DNA of 64,000 bases from contig CP060262.1 of assembly GCA_022646745.1 (NCBI GenBank), forward strand, positions 1,495,149 through 1,559,148, in the 5' to 3' direction. The position numbers and the translations under genes were made by a program. The stretch comes from Planctomycetales bacterium. GTDB lineage: Bacteria; 4484-113; JAFGCY01. The notes below the pieces were generated by a model, which saw only the letters and a list, made by a program, of their open reading frames with translations, was not told the origin of the DNA and did no database searches. Positions 1-64,000 of this stretch are shown here, piece after piece. Every line of letters begins with the position of its first letter. Positions within the stretch are counted from its first letter, which is position 1.

Positions 1-2
1 GC

Positions 3-659
3 GTGCGCTACTTCCTGCCGGATGACTTTGACAGCGAACTGGAATATACCCTCGTGGTGATGCTGCACGGGGCAACGGGCACACCGGAGAACATCGCGGC
101 CTGGCGGCAGCAGATGCCGCACAGGAACTTCATCATGGCGGCCCCGGCGGCGGCCTATCCGGTATTCAGCGACCACCAGGATTCCCGTATCTGGTGGCCT
201 GGCGCCATCGGTGACGAGCTGCGCATGCAGTACCTCGAGCAGAATGCGGAATACGTCGGCAATGTGGTTGCCAGGATGCGGGAGGATTTCCGCATCGGCC
301 CGGTGGTGCTGGCCGGCTTCAGCCAGGGCGGGATGCTGGCGAGCTACTGTGCCCTGACCCGCAGCGGGCAGTATGACGCGCTGGCCTGCTTCAGCACAAC
401 GCTTGCGGTGGATGACGAACTGCCGCGCCGTGAGCTGGACTTCCCGGTGTTCTCCGGCCATGGCCTGCGCGACAGCGCAGTGCTGCCGGCTGAAAGCGAG
501 ATGCTGGCTGACTTCCTCGAGGAACAGGGCTGCCCGTTGACCCGCTTCAGCTTTGATGGCGGCCATGAGATCAGCGTGCAGGAGCTGGAGGCTTTCTGTG
601 ACTGGCTGGATGCGCTTGGACCGGCCGGCGGGAACACCGCAGGCATGGGCAATGTCTGA
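3..659 (+). CDS. alpha/beta hydrolase, phospholipase/carboxylesterase family (5' partial at window edge)
   Basis: ORF runs from the window start. It has a GFSQGG nucleophile-elbow motif and the HG..G oxyanion region (VVMLHGATG) typical of the PF02230-like esterase fold. Confidence 0.6.
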   Translation: MRYFLPDDFDSELEYTLVVMLHGATGTPENIAAWRQQMPHRNFIMAAPAAAYPVFSDHQDSRIWWPGAIGDELRMQYLEQNAEYVGNVVARMREDFRIGPVVLAGFSQGGMLASYCALTRSGQYDALACFSTTLAVDDELPRRELDFPVFSGHGLRDSAVLPAESEMLADFLEEQGCPLTRFSFDGGHEISVQELEAFCDWLDALGPAGGNTAGMGNV

Positions 660-705
660 ATAGTGTCACGGAATTCCAGCGGATTCCGGGATAGAATCAA
701 ACAGG

Positions 706-1167
706 ATGCGAAGCCTCTACCTGATAGCTGCGATAGTCTCCACGGCATTCGTGCTGGTCAATGGACCGCGCCTGCCCTGGATTGACGCCGCCGACACAGT
801 GGTGATCTTCAAGGGCTTCAACCACGGCATCATCGGCTTCAGCTACATGTGCAGCTGGGCACTCGTGCTCGGCGGGATCTACCAGCTGCTGCTGGGCGTG
901 GTCTACTGGGACATGGATACGAGCGACCATGAACGCTGGCAGTTCACGCTGGAAAGCAGCGGCACCAGCCGCTTCCTCGCAATCGCCGGCGTCGTCTGCC
1001 TGATCCTGGGCGGGATGTGGCTGTACTTCACCTTCAGCAATGACTTCCACCGCTGGCCGGCCGGGGTGATGAGCAGCGTCGCTGCCATATTCACCTGCCT
1101 GCTGTACTGGATGGCCTTCCCGCTGATGGAGCAGGTGGGCATGGACCGCGAGGAGATCGGAGTCTAG
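706..1167 (+). CDS. hypothetical integral membrane protein (about 4 TM segments)
   Basis: Four hydrophobic helices. No recognisable family. Codon bias matches its neighbours. Confidence 0.4.
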   Translation: MRSLYLIAAIVSTAFVLVNGPRLPWIDAADTVVIFKGFNHGIIGFSYMCSWALVLGGIYQLLLGVVYWDMDTSDHERWQFTLESSGTSRFLAIAGVVCLILGGMWLYFTFSNDFHRWPAGVMSSVAAIFTCLLYWMAFPLMEQVGMDREEIGV

Positions 1168-1835
1168 GAAGCGAGGATCTCCTCCGCGCTGCTGGTGCCG
1201 ATGATGTCCGCACCGGCCTCCACCATGCGAACCGCATCCTCCCGGCTGCGCACACCGCCGCTGCATTTCACGAGCCTGTCCTCGCCCAGCTCCCGGCGGA
1301 TCAGCTCCACATGCTCCAGCTTCGTGGCATCGCGGCCGTAGCCCGTGCTGGTCTTGACGCAGTCCACCGGTGCATCGCGCAGCACATGCACCACTTCAGT
1401 GATGCGGGCATCATCGAGGATCGGGGTTTCGATGATCACCTTCAGCATGCGTTGCTGGCGGCGGCAGAGTGTGCCGAGCTTTCCGGCCTCGGCAGCCAGC
1501 TTCGCCATGTTGCCATTCACGAGGGCGAACAGGTCCAGCACCACGTCGAACTCGTCGATGCCCTGCTCCATCAGCTCCTCGATGGCGAAGTACTTGCAGC
1601 TGGCGCTTTCCATACCGAGCGGGTAGGCCACCACCGTTGACACCCTGAGCTGCGGGTTGTGCTTCTTGACGGTGCCGGCCAGCAGCGGGGGGACACACAG
1701 GCTGCGCAGCTGGAGGTGGATTGCCAAATCAACCTGCGCACGCAGGGACTCCACCGTGGCAGCGGGGTCAGCCTTGAGGAAGGCCTGGTCAAGCCGCGTG
1801 TGCAGCTGGGCATCGGCGGGCGGTCGCAGGAACAT
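1164..1835 (-). CDS. deoC: deoxyribose-phosphate aldolase (class I, short form)
   Basis: Schiff-base lysine motif VKTSTGY and the GAD..GTS C-terminal region. N-terminus aligns with DeoC from MFLRPP. The ATG at 1833-1835 is confirmed. The ORF track extends upstream to 2021, but that extension is not DeoC-like. Confidence 0.8.
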   Translation of the reverse strand: MFLRPPADAQLHTRLDQAFLKADPAATVESLRAQVDLAIHLQLRSLCVPPLLAGTVKKHNPQLRVSTVVAYPLGMESASCKYFAIEELMEQGIDEFDVVLDLFALVNGNMAKLAAEAGKLGTLCRRQQRMLKVIIETPILDDARITEVVHVLRDAPVDCVKTSTGYGRDATKLEHVELIRRELGEDRLVKCSGGVRSREDAVRMVEAGADIIGTSSAEEILAS

Positions 1836-1890
1836 GTTGACATTGTAGTGCAGTCCGGATGCGGCATGCCGCCAGTTGTATAATGGCGCG

Positions 1891-3258
1891 ATGATGATCT
1901 GGCTGCAGCAGGACGCGGGCACGGATGGACAGGCAACGGAGGGCGGCGCCCCCAAAGGCAGGTCGCTCCTGCATGTGCTGGATGCGGAAAGCACGCGCAC
2001 TGAGTCGCGGGAGAAAGCCAACGCCCTGATCGAGCGCGTGCTCAGCCCGCAGGTGCGCCAGGCCTATGACCAGCTCAACAGCCAGACGGTGTTCGGCCTG
2101 AATGCCTTCGGGCTGGTGGCCGCAATCTTCTTCCTGCTGCTGGCCTACCTGGTCAGCCGTGTGGTGCGCCTCGTGATGGACCGCTACCTGAAGCCATTCG
2201 TGGAGCAGACCACCACCAAGTATGACGACCAGGTCGTGCGCGCCCTGCGCCGCCAGGTCAGCACCTTCGTGATGATCTGGGGCCTGTTCCTGGCCTTCAC
2301 ATTCCTGGACCTGCCGGGCCGCGCGAACGGCATCATCTGGTCCATCCTGACAACCTGGCTGATCATCAACATCGGCCTGATCCTGTACCGCGGGCTGGAG
2401 ATCACGCTGAGCTGGCTCGGGCAGCTCCGGCGCGAGGACAGCAGCAGCGCGCTGGACAGCCAGTTCATCCCGATGATCCGCGATGCCGGCAAGGTGATCC
2501 TGATCACCCTCGTCGTGCTGACCTGCGTGCAGAGCTGGGGCGGCGACATCACCGCCGTGCTGACCGGCGTCGGCATCGGCGGCCTGGCGCTGGCCTTCGC
2601 GGCGCAGGACACCGTTGCCAACGTGTTCGGCAGCTTCATGATCTTCATGGACCGCCCCTTCAAGCGCGGTGACTGGATCGTGATGGCCGGGGTGGAGGGT
2701 GACGTGGAGGAAATCGGCATCCGCTCCACGCGCATCCGCTGCTTCGACAAGACCGTTGTCAGCGTGCCGAACAAGATCGTCACCAACGAGAACATCCAGA
2801 ACTTCAGCGCCCGTGACCAGCGGCGCATCAACATGGACATCGGCATCACCTACGATTCCAGCCCGGACCAGGTGCGCGCCGCGGTGGCCGGCATCCGCCG
2901 GATCCTCAGCGAGCACCCGGACATCGACCAGTCCAGCTACATCGTGCGCTTCTCGGACTTCGGCGCCAGTGCGCTGAACATCCTCGTCTACTGCTTCACG
3001 AAGACCGCCGTCTGGAGCGACTACCTCGTGATCCGCGAGGACCTGAACCTGCGCATCATGGACCTGTTCGAGGAGATCGGGGTGGAATTCGCCTTCCCGA
3101 GCCAGAGCGTCTACCTGCACAACATGACGGATGGCAGATCCGGCAAACGGCTGGCGCCGGAAGGAAAGCGGGAGCGCAAGCATCCACTGCCATCCACTCC
3201 GCTTGAGAAGCGCAGCCGCGCCGAGAACGAGACGGGGATGGATGCCGGCGAAGGCTAG
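1891..3258 (+). CDS. mechanosensitive ion channel, MscS family (paralogue 1)
   Basis: MscS pore-helix signature GVGIGGLALAFAAQDTVANVFG followed by the beta-domain motif RPFKRGDWIV..GVEGDVEEIGIRSTRIR. Three N-terminal TM helices. First in-frame ATG is at 1891; the track starts at TTG 1876. Confidence 0.8.
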   Translation: MMIWLQQDAGTDGQATEGGAPKGRSLLHVLDAESTRTESREKANALIERVLSPQVRQAYDQLNSQTVFGLNAFGLVAAIFFLLLAYLVSRVVRLVMDRYLKPFVEQTTTKYDDQVVRALRRQVSTFVMIWGLFLAFTFLDLPGRANGIIWSILTTWLIINIGLILYRGLEITLSWLGQLRREDSSSALDSQFIPMIRDAGKVILITLVVLTCVQSWGGDITAVLTGVGIGGLALAFAAQDTVANVFGSFMIFMDRPFKRGDWIVMAGVEGDVEEIGIRSTRIRCFDKTVVSVPNKIVTNENIQNFSARDQRRINMDIGITYDSSPDQVRAAVAGIRRILSEHPDIDQSSYIVRFSDFGASALNILVYCFTKTAVWSDYLVIREDLNLRIMDLFEEIGVEFAFPSQSVYLHNMTDGRSGKRLAPEGKRERKHPLPSTPLEKRSRAENETGMDAGEG

Positions 3259-3273
3259 GCCGGCAGGCCGTTG

Positions 3274-4521
3274 TCAGCGGCTGCTGCGCAGGGCCTCGAT
3301 CGGGTCGAGCCGCGAGGCCTGCCAGGCCGGGTAGTAGCCGAAGAACACGCCGGTGCCGACGGTCACCGCAAAGGCGATGAAGATGATCAGCGGCGAGATA
3401 ACCGGGTCCGGCACCTGGGCATCCTCCGGCATGTTGGCAAGGATCTTCGCGCCCATCCAGGCGGCCCCGAGCCCGATCAGCCCGCCGCTGAAGCTGATCA
3501 GTACCGCTTCCGCAAGGAACTGGCGCAGGATGTCCTCGCGCTTGGCCCCGAGTGCCTTGCGCAGGCCGATCTCGGCGGTACGCTGGTGCACCGTGACGAG
3601 CATGATGTTCATCACGCCGACGCCGCCGATCAGCAGCGAGAGGAAGCCGATCACCGCGAGGAACTGGCCGAAGCTGTCGGCGGTGGCCTCACGCTGGCTG
3701 CGCAGTTCCTCGGAGTACATCACGCGGATCGGCTTGTCCCACCAGCCGCGGATCTCGCTCTCGTCGGGCTTCTCGATGCGCGGGTGGCGCAGGTACATCA
3801 GCTCCTCGATCTGCTGCGCCGCCAGTTTCACATGCTTGCTGCTAACGGCGCTGGCAACGATCTCGCCGAGCCCGCGCTGGTTGATGAAGGTGCGGTCGGT
3901 GAAGGTCAGGTAGGGCATGAAGGCCGTCGGTTCGGCGCGGCGGCCTTCCTCGTAGTCAATCGTGCCGACGATGCGGAAGCGCCGGCCGGCAATGTCAATG
4001 AACTGCCCGAGCGCCGGGGCGCCGAAGAACAGCTCCTTCTGCATCGTGGTGTTGATGATGCAGACGCGTTCGCGCAGCACGTTCTCCTCAGCGCCGAATG
4101 GTACGCCGGTGACCAGTTCCTCGCCGAGGATGTCGAAGTAGTCCGGGCCGACACCGAGCACCTCGACCTCCTCCAGCTCGTATGAGCCAAGGCGGACGGT
4201 CGTGCTCGTGTCAACGGAGGGCTCGGCGCGCGAGACGGCACCGCAGTCCTTCAGGATCGCATCCAGGTCGCCGGGTGTCAGGCGCTCACGCTCCGACATC
4301 CAGTTGCCACGGCCCCAGCGCCCGCGGATGTTGACGCGGATCTCATTGGCTCCCCAGTCCTCATAGCGTGCCAGCAGCTCAGCCTTCTGCCCGGCACCGT
4401 AGGCCAAGAGCAGCACCACTGTGCCGACCCCGACCACCACGCCAAGCACGGTCAGCAGGCTGCGGTTCCACCTCGCGGAGATGGACTTGACGCAGGCCAG
4501 CATGATCTCGATGGATGACAT
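3274..4521 (-). CDS. ABC transporter permease, FtsX/MacB-like (N-terminal TM, periplasmic core, 3 C-terminal TM)
   Basis: MacB_PCD-like periplasmic region. C-terminal FtsX domain (LSLLIGGVGVMNIMLVTV..RTAEIGLRKALGA). ATG at 4521. Confidence 0.75.
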   Translation of the reverse strand: MSSIEIMLACVKSISARWNRSLLTVLGVVVGVGTVVLLLAYGAGQKAELLARYEDWGANEIRVNIRGRWGRGNWMSERERLTPGDLDAILKDCGAVSRAEPSVDTSTTVRLGSYELEEVEVLGVGPDYFDILGEELVTGVPFGAEENVLRERVCIINTTMQKELFFGAPALGQFIDIAGRRFRIVGTIDYEEGRRAEPTAFMPYLTFTDRTFINQRGLGEIVASAVSSKHVKLAAQQIEELMYLRHPRIEKPDESEIRGWWDKPIRVMYSEELRSQREATADSFGQFLAVIGFLSLLIGGVGVMNIMLVTVHQRTAEIGLRKALGAKREDILRQFLAEAVLISFSGGLIGLGAAWMGAKILANMPEDAQVPDPVISPLIIFIAFAVTVGTGVFFGYYPAWQASRLDPIEALRSSR

Positions 4522-4524
4522 GGC

Positions 4525-5742
4525 TTACTCGTAGGAGAGGGACTCGATCGGGTCCGTGGAGGATGCGAGCACGGCGGGCCAGGTGCCGGCTGCCAGTGCG
4601 ATCACGAGTGAGACGAGGATCGCACCGACCATCAGGCTCTGGCTGAGCAGCGGGTCGGGTACGTTGGCATCGTCAGGCAGGGCCGCCATCTTGGCGCAGG
4701 CCACAATGGCAACACCGAGCCCGATCGCCCCGCCGCTGAGGCAGACGATCAGTGACTCGCTGAGGAACTGCCCGATGATCACAGGCCGGGTGGCGCCGAG
4801 CGCCTTGCGCAGGCCGATCTCCAGCGTGCGCTCCTCGACCGCGACGAGCATGATGTTCATCACCCCGACCGCGCCGATCGTCAGGCACAGCAGGCCGATC
4901 ACCAGCAGGAAGCGCGACATCGAGTTGGCAGCGGCGGTGCGGCGCTTCAGCCAGTCGTTGAACATCCAGATGTTGAGCGGGCTCCAGCGCTCGTTCTTGG
5001 CGAGCACGATCTCCGGGTGGCGGGCCTCGAGCACTTCCGTCACCCGGGTCTTCGCGAACTCAAGGTACTTCTCGTCCTTCACCTCGATGTCGATGTTTAC
5101 CATCGGGTCCATCGTCGGGAACTCCACCAGTGCGGTGTAAGGCGGCACCAGCACCTCGTCATTGCTGCCCCCGTGGCGGCCCTCGTCGCGGCGCGCCATC
5201 ACGCCGATCACCTCGAAGGGCTTGCCCTGGATCAGCAGCTGCTGGCCGATCGGGTCGAGGTTCATGAACAGCTCATCCTTCACGTTGGCACCGATCACCA
5301 CCTGCTGCTGCATCGAGAGGTTGTCATTCTGGCTGAAGTAGCGGCCGGATGACAGCTCGAAGGTGCGCGCCTTGAAGTACTCGGGCTCCACGGCGGTCAG
5401 GGTCACGCCGCTCTTGGCGGCGCCATTGAGCTCCAGGTCGACATTGGCGAAGAACAGTGTGGCGGCGGCCACCTGCAGCACGGGGATCTCCCTGCGCAGT
5501 GCCGCGGCGTCGTCAATCGTCAGGCCGAGGCTTGTGTCGCGGTTCTCAAGTGACACTGACATTGACTTGGTGCCAAAGCCGCTGAACTGGTCAAGCAGCT
5601 GCTTGGTGTTGCCGGCGCTGTAGGCGATCAAGGTCACGACGCAGCCCACGCCGACGGCGATGCCGAGTGTGGTGAGCATCGAGCGCAGCAGGTTGGCGCG
5701 CACGCCGCGCACTGCCATGCGTATGACTTCGAAGATGATCAT
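4525..5742 (-). CDS. ABC transporter permease, FtsX/MacB-like
   Basis: Paralogue of the downstream gene (CLTIGAVGVMNIMLVAV..RTLEIGLRKALGA). Separated from the next gene by 3 nt. No ATPase gene is adjacent. Confidence 0.75.
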   Translation of the reverse strand: MIIFEVIRMAVRGVRANLLRSMLTTLGIAVGVGCVVTLIAYSAGNTKQLLDQFSGFGTKSMSVSLENRDTSLGLTIDDAAALRREIPVLQVAAATLFFANVDLELNGAAKSGVTLTAVEPEYFKARTFELSSGRYFSQNDNLSMQQQVVIGANVKDELFMNLDPIGQQLLIQGKPFEVIGVMARRDEGRHGGSNDEVLVPPYTALVEFPTMDPMVNIDIEVKDEKYLEFAKTRVTEVLEARHPEIVLAKNERWSPLNIWMFNDWLKRRTAAANSMSRFLLVIGLLCLTIGAVGVMNIMLVAVEERTLEIGLRKALGATRPVIIGQFLSESLIVCLSGGAIGLGVAIVACAKMAALPDDANVPDPLLSQSLMVGAILVSLVIALAAGTWPAVLASSTDPIESLSYE

Positions 5743-5851
5743 GCCTACCCAGACCGGCCCGCCGGCAGGGGATCTGCGGTCCGTCCCTGCCTCTCATTAA
5801 TGATATCCCAGTCGGGCCTGATTGTTTCAAAGCGCAGCGGGGGCCGCGAAA

Positions 5852-6604
5852 TCAGCGGGCCATGTCCAGCTGGTCCATTGTCCGCTCCAGCAATGCCTCC
5901 AGTTCAGCGGTCATCAGCTGCTGGCGCTTGATCTCCGGGAGCAGCAGAGCGCGCACTTCGCGTGCATTTGCGGAAGTACGGATGCTCAGGAGAAGTTTCT
6001 CCACATGCCGTGGCTGGGCCTCCTGTCGCAGCAGGCGGTACATCACGCTCAGGCGCACCCACTGGAACAGCTCATTGTCGTGCTCGTCGCGATAGAGCAG
6101 GAACTGCTCGTAGGCCCGTGAAATGGTTTCGATGTCATTGTGCCTGAAGGCGAAGTTCGAAGCGAAATACCATTGCTCCGTATGCATCTCATGGAAGTCC
6201 AGGTCTGAGAACAGGCAGCGGAACTCACTGATCTGCAGGGGCTCAAGCTTCATGTTGTCCGCGATGATGCGCAACTGAAGGTAGTAACGGCGGCGGGTCA
6301 GGTCGCTTTCCGGGCCATGGGTCCGCCGCAGCAGCCTCTCCCGGGCAAGCGGGTACTCCAGCTCAGCCTTGCCCGCTTCGCGAAATGCCACATGTCGCAG
6401 GAATCCAAGGTATGACACCACCATGTCAATTGCGTCCGCCATGTCCCGGTCCATCTCTTCAGCGGAGATGATCGCAAGCGCACGCGCATGCAATTCATTG
6501 AATCGATTCACATCAAGCTGGTTGAGGGCTTCCGCCATTGGATCCATCAGATCCACATACCATTGGGCCCTGGAATAGCTAAGCATTTTCTTCAAGCCTG
6601 ACAA
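5852..6604 (-). CDS. hypothetical alpha-helical protein
   Basis: 250-aa ORF with coding-like GC3 bias. No recognisable motifs. Sits 107 nt upstream of the permease pair. Confidence 0.4.
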   Translation of the reverse strand: MSGLKKMLSYSRAQWYVDLMDPMAEALNQLDVNRFNELHARALAIISAEEMDRDMADAIDMVVSYLGFLRHVAFREAGKAELEYPLARERLLRRTHGPESDLTRRRYYLQLRIIADNMKLEPLQISEFRCLFSDLDFHEMHTEQWYFASNFAFRHNDIETISRAYEQFLLYRDEHDNELFQWVRLSVMYRLLRQEAQPRHVEKLLLSIRTSANAREVRALLLPEIKRQQLMTAELEALLERTMDQLDMAR

Positions 6605-6755
6605 GCAGGTCGCATCAGCACCACGGCATATTGCATGCCTGTTAGCGATAAAAGCTCCGAAGCGGAGTTACACGGTCCAATAGACCATACCAGCGCCGGG
6701 CAGATTACATTCTCAATATGAGGATTAATTCCCGGTTTGCAGAAAGGCAAAAATT

Positions 6756-6800
6756 AAATGTTGGAAAAATCAACATTTGGAATGCGTGTAATTACGCATT
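6756..6800. promoter_or_regulatory. two adjacent perfect palindromes in a divergent AT-rich promoter region (candidate operator sites)
   Basis: AAATGTTG-N7-CAACATTT at 6756..6778 and AATGCGT-N6-ACGCATT at 6781..6800. Between the divergent genes 5852..6604(-) and 6830..9136(+). Confidence 0.3.
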
Positions 6801-6829
6801 AGGTTTCATCCCTAGAATTTCCGGTAATA

Positions 6830-9136
6830 ATGACTGATGTGATGCAAAGACATGCGATTTTGCGCATGTTACTGCTTTCCTGCGTCATGGTAATTATTGC
6901 TGCCGGCAATTCACTGGCAGCGCAGTACAGCGAGTCCCAGTCCGAAGTGGCCCATATCGGCCAGCTTGACCTCGCGGACAGGGGCAATGGACTCGCATTC
7001 GTGCTGCAGGCGCAAATAGGCAGTGCCGGAAGCCTGGATCTGGACGCATCTGAGCGAAGCATGCTCGATGGTTTCCTTGCCTGGTCACCGGCATTCCGTG
7101 AGGACTGCCTGAATGGAACGGTAACTGCGGATACTGAACTTCTCGGGGCCGATCTGTTAAGCCTCGCCGTCGTCCTGGACAATGCGGACGCGGTGGAGAC
7201 GCTGCTTGATTCCTATCCCCGCACCCTCGAACAGCTGCGGCTGGACCGGCTGCTGGTCAGTGCTCTGCACAGCGGGAACGACGGCATGGCTGCACTGCTC
7301 GCCGGGCGTGGAGCGCTGCTCGGCAGTGGCGTGGCCGGCGAAATGCTGCAGCGGCCGGGAGGAATTGACCCTGAGCTGCTCGGCCGCCTGCTCGAAGTGG
7401 GCAAGCCCAGCACTGAACCGGCGGAATGGACTGCATTCATAAGCCGGATCGTGCCGGTCGCCAGTACGGAGCAGCTCAGTCGCCTGCTGGAAGCGGGCAC
7501 ACACTGGGACTACAGCTCCGCCGGAGATGAACTGCTCGGGGCCTGCCTGTCGGACGCGGCGAAGCTCAAGCTGCTCAGCAGCAATGGATTCGACGTGGCA
7601 CGCTATGCCTCCGCCGGTTCACGCCAGCCCCTGGTCTCCATCTGCCGGGCCTACCGTGGCCAGCGCCGCAGCCTGGAGATGCGAGCCCCGCTGCTCGGGG
7701 TTGCCCGGCTGGAACTTTCGCGCCGAGCATTGGCGATGACCACAACTGAACTGCTGGAGAAGCTGCAACGCGATGGCGCGCTGAAGGGCCGGCTGGATGA
7801 GCGCCTGAAGGAACTGGACCAGCTGTCCGGTGAGGAATACGCGGTCTGCACCGCAATTGACGACCTGCGCTACTTCCAGATGCTGAGGCGCATGGGTCTC
7901 GACCTGAATGCCACCGACGGCGATGGCAACAATGCACTGAACCTGCTGCTGCTCAACGGCCTGCTCAGTGACAAGGAACTGCAGGAGCTCAGCCAGCTCG
8001 GGATTGACCCGCTGCATGAGAACTTCCTGTCCCGCAGCGCGCTGCACATCGCGATCCTCAACGGCCGTGATGAACTGGCAACGGCCTGGCTGGCGAAGGC
8101 GCAGTCCCCGCAGCCAGTGGCGCTGGTGGCCCTCGGCCGCGTTGCCGAGTTCAATGATGCGGTGGCAAAGCTCGGACTGACGGATGAGCAGGCCAACCGC
8201 GAACTGGAGAAGGGCATGCTGCTGGCCGGGCAGGCCGGTAACGGGGCGGCGCTCAAGGCTGTGATTGCCAGCGGGCGGGCCCCGCTGATGCAGGCACTTG
8301 TGATGCTTGGAATGGACAGCGAGCTGGGCAAGGCATTCTTTGACCAGGAACTGCTGATCAGTGAGAACCTGACCGTTGACAGTTCGCTGACGGTGGCCGT
8401 CAAGCGCCAGAACCTCGACCTGCTGGAGTTCCTGTTCAGTGTGCTGCCTCATGACCAGCACTGGCTGGAAGAGGCCCAGGACCAGGCGCTGATGGAAGCC
8501 GCCAAGCTGGAGGACCGCCGCTTTCTGCAGGCCCTGCTGGATTACGGCACGCCGGTGGAGCGCCGCAGCTCCGCCGGGATGACGGCGCTTGTGAGTGCCT
8601 GCAGTGCCGGCCGGATTGACAACGTACGCTACCTGCTGCAGCTCGGGGCCGACCCCGGCCGCGGGCTGGACTACTTCGCCACCCAGGGACGGGCTGCCGG
8701 CACGGAGCTCATGCCGGATGCCGAGCGCTCCCGCCAGAACCAGGCGGTGCTGAAGGTGCTGCTGGCGATCTACAACCCGGAGCATCCGGGGCTGTCGGAC
8801 GCCTGGACCGGCCGTGATGACATGCTGCCGGACCTGCTGGGAACGATCGTTTGCTGGCCCGGTGTTGAGCGCGAGCTGGTCGCGCAGGTTGCTGAACTGT
8901 CAACGCCGGATGCGCTGCTGGGCGCGATGGCCTGCTGCATCGACCTTGACCGCAGTGACCTGCTGGCCGCACTGGCCGGGCAGGAAGGAACGGAGCTTTC
9001 GTCGGAGCGGCAGCAGGAGCTGCTGGCCCGGGCGTTGCGCGGGGGCAGTGTTGACTGCATCGCCGTGCTGCTGGAAAAAGGGCTCAATGTGCCAGGCCCG
9101 CGGGAGACCGTGAAGCTGCTGGGCATGGATGACTAG
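6830..9136 (+). CDS. secreted ankyrin-repeat protein
   Basis: N-terminal signal peptide (LLLSCVMVIIAAGNSLAAQ). Multiple ANK-like units (LHIAILNGRDELATAWL; ALVSACSAGRIDNVRYLLQLGADP; TVAVKRQNLDLLEFL). No SD upstream of the ATG. Confidence 0.55.
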   Translation: MTDVMQRHAILRMLLLSCVMVIIAAGNSLAAQYSESQSEVAHIGQLDLADRGNGLAFVLQAQIGSAGSLDLDASERSMLDGFLAWSPAFREDCLNGTVTADTELLGADLLSLAVVLDNADAVETLLDSYPRTLEQLRLDRLLVSALHSGNDGMAALLAGRGALLGSGVAGEMLQRPGGIDPELLGRLLEVGKPSTEPAEWTAFISRIVPVASTEQLSRLLEAGTHWDYSSAGDELLGACLSDAAKLKLLSSNGFDVARYASAGSRQPLVSICRAYRGQRRSLEMRAPLLGVARLELSRRALAMTTTELLEKLQRDGALKGRLDERLKELDQLSGEEYAVCTAIDDLRYFQMLRRMGLDLNATDGDGNNALNLLLLNGLLSDKELQELSQLGIDPLHENFLSRSALHIAILNGRDELATAWLAKAQSPQPVALVALGRVAEFNDAVAKLGLTDEQANRELEKGMLLAGQAGNGAALKAVIASGRAPLMQALVMLGMDSELGKAFFDQELLISENLTVDSSLTVAVKRQNLDLLEFLFSVLPHDQHWLEEAQDQALMEAAKLEDRRFLQALLDYGTPVERRSSAGMTALVSACSAGRIDNVRYLLQLGADPGRGLDYFATQGRAAGTELMPDAERSRQNQAVLKVLLAIYNPEHPGLSDAWTGRDDMLPDLLGTIVCWPGVERELVAQVAELSTPDALLGAMACCIDLDRSDLLAALAGQEGTELSSERQQELLARALRGGSVDCIAVLLEKGLNVPGPRETVKLLGMDD

Positions 9137-9183
9137 GATGGCCCGCCGGCAGGCGGAATAGATCGGAAGGCTGGACGAGCGGA

Positions 9184-11883
9184 ATGGAATCAAACAAGAA
9201 CAGATTTGGCCTGCTGGCCACGGGACTGCTGTGCCTGGCAGCTGCTTCCTGCGGTGGAGGTGGCGCTGCCCCCAGCGGCAACACGCCCGACCCGACTCCC
9301 CCCGATGTCCGGCGCGAGCTGGAGTCGCGGCTGGATGCGGAGTTCTCCCGGCTGGGGCTGGAGCCCTTGTCCGTGGAGCATGCCGCGCCGACGGCCCCGC
9401 ATGCGAGTGTGTTTGACATGGTGGCGGAGCAGACCCGCGCTGACGGTTCGGATTACACGATCCTGCTGTCCTGGACGGAGGTACTGGCCGGTGACGCCGA
9501 CCTGAGCGGCACCGTCGATAAGGCTGACCTGGATGCGATCGAGGCAAATCATGCCGGGTCCGTCAGCTACCGTGACCCGCGGGTATACCACGGCGAGCAG
9601 GGCTGGCCGCAGGGCTACTGGTGGGATGACCAGGGCCGTGACATCCCGCCGGCGGACAGTGGAGCTGCCAACTGGCGGATGGCGCGGGTTGATGCCAACC
9701 GGGATGGGACCATCTCCGAAGCTGACGTGCAGGTGATTGCGGAGAACTGGCATTCCCGCATCAGCGCATATGTCATTGAATGGCAGCAGCCCGGCGAGTC
9801 AGGCTTCAGCCAGTTGCCAAACCCGGTTGACGACAGCATGCCGTTCACGGTCTGGCGCAGCGCCGCCTTCCCCGAGGGCAGCCAGGTGGCGGACCCCTAC
9901 CGGCCGGTGCGCTATTACTTCGAGCTGCAGGTGCCACAGGCCGGGCAGTACAGCTTCCGCGTCCGGCCCTTTGACGAACTGAGCGGGACAGCGGGCGATG
10001 CTGGCAATCTTGCCAGTGTCTCCGCGGGTGGGCCGAGTGTGATGCTCGACGGCAGCGAGCTGCCGTCTGAACTGAGCCTCGCGGCACCCGGTGAGTGGCG
10101 CTTCGATGCATCCGGCAGCAGTGCGGAGGCCGGGATCGCGGCCTACGACTGGGACCTGGATGGCAACGGAAGCTTTGAAACCTCAAGTGGGGCAGCACCG
10201 ACGGTGGACCACAGTTTCGGCGGCAGCGGGGCCTGGCGGGTCAGCGTGCGCGTGACTGACGGCAATGGGCTTGCCAACGTGGCGAGCCGCGTGGTCTATG
10301 TGGAACCGGTGCAGCAGATGCGCCCGGCGGCCTACAAGGTGCGGATGTCGGATGGAGTCCGCCTGTCAACGCATGTCTACCTGCCGCAGTCCGGCAGCGG
10401 GCCCTGGCCGGTGATGCTGGTCCGCACACCCTATGGCAAGGACCCCTCGGTCTACCTGCCGCTGGCGGAGGAGATGAACAATGCCGGCTACGCACTGGTG
10501 ACGCAGGACATGCGCGGCCGCTATGAAAGCGAGGGCGAGCTGTCCATCCCGCTGGAAGGGGAGGACATGCTCGAGCCGCGCGACGGCGTTGACACATTTG
10601 ACTGGCTCAACACCCAGGAATGGTGCAATGGCAGCATCGGCAGCACCGGCGGCAGCATGCTAGGCATGACCCAGCTCTACTCAGCCCCGCACCATCCGCA
10701 GGGCCTGAAGGGCCAGTTCATCGGCGTGGCCCCGGCTTCGATGTACCACCAGTTCGTCTATGTCGGCGGCGCCTTCCGCCAGATGCAGATGGAGCAGTGG
10801 GTTGACATCGCGGGCTTTGACCCGCAGAGCCTGGAGATCTGGCGCGCACACCCGGAGTATGATGAATACTGGGAGCAGTTCAACATTGCCAACACCGCGG
10901 CGGACGTGCAGGTGCCCGGCATGCACTACGGCGGCTGGTTCGACACATTCAGCCAGGGTACGATTGACAGCTGGAGCATCCGCCAGAAGCAGGGCGGGCA
11001 GGGGGCACGCGGCCGGCAGTGGCTGGTGATGGGGCCCTGGGGCCACGGTACCGAATACAACAGGAAGCAGGGCGAGATCGAGTTCCCGGAGAATGCGATC
11101 AAGCCGCCGGACTACCCCTACCCGATGTTCATGGACCACTTCGTGCTCGGCACGGACACCGGGCTGCTGGAGCGGCCCTTCGTGACCTACTACCGCATGG
11201 GGGCCATCGCTGAGGAAGGAGCTCCCGGCAATGACTGGCAGTTCGCCGACGACTGGCCGGTGCCCCACAGCGTTGCCAGTTACTACCTGCATGCTGACGG
11301 CAGCCTGTCAACGCAGGCACCGCTGGAGCCGGAGACGATGCAGTGGAGCTTTGACCCGTCCGATCCGACCCCGACCGTCGGCGGGCGCAACCTGTATGAA
11401 CCGAAGGGCATGTTCGACCAGCGCAGCATCGAGGGACGCAGTGACAACCTGCTGTTCACGACCGATCCGCTGGCGCAGCCGCTTGAGGTGACGGGACGCG
11501 TACTGGCTAAGCTGTTCGTGGCCAGTGATGCTGTGGATACTGATGTGGCTGTGCGCCTGAGTGATGTGTACCCGGACGGCCGCAGCATCCTGCTGCTGGA
11601 TGGCATCCTGCGCCTGCGTTACCGCAATGGCTTCAGCCAGGCGGTGCTGCTGGTGCCGGATGAACGCACGGAGGTGGAGGTCGACCTGTGGAGCACGAGC
11701 TATGTGTTCAACAGCGGGCACCGCATCCGGCTGGCACTGACATCAAGCAACCATGCGCGCTGGGACCTGAACCCCGGCACGGGAGAGGTCTGGGTGGATG
11801 GTGGCGAGTACGTGGTGCAGGAAAACACTGTCTATTTCGGCCCGCAGCAGGCATCCGCGCTGCTGCTGCCGGTGGTGCAGTAG
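9184..11883 (+). CDS. lipoprotein: dockerin-like repeats + PKD-like domain + CocE/NonD family (S15 X-Pro dipeptidyl-peptidase-like) hydrolase
   Basis: Lipobox LAAASC. Two D-x-N/D-x-D-G-x-I/V dockerin-like repeats (GDADLSGTVDKADLDAIE; DANRDGTISEADVQVI). C-terminal half carries the CocE/NonD signature (VRMSDGVRLSTHVYLP..PWPVMLVRTPYGK..GYALVTQDMRGRYESEG). Confidence 0.7.
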   Translation: MESNKNRFGLLATGLLCLAAASCGGGGAAPSGNTPDPTPPDVRRELESRLDAEFSRLGLEPLSVEHAAPTAPHASVFDMVAEQTRADGSDYTILLSWTEVLAGDADLSGTVDKADLDAIEANHAGSVSYRDPRVYHGEQGWPQGYWWDDQGRDIPPADSGAANWRMARVDANRDGTISEADVQVIAENWHSRISAYVIEWQQPGESGFSQLPNPVDDSMPFTVWRSAAFPEGSQVADPYRPVRYYFELQVPQAGQYSFRVRPFDELSGTAGDAGNLASVSAGGPSVMLDGSELPSELSLAAPGEWRFDASGSSAEAGIAAYDWDLDGNGSFETSSGAAPTVDHSFGGSGAWRVSVRVTDGNGLANVASRVVYVEPVQQMRPAAYKVRMSDGVRLSTHVYLPQSGSGPWPVMLVRTPYGKDPSVYLPLAEEMNNAGYALVTQDMRGRYESEGELSIPLEGEDMLEPRDGVDTFDWLNTQEWCNGSIGSTGGSMLGMTQLYSAPHHPQGLKGQFIGVAPASMYHQFVYVGGAFRQMQMEQWVDIAGFDPQSLEIWRAHPEYDEYWEQFNIANTAADVQVPGMHYGGWFDTFSQGTIDSWSIRQKQGGQGARGRQWLVMGPWGHGTEYNRKQGEIEFPENAIKPPDYPYPMFMDHFVLGTDTGLLERPFVTYYRMGAIAEEGAPGNDWQFADDWPVPHSVASYYLHADGSLSTQAPLEPETMQWSFDPSDPTPTVGGRNLYEPKGMFDQRSIEGRSDNLLFTTDPLAQPLEVTGRVLAKLFVASDAVDTDVAVRLSDVYPDGRSILLLDGILRLRYRNGFSQAVLLVPDERTEVEVDLWSTSYVFNSGHRIRLALTSSNHARWDLNPGTGEVWVDGGEYVVQENTVYFGPQQASALLLPVVQ

Positions 11884-11955
11884 CCATTTCCAGCACCTGC
11901 CGCTGATTGGCAAACCGTCCGCAATTGAAGGGTGTACGCGCCGGTATTGCATAAT

Positions 11956-13218
11956 ATGCACATGCTTCCAATGGCGGCCATGCTGCTCAAATCCACGCAG
12001 ATGCAGGAGATTGCTAAGTCGATCGGCGAACTCGGTGATGACTTCCACCGCACGATCAACAAGACAATCCCGTTAGCCACCACAGAAACAGAGTTCGTCG
12101 GAGTGAACCTGGCGGAGCTGCTGTACGGCATCGGCGGCATCATTCTGGCGCTGGCACTGCGCTGGTTCCTGGTCTGGGTCGTCGGCCGGATCCTGCACAG
12201 GATCAGCCCGAGCAGCTCATCGGACTGGCAGCACAGCATCTGGGTGCTGCTGATGCGCTATCTGAGCTCCGCGATAGTGCTGTTTGCTCTGTTCTATGCC
12301 TTCGCCGTTATCGAACTGCCACGGCGCCCGGTCAACTGGGAGCTTTGGCTTTGGCAGGTCTACCTGAGCTGCGCGCTGGCCTATGCCGGCTGGCTGCTGG
12401 TGAAGACGGTTGAGTTCATCATCCGCTCCCTGGCGCACAGGGCCAGTGCCGGAGGTCGCAATGACCAGCTCCAGCTGCTCGCTCTGGTGCGGGACCTGAT
12501 GCGGGTCGCGGTGATCATCATCGCCGTGATCTTCGGCGTGCAGGTCTGGGGCTACAACGCCACCACCCTGCTGGCCGGTGTCGGTATCGGTGGTCTGGCG
12601 GTGGCCTTCGCAGCCCAGGACTTCATCGCCAACATCCTCGGCACGATGGTGGTCTGGAGTGACCGGCCGTACAAGGTCGGCGACCACGTGATCATCGACG
12701 GTGTGGAGGGCGTGGTGGAGGACATCGGCGTGCGTTCCACGCGCATCCGGATGTTCGACCGCACTCTGGTCAGCGTGCCGAACAAGGCCGCTGCCAACGA
12801 AAAGGTCTACAATCTCGCGGCGATCAACAAGCGCCGCATCCGCTTCACGATTGGGCTGGTCTACGACACCACGCCGGAGGAGATCCAGCAGGCGATCGAC
12901 GCCGTGCTGGAGATCATCTCCGCCAATGAGGAGATCGAGGCCGAGACATTCTGGGCCTGGTTCACGGAGTTCAATGCCTACAGCCAGGACATCCTGATCC
13001 AGTGCTTCACCAGGAGCAATGACTTCCAGGACTTCATGCGCATCCGCCACGGGCTGCTGCTGGACATCAGGCGCGCCTTCAACCGGATGGGCCTCGAGTT
13101 CGCCTTCCCGACCCAGGTCGAGTACCAGCTTGAACCGCGGCCGGCCGCACCTCCGCCAGCTCCGCCGAAGAAGGGTGGCGGCAGGAAGGAGGAAGCCAAA
13201 CCGAAGGAGGCTGACTGA
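11956..13218 (+). CDS. mechanosensitive ion channel, MscS family (paralogue 2)
   Basis: GVGIGGLAVAFAAQDFIANILG..RPYKVGDHVIIDGVEGVVEDIGVRSTRIR. The track starts at GTG 11932. First ATG is at 11956; other in-frame ATGs lie at 11962, 11971 and 11980. Confidence 0.75.
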   Translation: MHMLPMAAMLLKSTQMQEIAKSIGELGDDFHRTINKTIPLATTETEFVGVNLAELLYGIGGIILALALRWFLVWVVGRILHRISPSSSSDWQHSIWVLLMRYLSSAIVLFALFYAFAVIELPRRPVNWELWLWQVYLSCALAYAGWLLVKTVEFIIRSLAHRASAGGRNDQLQLLALVRDLMRVAVIIIAVIFGVQVWGYNATTLLAGVGIGGLAVAFAAQDFIANILGTMVVWSDRPYKVGDHVIIDGVEGVVEDIGVRSTRIRMFDRTLVSVPNKAAANEKVYNLAAINKRRIRFTIGLVYDTTPEEIQQAIDAVLEIISANEEIEAETFWAWFTEFNAYSQDILIQCFTRSNDFQDFMRIRHGLLLDIRRAFNRMGLEFAFPTQVEYQLEPRPAAPPPAPPKKGGGRKEEAKPKEAD

Positions 13219-14447
13219 TGCTGCAGCAGGAAACAACAAGCGCCACGCCTGATGTGGCTGCCGACTCGATCAATGCCGTCAGCGAGGCGATCAGCCAGTA
13301 CGGAGAGGCCCTGCGGTCCTGGATGGGGAACTGGCTGCCGCTCAGTGACCCGGCCGCCGGTGGGATCAGCCTGACGAACGTTGCCATCGTGATCGGTCTG
13401 CTGCTGCTGATGCTGCTGGTGCGGCTCGTGCTGCTGAAGGGTGCGGCGCGGGTGCTGGATGTTGACGACGAGGGCGAGATGGAGCAGCGGCCCTTCGCAG
13501 CGATCGTGTTCAAGCTGATCGGCGATGTGCTGCTGCTGCTGGCGATCTTCGTCGGCGTGACCCTGCTCAACCTGCCGCAGAAGCCGTTGGACTGGAACAT
13601 CTTCGCCCTGCGCGGCTGGATGACCGTTGCACTGGTGTTCGCATCGCAGCTGGTCTACACGCTGCTGTCCCTGCAGATCCGCCTGATCGGGCGCACGCGC
13701 TTCGCGAAGGAGCACAATGAGCTGTACAAGCAGCTCAGGCCGCTCCTGAATGATGCGCTGAAGATCACGATCGGTGTGTTCGCCGCGGTGCTGCTGATAC
13801 AGATCTGGGGATACAACGCCGGCGCGCTGCTGGCCGGACTGGGCATCGGCGGTCTGGCCTTCGCGTTCGCCGCCCAGAACAGCATTGCCAACATCTTCGG
13901 CACGGTGGTGATCTTCGCCGACCGGCCATACAAGGTGGGCGACTTCATCCGCATCGGTGACACCGAGGGCTTCGTGGAGAAGATCGGCGTGCGCTCCACG
14001 CGCATCCGCCAGCTGGACTCGAACATCGTCACGGTGCCGAATGCGACGATCGCCGACACGGAGATCATCAACATCACCGAAAGCCCGATGCGCAACATCC
14101 GCTTCGCCGTCGGGCTGCTCTACAGCCACGACGCTGAGATGCTGGAACGGGCGCTGGCCGAGATACGCGAGATCTGCCGGACGCATGAGGGCCTCGTGCG
14201 TGACCTGGGCTGGGTGCACTTCGACCAGTTCGGCGCATCATCGCAGGACATCCTGATCAATGTGTTCGCAGATACAACAGACATGCCCCGCTACATGGCG
14301 ATCAAGGAGGGCCTGCTGCTGAAGGTGCGCCGTGCGATGGACAGCATCGGTGCCGGCTTCGCCTTCCCGAGCCGCAGTATCTACCTTGAGGACAGCCCGG
14401 GGCTGGACCGCATCACCATGGCTGAGCGGACTCGCGCAGGGGGCTGA
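13218..14447 (+). CDS. mechanosensitive ion channel, MscS family (paralogue 3)
   Basis: GLGIGGLAFAFAAQNSIANIFG..RPYKVGDFIRIGDTEGFVEKIGVRSTRIR. SD AAGGAGG sits 7 nt upstream. Start overlaps the upstream stop as TGATG. Confidence 0.8.
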   Translation: MLQQETTSATPDVAADSINAVSEAISQYGEALRSWMGNWLPLSDPAAGGISLTNVAIVIGLLLLMLLVRLVLLKGAARVLDVDDEGEMEQRPFAAIVFKLIGDVLLLLAIFVGVTLLNLPQKPLDWNIFALRGWMTVALVFASQLVYTLLSLQIRLIGRTRFAKEHNELYKQLRPLLNDALKITIGVFAAVLLIQIWGYNAGALLAGLGIGGLAFAFAAQNSIANIFGTVVIFADRPYKVGDFIRIGDTEGFVEKIGVRSTRIRQLDSNIVTVPNATIADTEIINITESPMRNIRFAVGLLYSHDAEMLERALAEIREICRTHEGLVRDLGWVHFDQFGASSQDILINVFADTTDMPRYMAIKEGLLLKVRRAMDSIGAGFAFPSRSIYLEDSPGLDRITMAERTRAGG

Positions 14448-14530
14448 GGAAGCGTTCTGGCCAGGGTCCGGGAAACTGAGCGGGACTTGTAATTTCCCCT
14501 GCGTCTGGTTAAGCTGGACTGGGGAGTTTG

Positions 14531-15841
14531 ATGTCCAGACTGAAACGGACCTTGCTGCTTTGGCTGGCAGGCTTTGCAACCTGCCTGTTTGTGCTTTCCT
14601 GCGGCAGCCGGGCGAATGTCAATCCAGATCCCGGTGACGGACCGCAAGCAGTTGCCCCGATGGACCTGCCGGCACCTTCAGCAATCAGGCTGCCCTCCGA
14701 AACCCAGAGCGCTTACCTCAAGCAGGCCACTGATTTCGAGCAGGACCTGCCGTTTCGCAATGTCGGCATGATCGGCGACAGGCTGGGATTCATCCCGGCC
14801 AAGTTCGACCCGATCTCATATGCGCTGTACTGGCTGAACGTGCCGCCCTCCAGCGCAGAGCCGACGGTGCAGTTCGACCCGGGCTTCGACCGGGAGCTGG
14901 CCTGGCTCGGGATTGCCAATTTCTCGACGGACCGCTGGGACTTCGGCCATGGCGAGCAGCTGCAGTACGGCCCACAGCACAGGCAGGCGGGGATGATCCT
15001 CGTGGCTGTGGTCTGCACGAACTATGACGAACTGGAATGGCTGGTGGCCGGCGGCAGCGCGCCACCCTTCGTGAAGAGCGTCAGCCCGCGGGCCATGTCA
15101 GCCGGCACTGTCAACGACTTCCGCGTCAGCTTCACCGATGACCCGGCCCAGAGCTACAGCTGGCAGTTCGGCGGCGGGCTGTCGATCACGCAGTCCAGCC
15201 TGGCCAACCCGAAGTACAGCGTGCTGACACCCGGCGACTACAGCGGCACGCTGACCGTTGCCAACTCCGCCGGCACCGTGGTCCACGACTTCAGCTACAG
15301 CGTGCTGCCCGCCACGCAGTACGAGCCGCTTCACCTGTACGCCGTCCCCTCGAAGAGCATGGTGTTCGCCGGTGAGGAAATCACGGTCTCGATCCGCACC
15401 GGGCTGATCCCGCAGTCCGAGGCGGCCGTGACAGCGCGCGTGGCGCTGCAGTTCCCGACCGGCCTGCAGTATGTTTCCGACAGCTTCAACACCGGCGCAC
15501 CGGGTGGGGAGAAATGGGCAATCGACGGCTTCTGGGCACTGCAGCCGGATGACGACGCATTCTTCCTGAGCTACCCGGACAGCTGGCTGGCGGAAGTGCC
15601 GGGGCCGGGCAGCGGCCTGCAGCACATGGAGATCTCGCTGGCCGCAGCCAAACTCACGCCGCAGTTCGGCAGTGGCGTGCTGTGCAACCTGAAGCTGAAG
15701 TGCAGCGAGCCGGGGACCTATGCACTGTCTTTCCTCGAGGCGACGGATGTGGTTGTCACATCCTTCACGACGATGGAAGGCGAGGTGCTCTGGCACGACA
15801 TTTCAAACGAAGGCCAACCCAGCATCACGGTGCTTCCCTGA
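14531..15841 (+). CDS. hypothetical PKD-domain lipoprotein
   Basis: Lipobox VLSCGS. PKD-like segment (SVSPRAMSAGTVNDFRVSF..YSWQFGGG). ATG at 14531 (the track starts at TTG 14528). Confidence 0.5.
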   Translation: MSRLKRTLLLWLAGFATCLFVLSCGSRANVNPDPGDGPQAVAPMDLPAPSAIRLPSETQSAYLKQATDFEQDLPFRNVGMIGDRLGFIPAKFDPISYALYWLNVPPSSAEPTVQFDPGFDRELAWLGIANFSTDRWDFGHGEQLQYGPQHRQAGMILVAVVCTNYDELEWLVAGGSAPPFVKSVSPRAMSAGTVNDFRVSFTDDPAQSYSWQFGGGLSITQSSLANPKYSVLTPGDYSGTLTVANSAGTVVHDFSYSVLPATQYEPLHLYAVPSKSMVFAGEEITVSIRTGLIPQSEAAVTARVALQFPTGLQYVSDSFNTGAPGGEKWAIDGFWALQPDDDAFFLSYPDSWLAEVPGPGSGLQHMEISLAAAKLTPQFGSGVLCNLKLKCSEPGTYALSFLEATDVVVTSFTTMEGEVLWHDISNEGQPSITVLP

Positions 15842-15845
15842 AGCA

Positions 15846-15935
15846 GCAAACAGGGAACAGGGAACTGGGAACTGGAAGAAAAAGATTGTTGCAATGATGA
15901 TTCGTTCGCTGTTCGCAGTTCCCTGTTCGCCATTT
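15846..15935. terminator. convergent-gene hairpin with tandem GGGAAC(A/T) heptads
   Basis: acagggaacagggaactgggaactgg pairs with downstream cagttccctgttcgc, followed by a T-rich run. Lies between convergent genes that end at 15841 and 15941. Confidence 0.35.
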
Positions 15936-15940
15936 CCGCA

Positions 15941-16795
15941 TCATCCACTGCGCTTCAGCAGCCCCGTGCGCTTGGCATACTTCTCCGCCAGGAGGAAGAT
16001 CAGGTAGCCCAGCGGCAGGAAGATCGCGCCGGTTGCCACCAGCCCCGCCATCTCGTTGCCAAGCTGGCTGAGCGGTGCACCCTCCAGCAGCGCCTTCCTC
16101 TGCGCCGTCAGTGCCCAGTAGGCCGGGCTGGCAATCGCCGCCCCCTGCAGCCATGTGGGCAGCACGCTGATCGGGTAGTACACGCCGCTGATCAGCAGGA
16201 TGATCGCGAGGATGATGTGCGTACCCTGCGCCCCCTTCTCCGGGCTGATCAGCGGCAGCGTGGCCGCGATCAGGCCCAGCCCGACGACTGCGAAACTGCC
16301 GACCACCAGCACCACCAGTGAACTGAGGATGTTGGCATTGCTCAGGTCAATGTGGAAAAACCAGACGAGGAGGCCCATCATCAGGATGATCCTGACAATG
16401 CCGTACAGCACTGCGAATGCACACACGCCGAACAGGTGCGTGAGCCGGTGGATCGGCGCCATGAAGGTGTACTCCAGCGTGCCCTCCCAGCGTTCCCAGG
16501 CGACGGTTTCCGCCACGATGATGAACAGCACTGAGAGATAACTCCACATGATTGCGCCGATCAAGAGGTAGAACACGTAGGGCTGCTTGCCGGCGTAGTC
16601 CGGGGCTGCGCCGCTGGACATGCCGATCAGGCCGATGATCACTGCGTTGATCAGGTTGTAGAACAGCCAGACGATGTCCCAGCCGAGGTAGCGCTTCGTC
16701 AGGTCGATGTCGCGCATGATGAACGCGCGGATCGCCGACAGCTCCCGCATGATGCGGCTGCCGCGGCCCTCGACGCGTTGTTGGTTCACAGACAT
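15941..16795 (-). CDS. ABC-2 type transporter permease
   Basis: Six predicted TM helices of the ABC-2 family type (RAFIMRDIDLTKRYLGWDIVW). Start ATG 16795 has an SD (AAGGAGA, 6-nt spacing). The ORF extends to 16888, but that stretch has no SD. Confidence 0.65.
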   Translation of the reverse strand: MSVNQQRVEGRGSRIMRELSAIRAFIMRDIDLTKRYLGWDIVWLFYNLINAVIIGLIGMSSGAAPDYAGKQPYVFYLLIGAIMWSYLSVLFIIVAETVAWERWEGTLEYTFMAPIHRLTHLFGVCAFAVLYGIVRIILMMGLLVWFFHIDLSNANILSSLVVLVVGSFAVVGLGLIAATLPLISPEKGAQGTHIILAIILLISGVYYPISVLPTWLQGAAIASPAYWALTAQRKALLEGAPLSQLGNEMAGLVATGAIFLPLGYLIFLLAEKYAKRTGLLKRSG

Positions 16796-16925
16796 TGCTT
16801 GTCTCCTTTTGAGGACCTGGGAGCTTGGATCTTGGGTGTAGGGCAGGTGCAATGCCTTGGGTATTGCCCTGGGCACATTGTCGCGCATTGCGCGCCACTG
16901 ATGCCGGTCTGCTACACCTTACAAC

Positions 16926-17468
16926 CTAGCTCCCAGTTCCTTGATTCCATTCCTGGCGCGTGATCGCGTAGTAGGCGACCCCATGCCAGTTGCCACGGCT
17001 GCAGAACTCACAGGGCTTCAGGCCCCTGAGCTGCATGCCGCTCAGTTCCATGCTGCGCCGGGCAGCCCGGTGGCTGTCCAGCGTGTCCCCCCGGACGGTG
17101 CCCAGCGGGTGGTTGCCAAACAGCCAGCCGATCACCAGCCGCTTGGCCTCAACGCCGTATCCCCGCCCGCGCAGCTCCGGGTGGATGCGGGTGCCAAGCG
17201 TTGCCGACATCCTGAACCCGTCGGTGGATTCATAGTACTCGTTGCCGATGTGGCGGCCCGTTGCCAGCTCCTCGATCGCGAAGCAGCCGCGCTCGTCCAT
17301 GAACAGGCCGCTGCCTGCAAAGGCCTGCCTGTCGCGCATGCCCGGCGGGTTGATCGGCCCCCAGAAGGGATTGCCCTCCTTCTGCTCAAGTTGGCGCCAG
17401 GCCCGGTACTCCCCGTAGTCGCGGTAGGGCCTGAGCCGGATCCGCTCTCCGTTGACAATCAACTGCAT
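16926..17468 (-). CDS. GNAT family N-acetyltransferase, RimL/RimJ-like (array member 1)
   Basis: N-terminal IRLRPYRD motif. Core FAIEELATGRHIG. Motif A RGRGYGVEAKRL. C-terminus WNQG. SD AGGAGG. Confidence 0.75.
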   Translation of the reverse strand: MQLIVNGERIRLRPYRDYGEYRAWRQLEQKEGNPFWGPINPPGMRDRQAFAGSGLFMDERGCFAIEELATGRHIGNEYYESTDGFRMSATLGTRIHPELRGRGYGVEAKRLVIGWLFGNHPLGTVRGDTLDSHRAARRSMELSGMQLRGLKPCEFCSRGNWHGVAYYAITRQEWNQGTGS

Positions 17469-17469
17469 T

Positions 17470-18036
17470 TCAGCTGGCCCTCCTGACTGCGTGCCGGTAG
17501 TCCATCGCCGCCCAATCGCTGCGCAGCAGCTGGAAGGACAGCGTGCCTTCCCGCTGGCCATGCCGCCAGTGCACACAGGGCTTCAGCCCGGCCTGCCGCA
17601 TGCCACAGAGCTCCATGCCACGGATGGCGGCTGCATGCGTTGCCACTGTGATCGCGAACAGCGATTCCAGCGGGTAGTTCTCGAACAGGTAGCAGGCCAT
17701 CAGCTGCTTTGCCTCAACACCGTATCCGCGGCCCTGCCAGGCCGGACGGATGAATGTGCCGAGGTATGCGCTGATGCCCGGCAGCACACCCGTGCTGCTT
17801 TCCTCATAGCCAATCAGCGACCCGCTTTCCCGGCAGGCGACGGCGAAGATGTTCATGCCGGACTCGGAGATGTATCCGGCCGGTTCGAACTCCCGGCGCT
17901 GTCCGGCGATTGGCCAGTGGTGCGGTCCCCACTGGTCATTGCCGCACTCCAGTTCCTCGTGCACAAGCGTGAGGTATTCATCGACATCCCTGAACGGCCG
18001 GATAAGTGCCCGCTGGCCTTCATAAACCGTGTACAT
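17470..18036 (-). CDS. GNAT family N-acetyltransferase, RimL/RimJ-like (array member 2)
   Basis: MYTVYEGQRALIRPFRD. QGRGYGVEAKQL. C-terminus WAAMDYRHAVRRAS. SD GGAGGA with 6-nt spacing to ATG 18036 (the track starts at GTG 18042). Confidence 0.8.
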   Translation of the reverse strand: MYTVYEGQRALIRPFRDVDEYLTLVHEELECGNDQWGPHHWPIAGQRREFEPAGYISESGMNIFAVACRESGSLIGYEESSTGVLPGISAYLGTFIRPAWQGRGYGVEAKQLMACYLFENYPLESLFAITVATHAAAIRGMELCGMRQAGLKPCVHWRHGQREGTLSFQLLRSDWAAMDYRHAVRRAS

Positions 18037-18604
18037 GTCCACTCCTCCTTATTCCATGCCGGTAGTCCATCGCTGCCCACTCGCTGCGTGTAAGGTGGTA
18101 ATAGACTACGGCCTCATAGCGGCCCTGCCGGTAATGCACCGCCGGCCGGCAGCCGATGTAATTCATTCCACTCAGTTCCAGCCCACGGCGGGCCGGGGCA
18201 TGCGTTGACAATGTGTCAGCCATGATGCACTGCAAGGGCAAGTTCTCGAACAGCAGGCAGAACATCAGCTGCTTGGCTTCCATCCCGAAGCCGCGCTTCT
18301 GGTGAAGCGGGCGGATGAATGTGCCAACCCAGGCCACGAGGCGTGGCAATGTCAGCGGGCCGACCTCCTCGTAGCCGGCCACTTCGCCGGTGTCCAGCCG
18401 CTCAATACACATCATCAGTGAGCCGTCGGCTGACAGCATGCCATTCTCGTCAAACTGTCTGCGCAATTCATGCCCGCTGTGGTGCATCGGCCCCCAGTGG
18501 GCGTTCGGCTCGGCATGCTCCTCATGCACCAGCTGCAGCATCTCGTCTGCATCCCTGAAGGGCCGCAGCCGGACCAGTTGTCCTTCGTAAACCGTATGCA
18601 TCAT
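18020..18604 (-). CDS. GNAT family N-acetyltransferase, RimL/RimJ-like (array member 3; C-terminal extension overlapping member 2)
   Basis: MMHTVYEGQLVRLRPFRD. KRGFGMEAKQL. C-terminus WAAMDYRHGIRRSGHVHGL extends 6 aa past the family consensus end and overlaps the next gene by about 17-23 nt. Confidence 0.75.
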   Translation of the reverse strand: MMHTVYEGQLVRLRPFRDADEMLQLVHEEHAEPNAHWGPMHHSGHELRRQFDENGMLSADGSLMMCIERLDTGEVAGYEEVGPLTLPRLVAWVGTFIRPLHQKRGFGMEAKQLMFCLLFENLPLQCIMADTLSTHAPARRGLELSGMNYIGCRPAVHYRQGRYEAVVYYHLTRSEWAAMDYRHGIRRSGHVHGL

Positions 18605-19158
18605 CAGCTCCTGTGCACCCTGTGCCTGTAATCCATTGCCAGCCAGGCAGTGCGTGACAGGTTGAAATAGACCCGGTTGGCATACCTGCCGGCGCTGAAA
18701 TAGCTGGTGGCCTCACAACCCAGTGGCTGCATGCCGCAGAGCTGCAGTCCGCGGATGGCGCGGCTGTGCCCCGCCAGTGTCACCGCGAATATGTTCTCCA
18801 GCGGAAAGTTGTCAAACAGCAGGCAGGCCGCCAGCAGCTTTGCCTCAACGCCGTAGCCCCGGCGGCGGTGTCCTTCGAGCACATGCGTGCCCAGCCAGGC
18901 ACCGAGCCGATGCGGATGGATGTTCTCCTCGCCAACGAGCCGTCCCGTGCTGATTTCCTCGATTGCCATGCAGTATTCCTTCTGCTCATTCATTCCGCTG
19001 TAGTCATTGAACAGCGGACGATTCTGCTGCACGCTCTCGAACCAGGGACCCCAGTGCTCGCCGGGCTCATCAATGCCGATGCAGGCCAGGCTGTCCCATT
19101 CCGCGAGATCCCGGAATGGCCTGATCCTGACCTGTGGTCCTGTGTAGGTTGTGTACAT
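18604..19158 (-). CDS. GNAT family N-acetyltransferase, RimL/RimJ-like (array member 4)
   Basis: MYTTYTGPQVRIRPFRD. RRGYGVEAKLL. C-terminus WLAMDYRHRVHRS. SD GAGGAG with 6-nt spacing. Stop overlaps the member 3 start as TGATG. Confidence 0.8.
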   Translation of the reverse strand: MYTTYTGPQVRIRPFRDLAEWDSLACIGIDEPGEHWGPWFESVQQNRPLFNDYSGMNEQKEYCMAIEEISTGRLVGEENIHPHRLGAWLGTHVLEGHRRRGYGVEAKLLAACLLFDNFPLENIFAVTLAGHSRAIRGLQLCGMQPLGCEATSYFSAGRYANRVYFNLSRTAWLAMDYRHRVHRS

Positions 19159-19160
19159 GC

Positions 19161-19715
19161 TCAGCTCCTCTGCACCCTGTGGCGGTAGTCCATCGCCTCC
19201 CATTCACTGCGCAGCAGCTGGAAGTACACCGTGTCAACAAAGTGTCCTCGTACAAAATGGGATAAGCGGGTTCTGCCGACCTGCCGGAAGCCGACGGCCT
19301 CAAGGCCGGCGCGGCTGCGGCTGTGAACCGCCGTGGTATCGGACCATAGGGACTCGACCGGGAAGTTCTCAAACAGGAAGCAGAATGCCAGCAGCTTGGC
19401 CTCGCGCCCGAAGCCCTGGCTCATCTGCGCAGGAACAATGCCCGTCGCCGGGAAGGCGGATAGTTGCCAGCGGCCGATGCCGCAGTATTCCAGCCCGACG
19501 AATTCGCCGTTGTCAGTGCGCTCGATCGCGAAGGCGAAACTGTCCATTGAGATGGACAAGCGCTGCCACTCCGACGCGCTGCGCGCCGCCACATCCCACT
19601 GGATGCCGAGGTGCTCGTTGGGCGAGACCGCGTAGTTGCGTACATAGCCGGAGAACTCCGCCTCGCTGGCGAAGGGCCTGATCCGTACCTTCTCTCCTGT
19701 GTAAGTCGTATACAT
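19161..19715 (-). CDS. GNAT family N-acetyltransferase, RimL/RimJ-like (array member 5)
   Basis: MYTTYTGEKVRIRPFAS. GFGREAKLL. C-terminus WEAMDYRHRVQRS. SD AGGAG with 6-nt spacing to ATG 19715 (the track starts at TTG 19721). Confidence 0.8.
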   Translation of the reverse strand: MYTTYTGEKVRIRPFASEAEFSGYVRNYAVSPNEHLGIQWDVAARSASEWQRLSISMDSFAFAIERTDNGEFVGLEYCGIGRWQLSAFPATGIVPAQMSQGFGREAKLLAFCFLFENFPVESLWSDTTAVHSRSRAGLEAVGFRQVGRTRLSHFVRGHFVDTVYFQLLRSEWEAMDYRHRVQRS

Positions 19716-19717
19716 GT

Positions 19718-20272
19718 TCAACTCCTGGCAACTCCGTGCCGGTAATCCATCCGTTCCCAGTCCTTACGCAGCAGCTGGTACCAGACCTGGCCCTCGTTCT
19801 CCCCCTGCGATGGGAAGGCACAGGCCAGGATCCCGGCGAAGCGGTAGCCGATCGCCTCCAGCCCGGCGATCGCGCGGCTGTGCGTTGCCACCGTGTCAGA
19901 CCACAGTGACTCAATCGGGAAATTCTCGAACAGGTGGCAACTGGCCAGCAGCTTGGCTTCACGGCCGAAGCCGTTGTGCCAGTGCCGCTCCAGCAGTCCG
20001 GTGCCGGTGAAGCCGCTGAGTTGCCAGCGGCCCAGCCCGCAGGTGATCACACCAGCCAGCTCCCCCGAGTCCAGCCTGTCAACCGCAAAGCGGCAGACCG
20101 TATCCTCGGTCGGGAACAGATTCCAGACCTGCAAGGCTGAATTGGCAAAGTACCACTGCGGCCCGCGGTGGGCATTCGGCACCACTGCGTAATCGCGCGT
20201 GAAGCCGGCCCATTCCGCTTCCGAGGCGAATGGCCTGATGCGCACCAGTTGTCCCGTATATGTCGTGAACAT
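19718..20272 (-). CDS. GNAT family N-acetyltransferase, RimL/RimJ-like (array member 6)
   Basis: MFTTYTGQLVRIRPFAS. GFGREAKLL. C-terminus WERMDYRHGVARS. Confidence 0.8.
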   Translation of the reverse strand: MFTTYTGQLVRIRPFASEAEWAGFTRDYAVVPNAHRGPQWYFANSALQVWNLFPTEDTVCRFAVDRLDSGELAGVITCGLGRWQLSGFTGTGLLERHWHNGFGREAKLLASCHLFENFPIESLWSDTVATHSRAIAGLEAIGYRFAGILACAFPSQGENEGQVWYQLLRKDWERMDYRHGVARS

Positions 20273-20274
20273 TG

Positions 20275-20829
20275 TCAGCCTCGCCTGACGCTCTGCCTGA
20301 TCGGGAGCTTCTCCCAGTCCTCCCGCATGATCTGGTACTTCACCCTGGCAACCCGCGTGCCCCTGAAGCGGAATGAACAGGGGATCGTGCCGACATGCCT
20401 GAAGCCCAGCGCTTCCAGCCCGGCCCGCGCCCGGGTGTGTACCGAAAGGGTGTCGGCCCAGACGGACTCAATCGCGAAGTTCTCGAACAGGTGGCACATT
20501 GACAGCAGCTTGGCCTCGCGGCCGAAACCCAGGTGCCAGTGCTCCCGCAGGATCTCCGTGCCGACGCTGGCCGCCAGCTGGTAGGTGCCGAGCACCGCAC
20601 TGACCCAGCCGATGGCCTCACCGCTGTCCCGCCGTTCGATGCAGAAGCGTTCGGCGGCATCATGCGTGATCGAATTGCCAAAGCGCTTGCGGCTCTTGAT
20701 CGCGCGGTGCCAGTCGTCACCCCAGAAGTCACTGAGGGTGATGAACTGGCGGCTGGAGAACTTCCACAGCTCATCCGCATCCCGGAAGGGACGCAGCCTG
20801 ACCTGCTCACCTGTGTAGACAACATGCAT
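20275..20829 (-). CDS. GNAT family N-acetyltransferase, RimL/RimJ-like (array member 7)
   Basis: MHVVYTGEQVRLRPFRD. GFGREAKLL. C-terminus WEKLPIRQSVRRG. SD GGAG with 6-nt spacing. Confidence 0.8.
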   Translation of the reverse strand: MHVVYTGEQVRLRPFRDADELWKFSSRQFITLSDFWGDDWHRAIKSRKRFGNSITHDAAERFCIERRDSGEAIGWVSAVLGTYQLAASVGTEILREHWHLGFGREAKLLSMCHLFENFAIESVWADTLSVHTRARAGLEALGFRHVGTIPCSFRFRGTRVARVKYQIMREDWEKLPIRQSVRRG

Positions 20830-20852
20830 TTCTCACTCCAATAGTGGTTAGT

Positions 20853-20896
20853 AGTCAGTGGTCAGAATTCAGATCACTGACCTCAGACCACTGACT
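20853..20896. repeat. palindromic spacer element (GTCAGTGGTCAGA..TCAGACCACTGACT)
   Basis: Near-perfect 14-bp inverted repeat with a 16-nt loop in the 65-nt gap between array members 7 and 8. Same motif family as the spacers at 22604..22666 and 23224..23288. Confidence 0.6.
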
Positions 20897-21461
20897 ACCG
20901 GCCTCTCACCACTGTCTGCCGGATCGGCATCCTCTCCCAGTCCTCACGCATCACCTGGTACAGCGGCACGGCGACGTTCCTGTCACCATGCCAGTGGATG
21001 CAGCGGTACAGCCCGACCCGACGCATCCCGATAGCCAGCAGTCCGGCCTGGGCGCGGGTGTGCTCCGCCGTGGTATCCGCCCAGACAGTCTGGATCGGGA
21101 AATTCTCGAACAGGTGGCACAGCATCAGGAGCTTGGCCTCACGGCCGAAGCCCCGGCTCCAGTGCCGCCGGTCCACCACGGTGCCGAGCCATGTTGCCAG
21201 CCGGCCCGCCGGCGGCACACCGAAGCTTTCGATGCCGACACACTCTCCGGTGTCAAGCCGCTCGATTGCCAGGCTGTTCTCGCCCTTGTCATCCAGCAGT
21301 TCGCCGTCACTGAACTCGCGGTCAAGCTGGCTGGCAACTGTATGGTACGGCCCCCAGAAATCACTGTATGTGAACTCACGGGAGGCCTGCAGCTGCTGCC
21401 ATTCCTGCAGGTCCCTCACAGGACGCAGCCTGACCAGTTCGCCTGTATAGACATGGTTCAT
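20895..21461 (-). CDS. GNAT family N-acetyltransferase, RimL/RimJ-like (array member 8)
   Basis: MNHVYTGELVRLRPVRD. GFGREAKLL. C-terminus WERMPIRQTVVRGR. SD GGAGAGGA. Confidence 0.8.
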   Translation of the reverse strand: MNHVYTGELVRLRPVRDLQEWQQLQASREFTYSDFWGPYHTVASQLDREFSDGELLDDKGENSLAIERLDTGECVGIESFGVPPAGRLATWLGTVVDRRHWSRGFGREAKLLMLCHLFENFPIQTVWADTTAEHTRAQAGLLAIGMRRVGLYRCIHWHGDRNVAVPLYQVMREDWERMPIRQTVVRGR

Positions 21462-22021
21462 CAGTTTCCTCTCCTGACTGTCTGCCTGATCGGCATTGCT
21501 TCCCAGTCACTGCGCATCAGCTGGTAGTCCAGGATGTCAACATACTTCCCGTGCCAGTGGTAATGCCGCAGGCCGCCGGCCAGCCGGAATCCACAGGCCA
21601 GCAGTCCGCGTGATGCGGGCTCATGCTCGCCGGTGGTGCCGGCCCATACCGACTGCAGCGGGTAGTTCTCGAACAGGTGGCACAGCTTCAGCAGCTTCGC
21701 CTCCCGCCCCAGGCCGTGGCCCCAGCGTGACTCGAGCACGAATGTTGCCAGCCAGCAGGACAGCTCACCGGCCGAGGGCGTGCCATGCAGCGCCACACCT
21801 GCCACCACACCGTCACTGAGGTCCTCGATCGCATGGCAGGCTTCCTCGCCGCCGAGCAGGCCGTCAGCCTCGAATGCCTGCCTGAGCGCTGGTTCGCTAC
21901 TGTGCCAGGGACCCCAGAATGCATTCATGTGCAGGTCACGCTGGCCCTGCAGCTGCATGTACTCATCAAGGTCCCTGAACGGACGCAGCCGCACTCGCTC
22001 GCCTGTGTAGACGACATGCAT
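21461..22021 (-). CDS. GNAT family N-acetyltransferase, RimL/RimJ-like (array member 9)
   Basis: MHVVYTGERVRLRPFRD. GLGREAKLL. C-terminus WEAMPIRQTVRRGN. ATG 22021 has SD GAGG at 6 nt. The track extends to an alternative upstream start at 22066. Confidence 0.8.
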   Translation of the reverse strand: MHVVYTGERVRLRPFRDLDEYMQLQGQRDLHMNAFWGPWHSSEPALRQAFEADGLLGGEEACHAIEDLSDGVVAGVALHGTPSAGELSCWLATFVLESRWGHGLGREAKLLKLCHLFENYPLQSVWAGTTGEHEPASRGLLACGFRLAGGLRHYHWHGKYVDILDYQLMRSDWEAMPIRQTVRRGN

Positions 22022-22587
22022 CAGTGGCCTCGCTTCACAGATTGCCTGATTGGCAATTGTTCCCATTCATCGCGCAGGATCCTGTAGCAGGGCGATGGCA
22101 ACAGCCTGCCGCCTTTGTACAGGTAGCCGTAATGCTTTCCGGCCAGCTTCAGCCCACAGGCCTCCAGCCCGGCCTTGGCCCGGCTGTGTTCATCAGTCGT
22201 ATCTGACCAGACGCATTCGATCGGGTAGTTCTCGAACAGGTAGCAGAGGTTCAGGAGCTTGGCCTCGCGGCCAAAGCCCTTGCCCCAGTGCTCCCGCGCA
22301 ATGATCGTGCCGAGCCAGGTGTTCGTGCGCGCCGGATTCATCGCGCCGTACTCCTCGAAGCCGACGGCCTCGCCCGTGTCCAGCCGCTCAATCGCGAAGC
22401 AGGAATACTCGTCCGTTGACAGCATCCCGCCTGGCTCAAACTCCTTCTTCTTCTGGGCTTCAGCCCAGTGCCAGTCACCCCAGAACTCGTTGAAGTTGCT
22501 TTCCAGGGCACCCTGCACCTTCATCCATTCATCGAGGTCCCGAAAGGGCCTGATGCGGGTACGCTCACCCGTGTAAACGACTTGCAT
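22021..22587 (-). CDS. GNAT family N-acetyltransferase, RimL/RimJ-like (array member 10)
   Basis: MQVVYTGERTRIRPFRD. GFGREAKLL. C-terminus WEQLPIRQSVKRGH. Stop overlaps the member 9 start as TGATG. Confidence 0.8.
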   Translation of the reverse strand: MQVVYTGERTRIRPFRDLDEWMKVQGALESNFNEFWGDWHWAEAQKKKEFEPGGMLSTDEYSCFAIERLDTGEAVGFEEYGAMNPARTNTWLGTIIAREHWGKGFGREAKLLNLCYLFENYPIECVWSDTTDEHSRAKAGLEACGLKLAGKHYGYLYKGGRLLPSPCYRILRDEWEQLPIRQSVKRGH

Positions 22588-22603
22588 TTCAATACCTCAG
22601 TTG

Positions 22604-22666
22604 ACAGTGGTCAGTGGTCGGTGGTCAGAAATAAGAGGATCTGGCTTCTGACCACTGCCTACTGAC
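22604..22666. repeat. palindromic spacer element with GTGGTC(A/G) iterations
   Basis: cagtggtcagtggtcggtggtcagaa then a 15-nt loop then ttctgaccactgcctactgactac. Lies between array members 10 and 11. Confidence 0.6.
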
Positions 22667-23204
22667 TACTCTCCATCCATTCCTGCCGCGTGATGCCGCA
22701 GTACACGATCCCTGTCCACTCACCGCGCGAGTACCAGTTGACCCGTGTCCGTCCCAGCTCTCGCATCCCGCAGCTCAGCATCCCGCCGATCGCGGCTTCA
22801 TGCTTGGACAGGGTGCCGCCGTAGACCATCTCGACCGGGTAGTTGTCAAACAGCAGCTTCATGGCCAGCAACTTGGCCTCTCGGCCATAGCCCCTGCGCC
22901 AGTATGGCTCAAGGATCATCGTGCCGATCTCGGTGGCGGTGCGGCCTCCCGTCGGGATGCGCAGCACCTCGTAGCCGACCAGCTCCTTCCCGGCCAGGCT
23001 CTCGATTGCCAGGAAGGAGAAGTAGTGCGATTCGTCCAGCATGCCGAAGCGGGCCCAGTCCTGTTCCAGTGCGGACAGCCCGACCCAGCCATAGCCCCAC
23101 CAGTCGTCACGCTGCATCCACAGTTCATGGTTGAGCTGTGCATACTCGACCGCGCTGGCAAAGGGCCTGAGCCGGACCAGACTGCCTTCGATTGTCATTT
23201 GCAA
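22659..23204 (-). CDS. GNAT family N-acetyltransferase, RimL/RimJ-like (array member 11, most divergent of the 11)
   Basis: LVRLRPFAS. RRGYGREAKLL. LFDNYP. Probable TTG start at 23204 with SD GGAG at 7 nt. The first ATG at 23198 has poor SD spacing. Confidence 0.7.
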   Translation of the reverse strand: MQMTIEGSLVRLRPFASAVEYAQLNHELWMQRDDWWGYGWVGLSALEQDWARFGMLDESHYFSFLAIESLAGKELVGYEVLRIPTGGRTATEIGTMILEPYWRRGYGREAKLLAMKLLFDNYPVEMVYGGTLSKHEAAIGGMLSCGMRELGRTRVNWYSRGEWTGIVYCGITRQEWMESSQ

Positions 23205-23223
23205 ATCAGTGCTCCTTCGGAGC

Positions 23224-23288
23224 GGTCAGTGGTCGGTAGTCAGAAGTCAGATCAATTCATCTGCTTTAATCTGACCACTGACCACTGA
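23224..23288. repeat. palindromic spacer element (GGTCAGTGGTCGGTAGTCAGA..TCTGACCACTGACCACTGAC)
   Basis: Inverted repeat between array member 11 and the 12th GNAT gene. Confidence 0.6.
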
Positions 23289-23870
23289 CTACTTCCCGGC
23301 GAATTCCCGCCGCTGCTGCTCGGCCAGTTCGCGGTAGGCCGGTGCGATCCAGCCGTAGTGGTGCACCGCCACCGGTTCACCGAGCCACATCTGCATGCGC
23401 TCGAACACAACCTCCAGCTCATAGCCGCAGTCCTTCAGCCAGCCGGCCTTGGCGGCCTCCGGTTCGATGATCTCGCAGCCGATCCTGACGGGGTCGTGCC
23501 AGTCCATCATCAGCGACTCATAGGCCTTCAGGATGTCCATGCCGACTGCGTCGCGGTCAGCGATGTTGTCATCGACATGCACCGTGATCCAGTAGACCCG
23601 GTTCTGCCCGCGCTGCACGAGGAAGCCGACCACACCGCCGGCCTTGCGCACGGCGACGTAGTACTTCTCGCCGCTGCCCCACAGGCCGGGGTCCTTCTCG
23701 TCCTCGAACTTCTTCTTCAGCCGCTGCAGTGTCCAGGGCGTCGGCTTGCGTTCGCAGGGGTTCTGCGCCATCAGCGGTGCCAGCTGCTCGAGGTCCTTCT
23801 CGAGCACGGGGCGCAGCACGATATGCTCGCCCTCCACGAAACCGCGTTCGGTACTTGCGTTGTCAGTCAT
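23289..23870 (-). CDS. GNAT family N-acetyltransferase (distinct subfamily from the array)
   Basis: GEHIVLRPVLEKDLEQL N-terminal motif. GNAT core. SD AGGAGA with 6-nt spacing. Confidence 0.65.
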   Translation of the reverse strand: MTDNASTERGFVEGEHIVLRPVLEKDLEQLAPLMAQNPCERKPTPWTLQRLKKKFEDEKDPGLWGSGEKYYVAVRKAGGVVGFLVQRGQNRVYWITVHVDDNIADRDAVGMDILKAYESLMMDWHDPVRIGCEIIEPEAAKAGWLKDCGYELEVVFERMQMWLGEPVAVHHYGWIAPAYRELAEQQRREFAGK

Positions 23871-23936
23871 TTCCGTTCTCCTTGTATCCCTGTATGCCCG
23901 GCGTTACATTCCGCCGGCCGTTGTCATTCCAGTTCG

Positions 23937-24884
23937 TCAGGACTTGTCCACGTCCTCTTCGGCACTCAGCCACTCATGTCCCGTCAGTTCCATGAACACT
24001 TCCTCCATGCCCGGAAGCGCATCCCCCTCGGAGGCTTCGCCGCGCTCGATGCGGCGCTTCAGCACCTGCTGCTTCAGTTCCTCGGAGGTGCCGCGGGCCA
24101 CGAAGCGGCCATCCGCCATCAGCGCGATCCGGCCGCACAGCCGCTCCACCTCGTCCATGTCATGGCTGGTGAGCAGTACGGTCGCATCATGCGTGCGCTG
24201 CAGTTCGAGGATGTAGTCCTGCACGTCACGCTTGCTGCGCGGGTCCAGTCCGGTGGTCGGCTCGTCCAGCAGCAGGAGCACCGGGCTCGTCAGCAGCGCG
24301 CGGGCGATTGCCACCTTCTGCTGCATGCCGCGGCTCAGTTCCTGCATGCTGTCCGTCAGCCGCCCTTCCTCAAGGCCGAGCTTCTGCAGGATCTCCTCGG
24401 CGCGCTTCAGCGCTGACCTGTCGTCAACGCCGTACAGCCTGGCCGCATAGAGCAGGTTCTCGTTCGGTGAGAGCTTCTTGAAGAATGCCGCATCCACGCT
24501 CACGCGGTTCAGCAGCCGCTGCACCTGGTAGCTCTGGCGCAGCGGGTCCATCCCGAACACGCGGATGTCGCCTGAGCTCTGCTCCAGCAGTGTGCTGATC
24601 ATGCGGATCAGCGTGCTCTTGCCACTGCCGTTGTGCCCGACCACGCCGAAGATCTCGCCACGCCTGAGCTGCATGCTGATGTTGTCAACAGCCACCTTGC
24701 GCTTCTTCGGCCGGACCAGCAGGCGGCCGAGCCTTGCCAGGCCGCTGACCGGTGTCAGCTCCTTCTTCGGCACATTGACGATGAAGTGCTTGCAGAGGCT
24801 GCGCACATCCAGTGCGTCAGTCGCCGCATCGACCTTCATCAATTCCAGTTCAGGGTGCAGGCCCGGGGCCTTCACTGCGTCCAT
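23937..24884 (-). CDS. ABC transporter ATP-binding protein (ABC-2/DrrA-like)
   Basis: Walker A GHNGSGKST. Signature LSRGMQQK. Walker B LLLLDEP. H-loop TSHD. SD GAGGAGA with 6-nt spacing. Confidence 0.85.
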   Translation of the reverse strand: MDAVKAPGLHPELELMKVDAATDALDVRSLCKHFIVNVPKKELTPVSGLARLGRLLVRPKKRKVAVDNISMQLRRGEIFGVVGHNGSGKSTLIRMISTLLEQSSGDIRVFGMDPLRQSYQVQRLLNRVSVDAAFFKKLSPNENLLYAARLYGVDDRSALKRAEEILQKLGLEEGRLTDSMQELSRGMQQKVAIARALLTSPVLLLLDEPTTGLDPRSKRDVQDYILELQRTHDATVLLTSHDMDEVERLCGRIALMADGRFVARGTSEELKQQVLKRRIERGEASEGDALPGMEEVFMELTGHEWLSAEEDVDKS

Positions 24885-24902
24885 TTCCCATCTCCTCGGG
24901 GT

Positions 24903-25724
24903 TCAGTCCCCGCTGCCCCTGCGGCAGCTGTATATCAGTTCGCCCCTGCGCTCGGCAAGCGGGCTGCGCTCATAGTCACTGTAGACGGCCTCGATCTCGA
25001 GGCCGCTTCCCTCAAGCAGCAGTTCGGCCTCATTGTGCATCATCCAGCGCATGCGGAACTGCTCCTCGTCGTTGTCAACCACGCGCCCCTTGCCGTCTAG
25101 CCGCTCGAAGCGCATGCTGACATCGTGTACCTGGCTGCGTGCATCCGCGAGGATCCTCGTGTAGCGACGCAGCAGCCCGCCGTCCTCCGTCTCCGTCTCG
25201 AGGTCCTGGCGCCAGGTGCTGCACGCCTCCGCCATCCTGGCAATGAAAGCCAGGTTGGGATCGAACAGGTCAAACACCAGCCGGCCGTCCTCGCGCAGGT
25301 GCCGCCGCACGGCCGCGAGGCAGCTGTGCTGCTCATCACGGCTGATCAGGTGCATGAAAGCGCGGAACGGAATGATCACCAGGTCGTAGCGTGCGTCGAG
25401 TTCAAAGTCCGCCATGCTGCCCTGCACCACGTGCAGGCGCTGTTGCACAGGCTGTTCCTCAGCCGAGAGCTTTGCGCGGAGCTGAGCCAGCATGGAGCTG
25501 CTCAGGTCAAGGCCCGTCACATTGTGGCCATTGCAGGCCAGCGGGATGCTCACGCGTCCCGTGCCGCAGCCCAGCTCAAGGATGTCCATCGCGGGCCGCC
25601 CGGGCAGTGACAGCCAGAACTGCAGGTCCACCGCATCGCGGAAACCGTACAGTTCGTCATACCAGCGTGCCATGCCGCGGTAGCATTCCTCGTTGTCAGA
25701 AAGTATTCCTGCAGTGATGTCCAT
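24903..25724 (-). CDS. class I SAM-dependent methyltransferase
   Basis: Motif I ILELGCGTGRVS. Acidic loop VTGLDLS. ATG 25724 with SD AGGAG at 6 nt (the track extends to 25793). Confidence 0.8.
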   Translation of the reverse strand: MDITAGILSDNEECYRGMARWYDELYGFRDAVDLQFWLSLPGRPAMDILELGCGTGRVSIPLACNGHNVTGLDLSSSMLAQLRAKLSAEEQPVQQRLHVVQGSMADFELDARYDLVIIPFRAFMHLISRDEQHSCLAAVRRHLREDGRLVFDLFDPNLAFIARMAEACSTWRQDLETETEDGGLLRRYTRILADARSQVHDVSMRFERLDGKGRVVDNDEEQFRMRWMMHNEAELLLEGSGLEIEAVYSDYERSPLAERRGELIYSCRRGSGD

Positions 25725-25835
25725 TGCGTACTCCTGTGCTGTCGGGAGGGACCGGCCAGGTTCTTTGCTGGATGCATGCGTGCACGTGTGCATGCGGGCC
25801 GGTCGGTACTTGCCAGTCTGGGGAAGGGGGGGCCG

Positions 25836-25860
25836 CTTGAGTCAGTCAGACGGACTCAAG
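25836..25860 (-). promoter_or_regulatory. perfect 8-bp stem-loop that overlaps the stop codon of the upstream sORF (candidate regulatory or attenuator hairpin)
   Basis: mRNA sense CTTGAGTC-cgtctgact-GACTCAAG followed by a C-rich tract with no U-tract. The TGA of the sORF lies inside the 5' arm. Confidence 0.4.
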
Positions 25861-25930
25861 AGCAGAAGCAGAACCCAGTGTGGCCGGTACGGATGCGCTT
25901 GCCGTCGAGCGGCTTCCTGATCATGTTCAT
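25856..25930 (-). CDS. candidate small ORF (24 aa, MNMIRKPLDGKRIRTGHTGFCFCS): leader peptide or small-peptide precursor
   Basis: Strong SD GGAGGT 6 nt upstream of the ATG. 17 of 22 codons end in G or C, matching genome bias. Positioned between the sigma-70-like promoter and the methyltransferase. Confidence 0.3.
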   Translation of the reverse strand: MNMIRKPLDGKRIRTGHTGFCFCS

Positions 25931-25982
25931 CTGCGTACCTCCTTTACTGGGATAGGTGCCGCCATTTGGCGGCCAGTGCCGT

Positions 25983-26010
25983 ATTATACCCGGATTGAAT
26001 GAAATGGCAA
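25983..26010 (-). promoter_or_regulatory. sigma-70-type promoter TTGCCA-N16-TATAAT reading into the sORF/MTase/ABC/GNAT unit
   Basis: Minus-strand -35 TTGCCA (plus 26005..26010) and a perfect -10 TATAAT (plus 25983..25988). The predicted 5' UTR contains the GCCGCCA-aat-GGCGGC hairpin at 25958..25973. Confidence 0.4.
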
Positions 26011-26184
26011 GCCCTGCCGGCGGAATAGCCGGGGCAGCGGCCGTGGGCCGACATTATTAGTTTCTGGAAATTCTGGATTTATGCACCGCTGGGGCGGGCA
26101 GGGTGCGCAATAATCGCTGGCGGCGTCAGTCCGGCTGCGCGGCAATCTGGCAACGCGGGGGCAAAGGCTCCCGTGGATGCGTTG

Positions 26185-26433
26185 TCAGCCCGGCAGTTCC
26201 TCGCTGGCCAGGTTGCTCTTGATCTTGCTGAGCATGCGGTTGCGGCATTCCTCCGTGACGGATTCCTGCGCCTCGCAGTTCTTGATCTTGCTGAGCAGCT
26301 TCTCGATCACCTGCTTCTCGCGGGCGCAGTCGCCGCACTTCTCCAGGTGGTCGCGTGTCGCTTCCAGCTCCGCCTCGCTGCTCTCACCGTAGACGAAGTT
26401 GAAAATCACATCCTGAATCTTCTTACAGTCCAT
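26185..26433 (-). CDS. anti-sigma factor, zf-HC2 type (soluble)
   Basis: H-x3-C-x2-C motif HLEKCGDC. Immediately downstream of the ECF sigma gene. Confidence 0.55.
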   Translation of the reverse strand: MDCKKIQDVIFNFVYGESSEAELEATRDHLEKCGDCAREKQVIEKLLSKIKNCEAQESVTEECRNRMLSKIKSNLASEELPG

Positions 26434-26544
26434 CGCAATCGTCCTTCTTCAGGCCGGAGAAATTGCCAATGTGCATCTCCCGCCTCGCTCCAGCCTGACC
26501 ATCCAGCATTTCCCGCATCCCATGACAAGCCCCGTCCATCGCGC

Positions 26545-27174
26545 TCAGTCCTCCTCGACGCCCAGCCAGCGGCGGAGCTTGTTGACTGCGTAGCGCATCC
26601 GCGAAAGCACCGTACTGAGCGGGCATTCGCAGATCTCGGCGATTTCCTCGAAGGTCAGCTCGTGGTAGATCTTGAGGATCACCACGGTCCGTTGCTTTTC
26701 TGGCAACCTGTCTATCAGTACCTTGAGGGTCTCTGAAAAATTCTCACGCTCAAGCACGTTTTCCGGCAGATCCCGGAAATCCTCGATGAAATCCTGGCGC
26801 TCACTGTCGCTGCCCTCGTCGCCCACCGGGGTGTTCAGCGAGAATGTCTGCTTGGCCGCACTCTTCTTCCAGTGGCGCTTGACCTCATTGAGCGCGATCT
26901 TGTAGACCCAGCTGGAGAACTTCTTCTCCGGGTCGAAGTTCTTCGCGCTCTTGAACACCCGCAGGAACACCTCCTGCACGAGGTCCTCGATGTTCTCCCG
27001 CTCGCTGACCTGCTTGCGGATGAAGTTGTAGATCTGCTTGTGGTACCTGTCGAATATCTGGTCGAATGCCGCACCGTCACCGGAGGCCAGGCGCACGACG
27101 AGTTCCTCGTCGCTGCCGGGCTTCGGCACGATCGGCACATCCAGGCTCCGTTTGTTCTGTGCTGTACTTTCCAT
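26545..27174 (-). CDS. RNA polymerase sigma-70 family, ECF subfamily
   Basis: Region 2 (IEDLVQEVFLRVF..FSSWVYKIALNEVK) and region 4 HTH (LTFEEIAEICECPLSTVLSRMRYA). Confidence 0.85.
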   Translation of the reverse strand: MESTAQNKRSLDVPIVPKPGSDEELVVRLASGDGAAFDQIFDRYHKQIYNFIRKQVSERENIEDLVQEVFLRVFKSAKNFDPEKKFSSWVYKIALNEVKRHWKKSAAKQTFSLNTPVGDEGSDSERQDFIEDFRDLPENVLERENFSETLKVLIDRLPEKQRTVVILKIYHELTFEEIAEICECPLSTVLSRMRYAVNKLRRWLGVEED

Positions 27175-27188
27175 GTTCCCGGTCCAGT

Positions 27189-27605
27189 CTACCCCGCTTC
27201 CCCCGTTTCATCCAGCTCCACCAGTTCGGTGAGCACGCCGCAGGCGCTCTTCGGGTGGATGAAGAACACCCGGCCCTCGGCACCCTGGAACGGAGACTCG
27301 CTCAGCAGCTGCATCCCTGCATCGCTGAGCCTGCCATGCGCCTGGTCCACATCCCCGCTTTCAAAGCAGAGGTGGTGCAGCCCCGGTCCGCGCTTCTCGA
27401 GGAAACGCTGCACCGAGCCCGCCGGATCAGTCGCCTCAAGCAGTTCCAGCTTGGTGTTGCCCGTGAGCATTGCAATGCGCACCCCCTCGGATGGCACCTC
27501 GTGGTATTCCACGGCCTCCGCGGGATAACTGAGCATCGCGCACCACAGCGGCACTGCTTCCTCCAGTGATTTCACGACGATCCCGATGTGGTCCAGCTGA
27601 AACAT
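27189..27605 (-). CDS. VOC family protein, methylmalonyl-CoA epimerase-like
   Basis: HIGIVV and HHLCF metal-ligand motifs of the MCE/glyoxalase fold. 14 nt upstream of the sigma gene. Confidence 0.6.
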   Translation of the reverse strand: MFQLDHIGIVVKSLEEAVPLWCAMLSYPAEAVEYHEVPSEGVRIAMLTGNTKLELLEATDPAGSVQRFLEKRGPGLHHLCFESGDVDQAHGRLSDAGMQLLSESPFQGAEGRVFFIHPKSACGVLTELVELDETGEAG

Positions 27606-27776
27606 AGCCTGAATTATATAAGTGCTTTCCGGCCCTGTTAGCTACCGTTCCACAGGAGGCTTTGTTTCAATTGGGAACAGGGCCAGTCTCAATTGCGACA
27701 TCCTGTATTTATCAACATTTTCTGTGGATAAGTGCTCATTTACCCTTAACTTAAGTCAGCCTTTTTGAGAAAACTG

Positions 27777-27805
27777 TTGATAACCCTGTTAATAATGTGT
27801 TAATA
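27777..27805 (+). promoter_or_regulatory. candidate sigma-70 promoter TTGATA-N17-TTAATA upstream of the TPR/beta-barrel gene
   Basis: AT-rich divergent region. Contains the ATCAACATTT 10-mer at 27711..27720, shared with 6769..6778. Confidence 0.25.
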
Positions 27806-27921
27806 TCCGCGTCATACGAGCTCTCACCGTGGCTGAGGAAGGCGGTGCTGCTTGTAATGGAAGAAGGCTTAAACCGGCCAGCGGGTCGGTTCAGAGGAAG
27901 TGCCGCAGGGCGGCTAGAGGC

Positions 27922-30900
27922 ATGATAGGCATACGAGGACGGCATCTGTTGCTGCTGGTTGTGATCATCCTGGTCATACTGGCGACAGCTGCGTTCGCCC
28001 AGGAGGATGCATTCACCCGTGCCGATGCCGCATTCAGCCGCCGTGATTGGGCAGTGGCTCGCCAGGAGTACGAGCGCATCGTCGAGACCTACCCCGGCAC
28101 CGCAACAGCCTGGCTGCGCCTCGCACAGATCCACGAGGAACTTGGCAACTGGAATGACGTGGTTGCCATCTATGAGAAGCTCGTCACGCTTGGCCCCGTC
28201 AACCGCGACACCCGCATGGCCTATGGCGATGCGCTGCGCAATGTCGGACGGCTCGAGGACGCGCTGGCCCAGTACGAACTGGCAGTGCGAGAGGCCCCCG
28301 TCACCGAAAGCGTTGACAAGGCCCTCTCCCGCGCCTGTGATGCCTTTGACCGTGGGGACCTGGAAGCCGCCCAGCAGTCTTACGAGGATGTGACCCGTAA
28401 CTGGCCGGGGCATCCGACCGCCTGGCTTGGGCTGGCCCGCATCCACTCCCGCAATGCGGACTGGCAATCAGCCGTCGCAGCCTACGCCCAGCTTGAGTCG
28501 CTCGGGCCGCTGGGCAAGGAGATCCGCATGGAGTACGGCGATGCCCTGCGCAGCGCCGGACGGCTCGAGGAAGGGATCGCCCAGTACAACATGGCCGTCG
28601 GCACACCGATGTCGCCGGAATTCCAGCAGACCAAGCGCTACCTGCCTGAGGCCGTTTCGGTGCAGAGCGTTGACGGCTCCCACCTTGAGGAACAGGACCG
28701 GCAGCGCCCGCAGCGCATGCTGATCGTGCCCGGTGAGGAGGAGCGCAGCATTGAGGCTGCCAACGCTCGCATTGAGAGCCTGATCGGTTCCGGCAGCCAG
28801 GCCGCGCCGGCAAGCGGACAGCCCGCCGGAAATGGCAATACAAGTACGGGGCAGAAGACCTGGCTGGATTTCGATCCGGCCGCTGCCAGTTTCCGCAGTT
28901 CCCGCATCGAGGACCTGCCGGGCGAGGACGAGGAAAGCATCATGTCCGCGCTGCTGCCGCCCAAGCCGGCCGGCGAGCGCATTGACAAGGGCATGCTGCG
29001 CCCGGGCGAGAAGCCCGCACCGGCTGGGGATGGGGCTGACTTCCATGAGCCCTTCCGATCCGACAGCAGCCTGATGCAGGTCAACCTCGCTGAGAGCAAG
29101 GTGAATGGCAGCACCGCAGGCACGGGCCAGCCAGCGACGAACATCGCTGACAACACCCGGGTGCGCAACACGGCTGAGTTCTTCAAGGGCGCTGAGATCC
29201 ATGCAATGCAGGCTACCGGCGAAGGAGATGACGATGCTTCCCAGCCCGCCGGCGGATCGATGGACTGGCTGCGCACCGCGCGCCAGCACTACGATGCCGA
29301 GGAATGGTCCGATGCCGTGCTGGCATTCCAGAACTACATCGATGAGGTCGGAGATGACAACCTCGACACCGGTGTGAGGCTGGAGTACGCCCTGGCACTG
29401 CTGGAGGATGGCCAGACTGAACTGGCCGAGGACAACATCTCACTGGTGATGCACCAGGAGCCGGAGAACACCGAGGCCAAGATCGCGCTGGCGAAGCTGC
29501 TGTCGCGCACCGGCGAGCTGAACGACTCGATGCTGCTGCTGGACCAGCTGCGCATGGATGAAACCAGCCGCACTGAGGTCCGCCTGGCGCGGATTTACGG
29601 CTATTTCCACAACGACTACATCCAGGAAACACTGATGGACCTGGGTGAGCTGATCGCCACCAATTCCGCCAATGACGACATCCGCGAGATGGTGGCGCGA
29701 GGCGCGCCCTGGACCGAGGTCAAGCCGCTGCTGGAGGCCCGCCCCGGCAACGAACGGATCATCGAGATGGTGGAGACCGTCAAGGCCCGCCTGCTGGCCG
29801 AAATGGACATCGGCGAGGCGGACATTGCCAACATCGCGATGCAGATGTATGAGAGCGGCCAGTATGACACCGCGCGCACGGACTTCGAGCAGAAGGTTGC
29901 CGACGATCCGGAGGACATGCAGAGCTGGCGCGGGCTGGCGGTGCTGACAATGGTTGCCAAGGACTACAGCGCGAGTATCGAGGCCTGGGAGGCCTACCTC
30001 GGCCTGATGCCGGACGATGCGCAGGCCCGCCTGTACTACGCGCAGGCCCTGATGAATTGTGACTGCAACGCGGCGCTGTGTGAACTGTGGGCCCTGATTG
30101 CGCTTGGCGAGCCGGAGAACCTGGCCGGCCACAAGCTGTATGAATTCCAGTCCGGCATGAGCAGCATCCCCGAGGATGCGACGGTCGACCAGGCAACCTA
30201 TGAGGATGCCCTGCTGAACTATGCTGTTGCATTGTCAATCTGCGAGCGCAGCAAGGAATCGCTCTACTGGTTCCGCCAGGCGATGTACTGGCAGCCTGAC
30301 AACCTCTACTGGCAGACATACTACGCCGGTGCGCTGAACACGCTTGAGCGCTATGACGAGGCGATGGGCATCTACTGCGCCGTGCTGCGCGAGGAGCCGA
30401 TGTTCGAGCCCGCTATGCTCGGCCGCGGCTACACCTATGCCTCGATGGGCCAGTACCGTGATGCATTCCGTGAATGGGACAGCATCCCGCTGGACAGCCA
30501 GTACTACCTGCCGGGCCGGATCGCCAAGGCCTACGGCCTGCTGTGGAAGGGCCAGCGCAGCGATGCGATGGCAATGGCCTGCTACGTGATGCGCGACGAC
30601 CCGGAGAACTGCGAGGTCTGGGACCTTGTGATGGCCATCAAGGAAGTGCCTGACGCCACGCTCGATGTGGCCTGGCGCCAGAGCCATGACAGCGAGGACA
30701 ACGACCTGCGGGCGGTGACGACCACGCTGACCGTGCCGCTTGATGCGCGCGGCTCGCTGATGGGAATCGTGCATGAGGACTTCAAGGTTGACAACACCGT
30801 GGCCGGGCAGGAGAGCGATGGTGAAAGCACCGCACTGAGCTTCGTGCTGCCGGTCAACGACCGCCAGCGCTTCCAGGTGCTGGCGCGCTACCTCGACATC

Positions 30901-31548
30901 GACAACGGTGCCGACGCCCCGGTGGACAACTGGGACTGGTCGGCCTCCTACACCGTCGAGATGAATGACAACCGCCAGCTGCGCCTGGCCTATGACAGCC
31001 GGATGTTCTACGAGACCCCGGAACTGGCGCGCAACGGCATCGTGATGGATGAGTACAGCATCGGCGCGACCATGCCGTTCTTCCACGATGAGGAGACGCG
31101 CCTGATCGCGAGCTTCGCCTATGGCGACCTGAGCGACGGCAACAGCCGGATCAACACCGACTGGCGCATCGAGCGCGAACGGAACCACTGGGGCCGCGGC
31201 AAGCTGATCTACGGCCTGCACTTCGTCACGCTGGACTACTGCCGTGACGAAAATAACGGCTACTGGGACCCGAACAACTACCGCTTCGGCGAGATCTACG
31301 CGGACTGGATCGATACCAGCCACAACGACTTCCTCTGGGACTTCGGTGTCGGTTACGGCTGGGACGATGCGGCGGACCGTTCCCCGGCGGATGTGCTGCG
31401 CTACAAGGTCGGGCTGCGGGCCAAGCTGTTCCGTGACCGCCTGACGATGCGAGCCGGATATTCCAACAGCGAACTGGCCACCCTGGTCACCGATGGTCCG
31501 GGTTACCGCTATGAGCTGTGGACCCTCTCCGGGCAGGTCAAATTCTAG
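27922..31548 (+). CDS. TPR-repeat protein with C-terminal outer-membrane beta-barrel (BcsC/PgaA-like polysaccharide export porin architecture)
   Basis: Signal peptide at the ATG 27922 start. Many TPR units in the N-terminal 800 aa. C-terminal 400 aa has alternating amphipathic beta-strand patterns and ends ..YRYELWTLSGQVKF with the terminal Phe typical of OMPs. Start uncertain because SD spacing is poor; the ORF is open from GTG 27829. Confidence 0.6.
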   Translation: MIGIRGRHLLLLVVIILVILATAAFAQEDAFTRADAAFSRRDWAVARQEYERIVETYPGTATAWLRLAQIHEELGNWNDVVAIYEKLVTLGPVNRDTRMAYGDALRNVGRLEDALAQYELAVREAPVTESVDKALSRACDAFDRGDLEAAQQSYEDVTRNWPGHPTAWLGLARIHSRNADWQSAVAAYAQLESLGPLGKEIRMEYGDALRSAGRLEEGIAQYNMAVGTPMSPEFQQTKRYLPEAVSVQSVDGSHLEEQDRQRPQRMLIVPGEEERSIEAANARIESLIGSGSQAAPASGQPAGNGNTSTGQKTWLDFDPAAASFRSSRIEDLPGEDEESIMSALLPPKPAGERIDKGMLRPGEKPAPAGDGADFHEPFRSDSSLMQVNLAESKVNGSTAGTGQPATNIADNTRVRNTAEFFKGAEIHAMQATGEGDDDASQPAGGSMDWLRTARQHYDAEEWSDAVLAFQNYIDEVGDDNLDTGVRLEYALALLEDGQTELAEDNISLVMHQEPENTEAKIALAKLLSRTGELNDSMLLLDQLRMDETSRTEVRLARIYGYFHNDYIQETLMDLGELIATNSANDDIREMVARGAPWTEVKPLLEARPGNERIIEMVETVKARLLAEMDIGEADIANIAMQMYESGQYDTARTDFEQKVADDPEDMQSWRGLAVLTMVAKDYSASIEAWEAYLGLMPDDAQARLYYAQALMNCDCNAALCELWALIALGEPENLAGHKLYEFQSGMSSIPEDATVDQATYEDALLNYAVALSICERSKESLYWFRQAMYWQPDNLYWQTYYAGALNTLERYDEAMGIYCAVLREEPMFEPAMLGRGYTYASMGQYRDAFREWDSIPLDSQYYLPGRIAKAYGLLWKGQRSDAMAMACYVMRDDPENCEVWDLVMAIKEVPDATLDVAWRQSHDSEDNDLRAVTTTLTVPLDARGSLMGIVHEDFKVDNTVAGQESDGESTALSFVLPVNDRQRFQVLARYLDIDNGADAPVDNWDWSASYTVEMNDNRQLRLAYDSRMFYETPELARNGIVMDEYSIGATMPFFHDEETRLIASFAYGDLSDGNSRINTDWRIERERNHWGRGKLIYGLHFVTLDYCRDENNGYWDPNNYRFGEIYADWIDTSHNDFLWDFGVGYGWDDAADRSPADVLRYKVGLRAKLFRDRLTMRAGYSNSELATLVTDGPGYRYELWTLSGQVKF

Positions 31549-31639
31549 GTTTCACCCCTGTTTTCCTGACTGCCGGTTCCATTTAACCTTGATTTAACTG
31601 ATTTCGCGCACTTGCTGACAGTTTGTGCACTGATCCAAG

Positions 31640-31668
31640 TTGACTCACACACCCTATATAACTAGAAT
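31640..31668 (+). promoter_or_regulatory. sigma-70 promoter TTGACT-N17-TAGAAT
   Basis: Near-consensus hexamers upstream of the PKD lipoprotein gene. A CCGGTC-attatt-CGACCGG palindrome lies between the promoter and the start. Confidence 0.4.
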
Positions 31669-31705
31669 TTAGCATCCGGTCATTATTCGACCGGCTGGCT
31701 CAGGG

Positions 31706-32740
31706 GTGATATTGATGACCAGACACTGGCTGAACTCCCGCGCAGGCGGGTTATCTCAGTACATGAGACAGGGCGGAATTGTCCTGCTTGTGTGCGCCTG
31801 CTGCCTGATCTTCGGATGCGGCGGTTCCACCACAACCACTCCGGACCAGAACGGTGATCCGATCATCGTCGCCTGGCTGGAGACCTTCGGCTCGGACAAG
31901 AACCTCGGTGCCACGATCGATGGCTCCGGCAGCTGGTCCACCGAAGGTGCCGTCACTTACGACTACGACATGGACGGTGATGGCACATATGACGTGCTGG
32001 CCGGCGACAGTGTCGAGACCTGGATCTATCCGAAGGCCGGCCAGTACACCGTGATCCTGCGTGTGACAGATCCGAAGGGCAACTCAGCCACCGACACCGC
32101 CAAGGCAACTGCGGTCGATGAGACCGGCGGCAGCGACGGCGGGGATGGCAGCGGCGATGGCGGCGGGGATCCCGTTGATGAGACGCCGGTGGCCAAGCTC
32201 AACATCTACTGGGCTGAGGGTGGCAACGCCTTCCGCACGCTGGATGCCACGAGCAGCTGGGCCAAGGACGGGGGCAACCTGAGCTACGACTACGACATTG
32301 ACGGCGACGGGAACTATGAGATCAAGAATGGACAGAAGTCCCTTGTATATGAGTATCCCAAGCCCGGCGAATACACCACCGTGCTGCGCGTGACCGACAG
32401 CAAGGGCAACTCGGCGACGGCTTCCTTCACGGAGACCATCCAGCCGGATGACCCGAATGCCTGGGATCCCTCCGACCTTGCACCGGTCGTCAAGCTGCAG
32501 GCTTACTGGGCCGAGGGCGGCGATGAGTACCGCACGATCGATGCCCAGAGCAGCTGGGCCCGCACCGGCGAGGACCTCGTCTACGACTACGACATGAACA
32601 ACGACGGGACGTTCGAGATCAAGGGCGGTGAGCCCGTGTTCGTCCATCATTTCCCGGGACCGGGAAGCTACCGCATCTGGCTGAGGGTCACTGACGAAAG
32701 TGGCAACTCAGGCACGACCTCCATTGTTGTCGAGGTATAG
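31706..32740 (+). CDS. PKD-repeat lipoprotein
   Basis: Lipobox LIFGCGG. Three PKD-like repeats (..YDYDMDGDGTYD.., ..YDYDIDGDGNYE.., ..YDYDMNNDGTFE..). Confidence 0.6.
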   Translation: MILMTRHWLNSRAGGLSQYMRQGGIVLLVCACCLIFGCGGSTTTTPDQNGDPIIVAWLETFGSDKNLGATIDGSGSWSTEGAVTYDYDMDGDGTYDVLAGDSVETWIYPKAGQYTVILRVTDPKGNSATDTAKATAVDETGGSDGGDGSGDGGGDPVDETPVAKLNIYWAEGGNAFRTLDATSSWAKDGGNLSYDYDIDGDGNYEIKNGQKSLVYEYPKPGEYTTVLRVTDSKGNSATASFTETIQPDDPNAWDPSDLAPVVKLQAYWAEGGDEYRTIDAQSSWARTGEDLVYDYDMNNDGTFEIKGGEPVFVHHFPGPGSYRIWLRVTDESGNSGTTSIVVEV

Positions 32741-32743
32741 GAC

Positions 32744-34726
32744 ATGTACAAGGTTTGGGAAGAGCGAAGTGGAATGAAGGGGCTGCTGGCTGTGATGCTG
32801 TTCGGCCTGCTGCTGGCCGCGTCATGCGGCGGTGGCGGATCGACGGCTGTTGATGCCGCCAATACCAGCTCCCCCGTCGCCGTGCTGACGGCCAACCCCG
32901 GCAGCAGCGGTGCGGCACCGTTCAGGGTCAGCTTCAACGCTGCCAGCTCGCGCAGCAGCAACGGCACCATTGCCCGCTATGACTGGGACACCAATGGCGA
33001 CGGCAGCTTCGAGGTGAGTGACGGCAGCGCCACGCTGGACTGGACCTACCAGGACGGCGGCAGCTACAAGGCCAGCGTCAAGGTGACCGATACCGGTGGC
33101 CGCAGCGCCACGGCCACCATGAGCATCTCCGTCTCCGGCGGCACAACGGGTGGCAATACCACCGGAGGCAACACCACCGGGGGCAATGCCAACCAGAACG
33201 CGGCCGGCAGCCCGAATCCGCCGACCGCCCGCCTGACAGCCTCGCCGCGCACCGGCCCGGCACCGCTGAAGGTCACGCTGGATGCCAGCGAGAGCTTTGA
33301 CAGCGATGGCAGCATCGTCGGCTATGAGTTCGACCGCGACGGCGACGGCAGCTATGACTGGAAGGGCAACAGCCCGACTGTGCAGTTCACCTACCCCGAC
33401 GTAGGCGACTACACCGTCAAGGTGCGCGTCGAGGACAACGGCGGCAACAAGAGCGTTGCCAGCATGCAGGTCAGTGCACTGAAGGCCAGCGAACCCGGCC
33501 CGGTGACCGGCCCGAACCCCGGTTCCGCCACCACCCCGGTCGCCAGCCTGACGGTCACGCCGGCCACCAGCGGTGAGATCCCGTTCTCGGTGAAGTTCGA
33601 CGCATCCGGCAGCACCGACCCGGACGGCACGATCGAGACATATGAATTCGATCCCGACGGCGACGGAACCTACGACTACAGCGGCCCGAGCGCCAAGTAT
33701 GACTACACCTATGCCACTGCCGGCAACTACGAGGCCCGCGCCCGCGTGATTGACAACGACGGCAACAGCTCGCTGCTGACCGTGATCATGCATGCGCTGG
33801 CCCCGGGCCAGACCGGCGAGGAGACCCAGGTCGCGCCGACCCTGCGCCTGACGGTGCGTCCCGGCACGACCGGCCCGGCCCCCTTCGAGGTCGAGTTCGA
33901 CGCCTCCGCCAGTGATGATGAGGACGGCACGATCACGAAGTTCCAGTTCGACACCGATGGCGACGGCAGCTACGAGGCCAACGGCACGGCCTCGAAGTTC
34001 ACCTACACCTATGACACCCCCGGTGACTACACTGCCCGCGTGCGTGCCACGGACAATGATGGCAACACGGCGGAAGTGAGCGTGATGATCACCGTCGAGC
34101 TGCCCTTTGACCCGAACAACGAGCCGCCGATCGCCCGCCTGGAGCTTGACCCGGCATTCAACGGCAATGCCCCCTTCGCGGTGCGCCTCGACGGTTCCTC
34201 CAGCGAGGACCCGGACGGCAGCATCGTCAAGTATGAGTTCGATGCCAATGGCGACGGCATGGTGGACTACAGCGGCCCGAACAGCAGCTATGACTACACC
34301 TATGCCAGCGCCGGCCAGTACGACGCCTGGATGCGGGTGACAGACAACGGCAACCGCTCCAGCATCGCCACCGTGGCGGTCGTGATCAGTGGCAACACCG
34401 GTGATCCGAATGACCCCAATGACCCGAATGACCCGCCGGATGACGGCAACTACGACCCGATCGCGGTAATGTTCGTCGACCCGGTGTTCGGCAAGGCCCC
34501 GCTGACCGTGGAATTCGACGCCGGCCCGAGCCTGGACATTGACGGCACCATCGTGAAGTACAAGTGGGAGATCGACGGCAAGGGACCCTTCCCGCAGGGA
34601 CCGCTCGGTGACCCGAAGGTCGTCACCGTGACGTTCACCTCGCCTGGCAACTACTGGGCCAAGCTGACCGTGACGGATGACGAGGGCGGCACCGGCAGCC
34701 TGAGCATGCTGGTGATCGTCCAGTAA
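32744..34726 (+). CDS. PKD-repeat lipoprotein (about 7 PKD units)
   Basis: Lipobox LLAASCGGGG (a start at 32774 is also possible). Repeated Dx(D/N)GDGxY and VxVxDNxG PKD motifs. Confidence 0.6.
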   Translation: MYKVWEERSGMKGLLAVMLFGLLLAASCGGGGSTAVDAANTSSPVAVLTANPGSSGAAPFRVSFNAASSRSSNGTIARYDWDTNGDGSFEVSDGSATLDWTYQDGGSYKASVKVTDTGGRSATATMSISVSGGTTGGNTTGGNTTGGNANQNAAGSPNPPTARLTASPRTGPAPLKVTLDASESFDSDGSIVGYEFDRDGDGSYDWKGNSPTVQFTYPDVGDYTVKVRVEDNGGNKSVASMQVSALKASEPGPVTGPNPGSATTPVASLTVTPATSGEIPFSVKFDASGSTDPDGTIETYEFDPDGDGTYDYSGPSAKYDYTYATAGNYEARARVIDNDGNSSLLTVIMHALAPGQTGEETQVAPTLRLTVRPGTTGPAPFEVEFDASASDDEDGTITKFQFDTDGDGSYEANGTASKFTYTYDTPGDYTARVRATDNDGNTAEVSVMITVELPFDPNNEPPIARLELDPAFNGNAPFAVRLDGSSSEDPDGSIVKYEFDANGDGMVDYSGPNSSYDYTYASAGQYDAWMRVTDNGNRSSIATVAVVISGNTGDPNDPNDPNDPPDDGNYDPIAVMFVDPVFGKAPLTVEFDAGPSLDIDGTIVKYKWEIDGKGPFPQGPLGDPKVVTVTFTSPGNYWAKLTVTDDEGGTGSLSMLVIVQ

Positions 34727-34803
34727 CACGGACTGACAACGCAGTGCAGGCCGTCTCGCCACATCACCGTGGCGGGGCGGCCTGTTTCCTTTTCCGGTGC
34801 AGA

Positions 34804-34833
34804 TTGACAATCGCTGTGCTGCACGGCTAAACT
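34804..34833 (+). promoter_or_regulatory. candidate promoter TTGACA-N18-TAAACT preceded by an intrinsic terminator (34752..34800)
   Basis: Perfect -35 hexamer. The upstream hairpin GGCCG..CCAC-atcacc-GTGG..CGGCC followed by a T-rich run terminates the PKD gene. Confidence 0.3.
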
Positions 34834-34902
34834 GGTCGCCGTCCAGCCGGGATATGTGGAGGTCGGCAGGCCGGTGCGCCAGGATGCACCGCTGCCCCTG
34901 TC

Positions 34903-36315
34903 ATGCAGTTCCAGACCCTGATCTTCGCGGTGTTCTTCGTGCTCGTGCTCAGCGCGAACTGGCTGCTGCGCCGCCATGACATGCCGCGCAAGCTGTTGTT
35001 GGTGCTGGCGAGCTACTACTTCTATTTCCACCTGAGCTTCACCTGGCTGATGCCGTCGATCCTCGCGGGCTCCTCGTTGCTGAACTACTTCTGCGGTGAG
35101 GGTATCTTCAAGGCCCGCGAAGCCGGCAACAAGGGCGCACAGCGCGCCTGGTTCAGGCTCGGCATCTGGGGCAACCTGCTGACGCTTGGCGTCTTCAAGT
35201 ACTACGGCTTCTTCCAGGAGAACGTGGAGAACGTGCTGGGCAACTTCGGGATGAGCTCGCACCTGCCGATCCTCGAGATCATGCTGCCTGTGGGCCTGTC
35301 CTTCTACACCTTCCAGGGCTTGAGCTACATCATGGACCTCAACCGCGGTAAGGGCGTGCGTGCCAACACCGTGGTGGACTTCCTGCTGTACATCTCCTTC
35401 TTCCCGCAGCTGCTGTCCGGCCCGATCTGCCGTCCGAAGGAACTGCTGCCGCAGCTGCATGAGGGCCTGCCGCAAAGCATCCCGGAGCCGAGCCGGGCAG
35501 TCTCGCTGATCCTCTCCGGCCTGTTCAAGAACGTGGTGCTCAGCCACTACCTCTACATGCACATCGTCGGGGACGTGTTCCTTGACCCGTCTGACTACTC
35601 GGCAGCGTCGCTGTGGGTCGGGATGTTCGCCTATGCCCTGTATATATATGTGGACTTCAGCGGCTACACCGACCTCGCCGTCGGCCTTTCGCTGCTGATG
35701 GGCGTCAGCATCCCGCACAACTTCAATCATCCCTACCTGGCAAGTGATGTCTCCAACTTCTGGGGCCGCTGGCACATGACCCTGTCGCGCTGGATCAACG
35801 ACTACCTCTTCGTGGCACTCGGCGGGCGCGACATCAACAAGCGCTGGACCGCCCTGTTCTGGGCCTGGGTGCTGTGTGGCCTGTGGCATGGCGCCGCCTG
35901 GAACTACATCCTGTGGGGTGCCTATTTCGCCATCGCACTGCTGATCCACCACTACCTGCGCAGCGGCATCAAGAAGAAATGGAAGGGCGGCGTGGCCGGC
36001 CAGATCGGCACCTTCATCGTGGTCTGCTTCGGCTGGGTGATCTTCGCCTCGCCGGACCTCGAGACTCTGTGGGCCTATCTCACCGGCCTGTGGCGCTTCA
36101 GCGCTCCCGGTGAGGGCTTCGAGGCCTTCGTGCTCGTGGTGCTGGTCCTCGGTGCCTTCATGCACATCTTCGGCGAACGCATTCGCAATGGCTTCATCCG
36201 CCTGCACGACGGAATGCCACCGCTGTTGCGGCCCGTCGCCTGGCTTGCGATCGGGCTTGTAATCCTCGCCCTCAAGCCCAGCGGTATGTCGCCCAACCTC
36301 TACTTCGGATTCTGA
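34903..36315 (+). CDS. MBOAT family O-acyltransferase (AlgI/DltB/PatA-like)
   Basis: Multi-pass membrane protein with the conserved His motifs WGRWHMTLSRWINDYLF and GLWHGAAWNYILWG. Confidence 0.8.
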   Translation: MQFQTLIFAVFFVLVLSANWLLRRHDMPRKLLLVLASYYFYFHLSFTWLMPSILAGSSLLNYFCGEGIFKAREAGNKGAQRAWFRLGIWGNLLTLGVFKYYGFFQENVENVLGNFGMSSHLPILEIMLPVGLSFYTFQGLSYIMDLNRGKGVRANTVVDFLLYISFFPQLLSGPICRPKELLPQLHEGLPQSIPEPSRAVSLILSGLFKNVVLSHYLYMHIVGDVFLDPSDYSAASLWVGMFAYALYIYVDFSGYTDLAVGLSLLMGVSIPHNFNHPYLASDVSNFWGRWHMTLSRWINDYLFVALGGRDINKRWTALFWAWVLCGLWHGAAWNYILWGAYFAIALLIHHYLRSGIKKKWKGGVAGQIGTFIVVCFGWVIFASPDLETLWAYLTGLWRFSAPGEGFEAFVLVVLVLGAFMHIFGERIRNGFIRLHDGMPPLLRPVAWLAIGLVILALKPSGMSPNLYFGF

Positions 36316-36316
36316 T

Positions 36317-36628
36317 ATGCAAGACCAGACACAGACAGGGAACACGCAGGAAAACGAGCAGGGACGGATGAGCCCGGGCTTCCTGATCGGCAGCTCATGG
36401 ATGATCCTGATCCTGCTGACCCTGCTGTTCGGCTATGACGTGAACTACGCGGCCTTCAGCTCCGACAACCCCTATGTGCAGGAGAAGGTGCAGCCCCTGA
36501 CCGAGAAGCTCAGCAAGCTCTGCGTGGACAGCGGTCTGCGCAAGCTGCGCCAGGATGTGGAGGGCAAGGTCTACCCGGTCTACGATGATTCCCCGATCTG
36601 GGTGGAGATCGAGGAGCCGGAAGACTGA
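36317..36628 (+). CDS. small membrane protein, hypothetical
   Basis: Single TM helix. Start is 1 nt after the MBOAT stop. Confidence 0.35.
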   Translation: MQDQTQTGNTQENEQGRMSPGFLIGSSWMILILLTLLFGYDVNYAAFSSDNPYVQEKVQPLTEKLSKLCVDSGLRKLRQDVEGKVYPVYDDSPIWVEIEEPED

Positions 36629-36753
36629 CGCTGTTTTAACGCCATTTGCGCTTTTCCGATATTGAACGCTGACCGGCGGGAAACGTCCTGACCGGAGTAA
36701 TCCCACACCAGGGGGCAGCGGTGCACGGATCCGTCCACCGCTATAATCAGCCC

Positions 36754-37476
36754 ATGTCCATCAACAGAATCAGAATCACGGCCATGGCCCTGCTTGCGGC
36801 GGCCTTCATCATCGCCGGCAACCAGCAGGCGCGTGCGGAAACCAAGACCATCCTGCTGGTCGGCGCGTCCTCGATCGAGGGTACGCTCGGCAAGGAGATC
36901 GAGGACCGCCTCGAGAAGGAATACAAGGACGTCAAGATCGTCCGCTGGGGACAGCACTCCACCGGCCTGGCCAATCCGGAGCTGCTGGACTGGCACAAGA
37001 AGCTCGATGAGCTGCTGAAGGCCAACAAGCCCGACCTGGTCGTGGCCGACCTTGGTGAGAACGACTGCGCGCCCGTGACTGACTCCAACGGCCCGATCGC
37101 CCGCTTCGGCACCTCCGAGTGGGAGAAGGTCTACGACGAGCGCGTGCGCAAGTTCGTGAAGATGGTCAAGGACAGCGGTGCTGATTCCGTGATGCTCGGC
37201 ATCCCGACGATGCGCGACCGCAACTTCAGCAGCCAGGTCGAGCAGCTCAATGGGGTGCTCAAGGGTGCCACAGAGGCAGCCGGCGGATTCTACCTGGATA
37301 CCTGGGAGTTCACCGCTGACAACAAGGGCAACTACGTCCCGAACCTGGAGTACGAGGGCAAGGACCGCATGATCCGTGCCAGCGACGGCGTGCACTTCAG
37401 CAAGCACGGCTCCGAGTACATGGCCTTCAAGATCTGCGAGATCCTGGAAAGCAAGTACGGGCTGCAGCCGAAGTAA
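36754..37476 (+). CDS. SGNH/GDSL hydrolase-family protein (AlgJ/PatB-type partner of MBOAT)
   Basis: Signal peptide. Block I ILLVGASSIEG and C-terminal DGVHFS(KH) of the SGNH fold. TATAAT lies 6 nt upstream of the ATG (a leaderless configuration). Confidence 0.65.
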   Translation: MSINRIRITAMALLAAAFIIAGNQQARAETKTILLVGASSIEGTLGKEIEDRLEKEYKDVKIVRWGQHSTGLANPELLDWHKKLDELLKANKPDLVVADLGENDCAPVTDSNGPIARFGTSEWEKVYDERVRKFVKMVKDSGADSVMLGIPTMRDRNFSSQVEQLNGVLKGATEAAGGFYLDTWEFTADNKGNYVPNLEYEGKDRMIRASDGVHFSKHGSEYMAFKICEILESKYGLQPK

Positions 37477-37511
37477 TCCGCAGCCTGTGGATGTAATTTA
37501 AACGTGATTTT

Positions 37512-37550
37512 AACGGGGATTGCCACGGCGATCCCCGTTTTTTTTATTTT
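37512..37550 (+). terminator. rho-independent terminator
   Basis: AACGGGGAT-tgccacggcg-ATCCCCGTT followed by TTTTTTTATTTT. Confidence 0.65.
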
Positions 37551-37560
37551 CCCGTTACAA

Positions 37561-37600
37561 TAACGAACAGTTAACGGTCGATTAACGATTCGTTAACGGG
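37561..37600 (+). promoter_or_regulatory. phased TTAACG(G) direct repeats
   Basis: TTAACGG at 37571, TTAACG at 37583, TTAACGG at 37593 (spacing 12 and 10 nt, about one helical turn), plus TAACG copies at 37509 and 37561. Confidence 0.3.
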
Positions 37601-37610
37601 AGAATTACTA

Positions 37611-37715
37611 ATGGTTAGAAAGGCGTTGATTGTTCTTGGGGTAATTGGGGTCGTGATCGGGGCAAATGTCCTGCTTTTCGGTCCACTTTACGACATCGTA
37701 AACGTGATCCAGTAA
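37611..37715 (+). CDS. candidate small ORF (34 aa, single TM: MVRKALIVLGVIGVVIGANVLLFGPLYDIVNVIQ)
   Basis: SD GGGAGA 7 nt upstream. Followed by a hairpin terminator. Confidence 0.3.
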   Translation: MVRKALIVLGVIGVVIGANVLLFGPLYDIVNVIQ

Positions 37716-37737
37716 CTGAGTCACGTCCACTTTCAAT

Positions 37738-37776
37738 GGCCGCCTCACTGCGAGGGCGGCCATTTAACTTTTCTGG
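37738..37776 (+). terminator. hairpin ATGGCCGCC-N9-GGCGGCCAT plus a T-rich tail
   Basis: Perfect 9-bp stem. The ORF-track start at 37736 falls inside this hairpin, so that N-terminal extension is probably not coding. Confidence 0.45.
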
Positions 37777-37798
37777 GCCGGAGATATATAATCCATCC

Positions 37799-39478
37799 AT
37801 GCTGCGTTACCTGGTGCGTGCCTGCACGCTGATCCTCCTGATTGCGGCCCTGGTGCTGATCGGCGCCGCCGCTCCCTCCGACACCAACGGCCCGGCCTTC
37901 CCGCGCCTCGCGATGTGGTTCCCGACCCATCCGAAGGCCAGCATGCTGGACCGTGCGCGCTTCGATGTGCTGGTTGGCGACTTCGCGACTGGCATCCCGG
38001 GGCAACGTGCCACGGGTCGCAAGAGCACCACGAGCTTCGCCTCGGAACTGCGCAAGGCCAATGGCAGCACGAAGCTCCTGACCTATTACCGCCCGCTGGT
38101 GATCCGCCCGAGCTCGCTGTACGAGGGCACCCGCAAGCATAACCCGCTGCTGAAGAACTGGCCTGACAGCTGGTTCCTGACCGAGGCCGGCAGCACGCTG
38201 ACCGCCAACATCAGTGCCAACAGCGGCCGCCTGAGCGTGGCTGACTGGCAGCAAAGCGGCGAGAGCCAGGGCAACAAGCCGAAGAAGTGGGACATCTGGA
38301 AGATCGGCCAGGATGTGCAGGTGGACGGCGAGATCATGACGATCACCGCCGTTGACAAGGACTCAATGAGCATCACCGTCGAGCGCGGCATGAACGGCAC
38401 CGCCGCCGTGGCGCATACCTCCGGCACCCGCGTGGCCCCGATGGCGCGCTTCTGGCGCGGCAGCTACATCATGAACATGACCGACTCCAGCGGCAGTGGA
38501 AGCGTGGATGGCGGCTCCGGTGAAAAGTACGCGCAGTACGCCTTCCGCATGAGCCTTGAAGGTGCCAACGAGTGGTTCAGCTACATCGGCGGCGACCAGG
38601 ACGGCTTCCTGTGGGACATGATGCCTGACAACCTGAGCTGGGTAATGTGGGCCGAGACCAACAGCCTCGACCTCAACCGTGACAACGTGTCCGACACCTT
38701 CGCGAGCATCGACAGCGCCTGGACCAAGGCCCTCAATGACCACAAGGCGATGTTCAGCGCGCGCTTCCCCGGCAAGGCGATCGTGCGCAACCAGAGCCGC
38801 TCGCGGGACTACAACGCCTACAACGGCGAGAGCTTCGTCTCCTTCCCGCACGACCAGTGGAACGCCCAGCGCGCCGTCAACACCGACGGCTGGACCCGCT
38901 TCTGGCACAACGTGTTCTTCGGTGACCGGGAGGAAGTGCGCGGCGGGATCACCGAATTCCAGAAGGGCACCAACCTGCCGAACTACACGCAGATCATCAC
39001 TGACGACCTCGAAATGGACCTTGACGCCGCCGGCTTTCCTGAGCTGCGCAACCCCGACACCGCCACGATCTGGAAGCCCAACTACCGCAAGATGCGCTGG
39101 GGCATCTGCTCCGCGCTGCTGTCCGGCAGCTACTACGGCTATGTGATCACCACCGACGGCTACGGCCTGCGCGGCATCGAGTGGTTCGATGAATATGACG
39201 ACGCGGGTGTGGGCCGTGGCTACCTCGGCTTCCCGAAGGGCGAGATCACGAAGATCGGCAAGAGCGGCCAGAACAAGGACTGGGGCGTCTGGGCCCGCGA
39301 ATACGACAAGGGCTATGTGATCGTCAACCCGCTGGACAAGGACATGACGGTGCCGCTGCCGGCCGGTAAGTGGCAACGCATCAAGGGCACGCAGGTGCCG
39401 GAGGTGAACAGCGGCGCGATCGAGGAGGGCACGGTGACCGTGCCGAAGTTTGATGGGTTAATACTGAAGAGGCTGTAA
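37799..39478 (+). CDS. secreted putative glycoside-hydrolase-like (TIM-barrel, GHL-type) protein
   Basis: Signal-anchor MLRYLVRACTLILLIAALVLIGAAAPS. Promoter TTAACT-N17-TATAAT, with the -10 exactly 6 nt upstream of the ATG (leaderless). Family assignment is weak. Confidence 0.45.
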   Translation: MLRYLVRACTLILLIAALVLIGAAAPSDTNGPAFPRLAMWFPTHPKASMLDRARFDVLVGDFATGIPGQRATGRKSTTSFASELRKANGSTKLLTYYRPLVIRPSSLYEGTRKHNPLLKNWPDSWFLTEAGSTLTANISANSGRLSVADWQQSGESQGNKPKKWDIWKIGQDVQVDGEIMTITAVDKDSMSITVERGMNGTAAVAHTSGTRVAPMARFWRGSYIMNMTDSSGSGSVDGGSGEKYAQYAFRMSLEGANEWFSYIGGDQDGFLWDMMPDNLSWVMWAETNSLDLNRDNVSDTFASIDSAWTKALNDHKAMFSARFPGKAIVRNQSRSRDYNAYNGESFVSFPHDQWNAQRAVNTDGWTRFWHNVFFGDREEVRGGITEFQKGTNLPNYTQIITDDLEMDLDAAGFPELRNPDTATIWKPNYRKMRWGICSALLSGSYYGYVITTDGYGLRGIEWFDEYDDAGVGRGYLGFPKGEITKIGKSGQNKDWGVWAREYDKGYVIVNPLDKDMTVPLPAGKWQRIKGTQVPEVNSGAIEEGTVTVPKFDGLILKRL

Positions 39479-39480
39479 GC

Positions 39481-39582
39481 CTCAGGTTGCAGGGGGCTGG
39501 TTGCTGGTTGCAGAAGTAACCAGTAATGGATTTCAGTCCCGCGAAGCGGGACTACTGCAACCTGCAACCTGTAACCAGCAAC
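39481..39582. terminator. bidirectional terminator / nested palindromes between convergent genes
   Basis: CAGTCCCGC-gaag-GCGGGACTG core (39534..39557) nested in the GGTTGCTGGTTGCAG..CTGCAACC..CAGCAACC arms. The GGTTGCAGGGGGC motif also occurs at 47395. Confidence 0.45.
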
Positions 39583-40305
39583 CTAGTTCGACTTACTAGG
39601 CAGGTACGGAATCAGCCGCAGTGCCAGTTCGCGGATCACCTGGTGCTGCAGCCAGACCTTGCCCGGCCCGGTCAGCGTTGCCAGCGCCAGTCCCTCACCT
39701 GAAAGGAAGATGTTCTTCAGCTTCTTCTGGATTTCGAAGTTGTACTGCACTGTGTCCTCGAAGGCGGCGATGTGCCCGCTGTCAACCTTGATGGTCTGGC
39801 CGGCCTCCAGTTCCACCACGGATAGCTCGCCGTCAATCTCAAGGAACACCGTGCCCGGCCCGCTCATGCGCTGCAGGAAGAAGCCCTCACCGCCGAGGAA
39901 GCCCTTGCCGAGCCCGGTGGTCTCCATCTTGATCGTGCAGCTGTCCTGGCTGCACAGGAAGCTGCCGCGCTGGGCCACGAGGCTGCGCCCCGGCAGGATG
40001 TCGTAGGGCACGATGTGGCCCGGGAAGCTGGAGGCGAAGGCCACGCGCCCGCTCGACCCTTCAGCCTGGAAGTAGTTCAGGAACACGCTTTCGCCGGAGA
40101 TCGCGCGGTTCAGCGCGCCGCCCAGCATCCCCATCAGCCCGCCGCCGCTTTCCGGCATCGAGGTGTCGAGGTCGATGTTCGGGTCCATCCAGATCATCCC
40201 GCCGGTCTCGCTCATCACCCGCTGGCCCGGCTGCAGGTGCAGTTCCACGATCTGGTGGATCGTGCCGCGGATCTCATAGTTCAGTCCAGTTGCGCTGATT
40301 GCCAT
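39583..40305 (-). CDS. TIGR00266/AIM24-family protein
   Basis: About 240 aa from MAISATGLNYEIRG. Glycine-rich beta-rich sequence typical of DUF124/AIM24. Confidence 0.6.
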   Translation of the reverse strand: MAISATGLNYEIRGTIHQIVELHLQPGQRVMSETGGMIWMDPNIDLDTSMPESGGGLMGMLGGALNRAISGESVFLNYFQAEGSSGRVAFASSFPGHIVPYDILPGRSLVAQRGSFLCSQDSCTIKMETTGLGKGFLGGEGFFLQRMSGPGTVFLEIDGELSVVELEAGQTIKVDSGHIAAFEDTVQYNFEIQKKLKNIFLSGEGLALATLTGPGKVWLQHQVIRELALRLIPYLPSKSN

Positions 40306-40396
40306 TGCCAGCCATCCTTGTCGGCGTCTGCCGTGATGGCCTGATTCTAGCAGCCCCGCAGGCCCGGCCGGGATACCTTGCCTATAATCAGGTGAC

Positions 40397-42289
40397 ATGT
40401 CGAACAGCGGGGGTCACACAGTCGGGAGCGGGGCACTGCGCATTGAGTACGGCCCGCTGCCGCAGGTCCGGCAGGCCACAGACTATGCCGCACTGCTGGA
40501 GCAGTTCCGCGCTCCGCTGAGCATTGTGCTGCAAAGCGGCACAATCGTGTCCTTTGGCAACTCCTTCCCGCTGCTGCAGTTCGCGCTGGATTTCGCCGCC
40601 TGGTGCAGCCCGCATGCGTGGTGGCTGTTCGAGCACTACCCGCAGCTGCGTGATGAAATGGAGCACCTGCCCGGCGGACTGACGGCACAGGACTTCGCCC
40701 TGCTGGACGAGGAAGGTGACCTCATCATCGCGTTCAGCGCTGAGCCGCCGCAGCTCATCCGCGAGGACCTGTCCGCTGACAACGGGCTGGAACGGATCGA
40801 GCTCGGGATTGACAGCGCGGCCCTGCGCGAAATCGGCAGGTCGCTCCTGGTACACCTCGCCGCCAGCATCGCGTCCCAGTCCGGCTGGGACATCGCGCCG
40901 CTCATCACGCGCAGGCCGCAACGATTTCTCAAGAAGGCTCCTGGCCGCAGTGTGGCGCGCGAGCTGGACATCCTGAAACTGCTGGACTGGCCGGAGAGCA
41001 AGGGCAAGGTGGAGCAGGGGGAGTGGCATGCCGACTGGTGGCTGTACGAACCATCCGTTGACATTTCCGGGCCGGATGAGCTGATGCCGGTGATCACCGG
41101 CAGCCTTGTGCTGCGCCGCCGGGTGGCGGAGATGGTCCGCCTGCCGGATGTGCAGCTGCTGGAATTCCTGCACAGCGCACTGGACTGGCTGAGCGATGCC
41201 AGCCACCAGAGCATGCGCCTGCATCGGGGCAGCAGTGCCGGCGGACCGGTCTGGGGCGGTTTCGAACTCGGTGATCCCGCGACGGGCAAGCTGCTTTTGG
41301 CAATGCGCCGCCGGGGTAAGCGCATCGAACTGCTGAGCGGGGCCAACCCGGTGCGTGGCAATGAGGTGCCGGAGAAGGAATTCGGCCTGCTGCTGCTGGA
41401 ACTGGCAACGCAGCTGGTCCATGAGCTGCATGAACACACCGGCTGGTCTGCCCTGCCGCTGTTCGCGCGCCAGTCGATTTCGCTCAGGGAGCCCCGCCCG
41501 GCCGTGCTGCCGCGCTTCGATCTGCAGAAGCTGGTGCTGGAATGGCCCGGCAGCCGCAGCATTGCCGGCCGTGAAAAGCGCCTGCCCGCCGCCCAGGTGC
41601 CGAACATCCCGATGGAGGTGCTGCTGGAGGGGCCGAACGAGTCCTTCCCGGTGCAGGGACAGTCCGGCCTCGCACTGCAGGTTGACATCAGCCTGATGGA
41701 GCTGACGGCACTGCCCTCCACGCCGGCCGACCTGCAGGAGATGCTGCGCGCCGGGGTGACCGTCAGCCGCGGCAGCCGCCGCCTGCTGAATGTTGACAAC
41801 GGTGTGCCACTACTGGACTTCACGCTCAACTGCCTGATCTGGCTCTGCCGCCATGACAGCGTCAGCCCGGCCGCCAGCCGCGAGCGCGACCCGCGCCGCC
41901 GGGGCCGCCCGGTGGACTTCATCCTCGAATACCCCGGTGAGAATCCGCTGCGCATCGGCCTGCGCGAGGACCTGGATGGCTACCTGTTCGTGCTGGAGCG
42001 CGATGGCCAGCCGGCGGGATCGCACAATGTGGCAATCAGTCGCGGGGAATGCATGGTGCTGATGCTGGACATTGCCAGGGCACTGGTGCTGGCGGTGCAC
42101 CAGCGCTGGGGTTGGGACATCCGCACGCTGTTCGGCCCGCGCAGCTTCTACTTCAGCGAGCGCGCCCTGCAGCGGGCGGAGAGCATCGGCTACATGAATA
42201 TCGAGCGCGACGTGAAGGAACTGAGCGACTGGCGCAATGGCATCGCCCGCGACCCGGCGGGCTGCCTGTGGAACATCAAACTGTGGTAG
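40397..42289 (+). CDS. hypothetical protein with three internal repeats
   Basis: Recurrent about 200-aa modules centred on LL..LA..L..(S/T)GW(D/S)I.(P/T)LF (SLLVHLAASIASQSGWDIAPLI; LLLLELATQLVHELHEHTGWSALPLF; VLMLDIARALVLAVHQRWGWDIRTLF). Confidence 0.4.
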   Translation: MSNSGGHTVGSGALRIEYGPLPQVRQATDYAALLEQFRAPLSIVLQSGTIVSFGNSFPLLQFALDFAAWCSPHAWWLFEHYPQLRDEMEHLPGGLTAQDFALLDEEGDLIIAFSAEPPQLIREDLSADNGLERIELGIDSAALREIGRSLLVHLAASIASQSGWDIAPLITRRPQRFLKKAPGRSVARELDILKLLDWPESKGKVEQGEWHADWWLYEPSVDISGPDELMPVITGSLVLRRRVAEMVRLPDVQLLEFLHSALDWLSDASHQSMRLHRGSSAGGPVWGGFELGDPATGKLLLAMRRRGKRIELLSGANPVRGNEVPEKEFGLLLLELATQLVHELHEHTGWSALPLFARQSISLREPRPAVLPRFDLQKLVLEWPGSRSIAGREKRLPAAQVPNIPMEVLLEGPNESFPVQGQSGLALQVDISLMELTALPSTPADLQEMLRAGVTVSRGSRRLLNVDNGVPLLDFTLNCLIWLCRHDSVSPAASRERDPRRRGRPVDFILEYPGENPLRIGLREDLDGYLFVLERDGQPAGSHNVAISRGECMVLMLDIARALVLAVHQRWGWDIRTLFGPRSFYFSERALQRAESIGYMNIERDVKELSDWRNGIARDPAGCLWNIKLW

Positions 42290-42290
42290 C

Positions 42291-42444
42291 GGAGGTCAGC
42301 TGTAAAGCTGACAAGGAGGTCCGGTGTAAGCCGGGCCGGGAGATAGAGGAGTACACGGAGATTTCAACCACAGAGCCACAGAGAGCACAGAGATTTTCAG
42401 GGTATGTCTGAATAGTTGTCGGAGGTCAGCTGTAAAGCTGACAA
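42291..42444. repeat. two copies of the GGAGGTCAGCTGTAAAGCTGACAA stem-loop 130 nt apart
   Basis: Copies at 42291..42314 and 42421..42444, with CACAGAG iterations between them. A related GGAGGTCAGACGAAAGTCTGACAA occurs at 51508. Confidence 0.55.
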
Positions 42445-42507
42445 CGGGTTTCCGGTTTCGGGTTTCCGCAGAACGGATGCGGAGCTGCCGCACAACAGAC
42501 GCAAAGC

Positions 42508-42663
42508 TGCGTTTACGCCACGGCGTGAATGCCGTACAGCCGAGTGATCAGTAAACAGTGGTCAGTAGCGGCGCACGCCCCGTGCACCAGGGAGTGACTG
42601 CCGCGAAATGCGCCAGGCAGACTCGCCTTACTCAGGCTGCATCCTGCCTGCGGCGGGATGCAG
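42508..42663 (+). repeat. left copy of an about 150-bp direct repeat flanking the low-GC insertion
   Basis: About 85-90% identical to 43694..43839. The last about 70 nt (CTGCCGCGAAATGCGCCAGGCAGACTCGCCTTACTCAGGCT.CATCCTGCCTGCGGCGGGATGCAG) are essentially identical. Confidence 0.7.
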
Positions 42664-42838
42664 AACTATGTATGATTTGAGATTGGGAATGAACTGTTTG
42701 AACAAACACAGAGAACCCTATGTCACTCATGTTACGCAGTTTCAGTTAGGTTGCTGGGTTAATATTTGCTGACCGTGAAATTTACTTTGCCAATGCCCGT
42801 ATTGTGCTGATAAATGATAAGCATGCAAGGAGAATTTC

Positions 42839-43630
42839 TTGAAGAAAACTGGTTACATTGCTGTTTGGATGATAGTCGTCATTCTGTCAGCTTCATGGAC
42901 ATTACGCGCTGATGCATCTGACAACTTGCGAACGGAATCCGGATTTGACAAGGATGCCTTCTGCCAGCGGTTGATGGAAGAGGACTTCTCGGATCTGTTT
43001 GCTCAGTCCACCATCCTTGAGTATGGTTCTTCTTCCACCGGAGCAAATCAGCAGATCCAGGGCATGATTGACGCTGTCAGGCAGGAAGCAGAAGCAGGAA
43101 TGATTGAATCCCGCTCATTCACAGAGAAGGAACTGAAAATGCTGGGCATCCGGATTGTCAACGATCCCTCTGAGGAGTTTGGTTATCCCGAGTATGGGCA
43201 GTTCATGATGAGTCGGATACCGAGATCCATTTACGGGTATTACCAGAATCATCAGGTTATTCCTGACAATGCCCTTTCACTTCTTGAGTCCAGCAGTTGG
43301 CTTACACCTGAAGGCGAATCCGCATTTGATGAGCTTTCAAAGAATGAGCTTCTCAATGCGCTCCAGACCATGGTTGATCCCAGTACAGGGAAGCTCTACG
43401 ACGGATTCAACGACGAGAACTGGACTCCATTTGGCATTTATGCCTACCTGCCGCCGGAATCAGAGTGGGCTGGATTGGGATATGACCCGCAGTCATATCG
43501 AGTCGTCAAAATGGATGGTAACACTCCTGCCCCGGTTGAAGATTGGCCCCTGATCAGTGGCTTGCTTAGGGTAGTGATTTGGGGTGAGACCGAGGATAGC
43601 ATCCTCATCGACAGGATTTATTGCTGGTAG
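42839..43630 (+). CDS. secreted hypothetical protein on a low-GC (about 47%) insert
   Basis: Signal peptide MKKTGYIAVWMIVVILSASWTLRADA. No recognisable family. Composition clearly differs from the 63-66% GC flanks. Confidence 0.55.
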   Translation: MKKTGYIAVWMIVVILSASWTLRADASDNLRTESGFDKDAFCQRLMEEDFSDLFAQSTILEYGSSSTGANQQIQGMIDAVRQEAEAGMIESRSFTEKELKMLGIRIVNDPSEEFGYPEYGQFMMSRIPRSIYGYYQNHQVIPDNALSLLESSSWLTPEGESAFDELSKNELLNALQTMVDPSTGKLYDGFNDENWTPFGIYAYLPPESEWAGLGYDPQSYRVVKMDGNTPAPVEDWPLISGLLRVVIWGETEDSILIDRIYCW

Positions 43631-43693
43631 GAAATTCCGAATAGGACGCTTACCTCAGGAACATCTAGTTAAGGTGTTGGAGCTGCGGTTAGG

Positions 43694-43839
43694 CCACGGC
43701 GTGATTGCCGCACAATCTAGTGATCTGTTAACAGTGATCAGTAGCGGCGCACGCCTCGTGCGCGACGGAGTGGCTGCCGCGAAATGCGCCAGGCAGACTC
43801 GCCTTACTCAGGCTCCATCCTGCCTGCGGCGGGATGCAG
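43694..43839 (+). repeat. right copy of the about 150-bp direct repeat
   Basis: See 42508..42663. Confidence 0.7.
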
Positions 43840-43921
43840 CACCCCTGGTGGAGGCCAGTCACGCCCTGGCGTGACTGGCAATTGCCAAGCTTACAGTTTG
43901 GCCTCCGGCGGGTCTGACCTC

Positions 43922-45154
43922 CTAACCCCCCGCGGCACCCTTGCCAATCACACCGTGTCGTTCGCCGCAGCGGATGAAGGCCTCCACGCAGTGGTCGATC
44001 TGCTCCGTGGTGTGGCTCGCAGACAACTGCACGCGGATGCGGGCCTTGCCCATCGGCACCACCGGATGGCTGAAGCCGATCACGTAGATCCCCTCGTCCA
44101 GCATCGAGCGCGCCATGTCAGCAGCCAGGCGGGCATCGCCGAACATCACCGGCACGATCGGGCTCTCGCCCTGCACCAGCGTGAAGCCGGCGGCTTCCAT
44201 GCGCTTGCGGAAATGCGCGGCGTTGGCTTCCAGCGTGTCGCGCAACGCGGTGCTCCCCGACAGCATGTCCATCACTTCCAGCGCGCCGTAGATCACGGAG
44301 GGCGGCACCGCATTGCTGAACAGGTACGGGCGGCCGCGGTTGCGCAGCATGTTGACAATCTCCGCCGGGCCGGCCACCAGGCCGCCTGAGGCACCGCCGA
44401 GCGCCTTGCCGAGTGTGGTGGTGATCACGTCCACCTTGTCCATCACATTGTGGTGCTCATGCGTACCGCGCCCGGTCTTGCCAATGAAGCCGGTGGCGTG
44501 GCTGTCGTCAACCACGAGCAGCGCGCCGTACTTCTCGCACAATTCGGCGATGCGGTCCAGCGGCGCGATCATGCCGTCCATCGAGAACACGCCGTCGGTG
44601 ACGACGCACATGCTGCGGGCCTTGTCCTGCCACATCTGCAGCTTCTTCTCGAGGTGCTCCGCGTCACTGTTCTTGTAGGTGTCGCGCTGGGCCTCGCACA
44701 GGCGGATGCCGTCAATCAGCGAGGCGTGGATCAGGCGGTCGGAGATGATCACATCCTCCTTGCCGAAGAACACCTCGAAGAAGGCAGCGTTGGCATCGAA
44801 GCAGGAGGCGAACAGGATCGCCGCCGGCAGGCCGAGGAACTCAGCCAGCCGCTCTTCCAGCATGTTGTGGCTGTCCTGGGTGCCGCAGATGAAGCGCACG
44901 CTGGACATGCCGTAGCCACGCTCGTCGAGCCCCTTGTGGGCTGCTTCCACCACGCGCGGGTGGCTGGCCAGGCCAAGGTAGTTGTTGGCACAGAAGTTGA
45001 GCACCTTGCGCGCCGGGCTGCCGAGCGGGTATTCGACCTCGATCTCCACGCCCTGGGCGCTCTTGATGTAGCGCTCGTCCTTGGTCAGGCCGGCTTCGTC
45101 GACCTCCTTCAGCGTCTGCTGCAGCCTCTCGCGCAGCTCCTTCGTGTAGGCCAT
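43922..45154 (-). CDS. kbl: glycine C-acetyltransferase (2-amino-3-ketobutyrate CoA ligase)
   Basis: Near-collinear with E. coli Kbl: GLTKDERYIKSAQ, NFCANNYLGL, VRFICGTQDSH, PLP-lysine region TLGKALGG. Start MAYTKE at 45154. Confidence 0.8.
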   Translation of the reverse strand: MAYTKELRERLQQTLKEVDEAGLTKDERYIKSAQGVEIEVEYPLGSPARKVLNFCANNYLGLASHPRVVEAAHKGLDERGYGMSSVRFICGTQDSHNMLEERLAEFLGLPAAILFASCFDANAAFFEVFFGKEDVIISDRLIHASLIDGIRLCEAQRDTYKNSDAEHLEKKLQMWQDKARSMCVVTDGVFSMDGMIAPLDRIAELCEKYGALLVVDDSHATGFIGKTGRGTHEHHNVMDKVDVITTTLGKALGGASGGLVAGPAEIVNMLRNRGRPYLFSNAVPPSVIYGALEVMDMLSGSTALRDTLEANAAHFRKRMEAAGFTLVQGESPIVPVMFGDARLAADMARSMLDEGIYVIGFSHPVVPMGKARIRVQLSASHTTEQIDHCVEAFIRCGERHGVIGKGAAGG

Positions 45155-45197
45155 CTTCAGCTCCCCGCGCCGCTGGCGCTTAGTTGTATGTGCAGGA

Positions 45198-45452
45198 CTA
45201 CTGGCGTTCCTGCAGCTTGCGGTTGACAAGCGACTGGATGCGGCTGACGGTCTCGAATTCCTCCGTGCTGGCCTCGTCGTCGTCAATCTCGATCTCGAAT
45301 TCCTGCTCCAGGTACATCTTCAGGCTGACCATGGAGAACGAGTCCACCAGCCCGCTGGAGATCAGCGGGGTGTTGTCATCGACCTCCGTGCCGTCGTCAA
45401 CGTACTCATCATAGATGAACTGGATGATCTTCTCGCGCAACTCTGAGCTCAT
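45198..45452 (-). CDS. acyl carrier protein-like
   Basis: Acidic 84-aa protein with a phosphopantetheine-site-like GLVDSFSMVSL. Confidence 0.55.
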   Translation of the reverse strand: MSSELREKIIQFIYDEYVDDGTEVDDNTPLISSGLVDSFSMVSLKMYLEQEFEIEIDDDEASTEEFETVSRIQSLVNRKLQERQ

Positions 45453-45529
45453 TGCGGTCCTCCACAGATCTGGCAATCAGCGCCTGGGCGCCGGGTTCAA
45501 TTATAGCGAAGCGCGCGCCGGGCAGCGCT

Positions 45530-46015
45530 TCAGGAATCCATCGGCCGCGCGCCGGGCCAGCCATCGTCGTAGACGAATATCGACAGCACGCTGACGCCGT
45601 TCTCCACGTCGAGGTACAGCTGTGTAATGTATTTCCCGTCGGTCGAGATGAATTCGCGGGTGAGCGGCTTGTCCCAGTTAAGCTGGTAGCCCAGCTCCTC
45701 ATGCTGCGAATTGAACAGGCCGAGCTGCTCCTCCCAGCTCAGCGGGCAGGTGTAGGCGGTGCTCCACATATGCCCGCTGTTCTCACTGCGCTCGTTGAAG
45801 GGCATCCCGCTGGCGCGGTAGGGGTCGCCCTCATCGGCCGGGAAAGCGCCGGGCAGCGCAGCCGGGGTGGCATCAGGCGGGACGGCGATGGCCGCCACGG
45901 GCCACTTTAGCGGCATCGGGAAGGAAGCGGCCTCGGAGGCACTGGCCTGCCCATGCCTGTTGCAGCCCGTCGCTATCAGGCACAGCGCCAGCAGGCTCAG
46001 GCAGTATCTCAGCAC
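45530..46015 (-). CDS. hypothetical lipoprotein
   Basis: Lipobox LIATGCN. Confidence 0.4.
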   Translation of the reverse strand: MLRYCLSLLALCLIATGCNRHGQASASEAASFPMPLKWPVAAIAVPPDATPAALPGAFPADEGDPYRASGMPFNERSENSGHMWSTAYTCPLSWEEQLGLFNSQHEELGYQLNWDKPLTREFISTDGKYITQLYLDVENGVSVLSIFVYDDGWPGARPMDS

Positions 46016-46085
46016 GGATACATCTTACCGTGGATGCCTCCATGGGCTGGCAGGAGGGCAATGTTGTAGGTATAATCTTCGTCCT

Positions 46086-47393
46086 ATGTTCAACAAGATG
46101 CAGGATCGCATCCTCGGGGCTCTCAAGAACATGGCCAAGAGTGGCCGCCTGAGCGAAGCGGATGTGGAAAAGGGGCTGCGGGAGATCCGCCTGGCACTGC
46201 TGGAAGCGGACGTCAACCTCAGCGTTACCAAGAAGTTCATCAGCCGGGTGCAGCAGAAGGCCGTCGGCCAGGATGTGCTCGGCCAGCTCAACCCGATCGA
46301 CACGCTCGTGATGGTCGTGTACGAGGAGCTCACCGAGCTGCTCGGCGGCAAGGAGTACGACCCGAAGTTCGATCCCGGGGTGAAGCGCATCATGATGGTC
46401 GGCCTGCAGGGTAGTGGCAAGACCACCACCTCGGGCAAGCTGGCCAACCGCTTCAAGAGCGAGGGCAAGAAGCCGCTGCTGATTGCTGCCGACCTCAGCC
46501 GTCCGGCCGCGGTGGACCAGTTGCAGGTGCTCGGCAAGCAGATCCATGTGGATGTGTTCGCCGATCCGAAGAGCAACCCGGTGGACCTCGCGAAGAACGG
46601 CCTCAAGCAGGGCGACAAGGACAGCAACAACCCGGTGATCATCGATACCGCCGGCCGCCTGGCGATCGACGAGGAGCTGATGGACGAGCTGGTGAAGGTC
46701 AAGGAAGCCTTCAAGCCGGACGAGATCCTGCTCGTGGTGGATGCCCTGACCGGGCAGGATGCGGTCGAGACCGCCCAGAGATTCGATGAGAAGCTCAACA
46801 TCACCGGCATCGTGCTCACCAAGATGGACGGCGACGCCCGCGGTGGTGCCGCGATGTCCATGCGCGCCGTGACCGGCAAGCCGATCCGCCTGACGGGTAC
46901 CGGCGAGAAGCTCGACGCACTCGAGTACTTCTTCCCGGACCGGATGGCCAGCCGCATCCTCGGACGCGGTGACATTGCCACCCTGATCGAGAAGGCCAGC
47001 AAGGAATTCGACGATGAGGATGCCGAGAAGCTTGAGAAGAAGCTGCGCCGGCAGAAGACCTTCGACCTGGAGGACTTCATCGTGGCGCTCAGGCAGACCC
47101 GCCGCATGGGCAGCATGAAGAGCCTGCTGAACATGATCCCCGGCGTGCGCGTGACGGACGACCAGGCCGAGGCCGGTGAGAAGCAGCTGCGCAAGTTCGA
47201 GGCGATCGTGAACTCGATGACCCGCCAGGAGCGGCTGAACCCGAAGCTGCTCAACGCCAGCCGCCGCCGCCGCATCGCGATCGGCAGTGGCACCTCGGTG
47301 CAGGACATTAACAGCTTCATCAACAACTTCAAGCAGATGCAGCGGATGACGAGTACCATGCTCAAGAGCGGCGCCTTCAAGCGGATGCAGTAA
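46086..47393 (+). CDS. ffh: signal recognition particle protein
   Basis: N domain, G domain (GLQGSGKTTT, DTAGR, TKMDGDARGG) and a Met-rich M domain. ATG at 46086. Confidence 0.9.
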   Translation: MFNKMQDRILGALKNMAKSGRLSEADVEKGLREIRLALLEADVNLSVTKKFISRVQQKAVGQDVLGQLNPIDTLVMVVYEELTELLGGKEYDPKFDPGVKRIMMVGLQGSGKTTTSGKLANRFKSEGKKPLLIAADLSRPAAVDQLQVLGKQIHVDVFADPKSNPVDLAKNGLKQGDKDSNNPVIIDTAGRLAIDEELMDELVKVKEAFKPDEILLVVDALTGQDAVETAQRFDEKLNITGIVLTKMDGDARGGAAMSMRAVTGKPIRLTGTGEKLDALEYFFPDRMASRILGRGDIATLIEKASKEFDDEDAEKLEKKLRRQKTFDLEDFIVALRQTRRMGSMKSLLNMIPGVRVTDDQAEAGEKQLRKFEAIVNSMTRQERLNPKLLNASRRRRIAIGSGTSVQDINSFINNFKQMQRMTSTMLKSGAFKRMQ

Positions 47394-47394
47394 C

Positions 47395-47660
47395 TCAAGG
47401 TTTGCAGGGGGCAGGTTGCAGGGGGCAGGTATGACTGGAGGTCAGTCCCGCGCAGCAGGACTGACCAGGGGTGCTGCATCCCGCCGCAGGCAGGATGCAG
47501 TTCTATTTCTGCATACCGCCGGCAATGCGTTTAAGACCATGAAAGCAGGCAAACGAAGCGAGCTTCCGACATTGCTTCCGTGTGCTTGAAGTAATGTCAA
47601 TCCTGCTTCGCGGGATTGACCTCCTATAGTCAGTCCTGCTGCGCGGGACTGACATCCAGC
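47395..47660. repeat. cluster of REP-like stem-loops
   Basis: Tandem GGTTGCAGGGGGCAGG x2. GTCAGTCCCGCGCAGCAGGACTGAC (47441..47465). GCATCC-N12-GGATGC (47476..47498). CAATCC-N10-GGATTG (47598..47618). GTCAGTCC-N9-GGACTGAC (47629..47653). Confidence 0.55.
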
Positions 47661-47666
47661 CGCCTC

Positions 47667-48176
47667 CTACAGTTCGTAGCTGGCGTTCCTTGCCTCACTG
47701 TGACCCGGCAGTTCGTTATGTACCACCAGCCGCGGGCAGCTGGCCCACTTGCTTGCGAGGTCCTGCACCATGAACTTCTTCAGCGGTTCCGGCTGGAAGT
47801 TCGCTGCCATCAGCTCATCCGGTGTCAGCAGCTCGGGTGAAATCAGCTCCTCCTTGTCGGGCGTGAGCTGGCTGAGCAGGTCGCCCTCGACGGGGCGCAG
47901 CGGATGGCAGAGGAAGTAGTAGCCGATCTCATGCAGCTTGCTGCCCTGGCGCGCCCAGTAGTTCTCCATCAGGTAAAGCAGCTTTACCGGAGCGACCTCG
48001 AGGCCGATTTCCTCCTTGACCTCGCGCACCACGCTGTCGATCATCGGCTCGCCGACCTTCATATGGCCGCCGAGCAACGTCATGAATGGCGCGCGCTTGC
48101 CGTCGTCAAGCACGGTCACGAGGAACTTGCCGTCATGCACGATCACGGCGCGGGCGATCAGGTTCAGCGCAAACAT
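47667..48176 (-). CDS. NUDIX hydrolase
   Basis: Nudix box GGHMKVGEPMIDSVVREVKEEIG. Confidence 0.75.
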   Translation of the reverse strand: MFALNLIARAVIVHDGKFLVTVLDDGKRAPFMTLLGGHMKVGEPMIDSVVREVKEEIGLEVAPVKLLYLMENYWARQGSKLHEIGYYFLCHPLRPVEGDLLSQLTPDKEELISPELLTPDELMAANFQPEPLKKFMVQDLASKWASCPRLVVHNELPGHSEARNASYEL

Positions 48177-48356
48177 CGCTCAAGTGTAGCATTGCAGGAT
48201 TCCGGCTGGACCGCGCAGCAGGCGGCTGCCCCGCAAGCCGCATCAGCATTGGTTTAACCGCAATTTAACCATTGGCAAATCCATTCAATTATCTGGCGAA
48301 TTCTGCTAGGCTTTTATTGCCGCGGGCCGCGGCAAGGTTAGAGGGAGCTCGTCGGG

Positions 48357-48737
48357 ATGACAACGATCGCCAAGAACCAGTACGTAACCGTGATATCCAA
48401 TTTCCAGGTCAACCCGGGTGACCAGGACAGGCTGCTGAACCATCTGGTGGATGCCTTCAGCCGCGTGATCAGCAAGCAGCCGGGATTCATCGCCGCCAAT
48501 TTCCACAAGAGCCAGGACGGCACGAAGGTCGTGAACTACGCGCAGTGGGAAAGCCGCGAGGACTTCTACGCCTACCTCGAGAAGCCGATGGCCTGGGCCA
48601 CCGTGCGCGAGGCACTCAAGCTCGGGCATGCGGAGTACAACGTCTACGACGTCTATGAAATAGTCGAGAAGGACCCCGGCGGAGGGGTCGAGACCCGTGT
48701 GGTCGAACCCTCAGCGGTCAACAGCGTCAGGCAGTAG
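48357..48737 (+). CDS. antibiotic-biosynthesis-monooxygenase (ABM) domain protein
   Basis: Ferredoxin-like ABM pattern (VTVISNFQV..FIAANFHKS..VNYAQWESREDF). Confidence 0.5.
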   Translation: MTTIAKNQYVTVISNFQVNPGDQDRLLNHLVDAFSRVISKQPGFIAANFHKSQDGTKVVNYAQWESREDFYAYLEKPMAWATVREALKLGHAEYNVYDVYEIVEKDPGGGVETRVVEPSAVNSVRQ

Positions 48738-48752
48738 GCCAACTTAAAGCGA

Positions 48753-49667
48753 CTACTCGTCGTCCCCGTCGCGATCCACCGGGGTGATCTCCGGGCGGTT
48801 CTCGCGTTCCTTCGGCAGGTTCCACAGCTTGGCAATGAACTCGCCCTTGCGCCGCGCACTCATCTTACTGACCTCGCCGAGGTGGCTGTCCTGGTTCCAG
48901 CCGCCGCTCTTCAGCATCTTGCGCAGCACCCGCATCTCACCCTTGGAGAAGGTGCGCGAGTTGAGGATGTGCTCCTCGAAGGCCTCGAAGGCCACCGGGC
49001 AGACCGCGCGGGCGCACTCCGCCATCGCCTCGGCGTAGACGCGGATCTCATACTGCGCATGCGGGTCGAGCCGCAGGCGCAGGAAGTGGAACAGGTTGTG
49101 CAGGTCGATCTGCCAGTACCACTCGGTGTAGAGCGAAAGCGGCAGGTTGATGCGGGCCAGCTCACGCGCCATGCCCTGCTCGACCATCTCCTCATAGTGG
49201 CTGTAGAGCTGCTTCTGGTCGCCACCGATCTCATCCACCATCCGCTTCGCGTAGTCCGCCGGCATGCTGTCGCCGCTGCCCTGCTTGTTGTCCAGGCTCT
49301 GGAATTGCACGCGGGCCTCATCCGGGACGTAGAACTCGTCCGTCATGATGCTGTAGCGCCCGCTGACCTCATTGAGCCGTGCGGTGCGGTGGCGCACCCA
49401 CTGGCGGGCCACGAAGATCGGCATCTTGCAGTGGAAGGTCATCTGCACCTGCTCAAACGGGCTGGTATGCCAGTTGCGCAGCAGGTAGTTGATCAGGCCC
49501 TTGTCCTCACGCACGCTCTTGGTGCCGGAGCCGTAGCTGACACGTGCACTCTGCACGATGCTGTGGTCCCCGCCCATGTAATCCACCAGGCGCACGAAGC
49601 CCTTGTCGAGCACCTTGAACTGCTTGTTGAGGATTGCATCGGCGGCCGGGACGTTATTGCGGGGCAT
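48753..49667 (-). CDS. thyX: FAD-dependent thymidylate synthase
   Basis: ThyX motif RHRTARLNEVSGRYS. ATG at 49667. Confidence 0.85.
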   Translation of the reverse strand: MPRNNVPAADAILNKQFKVLDKGFVRLVDYMGGDHSIVQSARVSYGSGTKSVREDKGLINYLLRNWHTSPFEQVQMTFHCKMPIFVARQWVRHRTARLNEVSGRYSIMTDEFYVPDEARVQFQSLDNKQGSGDSMPADYAKRMVDEIGGDQKQLYSHYEEMVEQGMARELARINLPLSLYTEWYWQIDLHNLFHFLRLRLDPHAQYEIRVYAEAMAECARAVCPVAFEAFEEHILNSRTFSKGEMRVLRKMLKSGGWNQDSHLGEVSKMSARRKGEFIAKLWNLPKERENRPEITPVDRDGDDE

Positions 49668-49787
49668 CAGAAAATTATATGACACAAACCTGCGTCCCAC
49701 GGCGCACGGCATCAACGGGGCGGTGCGGGACGGCAGGTCCCGGCCAGGCGGTTGCTGCTAACATAGGCGTTTCGCAGGTACACACAC

Positions 49788-51473
49788 ATGGAAAAATCAG
49801 ATCTGAACCCCCGGCTGGACTGGCCGGCCCTGAAGCTTGAGCTCGAGGAGCTCACCGAACAGGAACTCACCGAAGAGAGCATCGATGGCTGGCTGCGCCG
49901 CTGGACCGAACTGGCCTACCAGCTGATCGAATACGCCACGCTCGTGCACCTCGCCACGATGGTGGATACACGGGATACCGAGGCGCAGGAGCGCTACCGG
50001 CAGTACATCGACACCATCGACCCGCAGGCCAAGGAGCTGGACCAGCGCCTCAAGCAGGTGCTGCTGGACAGCGGCATCGTGCCGGAGGGGATGGAAGTGC
50101 CGCTGCGCCGGCTGCGCGGTGAAGCCGAGCTGTACCGCGAGGAGAACCTGCCGCTGCAGGCGAAGCTTGCCAAGCTCGGGATGGAGTACAACGAGATCTG
50201 CGGCAACTGGAGCGTCGAGTGGGATGGCCAGCAGCTGCCGATCGCCGCGCTGCGCCGCTTCGTGGAGAACAATGACCGCACAGTTCGAGAGAAAGCCTGG
50301 CGGATGGGTGCCGACCGGATGAAGCAGGACCGCGAGCGGCTCAGTGCAATCTGGAGTGAGATGCTGGAGCTGCGCCTGCAGGTCGCAAGGAACGCCGGCT
50401 TCGACAGTTTCACCGACTACACCTGGCAGAGCTGGGGCCGCCATGACTATTCCCCGCAGGATGCGCGGACCTTCCAGCAGGCGGTGCTGTCCGTTGTCAC
50501 CCCGGCGCTCAGCCGCCAGCTCAGCCGCCGCAGTGGCAGCCTCGGCGTTGGCAGCCTGCGCCCCTGGGACCTGACCTGCGACAGCGAGGGCCGCGCCCCG
50601 CTGCAGCCCTTCGCGGATGCGACAGAGCTGGAGCAGCGCACCGGCGAGGTCTACGGTCGCCTCGATGAGCGCCTTGGCAACTGGGTCTCTGAGATGAGCC
50701 GCGACCGCCTGTTCGACCTTGCCAACCGTGACGGCAAGGCCCCGGGCGGCTTCATGACCGTGCTGCCGCAGCGCTGGCAGCCCTTCATCTTCATGAACGC
50801 CGTCGGCATGAGCGCCGATGTGCGCGTGATGCTGCATGAATGCGGCCACGCCTTCCACGTCTACCAGACCGGCGAGCTGCCCTACATGCAGCAGCGGGAC
50901 GTTCCGATGGAATTCTCCGAGGTTGCCAGCATGGCGATGGAGCTGCTGGCAGCGCCCTACCTGACGGCTGACAACGGCGGCTTCTACAGCGCGGAGGACC
51001 ATGCCCGCGACCATACGAGCCAGCTGGAGTACATCATCTTCACCTGGGTGATGATCGCGATCGGTGATGCCCTGCAGCACTGGATCTACGCTAACCCAGA
51101 AGAGGCGAAGGACGCTGCCAATGTGTCGGCGAAGTACCTGGAGCTGTTCAAGCAGTACTACCCGGATGTTGACACGACGGGCATCGAGGATGAGATCGCC
51201 TGGAACTGGCAGCGCGTGCTGCACTTCTTCCTCTACCCGTTCTACTACATCGACTACGGCCTGGCGCAGCTCGGAGCCGTGCAGATCTGGGCGAACTCGC
51301 TTGAGGATGAGAAGCAGGCCGTCACGCAGTACCTGAGCGGCCTGGCACTCGGTGGCACGGCGACCCTGCCGCAGCTGTTCGAGACCGCCGGTGCGCACTT
51401 CGGCTTCGATGAGGCGACCTTTGGCAACGCGGTGGGCCTGATCGAGGGCAAGCTGGCTGAGATGGCTGGCTAG
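49788..51473 (+). CDS. M3 family oligoendopeptidase (PepF-like)
   Basis: Zinc site HECGHAFH plus a downstream Glu (EFSEVAS). Confidence 0.8.
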   Translation: MEKSDLNPRLDWPALKLELEELTEQELTEESIDGWLRRWTELAYQLIEYATLVHLATMVDTRDTEAQERYRQYIDTIDPQAKELDQRLKQVLLDSGIVPEGMEVPLRRLRGEAELYREENLPLQAKLAKLGMEYNEICGNWSVEWDGQQLPIAALRRFVENNDRTVREKAWRMGADRMKQDRERLSAIWSEMLELRLQVARNAGFDSFTDYTWQSWGRHDYSPQDARTFQQAVLSVVTPALSRQLSRRSGSLGVGSLRPWDLTCDSEGRAPLQPFADATELEQRTGEVYGRLDERLGNWVSEMSRDRLFDLANRDGKAPGGFMTVLPQRWQPFIFMNAVGMSADVRVMLHECGHAFHVYQTGELPYMQQRDVPMEFSEVASMAMELLAAPYLTADNGGFYSAEDHARDHTSQLEYIIFTWVMIAIGDALQHWIYANPEEAKDAANVSAKYLELFKQYYPDVDTTGIEDEIAWNWQRVLHFFLYPFYYIDYGLAQLGAVQIWANSLEDEKQAVTQYLSGLALGGTATLPQLFETAGAHFGFDEATFGNAVGLIEGKLAEMAG

Positions 51474-51479
51474 GGGAGG

Positions 51480-51712
51480 CCAGGCTGTAAGCCTGGCAAC
51501 GGAGGTCAGACGAAAGTCTGACAACCACGCCTCGCTGTCGCTCCGCGTGGCAGGCAGGTTGGAGTTTGGAGAGGGGAGTTTGGAGGTCAGCCGTGAGGGT
51601 GATAAGCGGAGCCGCGAAGCGCAGCTTCGCAGGCTCTGGAACGAAGTGGCAAGCCAAATTGCGAGCTTGCGCAGCTCAGGCTTTGCCATCGCAACGCAGC
51701 TCCCGCGCCAGA
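51480..51712. repeat. intergenic stem-loop cluster
   Basis: CCAGGCT-gtaa-AGCCTGG. GTCAGAC-gaaa-GTCTGAC. GCGAAGC-gca-GCTTCGC, and others. Related to the elements at 42291. Confidence 0.5.
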
Positions 51713-51713
51713 C

Positions 51714-52091
51714 TTACCCCTGACCTCCGGATACATAGTCCCGCGCGGCGTGGATCATCTCCTCCTCGGCGCGGATCTCCTCGAGGTCCGGCTTGTCAAC
51801 ATAGACCCAGCCTTTCATGGCCTTGCCCGGGCCCATCGGCTCGAAGGGCCGGCCCCGGCCCTCCTCGAACATCTCGTTGGCAAGTTCCTCACTGAGCTTG
51901 AGGGTGATGCCGTGTTCCCAGGCGGAGACGAAGAGCTTCTTCTTCCCGCCCACCAGCACGTACCAGGAGGGATGGCCCATCATCTGCCCGCGTACGATGC
52001 CGTCGTCGCCATCAAACAGCTCGTCCAGCAGCTGCACCACATCCTCGCGGTAGCCCGGCCAACCTGATTGTTCCTTCTTCTTCGTTGCCAC
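51714..52091 (-). CDS. MmcQ/YjbR-family protein (putative)
   Basis: C-terminal W.YV....LEEI...EEMI..ARDYV pattern. Confidence 0.4.
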   Translation of the reverse strand: MATKKKEQSGWPGYREDVVQLLDELFDGDDGIVRGQMMGHPSWYVLVGGKKKLFVSAWEHGITLKLSEELANEMFEEGRGRPFEPMGPGKAMKGWVYVDKPDLEEIRAEEEMIHAARDYVSGGQG

Positions 52092-52469
52092 CTAATTCCC
52101 CTTGCGCTGGTTTGTGGAAAACAGGCCGATGTGGTTGCCATGCGGGTCCTCGAAGGAAGCCCACCAGCCAAAGCCGGTGTCCTCAGCCCCGATATGCAGG
52201 CGTTCCGTCAGCACCTTCCCGCCGAGTTGTGTGACCATTGCCAGCCGGGCCTCCAGGTCCTCGACCTTGACGAAAATTACCGGGCCGGACCTCGGGCTCG
52301 GTTCGCGGCCGGTGGTGAATCCGCCACCCAGTCCCTGCTCGCCGTCATTGAACAGCAGGTAGCTCTCCGTATTGGGCACGAAGCTCCAGCCGAACAGGCT
52401 GCCGTAGAAGTCCTGCGACTCGGCCAGGCTGCGTGAGGGTATGTTGATATGGCAGATGCTGTCAGGCAT
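52092..52469 (-). CDS. VOC (glyoxalase/bleomycin-resistance) family protein
   Basis: HINIPSRSL..FYGSLFGW and HGNHIGLF VOC motifs. Confidence 0.7.
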   Translation of the reverse strand: MPDSICHINIPSRSLAESQDFYGSLFGWSFVPNTESYLLFNDGEQGLGGGFTTGREPSPRSGPVIFVKVEDLEARLAMVTQLGGKVLTERLHIGAEDTGFGWWASFEDPHGNHIGLFSTNQRKGN

Positions 52470-52489
52470 GGTCTACTCCAGAGGGATCA

Positions 52490-53005
52490 TCATGCCAATG
52501 TACCAGAGGGACGGATCGCATCCTCCACCGGCCGGCCCTCGGCATAGTCCTTCAGGCGCTTGCCCAGCAGTTCGGTCCAGCCCTCGACGTAACCGGAGTG
52601 GCTGTCCTCGGCGTACTGGTTGAAGCAGTGGTGGCTCAGTTTCACCGTCGTGCCCTTGCCATCCTCCCTCGTCTCGAACACCAGCCGGAACATGCCGGCC
52701 CCGCTCCACATCACGCCCTCCGGGATGGAAAAGCTGATCATCCGGCCCGGGCTCAGGCTCTGCACCATTGCCCACAGGCAACCGCCGCCTCCTTCCCAGA
52801 CCTCCATCAGCCTGCCACCGGGCTGCTGCTCGATGACAATCTCCGTGGTGCGCGGGCCGCCCATCACCCAGTCCCGGCTCCACCAGTGCGAAATGCCGTT
52901 GACATAGGCGTCGTAGACATGGGCCGGTTCGGCGTTGACAGGAATCTCCTGCTCAATCTGCACGAAGGCATATTCAACCCTGTCAGTCTTTCCCTCAATC
53001 TTCAT
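52490..53005 (-). CDS. SRPBCC (Aha1/activator of Hsp90 ATPase-like) domain protein
   Basis: I.A.PE.V..A......W......G..T.F.LV SRPBCC pattern and the GYVEGW C-terminal motif. Confidence 0.65.
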   Translation of the reverse strand: MKIEGKTDRVEYAFVQIEQEIPVNAEPAHVYDAYVNGISHWWSRDWVMGGPRTTEIVIEQQPGGRLMEVWEGGGGCLWAMVQSLSPGRMISFSIPEGVMWSGAGMFRLVFETREDGKGTTVKLSHHCFNQYAEDSHSGYVEGWTELLGKRLKDYAEGRPVEDAIRPSGTLA

Positions 53006-53027
53006 TCCCGCTCTCCCTGTCTCGCAG

Positions 53028-53657
53028 TCACTCGGAATCCATCGGCATCACTTCAAGCGGCACGATCGCATCCTCGATCACTTCGCCCTCGCAGTACATG
53101 CGGAAGTTCTCGGCCACGAGCTTGGTCCAGCCGAAGGCGTAGCCCTCCGCGCCGTCAATTTCAGCATCGTACTGCTGGAAGGAGCGGTGCTCAAGCAGCA
53201 GGTCCGTACCGCCTTCGGTTCCCGGATTGAAGCTGATGTTGATCGAACCGGCCCCGCTCCAGAAGCTGCCCTCTGGAACGCTCATGCCGAGGAAGCTGCC
53301 CGGGACCACCTGGATCACGTTGGCCCACAGGCTTTCGCCGTTCTCGTCAATCTCCAGCAGGCGTCCACTGGCGTAGGCCTCCAGCTGCATGTTGAGGCAG
53401 CTTTCGCCACCCATCGTGAAGCCCTTGCTCCACCAGTTGCTGGTTTCGCCGACGAACTTCTCATATACATCCCAGGGTTCCAGCTCGAGGTGCATTGCCA
53501 GAGTCACGCTGGCATCGCCAACCATGGTTTCCTGCCAGCTCGTCTCAATCGAATAGGGCAGGCCAGCTTCACTGCCGGACTCCTGTGCGAGGGCCTGTCC
53601 GCCAGATGCGAGGCTGGCCAGCAGCAACGCGATGATGATCCGTGTTCCCATTGTCAA
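53028..53657 (-). CDS. SRPBCC domain protein with signal peptide
   Basis: Signal peptide IIIALLLASLASGGQALA. GFTMGG and GYAFGW Aha1 motifs. Confidence 0.6.
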   Translation of the reverse strand: MTMGTRIIIALLLASLASGGQALAQESGSEAGLPYSIETSWQETMVGDASVTLAMHLELEPWDVYEKFVGETSNWWSKGFTMGGESCLNMQLEAYASGRLLEIDENGESLWANVIQVVPGSFLGMSVPEGSFWSGAGSINISFNPGTEGGTDLLLEHRSFQQYDAEIDGAEGYAFGWTKLVAENFRMYCEGEVIEDAIVPLEVMPMDSE

Positions 53658-53680
53658 CTCCTTTAGCTACGGCCTGCCTG

Positions 53681-54196
53681 TCAGGCCTGTTGCCGAGCCC
53701 ATTCCGGTTCATGTCCGAGGCCCAGCCTCGTACCATTCTCGCACCAGTTGCGCAGGCGCTCGCCCAGCAGGTCATCCCAGCCGCGGCCGTAGTTCTGCTG
53801 CTGCTCGGGCTTGAACAGGCCGAGCGCGCTGTGGCGGAACTTCAGTATGGTGCCACCGTTGCCGTTGTCACTGAGCATGTAGCTCCAGTTGCCGAAGCTC
53901 GGCCAGGCCATCCCACAGCTGCCCTCAAGCTCGAGGTAGCTGCCGGGAGTGAAGCCGCTGATGATGCCCCAGACGACATGCGTGCCGTCGGCACCCTTCT
54001 CAAGCATTGCGCCGCCGCCGCGCAGCTCCAGGCTGATTTCCACCGTGTCATCACAGCACTTGTAAGGCGCACCCCACCAGGCCTGTGTTTCCTCGGTGAG
54101 TGCCCGCCAGACGCGGTCCGGAGGCGCAGCGATCGTGTATTCGGCCTGGACCTCCATCCGGTTCAGGCTCACTACCGGTAGTGCATTGTCAGTCAT
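53681..54196 (-). CDS. SRPBCC (Aha1-like) domain protein
   Basis: IAAPPDRVWRALTEE..W; GRGWDDLL. Confidence 0.65.
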   Translation of the reverse strand: MTDNALPVVSLNRMEVQAEYTIAAPPDRVWRALTEETQAWWGAPYKCCDDTVEISLELRGGGAMLEKGADGTHVVWGIISGFTPGSYLELEGSCGMAWPSFGNWSYMLSDNGNGGTILKFRHSALGLFKPEQQQNYGRGWDDLLGERLRNWCENGTRLGLGHEPEWARQQA

Positions 54197-54240
54197 TGCT
54201 TGCTCCTTTGTTCCACCCCTTGGACGCCCGCTGGCGCGAA

Positions 54241-54597
54241 CTACTGTGCGGCCGGGTTCTGGTGCAGGCCGACGATGTTGCCACTGGGGTCCTTGAAGAA
54301 TGCGGACCAGCCGACATCGGGGCTGATTTCCATCTTCGGCACGACGACCGTGCCGCCCAGCTGGGCCACCTTCACGAGCGCTGCGTCAATGTCATCGACA
54401 TTCACGTAGACCACCGTCTGCGGGGTGCCCTCCGGGCAGTTCTCGCGGAAGCCGCCGCCGGGACCGCTGTCCGGCATCCAGACATCATAGCCGGGCATGA
54501 AGGACTGCATCTTCCAGCCGAACAGGCCGCCGTAGAACTCGGACAGTGCCTTGTTGTCAGCGGAAGCGAATTCTATCCAGTCAATGTGAAAAGCCAT
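54241..54597 (-). CDS. VOC family protein
   Basis: FHIDWIEF..FYGGLFGW; PSGNIVGL. Confidence 0.7.
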   Translation of the reverse strand: MAFHIDWIEFASADNKALSEFYGGLFGWKMQSFMPGYDVWMPDSGPGGGFRENCPEGTPQTVVYVNVDDIDAALVKVAQLGGTVVVPKMEISPDVGWSAFFKDPSGNIVGLHQNPAAQ

Positions 54598-54669
54598 TTC
54601 CCTTTCTCCTGTGATCCGGGGGAGGCGCTGCCCGGCCGCAGTGCGGCTGGCAGCACCTCCCGCCTGGTA

Positions 54670-55023
54670 TTACTCCTGGCTCCAGATGCCGACGCAGGTG
54701 CCGCTCGGATCAAGGAACAGGGCAAAGCTGCCGTGCTCATCGGAAATCTTGGTCTTCGGCATCACCTGGGTGCCGCCGTTGGCCGTGATCGTGCCGAGCA
54801 TCTCGTCAATGTTGTCAACATGGATGTAGATCAGCGTGCGCTGCAGCTCAGGCGTCTTCTCCTCAACACGGAAACCGCCGCCCAGCTCACCCTCCGCCGG
54901 AACCCAGCCGCCGTAGTTGGGCATCAGGTCGTTGCACTGCCAGTTGAACACCTTGCTGTAGAAGTCCTTGGTGCCCTCCAGGTCGTGGGAGACGATTTCG
55001 ATATGACAGATCTTGTGTGCCAT
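54670..55023 (-). CDS. VOC family protein
   Basis: ICHIEIVSHDL..FYSKVFNW; PSGTCVGI. Confidence 0.7.
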   Translation of the reverse strand: MAHKICHIEIVSHDLEGTKDFYSKVFNWQCNDLMPNYGGWVPAEGELGGGFRVEEKTPELQRTLIYIHVDNIDEMLGTITANGGTQVMPKTKISDEHGSFALFLDPSGTCVGIWSQE

Positions 55024-55107
55024 CTTGTTTTCCTACCTCTCTATATGAATATGGTGTGGTTTGCATGCATCGCCCCGCCCGCTGGGCAGGACGTTCAATG
55101 CACATTG

Positions 55108-55638
55108 TCAGTGGTTGTGGCCCGCATGCGGGTCCGCTTCAGCGGCGGCTTCCTCAAGCTCCGGATGGGGCATTGAGGCTTCGGACGCGAACAGGCCGAG
55201 CAGGTTGCCATGCGGGTCGTGGAACATGCCGATGAAGCCCTCGCCGACATAGACCTCCATCCCGCTTGGCACGCCGCCGGCAGCCTCGATCGCCACGTAG
55301 GCATCGGAGATGTTCTCCGTGTAGATGTAGAGCACGACACCGCCGTCCATCGGCGGGGCGTCCACGGTGAATCCACCCATGCCGCTGCCGCCATCGCTCC
55401 AGAACATGTATTCCATGCCCTCCGGTCCCGGCACGGTGGTCCAGCCGAACACGTTGCCATAGAAGGCGGCGGACTCATCCAGGTTGAGGCTCGGGATCTC
55501 CATGTGCACGATCTGGCCCGGGGCGGGGTTCCACTCCGGCATCGGTGCATCGGATCCGGCCTCCTGGGCAAACGCCAGGCACGACATCAACAGCAGCGCA
55601 CAGAGCGCCGTCAACAGGTAACGCATTTTCCTAACCAT
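55108..55638 (-). CDS. VOC family protein with signal peptide (secreted or periplasmic)
   Basis: Signal peptide LLTALCALLLMSCLAFAQ. HMEIPSLNL..FYGNVFGW; PHGNLLGL. Confidence 0.65.
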   Translation of the reverse strand: MVRKMRYLLTALCALLLMSCLAFAQEAGSDAPMPEWNPAPGQIVHMEIPSLNLDESAAFYGNVFGWTTVPGPEGMEYMFWSDGGSGMGGFTVDAPPMDGGVVLYIYTENISDAYVAIEAAGGVPSGMEVYVGEGFIGMFHDPHGNLLGLFASEASMPHPELEEAAAEADPHAGHNH

Positions 55639-55697
55639 CCTTTCTATATTGCCAACGGGACCTTCCCGCCGGCGAAAATGCCAGATTCAGCCGGTTG

Positions 55698-56222
55698 TCA
55701 GCCGTTCGGGCTGATCAGTCCGAGCATGTTCCCCTGGGGATCGTTGAACAGCCCGACAGTCGCCTTGCCGCCCTCGATCTCCATCGTGAAGTCGATCGAC
55801 CGCCCGCCGGCGCGGTTGATCCGCTTGAAGCTCTCCTTGATGTCATCGCTGAACAGGTAGATCACCACGCCCCGGCCATCGCCGGGTGCCACGAAGCTGG
55901 TGATCCCGCCGGTGTTGCCGGCCGGATCCTCCCAGTTGAGGATCTTCCCGTTGGTCTCCTCGTTGTCGGTGATGTTCCAGCCGAACACCTCGCTGTAGAA
56001 CTCGCGGGATTCCTCCAGGTCATTGGACGGAATGTCCACCCGGATCATTGCGCCATCCACCATGCCGGGGATCTGCGCCGCCATCTCGCGGCCAGTCAGT
56101 TCCCCGGCTGCGGCAGGCTCAGCCTCAGCGGCTTCACCATCCTGGGCCTGCACCCGGTTTAAGCCGAGCAGCATCAGCAGGCAGAGCAGTACGAGCAGGT
56201 TCAGTGAATAGAGAACTTTCAT
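55698..56222 (-). CDS. VOC family protein with signal peptide
   Basis: Signal peptide LLVLLCLLMLLGLNRVQAQ. FYSEVFGW; PQGNMLGL. Confidence 0.65.
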   Translation of the reverse strand: MKVLYSLNLLVLLCLLMLLGLNRVQAQDGEAAEAEPAAAGELTGREMAAQIPGMVDGAMIRVDIPSNDLEESREFYSEVFGWNITDNEETNGKILNWEDPAGNTGGITSFVAPGDGRGVVIYLFSDDIKESFKRINRAGGRSIDFTMEIEGGKATVGLFNDPQGNMLGLISPNG

Positions 56223-56310
56223 GATTCAGAATTCCCGAATGACTTAACTATACACATGTTAGGCGATAAATGCAATAGCATTCACCACTCATTATGTATA
56301 TTCCACAGCG

Positions 56311-56820
56311 CTACTTGTTCATCTCCTCCAGCTTGCGCCAGTCGAGGTCATCCTCCACCCAGTGGCGCAGGGACTTCAGCAGGCCGACACTCCCTTCGGT
56401 ACGCCCGTCAAGCATCTGCTGGGTGATGTGGCCCATCATCTCGCCGCGCGTGCGCAGCAGGGTACCGCCGTCCTGCTCCGTCAGCTTCCATAGACCCCCG
56501 CTGTTGATCGCTCCGAACATTCCCCACTGGCCAACGGCGGCAAAGGCGTTCGGCGGGTCGCAGTAGGTGACCATTCCATAGAGCGCGCCATTGCCCTTGT
56601 CATCAAAGCGCTCTTCCCAGCGTCCCATCACGCGCGGCTCGATCACGACGATGCTGCCCGGCTTGAAGCGGTGCGGCCACCAGTTGTCCATCCCGTCGAT
56701 GATCTTCTCCCAGGCCCTGCCGATCGGCGCGCGCAGGAAGATCTCATACTCGGAGCTGACCAGTTCGACACTGAGCGGGTCCTTGAACTTGAAATCGACT
56801 TCACGGTTTGCGGTATCCAT
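56311..56820 (-). CDS. SRPBCC (Aha1-like) domain protein
   Basis: RAPIGRAWEKI..WW SRPBCC pattern. Confidence 0.6.
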   Translation of the reverse strand: MDTANREVDFKFKDPLSVELVSSEYEIFLRAPIGRAWEKIIDGMDNWWPHRFKPGSIVVIEPRVMGRWEERFDDKGNGALYGMVTYCDPPNAFAAVGQWGMFGAINSGGLWKLTEQDGGTLLRTRGEMMGHITQQMLDGRTEGSVGLLKSLRHWVEDDLDWRKLEEMNK

Positions 56821-56843
56821 TTACATTTCCTCCATGTTCGCGT

Positions 56844-57320
56844 TCAGGCCTGCCCGCCCTCGAGCAGGGCCTTCAGCTTCCCTTCATAGACTTCTGCGCT
56901 GCCGGCCAGCATGTTGGCGATCATCTTCTGGGACACGTCGCCGGCGGCCAGCGTCACCTCGCGCAGCAGGGTGCCGCCGTCCTTCTCCTCGAGCTCGAGG
57001 TCGAAGATGAAGTGCACGGCCTTCAGCATGCCGACATTGCCGCTGTAGCGCAACCGGTAGGGCGGCAGGATCATCTCCACCGTGCCGTACAGCACCCCGT
57101 TGCCACTTTCATCGAACTGCTCGAAGAAGCGGCCACCGATGCGCGGCTCGAGGATGATGCTGTGCGGGTTCTCGCTCCAGGTATGGGTCCAGTACAGATG
57201 CGGTTCCTCCACGAGTGCGCGGAAGGTACGCTCCACCGGGGCGTTGATGAACACCTCATAGTCGATGCGGAACCTGCCGACCTCGCTGAGCACCTGGTGT
57301 GTATCTGTTGTCATTTCCAT
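56844..57320 (-). CDS. SRPBCC (Aha1-like) domain protein
   Basis: INAPVERTFRALVEE..W; GVLYGTV. Confidence 0.6.
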   Translation of the reverse strand: MEMTTDTHQVLSEVGRFRIDYEVFINAPVERTFRALVEEPHLYWTHTWSENPHSIILEPRIGGRFFEQFDESGNGVLYGTVEMILPPYRLRYSGNVGMLKAVHFIFDLELEEKDGGTLLREVTLAAGDVSQKMIANMLAGSAEVYEGKLKALLEGGQA

Positions 57321-57362
57321 AACCGCCTTGTATTCGTAGTGGCGCTGCCCCGCGCCCCGTCC

Positions 57363-57941
57363 TCAGGCCAGTCGCTCGACAGGAGCCCCGGCCATGCGCA
57401 GCATCGTCTGGGTCACCGTGCGGTGCCCGTTCTCATGGGCCAAAAGGAAGAACAGCGCGCTGCCCAGCGTGCCCGGCCCCTTGGCCTCCAGCTGACTGGT
57501 GTCCTCGCCCTTCTCCCGCATGGCTGCCAGCGCCTTCTCCCAGGCCGCGACCGTGCCTGCAGTCGGCAGGGGCAGCTCGCCCATCGGCCGTTCGATCCAG
57601 GGCTGCACAAGCTTCCGGCTGGATTCCAGTGCTTCCATCACCTCACTGTGGCTGCCGGTCCGGAAGGTCCAGGGCTGGTCGATACCCGGATAGGGCCCGG
57701 CCCAGCGTTCGTAGGCATGCTCCTCCGTCCCGAGCTGCGAGACGATCCACATCCGGATGTCCGTGATGTGCATCAGCTGCTCACCGAGGCTGAAGGCGAA
57801 GTCGCCCGCCGGGAACTCCGGCCGCCAGTCCAGAAGCTCCGGTGTCACGAAGCCGGCTATCTTCTGCGTGTAGTCCAGCATCACGCCGATGCTCCAGATC
57901 GCATCGCAGATCCTCATTTCCGCCGTGTTGTGTGTTGTCAT
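57363..57941 (-). CDS. DinB/YfiT-like (DinB_2) metal-dependent hydrolase-fold protein
   Basis: H..(D/E) triad-like pattern (LGEQLMHITDIR..HENGHR). Confidence 0.55.
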   Translation of the reverse strand: MTTHNTAEMRICDAIWSIGVMLDYTQKIAGFVTPELLDWRPEFPAGDFAFSLGEQLMHITDIRMWIVSQLGTEEHAYERWAGPYPGIDQPWTFRTGSHSEVMEALESSRKLVQPWIERPMGELPLPTAGTVAAWEKALAAMREKGEDTSQLEAKGPGTLGSALFFLLAHENGHRTVTQTMLRMAGAPVERLA

Positions 57942-57964
57942 TTCAGGTTCCTTTCAGGTATGTC

Positions 57965-58537
57965 TCAGTTGCGATCGGCTGCCGCGCCCTGCGGCCGCAC
58001 CATGAAGGCCAGCACCACCCCGGCCAGCGTCCAGCTGACCATGCTGTCCATCAGCTGCAGCACCGTATGGCGCATCGGGAAGTGGTAGAAGCCGCCATCC
58101 ACCCACTGCGTGCAGAAGAAGGCTGCTGCCCCGAACAGAGTGCAGAACAGGATCCGTCCCGCGCGGCTGGAGCCTGCCGGCAGCACGCTGACGAAGATGG
58201 CAACGAGGATGCCGGCCACGATGCAGCCCAGCAGGCCGCGGATGTAGGCCCAGGGGTTTGACATGTCAAAGCCGCCGGCGCTGAAGGACATAATGCCGAT
58301 GTTCGGCACGCTCTTGGCAAGCTCCATGTACTCCCCCTGCTCCATGCCCTCGTAGCTCGGGTAGTAGTTCAGCCCGTCCTTCGCACCATGCTGGATCAGC
58401 AGGGCGTCGATCTGGGCATCGTGCTTGATTCCGTTGAGGCTTTCACCGTGGAATGGCAGCGCCATCCAGGAAATCGTCAGCCAGATGAAGATCACGAGGC
58501 CAGCCAGCGCCCCCGCAATGATGTTCATGACATTCAT
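57965..58537 (-). CDS. hypothetical membrane protein
   Basis: Four hydrophobic helices. ATG at 58537; the ORF extends to 58579. Confidence 0.4.
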   Translation of the reverse strand: MNVMNIIAGALAGLVIFIWLTISWMALPFHGESLNGIKHDAQIDALLIQHGAKDGLNYYPSYEGMEQGEYMELAKSVPNIGIMSFSAGGFDMSNPWAYIRGLLGCIVAGILVAIFVSVLPAGSSRAGRILFCTLFGAAAFFCTQWVDGGFYHFPMRHTVLQLMDSMVSWTLAGVVLAFMVRPQGAAADRN

Positions 58538-58585
58538 ATTCCCACTCCTGAACGAATTGTCCTGCCCTGATTCTGGCACATCCCG

Positions 58586-58933
58586 CTATTTCCCGTCCTT
58601 GTCATCCCTGTTGAGGTCCTTTTCCACATGGTCCTTCAGGCGCAGAAGCGAGCTGGACCACAGTTCGGCGTACGGACCCATCCAGCGCTCGTACACCTGC
58701 CGGATCGGCACCGTGTTCAGGTAGTTGAAGCGCTTGCGCCCCTCGCGCCTGACCAGCACCAGCCCCGCATCCGCCAGGATGCCAAGGTGCTTCATCACGG
58801 CAAAGCGCGAAAGTTCGTCGAAAGCCCCGCACAGCTGGCCTGTCGTCCTCGGCCCCGGCTTCAGCAGATCCAGGATCCTCCGCCTCGTCGGATCCGCCAG
58901 TGCCTTGAAGACTGCATCCAGCGCATCATCCAT
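58586..58933 (-). CDS. ArsR/SmtB-family transcriptional regulator
   Basis: HTH region LADPTRRRILDLL..TTGQLCGAFDELSRFAVMKHLGIL. First gene of the co-directional VOC/SRPBCC unit. Confidence 0.75.
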   Translation of the reverse strand: MDDALDAVFKALADPTRRRILDLLKPGPRTTGQLCGAFDELSRFAVMKHLGILADAGLVLVRREGRKRFNYLNTVPIRQVYERWMGPYAELWSSSLLRLKDHVEKDLNRDDKDGK

Positions 58934-59099
58934 GATATGTGACTAAAGGGTAACATATATTTCGGATGTGTCAAGGGCGGTGTGGGAAGTTGTTAGTGGA
59001 AGAAGTGATTAGTTCCTAGTAGCAGCGGCGCATCGCTGCTGCAACCCAGCCAGTCGGTGCTGCCTTCCGTTAGAATCCACTGGGTCAAAGGATCAGCTG

Positions 59100-61178
59100 A
59101 TGAGAGTGAATGGAACCTTATATGTGCTGCTGGCAGCCATACTGCTGGGCAGTGGCTGTGCAAGGGCAGGAGTGTCGGACTCGGCACAGGAGATCAACCC
59201 CACGCAGCAGATTGCACTTGCTGGCGCGGAATCCAGCCTTGGCATCCCCGCACCTACCGAGCTGCTGCGCATATCCAGCGCGGACCATCCCGGATTGCAG
59301 ATCAATGGCAGCGCATATTCCACGTCCTTCGGGCCGCAGCTTGTGGCTGGAAATGGGAACACTGCCATTTTCAGCCCGGACTGGAACCCGGGCGACAACG
59401 AATCGGCGATGCAGCCGGCCTGGGCGGCCTGGATGCTGGACCTGTCCGCTGAGACTGACACCAATGTGCTGAAGCTCAACTGGCTGAACGAGCCGCTTGA
59501 GGGTTACATCGCGCTGGCGGACTGGGGCAGTGACCGCTGGGTCTGGCGCAACTTAAGCAACCCGGCGGAGCTGGAGTTCATGCCATCCGCCTCCCTGCTG
59601 CATCCGGGTGACGACTTGCTGGCCTGCGTGGTCCTGGCAACGGGGCAGGACCAGTCCGTGCTGGCAGGCATCCAGGCGGTGTTCCGTGATGACGTGCCGG
59701 GCGGCTTCATCAATGATGGCAACCCGCTCGGGATGAACCTCGAGGGCCTGTCGGACTGGGGCCGCAGCATCCCGTTCACGGATGTGTTCAAGCTGTCGCG
59801 CAGCTGGATCCCGCAGGAGGCGGATGGCTGGACCTGGGACACCGGTGAGACGCTGGACATCGATGCCAACGGCTGGGTGGCCAGCCTTGAGCCGGGGCAG
59901 GCCGCCGGCAATGTGCTTGTCACCAACAACGCGGGCAACTATCCCGAGGGTGACTACATCTGCCTGTACGACGGCGAGGGCAGCATCAGCTGGGGCATCA
60001 ACGCCAGCCTCGTGAGCGAGGAGCCCGGCCGCCAGGTGGTACACATCACCCCCGGTGCTGACAACACGGCACACCTGAAGCTCACCGCCACCAACCCGTC
60101 TGACCCCGTGCGCAACATCCGCCTGCTCCTGCCCGGCCATGAGGCTGACTACGCAGGCAATGTCTGGAACCCGGAATTCGTTGCCACGCTCGAACCCTAT
60201 TCCAGCCTGCGCTTCATGGACATGATGAACACCAACGGCACGCAGGTCGAGCACTGGAGCGAACGCACCACGCCGCAGCATGCCAGCCAGGCCCGCAATG
60301 CCGGCATCTGCCTCGAATACATGGTGCTGCTTGCCAACCAGGCGCACAAGGATCCCTGGTTCTGCATGCCGCACCGCGCTGATGATGACTACATCACGCA
60401 GTTCGCCAGCATGGTGCGGGACACGCTGGACCCCGAGCTGCGCATCTACATTGAGTATTCCAATGAGGTCTGGAACGGTTCATTTCCGGCGGCCGGCTAT
60501 GCGCAGCAGCGCGGGCTGGAACTCGGCCTGTCGGAGAATGACTACGAGGCGCACCTGCGCTACTACTCGCAGCGTTCAGTCGAGATCTTCGCGATCTGGG
60601 AGGATGTCTTCGCCGGGCAGGAGGACAGGCTGGTGCGCGTGATCGCCGGCCAGCATGTCAACGCCTGGGCGGCGGACCAGATCCTCGACTGGCAGGATGC
60701 CTATGCCAAGGCGGACTGCTATGCCGTCGCGCCGTACTTCGGCGGCGGGATCGGCAACTCACCGAACGCCGATGCGGCCCTGACGATGTCACTGGCTGAG
60801 ATCGTGCAGTTCTGTGCGGACAGCCTGCCCCAGACCTATGCCACGATGCAGGAGAACGCGGAGGATGCGCACAGCCGCGGCTTGAAGCTGATTGCCTACG
60901 AGGGTGGCCAGCATATGGTGGGTTATGGCGAGTGGCAGAACAATGATGCGCTGACCGCCAAGCTGACCGCTGCCAACCGTGATCCCGGCATGCGCCAGGT
61001 CTACAAGGACTACCTGGACTACTGGACCCTGGCCGGCGGCGAGCGCTTCATGGCCTTTTCGCATATCGGCGGCTACGGTCGCTACGGCTCCTGGGGCGTG
61101 ATGGAACGCCTGGCACAGCCACTCAGTGAAAGTCCGAAGCTTGAAGGCCTGCTGGACTGGCTGGCCACACAGCCGTGA
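59100..61178 (+). CDS. lipoprotein, putative clan GH-A-like glycoside hydrolase (weak)
   Basis: Lipobox LGSGCA. SD AAAGGA. Candidate acid/base EYSNEVWN and nucleophile IAYEGGQH placement resembles the (beta/alpha)8 clan A. Assignment is tentative. Confidence 0.4.
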   Translation: MRVNGTLYVLLAAILLGSGCARAGVSDSAQEINPTQQIALAGAESSLGIPAPTELLRISSADHPGLQINGSAYSTSFGPQLVAGNGNTAIFSPDWNPGDNESAMQPAWAAWMLDLSAETDTNVLKLNWLNEPLEGYIALADWGSDRWVWRNLSNPAELEFMPSASLLHPGDDLLACVVLATGQDQSVLAGIQAVFRDDVPGGFINDGNPLGMNLEGLSDWGRSIPFTDVFKLSRSWIPQEADGWTWDTGETLDIDANGWVASLEPGQAAGNVLVTNNAGNYPEGDYICLYDGEGSISWGINASLVSEEPGRQVVHITPGADNTAHLKLTATNPSDPVRNIRLLLPGHEADYAGNVWNPEFVATLEPYSSLRFMDMMNTNGTQVEHWSERTTPQHASQARNAGICLEYMVLLANQAHKDPWFCMPHRADDDYITQFASMVRDTLDPELRIYIEYSNEVWNGSFPAAGYAQQRGLELGLSENDYEAHLRYYSQRSVEIFAIWEDVFAGQEDRLVRVIAGQHVNAWAADQILDWQDAYAKADCYAVAPYFGGGIGNSPNADAALTMSLAEIVQFCADSLPQTYATMQENAEDAHSRGLKLIAYEGGQHMVGYGEWQNNDALTAKLTAANRDPGMRQVYKDYLDYWTLAGGERFMAFSHIGGYGRYGSWGVMERLAQPLSESPKLEGLLDWLATQP

Positions 61179-61187
61179 GGGCCCGCA

Positions 61188-64000
61188 CTACGGTATCAAT
61201 TCAGCTTCAATTGTGTATGCGAGATCCTCGCCACCGCTGACAATGATGTAATAGGTCTGGCCGTTGGTGACTGGCCAGCGGGCCATCTGCGCACCGTTGG
61301 GTGTGTCGCGTTTGCCCTTGTTGACAGTGCTTGACCAGAACTGTTCGGCTATCAGCAGGCTGAAGTTGACGGGGCTGTTCTCCCAGGGGGTCACTACAAC
61401 CTGCAGCAGTCCGTCAGTGTCGGCGACGTACTTGTGATAGTCGCTGCTGTCCCGGCCCATCGGCTTGTTGTCATCATCCCCGTCCAGCGTTGCTGAAACA
61501 CTGAAAGGCAGGCTGATGACGGCTGCGGCAATGGCATTGTCATTCGGTTCCAGGCTGTCATTGTCCGAGAAGCTGGCGGTGAAGTCCTGCACCACATCCG
61601 ATCCGCTTACAACGACCGGCACCTTGCCGGCCGGTACAACGGACCTGTTGGCAATCTGCCACTCGATCTCGTAGTTCCCGTCAGGGTAGTAACCGAGGTC
61701 ATATCCATTCGTGAATGCATCAACCGCATAGCCGGTCGTGTGGTTGACGACATGCATGTAACTGTATCCCTCATTCATCACACCGTGGTCGAGGCTGCCG
61801 CTGATGTTGTGGACGGGGAAGCCTGCCTTGTCCAGCGACAGTGAATACGTTGATTCACCCTGGCCCGATACTGCGACCTGGACGATGTAATCGCCCGCTG
61901 CATCAGCATCAAAATAGAAGCTGTGGCTGCCCTGCTCCTCATGCGAATACAGCAGGCTGAATGCGGGGCTGTCGTAGATCCTGGTCCTGTACGTGATGTC
62001 CTGGGAATCACTCTGGATGCTGATGGCAAGCGGATAGGCATCATCCAGTGCAAGCAGGTAGTTGTCATAGAGGTCATAGTCTGAACTGATCGTGGCCTCG
62101 AACTCGTCAGGCCAGTCCACGCTTGCAGCACCAAGCAGGTCATCATTCGGTTCATGCGAATCCTTGCCGATGCTTGCCGTTGGCGTCAGTTGAATGTCGC
62201 TGTTGCTGAACTGCACCCATTCATAGGCAGGGTTGAAGTCGGTTCCATGGCGCTGGTGGTTGACGAACACACGCTCGCCGGGCATGAAGGCAATGTCAAT
62301 CGAGGCAATTCCATCGGCACCGGCGCTGTCAATGTCCGTGTAACCACCGACTTCAATCTGCACGGCCAGTTCCGCATCATCCAGCGGTTTTCCATCAAGC
62401 ATGTAGTTCGCCGAAAGGTACACCGGGTCATAGCTGGCAACGTCAAGCTCATATGGCATCAATGTGCCTTCCATGAACACTTCAAGGTAGTAGGTCCCGG
62501 CGTCCAGTGGATTGCGGCTGCGCGCCTGCATACCAGTGACGCCGAATTTATCCAGCGTGATGTTGCTGTCGGCGGCGTCCCGCAGCCTGATTTGGCCACT
62601 GGAATAGAAATCCCTTGGGGTATGCTCCGGGAATCTCAGTCTGGCCATCAGGTGCTGGCCTCCCGGTACTTCAAAACTGAAGTAGTCGTAATCATCGCCG
62701 TTGGTCAGGTCATATCCGCCGATCCAGCCTTCAACGGGTGCAGCCAGCGGCAGGCTCAGCGGAGTGGCATTTGCCTTGTCGTCATTCGGCTCCATCGTGT
62801 CCGTCGGGGCTGTGCCCTGCATGTTGAAGTCGTAGTTCAGCGGCCCAGTGGAAAAGTCGTGTGTCGTGCTCAGCGGACTGAACACATACTGCGGATCAAG
62901 CGGGGTGATGACGGCCTCGAAGGGAGGGATATGCCGATGGTAAATCGACCCCGTGCCTTCCGTTGCCATCGTGCTGGTGACACCGTCAACCTCAACCGTC
63001 ATTGTCGTTGTGTATAGCTCTTCATACAGACCGTCATCCCCGTCGCCCGGTCCGCCGCCATCCCCGAGGTACACGAGCATTTCCTGTGGCTGTCCGCTGT
63101 GGATGCTGAGCGAGTAGCTCCCTCCACCGCCCTGGCAGTCCACCTTGACGATGTACTCGCCGCTGCGCTGGAAGTAGTAACCGATCCAGTTGGCTCCGTA
63201 GAGAACGTCGTTTGAGTATGTGGCATCCTTGTTCGGATCGACGAACAGCTGCAGTCCGGGAAACAGGATGCCGTCATCGCCAACATACTGGACGTAGTAC
63301 CAGCCCTCCGCAGGGATGCTGAATGCATAGCAGTCAATTTCGTCATCGAGGATGCTCAGCGTTGCATCCAGCAGCGGACCGGCACCGAAGTCATAGCGGT
63401 TCTCCTGGAAATCATTCGGCTCGAATGCATCAGTTTCAACAAATCCGCTGGTCTTGGGGCTGCAACGCAATTCAATGCCAGCCAGGTCCGCATCCGCGAC
63501 CGTGAAGTTCTGTGCGGCAGGGAAGAACTCATAGCCGCTGATCGATGCCATCAGCGTCCAGTTTCCATTCGGGATCGCATTCAGCGTGAAAGACCCATCC
63601 GGCTCGGTCAGAACGGCCTGCGGATCAAGCAGGTTCGTGGTGACCAGCGCGCCGGCGACCGGATTGTCCTCCATGTCCAGCACGACCCCGCTCACATCGT
63701 AGCGATTCAGGTAGTCAATGCTCACGCTCTCCACGCTGAAGACCGGATCCTCATCAGCCAGCACGGCCACGTAGACAAACCCGGCCGGGGAGCTGTGCTG
63801 TCCCGGGTTGCCCACCAGCGGTGTGCTGAATGAACTGCCGTCACCTTCACTGCCCAGCCATTCCCAGCGCCCGCTGGAGTAGTCCGCAATTCCTATCCAG
63901 TAATGTGAGCCGGGATCCGCCGTCGTGATTGCCACGTTCACGAGGCCGATACTGTCCTGCGGAGTGCCCGGAAAGCGCCAGATCGCGAACTCGCTCTGCC
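61188..64000 (-). CDS. large secreted protein with at least four PPC (pre-peptidase C-terminal)-type domains and a carboxypeptidase-regulatory-like domain (5' end beyond the window)
   Basis: Repeated (F/M/H/L)EPND....A..(L/I)....G.(L/I)...DD.D.Y.F modules. The reading frame stays open upstream of the GTG at 63939-63941 out to the window edge. Confidence 0.55.
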   Translation of the reverse strand, partial: QSEFAIWRFPGTPQDSIGLVNVAITTADPGSHYWIGIADYSSGRWEWLGSEGDGSSFSTPLVGNPGQHSSPAGFVYVAVLADEDPVFSVESVSIDYLNRYDVSGVVLDMEDNPVAGALVTTNLLDPQAVLTEPDGSFTLNAIPNGNWTLMASISGYEFFPAAQNFTVADADLAGIELRCSPKTSGFVETDAFEPNDFQENRYDFGAGPLLDATLSILDDEIDCYAFSIPAEGWYYVQYVGDDGILFPGLQLFVDPNKDATYSNDVLYGANWIGYYFQRSGEYIVKVDCQGGGGSYSLSIHSGQPQEMLVYLGDGGGPGDGDDGLYEELYTTTMTVEVDGVTSTMATEGTGSIYHRHIPPFEAVITPLDPQYVFSPLSTTHDFSTGPLNYDFNMQGTAPTDTMEPNDDKANATPLSLPLAAPVEGWIGGYDLTNGDDYDYFSFEVPGGQHLMARLRFPEHTPRDFYSSGQIRLRDAADSNITLDKFGVTGMQARSRNPLDAGTYYLEVFMEGTLMPYELDVASYDPVYLSANYMLDGKPLDDAELAVQIEVGGYTDIDSAGADGIASIDIAFMPGERVFVNHQRHGTDFNPAYEWVQFSNSDIQLTPTASIGKDSHEPNDDLLGAASVDWPDEFEATISSDYDLYDNYLLALDDAYPLAISIQSDSQDITYRTRIYDSPAFSLLYSHEEQGSHSFYFDADAAGDYIVQVAVSGQGESTYSLSLDKAGFPVHNISGSLDHGVMNEGYSYMHVVNHTTGYAVDAFTNGYDLGYYPDGNYEIEWQIANRSVVPAGKVPVVVSGSDVVQDFTASFSDNDSLEPNDNAIAAAVISLPFSVSATLDGDDDNKPMGRDSSDYHKYVADTDGLLQVVVTPWENSPVNFSLLIAEQFWSSTVNKGKRDTPNGAQMARWPVTNGQTYYIIVSGGEDLAYTIEAELIP

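Follow-up and report, generated by a model that had tools for sequence, protein, structure and literature searches.

The stretch of DNA that we analysed, referred to below as the window, comprises 64,000 nucleotides (64 kb) of the 4.11-Mb genome of an uncultured bacterium that carries the NCBI label Planctomycetales. In a hairpin-rich region between two convergent genes, up630 and kbl, lies an islet with one open reading frame, ORF263, which is bracketed by two copies (R_A and R_B) of a direct repeat (Table 1). The motif AAGGAG at 42827–42832 stands 6 nt ahead of the TTG start codon of ORF263, and the conserved block that contains it is a putative promoter and 5′ leader, with a consensus scan finding neither a sigma-70 promoter nor an intrinsic terminator. 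On the far side of the islet, the C terminus of kbl is peculiar to the window, unlike the …KD(I/V)GAGS* ending that is common to two related loci, L013 and L014.

Table 1. Features in and around the ORF263 islet, in window coordinates.
Feature	Position	Strand	Basis
REP-like hairpin CGGAGGTCAGCTGTAAAGCTGACAA, copy 1, right after the stop codon of up630 (630 aa)	42290..42314	+	
Insert of 105 nt peculiar to the window, with CACAGAG three times and another variant of the hairpin (GGAGGTCCGGTGTAAGCCGGG)	42315..42419	+	
Second copy of that REP-like hairpin, matching the first at 25/25 positions	42420..42444	+	
Repeat copy A (R_A), 63% GC, five predicted local hairpins on the + strand	42505..42666	+	
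Terminal REP-like hairpin of R_A, GCATCCTGCCTGCGGCGGGATGC	42639..42661	+	
Block ahead of ORF263, shared with L013; its putative promoter and 5′ leader	42750..42838	+	
ORF263, TTG start, 263 aa	42839..43630	+	
Repeat copy B (R_B), beginning 50 nt past the ORF263 stop codon	43681..43842	+	
Terminal REP-like hairpin of R_B, CCATCCTGCCTGCGGCGGGATGC	43815..43837	+	
Further palindromic hairpin GGCCAGTCACGCCCTGGCGTGACTGGC	43854..43879	.	
Reverse-oriented REP-like hairpins (TGCCAAGCTTACAGTTTGGCCTCCGGCGGGTCTGACCTCC), conserved with L013	43880..43921	-	
3′ end of kbl, window-specific C terminus …GKGAAGG*	43922..43961	-	own translation
Third copy of the terminal hairpin, inverted, downstream of ffh	47476..47498	-	

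The 1014 nt between the repeat copies have a GC content of 47.1%, in a window of 62.2% GC, with ORF263 itself at 49.2% and each repeat copy at 63%. When the 64 kb were divided into 800-nt segments (mean GC 0.622, sd 0.032), the islet had a minimum of 0.475, ~4.6 sd under the mean, which bears out the contrast between a low-GC segment and high-GC flanks described in an initial reading made from the letters alone (the sequence-only reading). The trough reaches into the non-coding positions 42667–42838. Codon-position statistics, akin to the codon-usage check that this reading had proposed, agreed: GC at the first, second and third positions of ORF263 is 0.52, 0.40 and 0.55, compared with GC3 values of 0.68–0.90 in those neighbouring genes that are clearly in frame. 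A second low-GC patch, at ~6600–6830, was rejected as a candidate and is just the AT-rich region of a divergent promoter.

As the sequence-only reading had it, the islet encodes one protein with an N-terminal signal peptide (MKKTGYIAVWMIVVILSASWTLRADA/SD) and no known family; searches of Pfam, NCBIfam, PHROGs and PADLOC all came back empty, and among 5.8 billion proteins only two sequence clusters were close to ORF263. The protein represents a thinly populated, unnamed family whose members are secreted proteins or lipoproteins and include 16 remote homologs (P0008–P0023). An AlphaFold2 model built from a 14-sequence alignment reached a pLDDT of 84.7 (compared with 32, which was unusable, from two sequences), and a Foldseek search of this model against the PDB and BFVD returned nothing at E < 0.1, while a profile search of the PDB with ORF263 yielded merely noise at the level of the signal peptide. 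The family thus has a confident fold prediction but no relative of solved structure. Comparison with the L013 ortholog gave a dN/dS of 0.175, indicating purifying selection, and a nonsense allele of ORF263 was present in one sample. Neither a tblastn search of phages and plasmids with the protein nor a blastn search of plasmids with the segment produced a match.

The two repeat copies, each 162 nt, lie on the same strand with their starts 1176 nt apart and align without gaps at 145 of 162 positions (90%). R_A begins 215 nt past the up630 stop codon and ends 172 nt short of the ORF263 start. The sequence-only reading had placed both copies correctly apart from the start of R_B, which it set at 43694, ~10 nt too far to the right of 43681, and its description of the 3′ 70 nt as essentially identical was accurate: 15 of the 17 differences between the copies fall in the first 93 nt, with just two in the remaining 69 nt (Fisher p = 0.008), giving a divergence of 10.5% overall and 16% over the first 93 nt. 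Folding z scores of the + strand were −4.0 for R_A and −2.65 for R_B, and that of the − strand of R_A was −1.2; both strands fold as several local hairpins rather than a single long one. The consensus fold has two compensatory pairs, as counted from two sequences only, and the pairs of a single-copy structure that are broken by the other copy were not clearly fewer than expected by chance (P 0.05–0.14), again with two sequences. The repeat does not match the flanking genes.

In its base composition the repeat resembles the host, and it is built from host intergenic hairpin motifs. The hairpin ATCCYGCC-N3-GGCRGGAT, with which each copy terminates, occurs three times in the window compared with 0.02 expected, and CAGTGRTCAG occurs seven times compared with 0.5 expected; because both counts are far above expectation, these are genuine host intergenic motifs, and the REP-like motifs that the sequence-only reading noted in the repeats are real. 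In recurring between genes they resemble the short GC-rich palindromes of REP, BIME and REPIN elements. The inverted copy of the terminal hairpin downstream of ffh is conserved in L013 and in L017, another related locus, and the terminal hairpin of R_B probably contributes to a two-way terminator that the convergent kbl also uses. Another hairpin motif, CGGAGGTCAGCTGTAAAGCTGACAA, has a head (GGAGGTCA) found eight times in the window compared with 2.6 expected. L013 and L014 each have a single copy of this hairpin at the same place, and the 105-nt insert, which in the window is flanked by a perfect 25-nt repeat, is missing from both.

The recurrence of the terminal hairpin and the CAGTGGTCAG motif in other intergenic regions is what would be seen if R_A and R_B were chance neighbours, two members of a REP/BIME/REPIN-type family found at most gene boundaries. 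However, only ~30 of the 162 nt recur elsewhere, the unit as a whole occurs just twice in the 64 kb and nowhere in ~60 kb of related loci, and scans of three large collections found no true match. The 20-mer CCGCGAAATGCGCCAGGCAG had 11 matches among GTDB representatives (a set that excludes the source genome, whose own two copies were not returned), all of them sharing 18–27 nt and lying in coding or unrelated sequence; the exact 20-mer AGACTCGCCTTACTCAGGCT had two matches in JGI metagenomes, both in coding sequence; and the exact 18-mer GCCACGGCGTGAWTGCCG had 10 chance matches in IMG/VR. These scans demand an exact match, and diverged copies would escape them. A chance pairing is thus very improbable indeed, and the sequence-only reading was right to treat the repeats as more than members of an abundant family, in that only the short hairpin motifs recur.

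We then turned to the same locus in relatives. In L013, whose best-aligned flank is ~85% identical to the window at the nucleotide level, the gene lies at the same locus with the same synteny and equally low GC. BLAST aligned positions 42750–43632 of the window with positions 9927–10818 of L013 at 85.3% identity, compared with 84.5% for the right flank, and the dS of ORF263 was 0.49, compared with 0.30–0.45 for kbl, ffh and AIM24. The divergence of ORF263 is thus on a par with that of the genes around it, which places its presence here before the split between the window and L013. In L014/L015, the closest relative (~95% nucleotide identity to the window), and in L017, up630 is joined directly to kbl, and the site is likewise empty in L016, which like L017 is a distant relative; the gene is missing from three of the five related loci. 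Relatives therefore do not all carry the ORF with a native-like composition, the outcome that the sequence-only reading had named as counting against it; the L013 copy is GC-poor and the gene is absent elsewhere. The variation in gene presence that it anticipated was found, but the single repeat copy that it expected at empty sites was not: neither L014 nor L017 has a copy of the 162-nt repeat, and nothing accordingly speaks for its proposal that the gene went into a single repeat already present, or that such a repeat was duplicated. As for its horizontally acquired cassette, the foreign composition and accessory status stand, but the L013 ortholog and the matching divergence show that the gene is not a recent arrival.

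Nor would a simple exchange between the two repeats turn the window into the L014 empty site, which has no copy and a different order of modules; an attempt to derive it by one deletion failed on the same difference in hairpin order. That site has a hairpin related to GGCCAGTCACGCCCTGGCGTGACTGGC, and its comparison with the window yielded a 13-nt match, GTTGGAGCTGCGG, of marginal significance. A low-GC gene resembling 23S_rRNA_IVP lies nearby in both L013 and L014. We also considered an alternative haplotype at two contigs (L044 and L045) that end at 43660; a contig from the same sample (L047) ends at 43651 without overlapping them, which makes a coverage gap the more likely explanation.

Atypical composition and patchy distribution, the two marks of a horizontally acquired islet, are thus both found here. 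The family might nevertheless be GC-poor by nature and not as a result of transfer, as its distant members likewise have less GC than the genes around them: P0021 has 51.8% GC (GC3 57%) among neighbours of 63–68%, and P0024 has 58% compared with 65%, and all three family members whose DNA was examined are GC-poorer than their hosts. GC3 has moreover held steady at 53–55% in both ORF263 orthologs, across two lineages that are dS ~0.5 apart. These observations would suit a native gene that keeps a low GC3 of its own and owes its patchiness to repeated loss only. We consider such a history quite unlikely, given a gene that is absent even from the closest relative, a family with so few close clusters, and a trough that takes in non-coding as well as coding sequence; a steady low GC across hosts is, besides, equally expected of a family that often moves.

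The repeats are younger than the gene. The divergence between R_A and R_B is about that of window–L014 synonymous sites (pS 0.11–0.15) and well under that of window–L013 synonymous sites (pS 0.25–0.36), and because the latter is divergence accumulated with the gene already in place, the repeats are not an unaltered insertion scar. L013 has a direct repeat of its own around the gene, with copies of 73 nt that are 86% identical to each other and different in sequence from the window repeat, the REP hairpin alone being common to the two, in inverted orientation. A covariance model of the window repeat found a weak full-length match of 18.2 bits on the L013 3′ flank, of which ~14 bits came from the terminal hairpin; the match has the same AGCTGC ... 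GCAG-YAC ends, and both the ends of R_B (AGCTGC ... GCAG-YAC-CCCTGG) and its terminal hairpin are kept at the same position in L013. The upstream repeat copy of L013 is derived from the 3′ flank of the gene, as in the window.

One way to obtain such pairs would be independent, neutral local duplication, in which slippage or unequal exchange between REP hairpins copied the 3′ flank upstream in each lineage; the copies would then have neither function nor conversion, and their uneven divergence would come from constraint confined to the terminator part. An age of the pair close to the window–L014 split, and younger than the residence of the gene, fits this, as does the lack of homology between the window and L013 repeats, and the same intergenic region holds another fresh duplication, the perfect 25-nt repeat around the 105-nt insert. 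Yet two independent events would be needed at a similar position, 172–258 nt upstream of the same gene, and with the same 3′ flank as source in both lineages, which leaves this history unlikely in our estimation.

Mobility functions were sought in gene tables of contigs 95–100% identical to the window, and none of the called genes within ~8–10 kb on each side had an integrase, transposase or recombinase domain, in agreement with the sequence-only reading. A search of the 64 kb with ARAGORN yielded neither tRNA nor tmRNA, and Rfam gave nothing relevant, either in the window at the gathering threshold or in positions 42200–44000 at E ≤ 10. The repeats have no terminal inverted repeats, the inverted matches being the palindromic hairpins themselves. 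Integron attC sites are imperfect palindromes of 57–141 nt with complementary RYYYAAC and GTTRRRY boxes at their ends, and clusters in which two or more attC sites lie inside 4 kb and which lack an integrase are known as CALINs (PMC4889954). R_A and R_B are suitably spaced for a CALIN, yet they are not attC sites: they have no RYYYAAC/GTTRRRY pair and no end-to-end imperfect palindrome, and near their 5′ ends we found only GTTAGGC in R_B, which has no RYYYAAC to pair with it at the opposite end, and GTTTACG in R_A. With no recombinase, terminal inverted repeats, attC boxes or further copies in these searches, the miniature mobile element that the sequence-only reading had offered as an option finds no backing. 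A MITE or IS-derived element would be expected to be multi-copy, with terminal inverted repeats and a short duplication of its target site, whereas this unit has two copies. The att repeats of an integrative island or cis-mobilizable remnant would stem from a tRNA, a tmRNA or the 3′ end of a conserved gene and would leave one copy behind at the empty site, which is not the pattern seen here.

Could the repeat nonetheless be a recombination site, like an integron attC or the att sites of a cis-mobilizable element that lacks an integrase, at which a recombinase with its gene elsewhere cuts out ORF263 and one repeat copy as a circle and inserts them again? Several features have the right look: a single ORF between structured repeats on the same strand, a + strand that folds better than the − strand, a GC-poor cargo with a patchy distribution, and the same gene in two species between direct repeats that are alike within and unlike between genomes, as the species-specific attC sites of chromosomal integrons are. 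But the boxes and the long palindrome are missing, there is just one cassette with no recombinase domain within ~10 kb, the empty sites lack the repeat, the searches gave no further copies of it, the ORF and the genes beside it have diverged to a like extent, and the repeat has host-like GC; a recombination cassette of this kind is decidedly improbable. A bolder version, which we regard as a long shot, is that the repeat–gene–repeat unit is a cassette of an undescribed, non-integron system that uses a REPIN-like repeat as its attC. Excision and re-insertion would homogenise the repeats within each genome, making them species-specific, and the cargo, secreted proteins of a GC-poor family, would pass from one high-GC bacterium to another and arrive each time in a terminator region rich in hairpins; the 23S_rRNA_IVP-like gene of L013 and L014 would then be another such case.

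The account that we favour, tentatively and with a little more doubt than confidence, is that ORF263 is an old, horizontally acquired and dispensable islet whose flanking repeats are a host-type module, converted or re-created in place, and not the ends of a mobile element. The foreign core, a ~90-nt leader and the ORF, would have settled in the terminator region between up630 and kbl, would have been present there in the common ancestor of the window and L013 lineages, and would since have disappeared from at least one close relative (L014). The repeats would be multi-hairpin 3′-flank modules of host composition that end in a REP-like terminator hairpin, one copy closing the up630 transcription unit, perhaps as an insulator, ahead of the islet promoter, and the other closing ORF263. 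In each genome the pair may have been kept similar by gene conversion or unequal recombination between the flanks, or may have been re-created locally, as suggested by the same layout in L013 with an unrelated repeat interior; because the repeat has no outgroup copy, conversion is inferred and not shown. The near-identical 3′ 69 nt could be either the latest conversion tract or the most constrained part, and RecA-type recombination between the copies could delete or amplify the gene. One gain and one loss are formally as parsimonious as two gains, and only the matching divergence and the shared position favour a single old gain.

A foreign gene between direct repeats does not, by that fact alone, signify a recent insertion or a mobile element, as in this islet the repeats are younger than the gene and consist of hairpins that the host has between its genes. 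The different, genome-specific repeats around the same gene in two species suggest concerted evolution of the flanks or repeated recombination between them. Neither the repeats nor the family would change current understanding unless the cassette reading were true.

Several known systems invite comparison. Like an integron cassette, the islet has a compositionally odd cargo that encodes a secreted protein with no known family; unlike integron cassettes and CALINs, its repeats have neither R''/L''/L'/R' boxes nor a single long imperfect hairpin, ORF263 has its own conserved ~90-nt leader, and one cassette stands opposite an empty site with no repeat. The cis-mobilizable elements of Streptococcus thermophilus are att-flanked remnants of integrative elements, and they too have cargo between direct repeats and no recombination genes of their own. 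Here, by contrast, no tRNA or conserved gene serves as target, no related complete element is known, and the repeats are much longer than att cores and have host composition. With REP, BIME and REPIN elements the repeats share GC-rich hairpins at gene ends that recur between genes and cluster in mosaics, and the L013 3′ flank has two hairpins in inverted orientation; the differences are that the whole 162-nt unit is not multi-copy in the sequence searched, that its 5′ hairpin is weakly REP-like, and that no RAYT gene was seen among the neighbouring genes. Another parallel is PAIusp, an integrase-less islet in the aroP–pdhR spacer of E. coli and Salmonella bongori (PMC7142922). The ORF263 islet differs from it in having a single gene and long, 162-nt, host-type flanking repeats, and in being known from the sequence of an uncultured bacterium. 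Islets of the PAIusp type are likewise short accessory blocks with no integrase and no tRNA that occupy the same intergenic region in different species, and they pose the same question as ORF263, whether they were acquired once, long ago, or integrate by preference at one site.

Two direct repeats of 162 nucleotides, copies A and B, flank ORF263, a gene encoding a 263-amino-acid secreted protein, and align without gaps at 145 of 162 positions with a spacing of 1176 nucleotides. Their 17 mismatches were unevenly distributed (15 within the first 93 nucleotides and 2 within the last 69; Fisher p = 0.008), and the 1014 nucleotides between them had a GC content of 47.1%, compared with 63% for each repeat and 62.2% for the window. 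The sequence-only reading, which had described a low-GC segment between near-identical direct repeats with nearly identical 3′ 70 nucleotides, was therefore right on both points. At the search setting used, this pair was the only long direct repeat in the window outside regions of protein-coding paralogs or domain repeats, and the GC-poor segment (the islet) was also the deepest GC trough (0.475 in 800-nucleotide windows; mean 0.622, s.d. 0.032). The sole other GC dip, at ~6600–6830, was set aside as an AT-rich divergent promoter region.

Features of the ORF263 locus, in window positions
Feature	Position	Strand	Remark
up630	40397–42289	+	630-aa protein, no family
25-nt REP-like hairpin, two copies	42290–42314 and 42420–42444		perfect direct repeat
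105-nt insert between the 25-nt hairpins	42315–42419		window-specific
Repeat copy A	42505–42666	+	162 nt, same strand as B
AT-rich 83 nt	42667–42749		not conserved in L013
Block conserved with L013	42750–42838		contains AAGGAG
ORF263	42839–43630	+	
Spacer	43631–43680		50 nt
Repeat copy B	43681–43842	+	162 nt, same strand as A
Additional hairpins	43854–43921		
kbl-like aminotransferase gene, stop	43922	-	convergent
Third copy of terminal hairpin	47476–47498	inverted	downstream of ffh; conserved there in L013 and L017

Both copies terminate in the hairpin GCATCC/CCATCC-TGCCTGCGGCG-GGATGC, and the repeat motif CAGTGGTCAG was found again in hairpin-type spacers at 20.8–23.3 kb. The repeat is thus assembled from host intergenic motifs, and its GC content is host-like. 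No further full 162-nucleotide unit was found in the window, related loci and plasmids, or in GTDB representatives, JGI metagenomes and IMG/VR, each scanned with a single short pattern requiring an exact match (the source genome lies outside the representative set); all matches in these scans were chance or coding ones of 18–27 nucleotides. On these searches, that its two copies are chance neighbours out of an abundant repeat family is scarcely credible. In spacers between convergent genes, a central repetitive extragenic palindrome (REP) hairpin has the short motif repeats GGTTGCAGG, GGAGCTGGGGTGTAG and GGTTCTAGG to one side of it and the reverse complements of these to the other. Such spacers occur in the window and in the related loci L013, L014 and L017 (for example, window 39485–39580 and 47400–47660; L017 6670–6790), and represent a lineage-wide terminator-like architecture. 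Elsewhere, the minus strand at 16900–23300 carries a tandem array of ~10 paralogous genes of ~185–200 amino acids each, with GGTCAGT-type repeats and inverted complements in its spacers; the matching region of L016, another relative, encodes Acetyltransf_3 domains.

ORF263 is a real gene, with a dN/dS of 0.175 against P0001, its only close homolog (84% identity). It has a Sec-type signal peptide, and we infer an exported or surface protein as its product. The earlier description of a protein without recognizable family held for Pfam, NCBIfam, PHROG and PADLOC, but profile searching among 1.84 billion representative proteins recovered 16 distant relatives (E = 5e-11 to 2e-4), many of them 245–270 amino acids long with signal or lipoprotein leaders. 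These relatives, none of which has a Pfam domain, have in common the motifs (N/D)PxTGKLYxSFxxxxWTPFGI and YGExPGSxL, and with them AlphaFold2 produced an alpha/beta model of high confidence (pLDDT 84.7, pTM 0.78), for which Foldseek found no relative in PDB or BFVD. Two distant homologs are likewise GC-poorer than their neighbours: P0021 (L029/L030 116–877) has 51.8% GC (63–68% in its neighbours) and P0024 (L048 1532–1948) has 58% (65% in its neighbours). The family as a whole may thus tend to low GC, which lends some support to a native gene whose GC is intrinsically low; frequent transfer of the family would explain this equally well, and we consider native origin improbable.

Every contig with the exact ORF263 protein was 99–100% identical to the window. 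L013 (GCA_041395205.1) has the gene in the same synteny, at 49% GC beside flanks of 65–72% GC, with amino-acid identities of 90% for kbl, 87.5% for AIM24, 94.7% for ffh and 55% for up630. The site is empty in L014/L015 (~95% nucleotide identity), where homology to the window ends at 42314 and restarts at 43962, with 123 nucleotides between up630 and kbl. It is also empty in L017 (up630 42% identical in amino acids) and in L016 (54%), the latter missing kbl and an ACP gene as well. In one population variant (L047, sample ERZ27309061), TAT (Tyr215) is changed to TAG at 43483, cutting the protein to 214 amino acids in a sequence otherwise identical to the window over 42759–43651. Being absent from the closest relative and truncated in a population variant, ORF263 is dispensable.

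Between the window and L013, dS was 0.49 for ORF263 and 0.30–0.45 for neighbouring genes, and nucleotide identity was 85.3% for ORF263 and 84.5% for the right flank, indicating that the gene diverged in step with its flanks. Synonymous divergence (pS) from the window was 0.11–0.15 for L014 and 0.25–0.36 for L013, and the difference between copies A and B was 10.5% over the whole repeat and 16% in the 5′ 93 nucleotides. By this comparison the pair, or its last homogenization, dates to around the separation of the L014 lineage, and the gene has clearly occupied the locus for longer; the repeats are not an unaltered scar of the original insertion. The proposed acquisition at the repeat is only partly sustained: the segment is foreign in composition and patchily present, but the gene is older than the repeats, and the empty sites of L014/L015, expected to hold a single copy, have none. 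A cassette mobilized in trans, with the repeat as its recombination site, seems to us improbable, slightly more so than native origin.

One unusual aspect of this locus is that different repeat pairs surround the same gene in two species. The L013 ortholog, too, lies between direct repeat copies, of 73 nucleotides and 86% identity (9682–9754 and 10836–10908); this repeat has only the REP hairpin in common with the window repeat, in inverted orientation. A covariance model of the window repeat gave a weak full-length match exactly on the L013 3′ flank (10834–10987; 18.2 bits, ~14 from the hairpin alone), with the AGCTGC start, terminal hairpin and GCAG-YAC-CCCTGG end seen in the window. Thus, in both genomes the gene is preceded by a copy of its 3′-flank module, or of part of it. 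Internally, the two modules could not be aligned with each other. Independent neutral duplications are an unlikely, though not negligible, explanation.

A 25-nucleotide perfect direct repeat of the hairpin CGGAGGTCAGCTGTAAAGCTGACAA (42290–42444) brackets an insert containing a second variant of the hairpin along with three CACAGAG units. L013 and L014 each carry one hairpin copy at the corresponding site, so the insertion is small and recent, lies between repeats and has a cleanly empty counterpart in relatives. In translation, the kbl C terminus (43922–43961) reads …GKGAAGG* in the window versus …KD(I/V)GAGS* in both L013 and L014, the last codons having been swapped in the window lineage by a small rearrangement among REP hairpins. 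Contigs L002, L003 and L005 match the window across the whole islet and then continue from 44120 or 44297 (44120–44436) into a third kbl haplotype that differs by ~9% from the window and from L014 alike; the contigs are genuine recombinants or else chimeras assembled from co-occurring strains. Metagenome contig L049 has an in-frame deletion within up630 (window 41124–41303; 566 versus 630 amino acids) and matches the window at 100% identity elsewhere, reaching through copy A. In L011 (3148–3210), the end of copy A (42663) is fused to the reverse complement of 47470–47438, in the region with the inverted hairpin that follows ffh; the junction most probably arose as an assembly artefact via the near-palindromic 30-nucleotide hairpin and is less likely an inversion variant. 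A second low-GC single gene (52–53% GC, GC3 56–60%, with a 23S_rRNA_IVP/bAvd-like Pfam domain) lies between a GHL15-like gene and AIM24 in L013 (6252–6629) and L014 (6595–7194), flanked by inverted repeat arms of 32 nucleotides in L014 and up to 146 nucleotides of 36-nucleotide tandem units in L013; it is missing at the corresponding window site (39497–39591).

We tentatively favour, at somewhat short of even confidence, an old islet that was acquired and lies in a terminator region rich in hairpins and prone to recombination. The copies of the host 3′-flank or terminator module on either side would be secondary, evolving in concert or re-created on the spot, and would ease the loss of ORF263. 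Among known systems, an integron cassette was rejected because the repeat has no attC boxes (as defined in PMC4889954), and the locus lacks the defining properties of a tRNA-targeting island or cis-mobilizable remnant and of a MITE. It has those of a small acquired islet, and can be compared with islets that have no integrase; one of these, PAIusp, occupies one intergenic region across species (PMC7142922).

Follow-up and report, generated by a model that had tools for sequence, protein, structure and literature searches.

A 14-gene ArsR-headed array of SRPBCC, VOC and DinB-fold paralogues as a possible expansion of the ArsR–SRPBCC module

In this report we describe an array of 14 co-directional minus-strand ORFs with spacers of 0-88 nt, located at positions 51714-58933 of a 64 kb window (the whole stretch of DNA analysed) and kept gene for gene, in an unchanged chromosomal position, by at least five MAGs of an uncultured UBP7 / 4484-113-like lineage. 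The array encodes an ArsR regulator, a 4-TM protein, a DinB_2 protein, five SRPBCC/AHSA1 proteins, five single-domain VOC proteins and one protein weakly resembling YjbR/DUF419. We give even chances to the interpretation that the widespread ArsR–SRPBCC (AHSA1) module has here undergone a lineage-specific expansion into a stress- or xenobiotic-handling cassette, for which multi-substrate detoxification or sequestration, partly outside the cytoplasm, is plausible by analogy with proteins of the same folds.

Results

Organization of the array and family assignment

A preliminary description of this DNA had placed here a single co-directional ArsR-headed cassette of VOC, SRPBCC and DinB-fold paralogues, and Pfam, paralogue comparison and conservation bear this out. 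Its coordinates and gene order stand; its count of thirteen is corrected to 14, to which its own list already summed, and the alternation that it saw is loose, the actual blocks being two SRPBCC, four VOC, three SRPBCC and one VOC. HMMs built from these families gave zero matches in the remaining 57 kb of the window, so the array is not a product of chance. NCBI locus tags KDL29_05465 to KDL29_05525, corresponding to g14 to g02, agree with the gene order. Another long tandem array in this window consists of about 12 GNAT paralogues.

Pfam AHSA1 (PF08327) was matched above the gathering score by the cytoplasmic proteins g04 (156 aa, 56844..57314, 36.8 bits; orthologues 76-90% identical), g10 (171 aa, 53681..54196, 29.3 bits) and g12 (171 aa, 52490..53005, 28.9 bits). 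The remaining two SRPBCC genes, earlier placed in the same family, have no Pfam match and are assigned through paralogy, which is clear in both cases: the cytoplasmic g05 (169 aa, 56311..56820) is 37% identical to g04 (E 9e-26) and the exported g11 (207 aa, 53028..53651) is 42% identical to g12 (E 6e-33). The DinB_2 (DinB/YfiT-like) four-helix-bundle protein g03 (192 aa, 57363..57941) exceeds the PF12867 cut-off (29.5 versus 24.8 bits) and has no sequence match in the PDB; its His...HxxxH triad is intact (LMHITD, AHENGHR), with the histidines retained by every orthologue and by the two L016 copies.

All five VOC proteins are above the gathering score of Pfam Glyoxalase (PF00903): the exported g06 (174 aa, 55698..56222, 37.7 bits) and g07 (172 aa, 55108..55626, 27.3 bits) and the cytoplasmic g08 (117 aa, 54670..55023, 32.3 bits), g09 (118 aa, 54241..54597, 28.3 bits, 43% identical to g08) and g13 (125 aa, 52092..52469, 33.6 bits). 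Ble-like_N of Pfam (cut-off 24.5) is just passed by g06 (28.6 bits) and g07 (24.7 bits). The suggested link to bleomycin and fosfomycin resistance proteins did not hold, the nearest relatives being Rv0577/KbpA-like. The closest solved structure for g08 is Rv0577 (3oxh, E 1.6e-10), matches of the VOCs to the NCBIfam KbpA model stay below its threshold (E 4e-10 to 4e-6, 27-40 bits versus a cut-off of 250), and Rv0577/KbpA-type proteins make up most of the 2029 library relatives. Inspection of metal ligands revealed an incomplete glyoxalase I-type quartet in every VOC: its last Glu is Gly in 5/5, its first His is missing in 2/5, and none of the five has a vicinal Cys pair. Since the canonical metal quartet is lacking and the nearest named relatives are Rv0577 and KbpA, these VOCs may bind proteins or do something else.

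Two members are without close family ties. For the orphan g02 (190 aa, 57965..58537) the AF2 model (pLDDT 73) predicts four TM helices with a loop of about 65 residues after TM1; no Pfam or NCBIfam match and no fold match in the PDB was obtained, and only 8 relatives occur among 5.8 billion proteins; distant relatives are found without ArsR. The small alpha/beta protein g14 (125 aa, 51714..52091), whose start codon abuts the g13 stop, had been called MmcQ/YjbR-like. The fold resemblance is retained in weak form (YjbR/DUF419/TfoX-N-like): with the AF2 model (pLDDT 85) the best Foldseek matches were 2od0, 2a1v (DUF419) and 2fki (YjbR) at E 4e-3 to 0.1 and TM 0.5-0.6. A family match is lacking in Pfam, NCBIfam and PDB sequences, even at E<=10, and g14 is lineage-restricted, with 8 relatives only. 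The cassette contains no efflux pump, oxidoreductase or recognised resistance gene, which weighs against the expansion interpretation.

Promoters and candidate operator

A search for an ArsR operator upstream of 58933 uncovered an invariant promoter, P1 (58935..58974, minus strand), with a pseudo-palindrome abutting the ArsR start codon. P1 consists of a -35 TTGACA (58974-58969), a 16-nt spacer and a -10 TACCCT (58952-58947). The candidate operator ATATGTTAC-N6-GTCACATAT (58958-58935), an inverted repeat with 9-nt arms that are 89% complementary, stops a single nucleotide short of the ArsR ATG, which would leave the mRNA almost without a leader. In 7 lineages neither CTTGACA nor ATGTTAC...GTCAC varies, and the full motif occurs once in the window.

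Before g06 lies P2 (56247..56275, minus strand), with TTGCAT (56275-56270), a 17-nt spacer and TATAGT (56252-56247), the latter abutted by an ACATGT motif; TTGCA...ACATGTGTATAGT is kept in 5 lineages, and the right half of the P1 palindrome is not conserved there. P2 was not called by the consensus scan, and consensus scans of promoters and terminators gave matches at no more than chance level. Because this second conserved promoter-like site precedes g06, the array may be two transcription units. The former notion of one unit thus stands for the conserved co-directional cassette, with a single transcript in doubt.

Exported members

In g06, g07 and g11 we found a K/R n-region, a hydrophobic core and an AxA-type site, as in Sec-type signal peptides; these were judged by a home-made hydropathy heuristic and orthologue conservation, not SignalP. 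The predicted peptides are MKVLYSLNLLVLLCLLMLLGLNRVQA/QD in g06 (site AQA/QD), MRYLLTALCALLLMSCLAFA/QE in g07 (site AFA/QE) and MGTRIIIALLLASLASGGQALA/QE in g11 (site ALA/QE). That of g06 is retained in L007, L011, L012 and L014, that of g07 in all orthologues, and that of g11 in L007, L011 and L014, the gene itself being absent in L012. From the three to four exported proteins proposed previously, two VOCs and one SRPBCC are therefore kept; for the possible lipoprotein no conserved lipobox cysteine was seen. Export had also been regarded as unusual for these folds, and exported VOCs are indeed a minority, yet among the 150 nearest cluster representatives they number at least 11.

The ArsR regulator and its relatives

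The ArsR/SmtB-family HTH regulator g01 (115 aa, 58586..58933) matches Pfam HTH_20 and HTH_5 above the gathering score and NCBIfam HTH_metalloreg at 60.1 bits (cut-off 55). Its subfamily is marked by the motifs SRFAVMKH and IRQVYERW, and its orthologues are 84-95% identical. No Cys or His ligands are conserved in the subfamily, the alpha5 His/Asp site is absent, and the sole Cys of g01, C35, is present in 26/84 members. As conserved Cys/His ligands are missing, the sequence makes a metal unlikely as the signal.

Among the 80 best genomic relatives of g01, a co-directional SRPBCC gene adjoins ArsR in 77, and 39 have both domains in one ORF (a Ktedonosporobacter fusion was verified by Pfam). The genes right after the fused regulators are mostly of small ligand-binding or xenobiotic type and include SnoaL-like (5), DinB, AHSA1, an MFS efflux-type transporter and an alpha/beta hydrolase. 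ArsR–AHSA1 operons have been noted in Frankia (PMC4531530), and the module, which is widespread, is thus already on record in the literature. The pairs and fusions of Actinomycetota, Chloroflexota, Planctomycetota, Acidobacteriota and others share the ArsR subfamily (51-76% identity). The array differs from them in having grown to 14 genes, with five SRPBCC and five VOC members, three of them exported, and in that its ArsR is parted from the first SRPBCC by the membrane and DinB genes. The window ArsR is thus not immediately beside any SRPBCC gene, and no single SRPBCC paralogue stands out as its partner, which counts against the expansion interpretation. Long arrays were found only in L013-L017 among the closest ArsR loci surveyed.

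Conservation of the array

The 14 genes have 1:1 orthologues (53-95% identity) in L007, L011 and L012, except for g11, missing in L012, and in all three the site adjoins M3 peptidase and ThyX genes. The neighbourhood (ThyX, M3 peptidase, Ffh) is vertically inherited and of housekeeping type, which fits a constitutive physiological role as well as defence. pN/pS is 0.08-0.65 in every gene and dN/dS is below 1, pointing to purifying selection. Single members have been gained or lost between lineages; at divergences of dS>1 the genes keep their order, particular members keep their export status and the promoter/operator is preserved. Two further MAGs (L016, L017) have a rearranged form, again with an exported SRPBCC and an exported VOC, to which L016 adds an exported YciI-like protein.

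Discussion

The expansion interpretation can be put as a working scheme. An ArsR dimer would bind the candidate operator and, as this overlaps the -10 element and the start of the nearly leaderless mRNA, repress its own operon. Judging from the gene fusions, the signal would be an organic, probably hydrophobic or aromatic molecule rather than a metal, and a helix-grip SRPBCC protein acting together with ArsR would capture it. De-repression would then yield, going by family membership, the small membrane protein with its four TM helices, a metalloenzyme of DinB type with a His triad (probably a thiol transferase or hydrolase), and, in the cytoplasm, four SRPBCC and three VOC proteins to bind or modify the compound(s) there; the two VOCs and one SRPBCC predicted to be Sec-exported would do so outside the cytoplasmic membrane. 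From P2, the nine distal genes may be expressed separately or at a basal level. The paralogues are 25-43% identical to one another and yet retained 1:1 across species, which suggests that each may have its own ligand, and this would give the cassette its breadth.

Some known systems resemble parts of the array. Drug-sequestering self-resistance proteins are found among both VOCs (the bleomycin/mitomycin-binding BLMA, Sh Ble and MRD) and SRPBCCs (CalC, CalU16 and CalU19). They share the superfamily folds of the array proteins and are the source of the idea that these may bind rather than catalyse; no PDB matches to them and no specific sequence relationship were detected, and the array does not lie in a biosynthetic cluster. 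In SdpR/SdpI of Bacillus subtilis an ArsR-family gene is likewise followed directly by one for a small polytopic membrane protein. SdpI has 6 TM helices versus 4 in g02, which has no SdpI/YhfL match in Pfam or NCBIfam, and g01 scores 55.9 bits (E 3e-15) with the NCBIfam SdpR model, under its cut-off of 100. Rv0577 (CFP32) and KbpA of Actinomycetes, the best solved match and best NCBIfam model (below threshold) for the array VOCs, are proteins of about 245 aa built from a tandem pair of VOC domains and lack a Sec signal, whereas the array VOCs have one domain of 117-125 aa when mature and two carry signal peptides. The SiwR system of Mycobacterium smegmatis likewise combines DinB_2/DUF664 and, in some cases, glyoxalase-like genes, co-located and induced by genotoxic stress (H2O2 and zeocin), with a local transcription factor and a promoter palindrome (PMC10693628). 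SiwR is a WYL-domain activator sensing ssDNA (PMC10693628), in contrast to the ArsR-family predicted repressor of the array, and controls two genes, with no exported members and no SRPBCC, versus 14 here. VOC genes also top the SigG regulon of M. tuberculosis, SigG being linked to DNA damage (PMC3776920).

Other explanations were weighed against the same observations. It is unlikely, though not negligibly so, that the array is a general-stress or housekeeping cluster of tandem duplicates beside an ArsR–SRPBCC pair, with modest independent roles and no common substrate logic. Its core-genome site, vertical inheritance, the gain and loss of single members and the tendency towards tandem arrays implied by the GNAT paralogues would suit such a cluster; the conservation over dS>1 and the family mix recurring after rearrangement in L016 and L017 argue for a functional unit instead. 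Distinctly unlikely is a sensing or regulatory system, rather than a detoxifying one, in which the VOCs act as KbpA/Rv0577-type protein-binding modulators, the SRPBCCs serve as receptors for ligands, and an extracytoplasmic signal reaches ArsR by way of the exported copies and the membrane protein. The likeness of the VOCs to Rv0577 and, below threshold, to the KbpA model, their lack of a catalytic metal quartet and the ArsR–SRPBCC fusions, in which SRPBCC can be the regulator's sensor domain, speak in its favour, but the KbpA scores are far under the cut-off, KbpA and Rv0577 are two-domain proteins, a kinase or other signalling partner is absent from the array, and ten paralogues seem excessive for a relay.

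We consider improbable a pathway that degrades or tailors an aromatic or polyketide-like compound, with cyclase/dehydratase-like SRPBCCs, VOCs as ring-cleaving dioxygenases or isomerases and a maleylpyruvate-isomerase-like DinB protein. The VOC and DinB superfamilies do include such enzymes, SnoaL-like genes follow related regulators, and g04 shows weak similarity to TxnO9 from trioxacarcin biosynthesis (E 0.003); however, the VOCs are single domains of about 118 aa without metal ligands, genes for an oxygenase, reductase, CoA ligase, PKS or transporter are missing from the cassette, and exported copies make little sense in a cytoplasmic pathway. Least of all do we expect a stress operon for metals or metalloids, in which a classical ArsR/SmtB sensor controls CadI/ArsI-like VOCs. 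The family of g01, its weak match to NCBIfam CmtR (40.7 bits versus a cut-off of 150) and the ArsR linkage of the VOC proteins CadI and ArsI in other bacteria are set against the sparse C35 and missing alpha5 site, the absence of ars, czc and cad transporter/reductase genes, and VOCs devoid of a vicinal Cys pair or metal ligands. On the expansion interpretation, the array would be an unusually large version of the common ArsR–SRPBCC gene pair.

Organization of the array and assignment of its genes

Fourteen open reading frames lie head to tail on the minus strand between 51714 and 58933, separated by intergenic gaps of 0-88 nt and numbered here g01 to g14 in the direction of transcription. An ArsR gene (g01, 58586-58933) is followed by genes for a membrane protein (g02, 57965-58537), a DinB_2 protein (g03, 57363-57941), two SRPBCC proteins of the helix-grip fold (g04, 56844-57314; g05, 56311-56820), four VOC proteins of the glyoxalase fold (g06, 55698-56222; g07, 55108-55626; g08, 54670-55023; g09, 54241-54597), three further SRPBCC proteins (g10, 53681-54196; g11, 53028-53651; g12, 52490-53005), a fifth VOC protein (g13, 52092-52469) and g14 (51714-52091), to which no family was assigned. 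NCBI locus tags KDL29_05465 (g14) to KDL29_05525 (g02) match these gene calls. The ArsR-headed VOC/SRPBCC/DinB array reported in the preliminary description is real, but its count of thirteen genes was wrong, as the list given there sums to 14.

The families named there were borne out by Pfam matches above the gathering score: HTH_20/HTH_5, DinB_2, AHSA1 (PF08327; g04 36.8, g10 29.3 and g12 28.9 bits vs 22.1) and Glyoxalase (PF00903) in all five VOC proteins (g06 37.7, g07 27.3, g08 32.3, g09 28.3 and g13 33.6 bits vs 20.6). Pfam matches to g05 and g11 were absent even at E<=10; these two are paralogues of g04 (E 9e-26) and g12 (E 6e-33), respectively. Identity among paralogues within each family is 24-43%, a divergence by which they are judged to be old. 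HMMs built from the array families gave zero matches in the other 57 kb of the window, so the concentration of these families in the array is not due to chance.

Another tandem array is located at 16926-23870 on the minus strand. It comprises about 12 paralogous ORFs of 181-216 aa, GNAT acetyltransferases (four members scanned, three matching Pfam Acetyltransf_3), whose stop and start codons often overlap. The flanking genes, named by reading the sequence, are ABC-2-type permease-like (15941-16888), ABC ATPase-like (23937-24884), methyltransferase-like (24903-25793) and ECF-sigma-like (26545-27174).

The regulator and its SRPBCC partner

By its winged-helix HTH profiles g01 is a member of the ArsR/SmtB transcription factors (HTH_20 45.8 bits vs 27; HTH_5 32.7 bits vs 22; NCBIfam NF033788 60.1 bits vs a cut-off of 55; PDB entry 3f6o, E 2.5e-15). 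The recognition helix (SRFAVMKH) and two C-terminal Trp residues are invariant in its subfamily. Neither an alpha3/alpha3N Cys motif nor an alpha5 Asp/His/Glu metal-sensor site was found in g01, which also has no alpha5 His/Asp cluster; its single Cys, C35, occurs in just 26 of 84 subfamily members. Since conserved Cys or His/Asp ligands are missing, a metal signal for this regulator appears unlikely. An ArsI/CadI-type organoarsenical or cadmium role was rejected as well, there being no Cys pairs and no metal ligands.

Scanning of the ArsR alignment against 185,579 species genomes returned 216 relatives, the best 80 of which were annotated with iterated family HMMs. An SRPBCC domain lies directly beside ArsR, on the same strand, in 77 of these 80, and in 39 the two are joined in one ORF (L025, L031, L047 at 10001-10789 and 36 other loci). 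In a 262-aa Ktedonosporobacter protein both HTH_5 and AHSA1 were confirmed by Pfam. The window locus belongs to this ArsR–SRPBCC module, its first SRPBCC gene being the third after ArsR. With linkage and fusion at such frequencies, the core of the finding is a common module, whose linkage had been noted for Frankia with no function given (PMC4531530). The fusions point to SRPBCC as the partner that senses the ligand for the ArsR DNA-binding domain. Best matches of the adjacent or fused domains to the window SRPBCC proteins scatter over g10 (28), g12 (21) and g04 (14), and single out no one partner.

In about 20 sampled loci the genes next to fused regulators encode SnoaL-like proteins (5), DinB, AHSA1, an MFS transporter, an alpha/beta hydrolase and DUF4126, besides a few unrelated or unassigned proteins. 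The SnoaL-like gene holds this position in several Bacteroidota and Chloroflexota loci, and in Ktedonosporobacter rubrisoli the fused-regulator gene and the start of the gene for a 595-aa MFS transporter overlap. Among the best 80 ArsR relatives, long arrays were found only in loci L013-L017; the Pyrinomonadaceae locus L018 carries a small set of SRPBCC, VOC and DinB genes.

Promoters and candidate operator

The operator search proposed for the region upstream of 58933 yielded a candidate inverted repeat, ATATGTTAC/GTCACATAT, with 9-nt arms (58958-58935), which stops one base short of the ArsR ATG. Common to all seven lineages upstream of ArsR are CTTGACA, a 16-17-nt spacer, TAC(C/T)(C/A)T and ATGTTAC-N6-GTCAC. 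This full motif, P1, occurs once in the window, and no additional operator copies with <=2 mismatches were detected there. A candidate operator placed over -10/+1 and an almost leaderless message are as expected for an ArsR-type autorepressor, which we infer to bind at this site.

The 88-nt spacer before g06 contains a second promoter-like element, P2 (TTGCAT, 17 nt, TATAGT, with ACATGT abutting the -10), kept in five lineages; only the ACATGT part is shared with the P1 operator. Because P2 is conserved, the array may be composed of two units, g01-g05 and g06-g14. The view of one co-directional unit thus holds for the single strand and the short gaps, and less surely for transcription. A consensus scan yielded promoter and terminator hits no more often than expected by chance, and found no terminator within the array or after g14. 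An Rfam search of the conserved spacers returned no match at E<=1. The g06-g07 spacer (55627-55697) is highly conserved in four lineages and has a predicted stem-loop, GCCGGCGG-N7-CCCGTTGGC, in which changes are one-sided only, with no compensatory pairs, and which has no Rfam match.

Conservation in related genomes

Three UBP7 metagenome-assembled genomes (MAGs) were reported from saline activated sludge studied over 9 years (PMC8495973). The array lies between the gene of a 692-aa protein and the genes of M3 oligoendopeptidase and ThyX, a site shared by four related loci: L007, L011 (the same as L015, UBP7 HKST-UBA03), L012 (a JGI metagenome) and L014 (MAG AC1.30). Array orthologues correspond one to one at identities of 53-95%, with pN/pS of 0.08-0.65 at dS of about 0.4-2. 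One additional exported SRPBCC gene is present in L011 and in L014, the latter having also a second g02-like gene, and the exported g11 is missing from L012. A relic of a partial duplication of g14 (46-aa ORF, 68% identical to the g14 N-terminus) lies just upstream of g14 in L012 (9772-9912) and L007 (~14640-14790); there is none in the window, where g13 and g14 abut.

In the more distant MAGs L016 and L017 ArsR is 73-76% identical and the array is rearranged: it starts with ArsR, two DinB genes and one or two g02-like genes, continues with an exported SRPBCC, three SRPBCC, an exported YciI-like (L016), an exported VOC and a VOC gene, and ends with a lipoprotein gene (L016 only) and a last SRPBCC gene. 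As exported and cytoplasmic members are found here again, their pairing is a conserved trait of the clade.

Between the window (57363-58537) and L011 (2689-3871) g02 and g03 are 57-58% identical, and the other twelve genes 71-95%. L016 has two copies each of g02 and g03. Differential loss of old duplicates, or paralogue replacement, is a possible origin of this divergence. Two ORFs stand beside the array in all relatives: that of 692 aa (59100-61178, plus strand), without any family match, and one of 917 aa (61188-63941, minus strand), with CarboxypepD_reg as its sole domain and, by eye, acidic and repeat-rich. In L007 three tandem short G+C-rich REP-like hairpin repeats (...CATTGCCCGGxTTGCxCCGGGCCTCC...) are located at 7490-7600, in the stretch that separates the ArsR promoter from the upstream gene; one copy is found in L012 and none in the window.

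Predicted export

Signal peptides were called by a hydropathy/charge heuristic combined with conservation across orthologues. Within the array proteins the heuristic flags only g06, g07, g11 and the first transmembrane helix of g02. In the first three a basic N-terminus precedes a hydrophobic core free of charge (10-residue Kyte-Doolittle mean 2.8-3.5), and cleavage is predicted at AxA-type sites, AQA|QD (g06), AFA|QE (g07) and ALA|QE (g11); all orthologues retain these signal peptides despite drifted sequence. The claim of several exported members is in this way supported for two VOC proteins and one SRPBCC protein, but not for a lipoprotein. Cys residues in the g06 and g07 signal peptides lie outside a lipobox and are not conserved (the g07 orthologues h07 and j07 have no Cys), and no conserved lipobox ([LVI][ASTVI][GAS]C) ends any array signal peptide. 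The envelope type, diderm or not, is not readable from the 64-kb window, and therefore the term periplasm used before is replaced here by extracytoplasmic.

Exported VOC proteins had been called unusual; they are uncommon but not unique. With the mature g06 domain as query, exhaustive HMMER searching gave 2029 relatives at E<=1e-3, and the top 150 are mostly two-domain proteins of ~245 aa or cytosolic ones of ~118 aa. At least 11 of these 150 carry signal peptides, 4 of them being exported YciI–VOC fusions. The cluster representatives P0035, P0055, P0056 and P0123 (~290-300 aa) consist of a signal peptide, a YciI-like domain and a VOC domain, and in L016 a stand-alone exported YciI-like gene (15218-15712) directly precedes the exported VOC gene. 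These arrangements suggest a functional YciI–VOC pair outside the cytoplasm.

Effector and accessory proteins

The solved structure nearest to the VOC paralogues is Mycobacterium tuberculosis Rv0577 (3oxh, E 1.6e-10), and among NCBIfam models KbpA, the AfsK-binding protein (NF053614), scores best, at 26.6-39.8 bits vs a cut-off of 250. Proteins of the KbpA/Rv0577 type have two tandem VOC domains; each array VOC is single-domain. An indicative inspection of metal ligands, by alignment with E. coli GloA, found the GloA quartet H5/E56/H74/E122 in none of the five. In this indicative comparison all five and their orthologues have Gly in place of E122, H5 is replaced by Arg in g06 and Trp in g09, no conserved His stands at H74 and the E56 region is deleted. 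Lacking this quartet, they are not canonical glyoxalase- or FosA-type metalloenzymes, and a binding role or non-canonical chemistry appears more likely.

For g03 (DinB_2, PF12867, 29.5 bits vs 24.8) the His triad (H ... HxxxH; LMHITD, AHENGHR) is retained by every orthologue as well as by the L016 copies, and profile and triad together place it among the putative DinB/YfiT-like metalloenzymes. Word-indexed homologue searches returned 8 proteins for g02, 8 for g14 and 3 for g11, which by this distribution are lineage-restricted families or fast-evolving members. The g02 model has four transmembrane helices, the N-terminal one included, and no PDB fold match; its distant relatives lack a neighbouring ArsR and stand alone in Planctomycetes-like contexts. 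An SdpR/SdpI analogy was discarded on that ground, together with the SdpR score of g01 (NF033789, 55.9 bits vs 100) and the missing SdpI/YhfL match of g02.

The MmcQ/YjbR-like identity (DUF419, PF04237) proposed for g14 received no sequence identification, with no Pfam match at E<=10. The AF2 model of g14 (pLDDT 85) has a weak YjbR/DUF419/TfoX-N-like likeness, also to VP1028; the best PDB entries are 2od0, 2a1v (DUF419), 2fki (YjbR) and 2oc6 (DUF1801), all weak (E 4e-3 to 0.2, TM 0.43-0.64).

Discussion

We give about even chances to the reading of the array as an expansion of the ArsR–SRPBCC module, namely an autorepressed, organic-ligand-responsive cassette whose products would bind or modify compounds both inside and outside the cytoplasmic membrane. 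It has precedents at the family level. Some VOC and SRPBCC proteins sequester drugs. In mycobacteria, genotoxic stress co-induces DinB_2 and glyoxalase-like genes in M. smegmatis (PMC10693628), and the DNA damage-linked SigG regulon of M. tuberculosis is headed by VOC genes (PMC3776920). Against this reading speak the absence of an efflux or redox partner in the array, the housekeeping neighbourhood and the nearest named VOC relatives, which are not detoxifiers. A plain cluster of stress paralogues, a sensing system, a catabolic or tailoring pathway and a metal operon share the remaining probability among them.

A bolder proposal, which we regard as rather improbable, is a two-compartment molecular sponge of UBP7, where an SRPBCC receptor would de-repress ArsR and diverged SRPBCC and VOC binders, joined by YciI proteins in related genomes, would capture a spectrum of natural-product toxins both in the cytoplasm and outside the membrane. 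If true, it would be a resistance island of a new type, broad in spectrum and based on sequestration, and would give the very common ArsR–AHSA1 pair its first function.

The ArsR–SRPBCC linkage and every fold in the array are already known. Four features are new: how large the array is and how fixed its order, the fact that an uncultured phylum-level lineage has conserved it, the matching of exported with cytoplasmic paralogues, and the sharply conserved candidate operator. In bacteria of soil, sludge and the sea, few uncharacterised regulator–effector modules are as common as ArsR–SRPBCC(AHSA1) pairs and fusions; their small VOC, DinB, YciI and SnoaL-like companions are equally common, and a signal or substrate has been assigned to none. 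Of the loci examined none has an array as large or as ordered as the present one, which offers experimental handles in its sharply defined candidate operator, an unfused regulator separable from its partners, and paired cytoplasmic and exported paralogues. Should sequestration or detoxification prove false, the array would amount to an ordinary expansion of stress proteins, specific to its lineage within an uncultured phylum. Should it prove true, VOC and SRPBCC folds would work also outside the cytoplasmic membrane, and the ArsR–SRPBCC class as a whole would gain a model open to test. Its main value is as a tractable entry to a very common module without assigned function.
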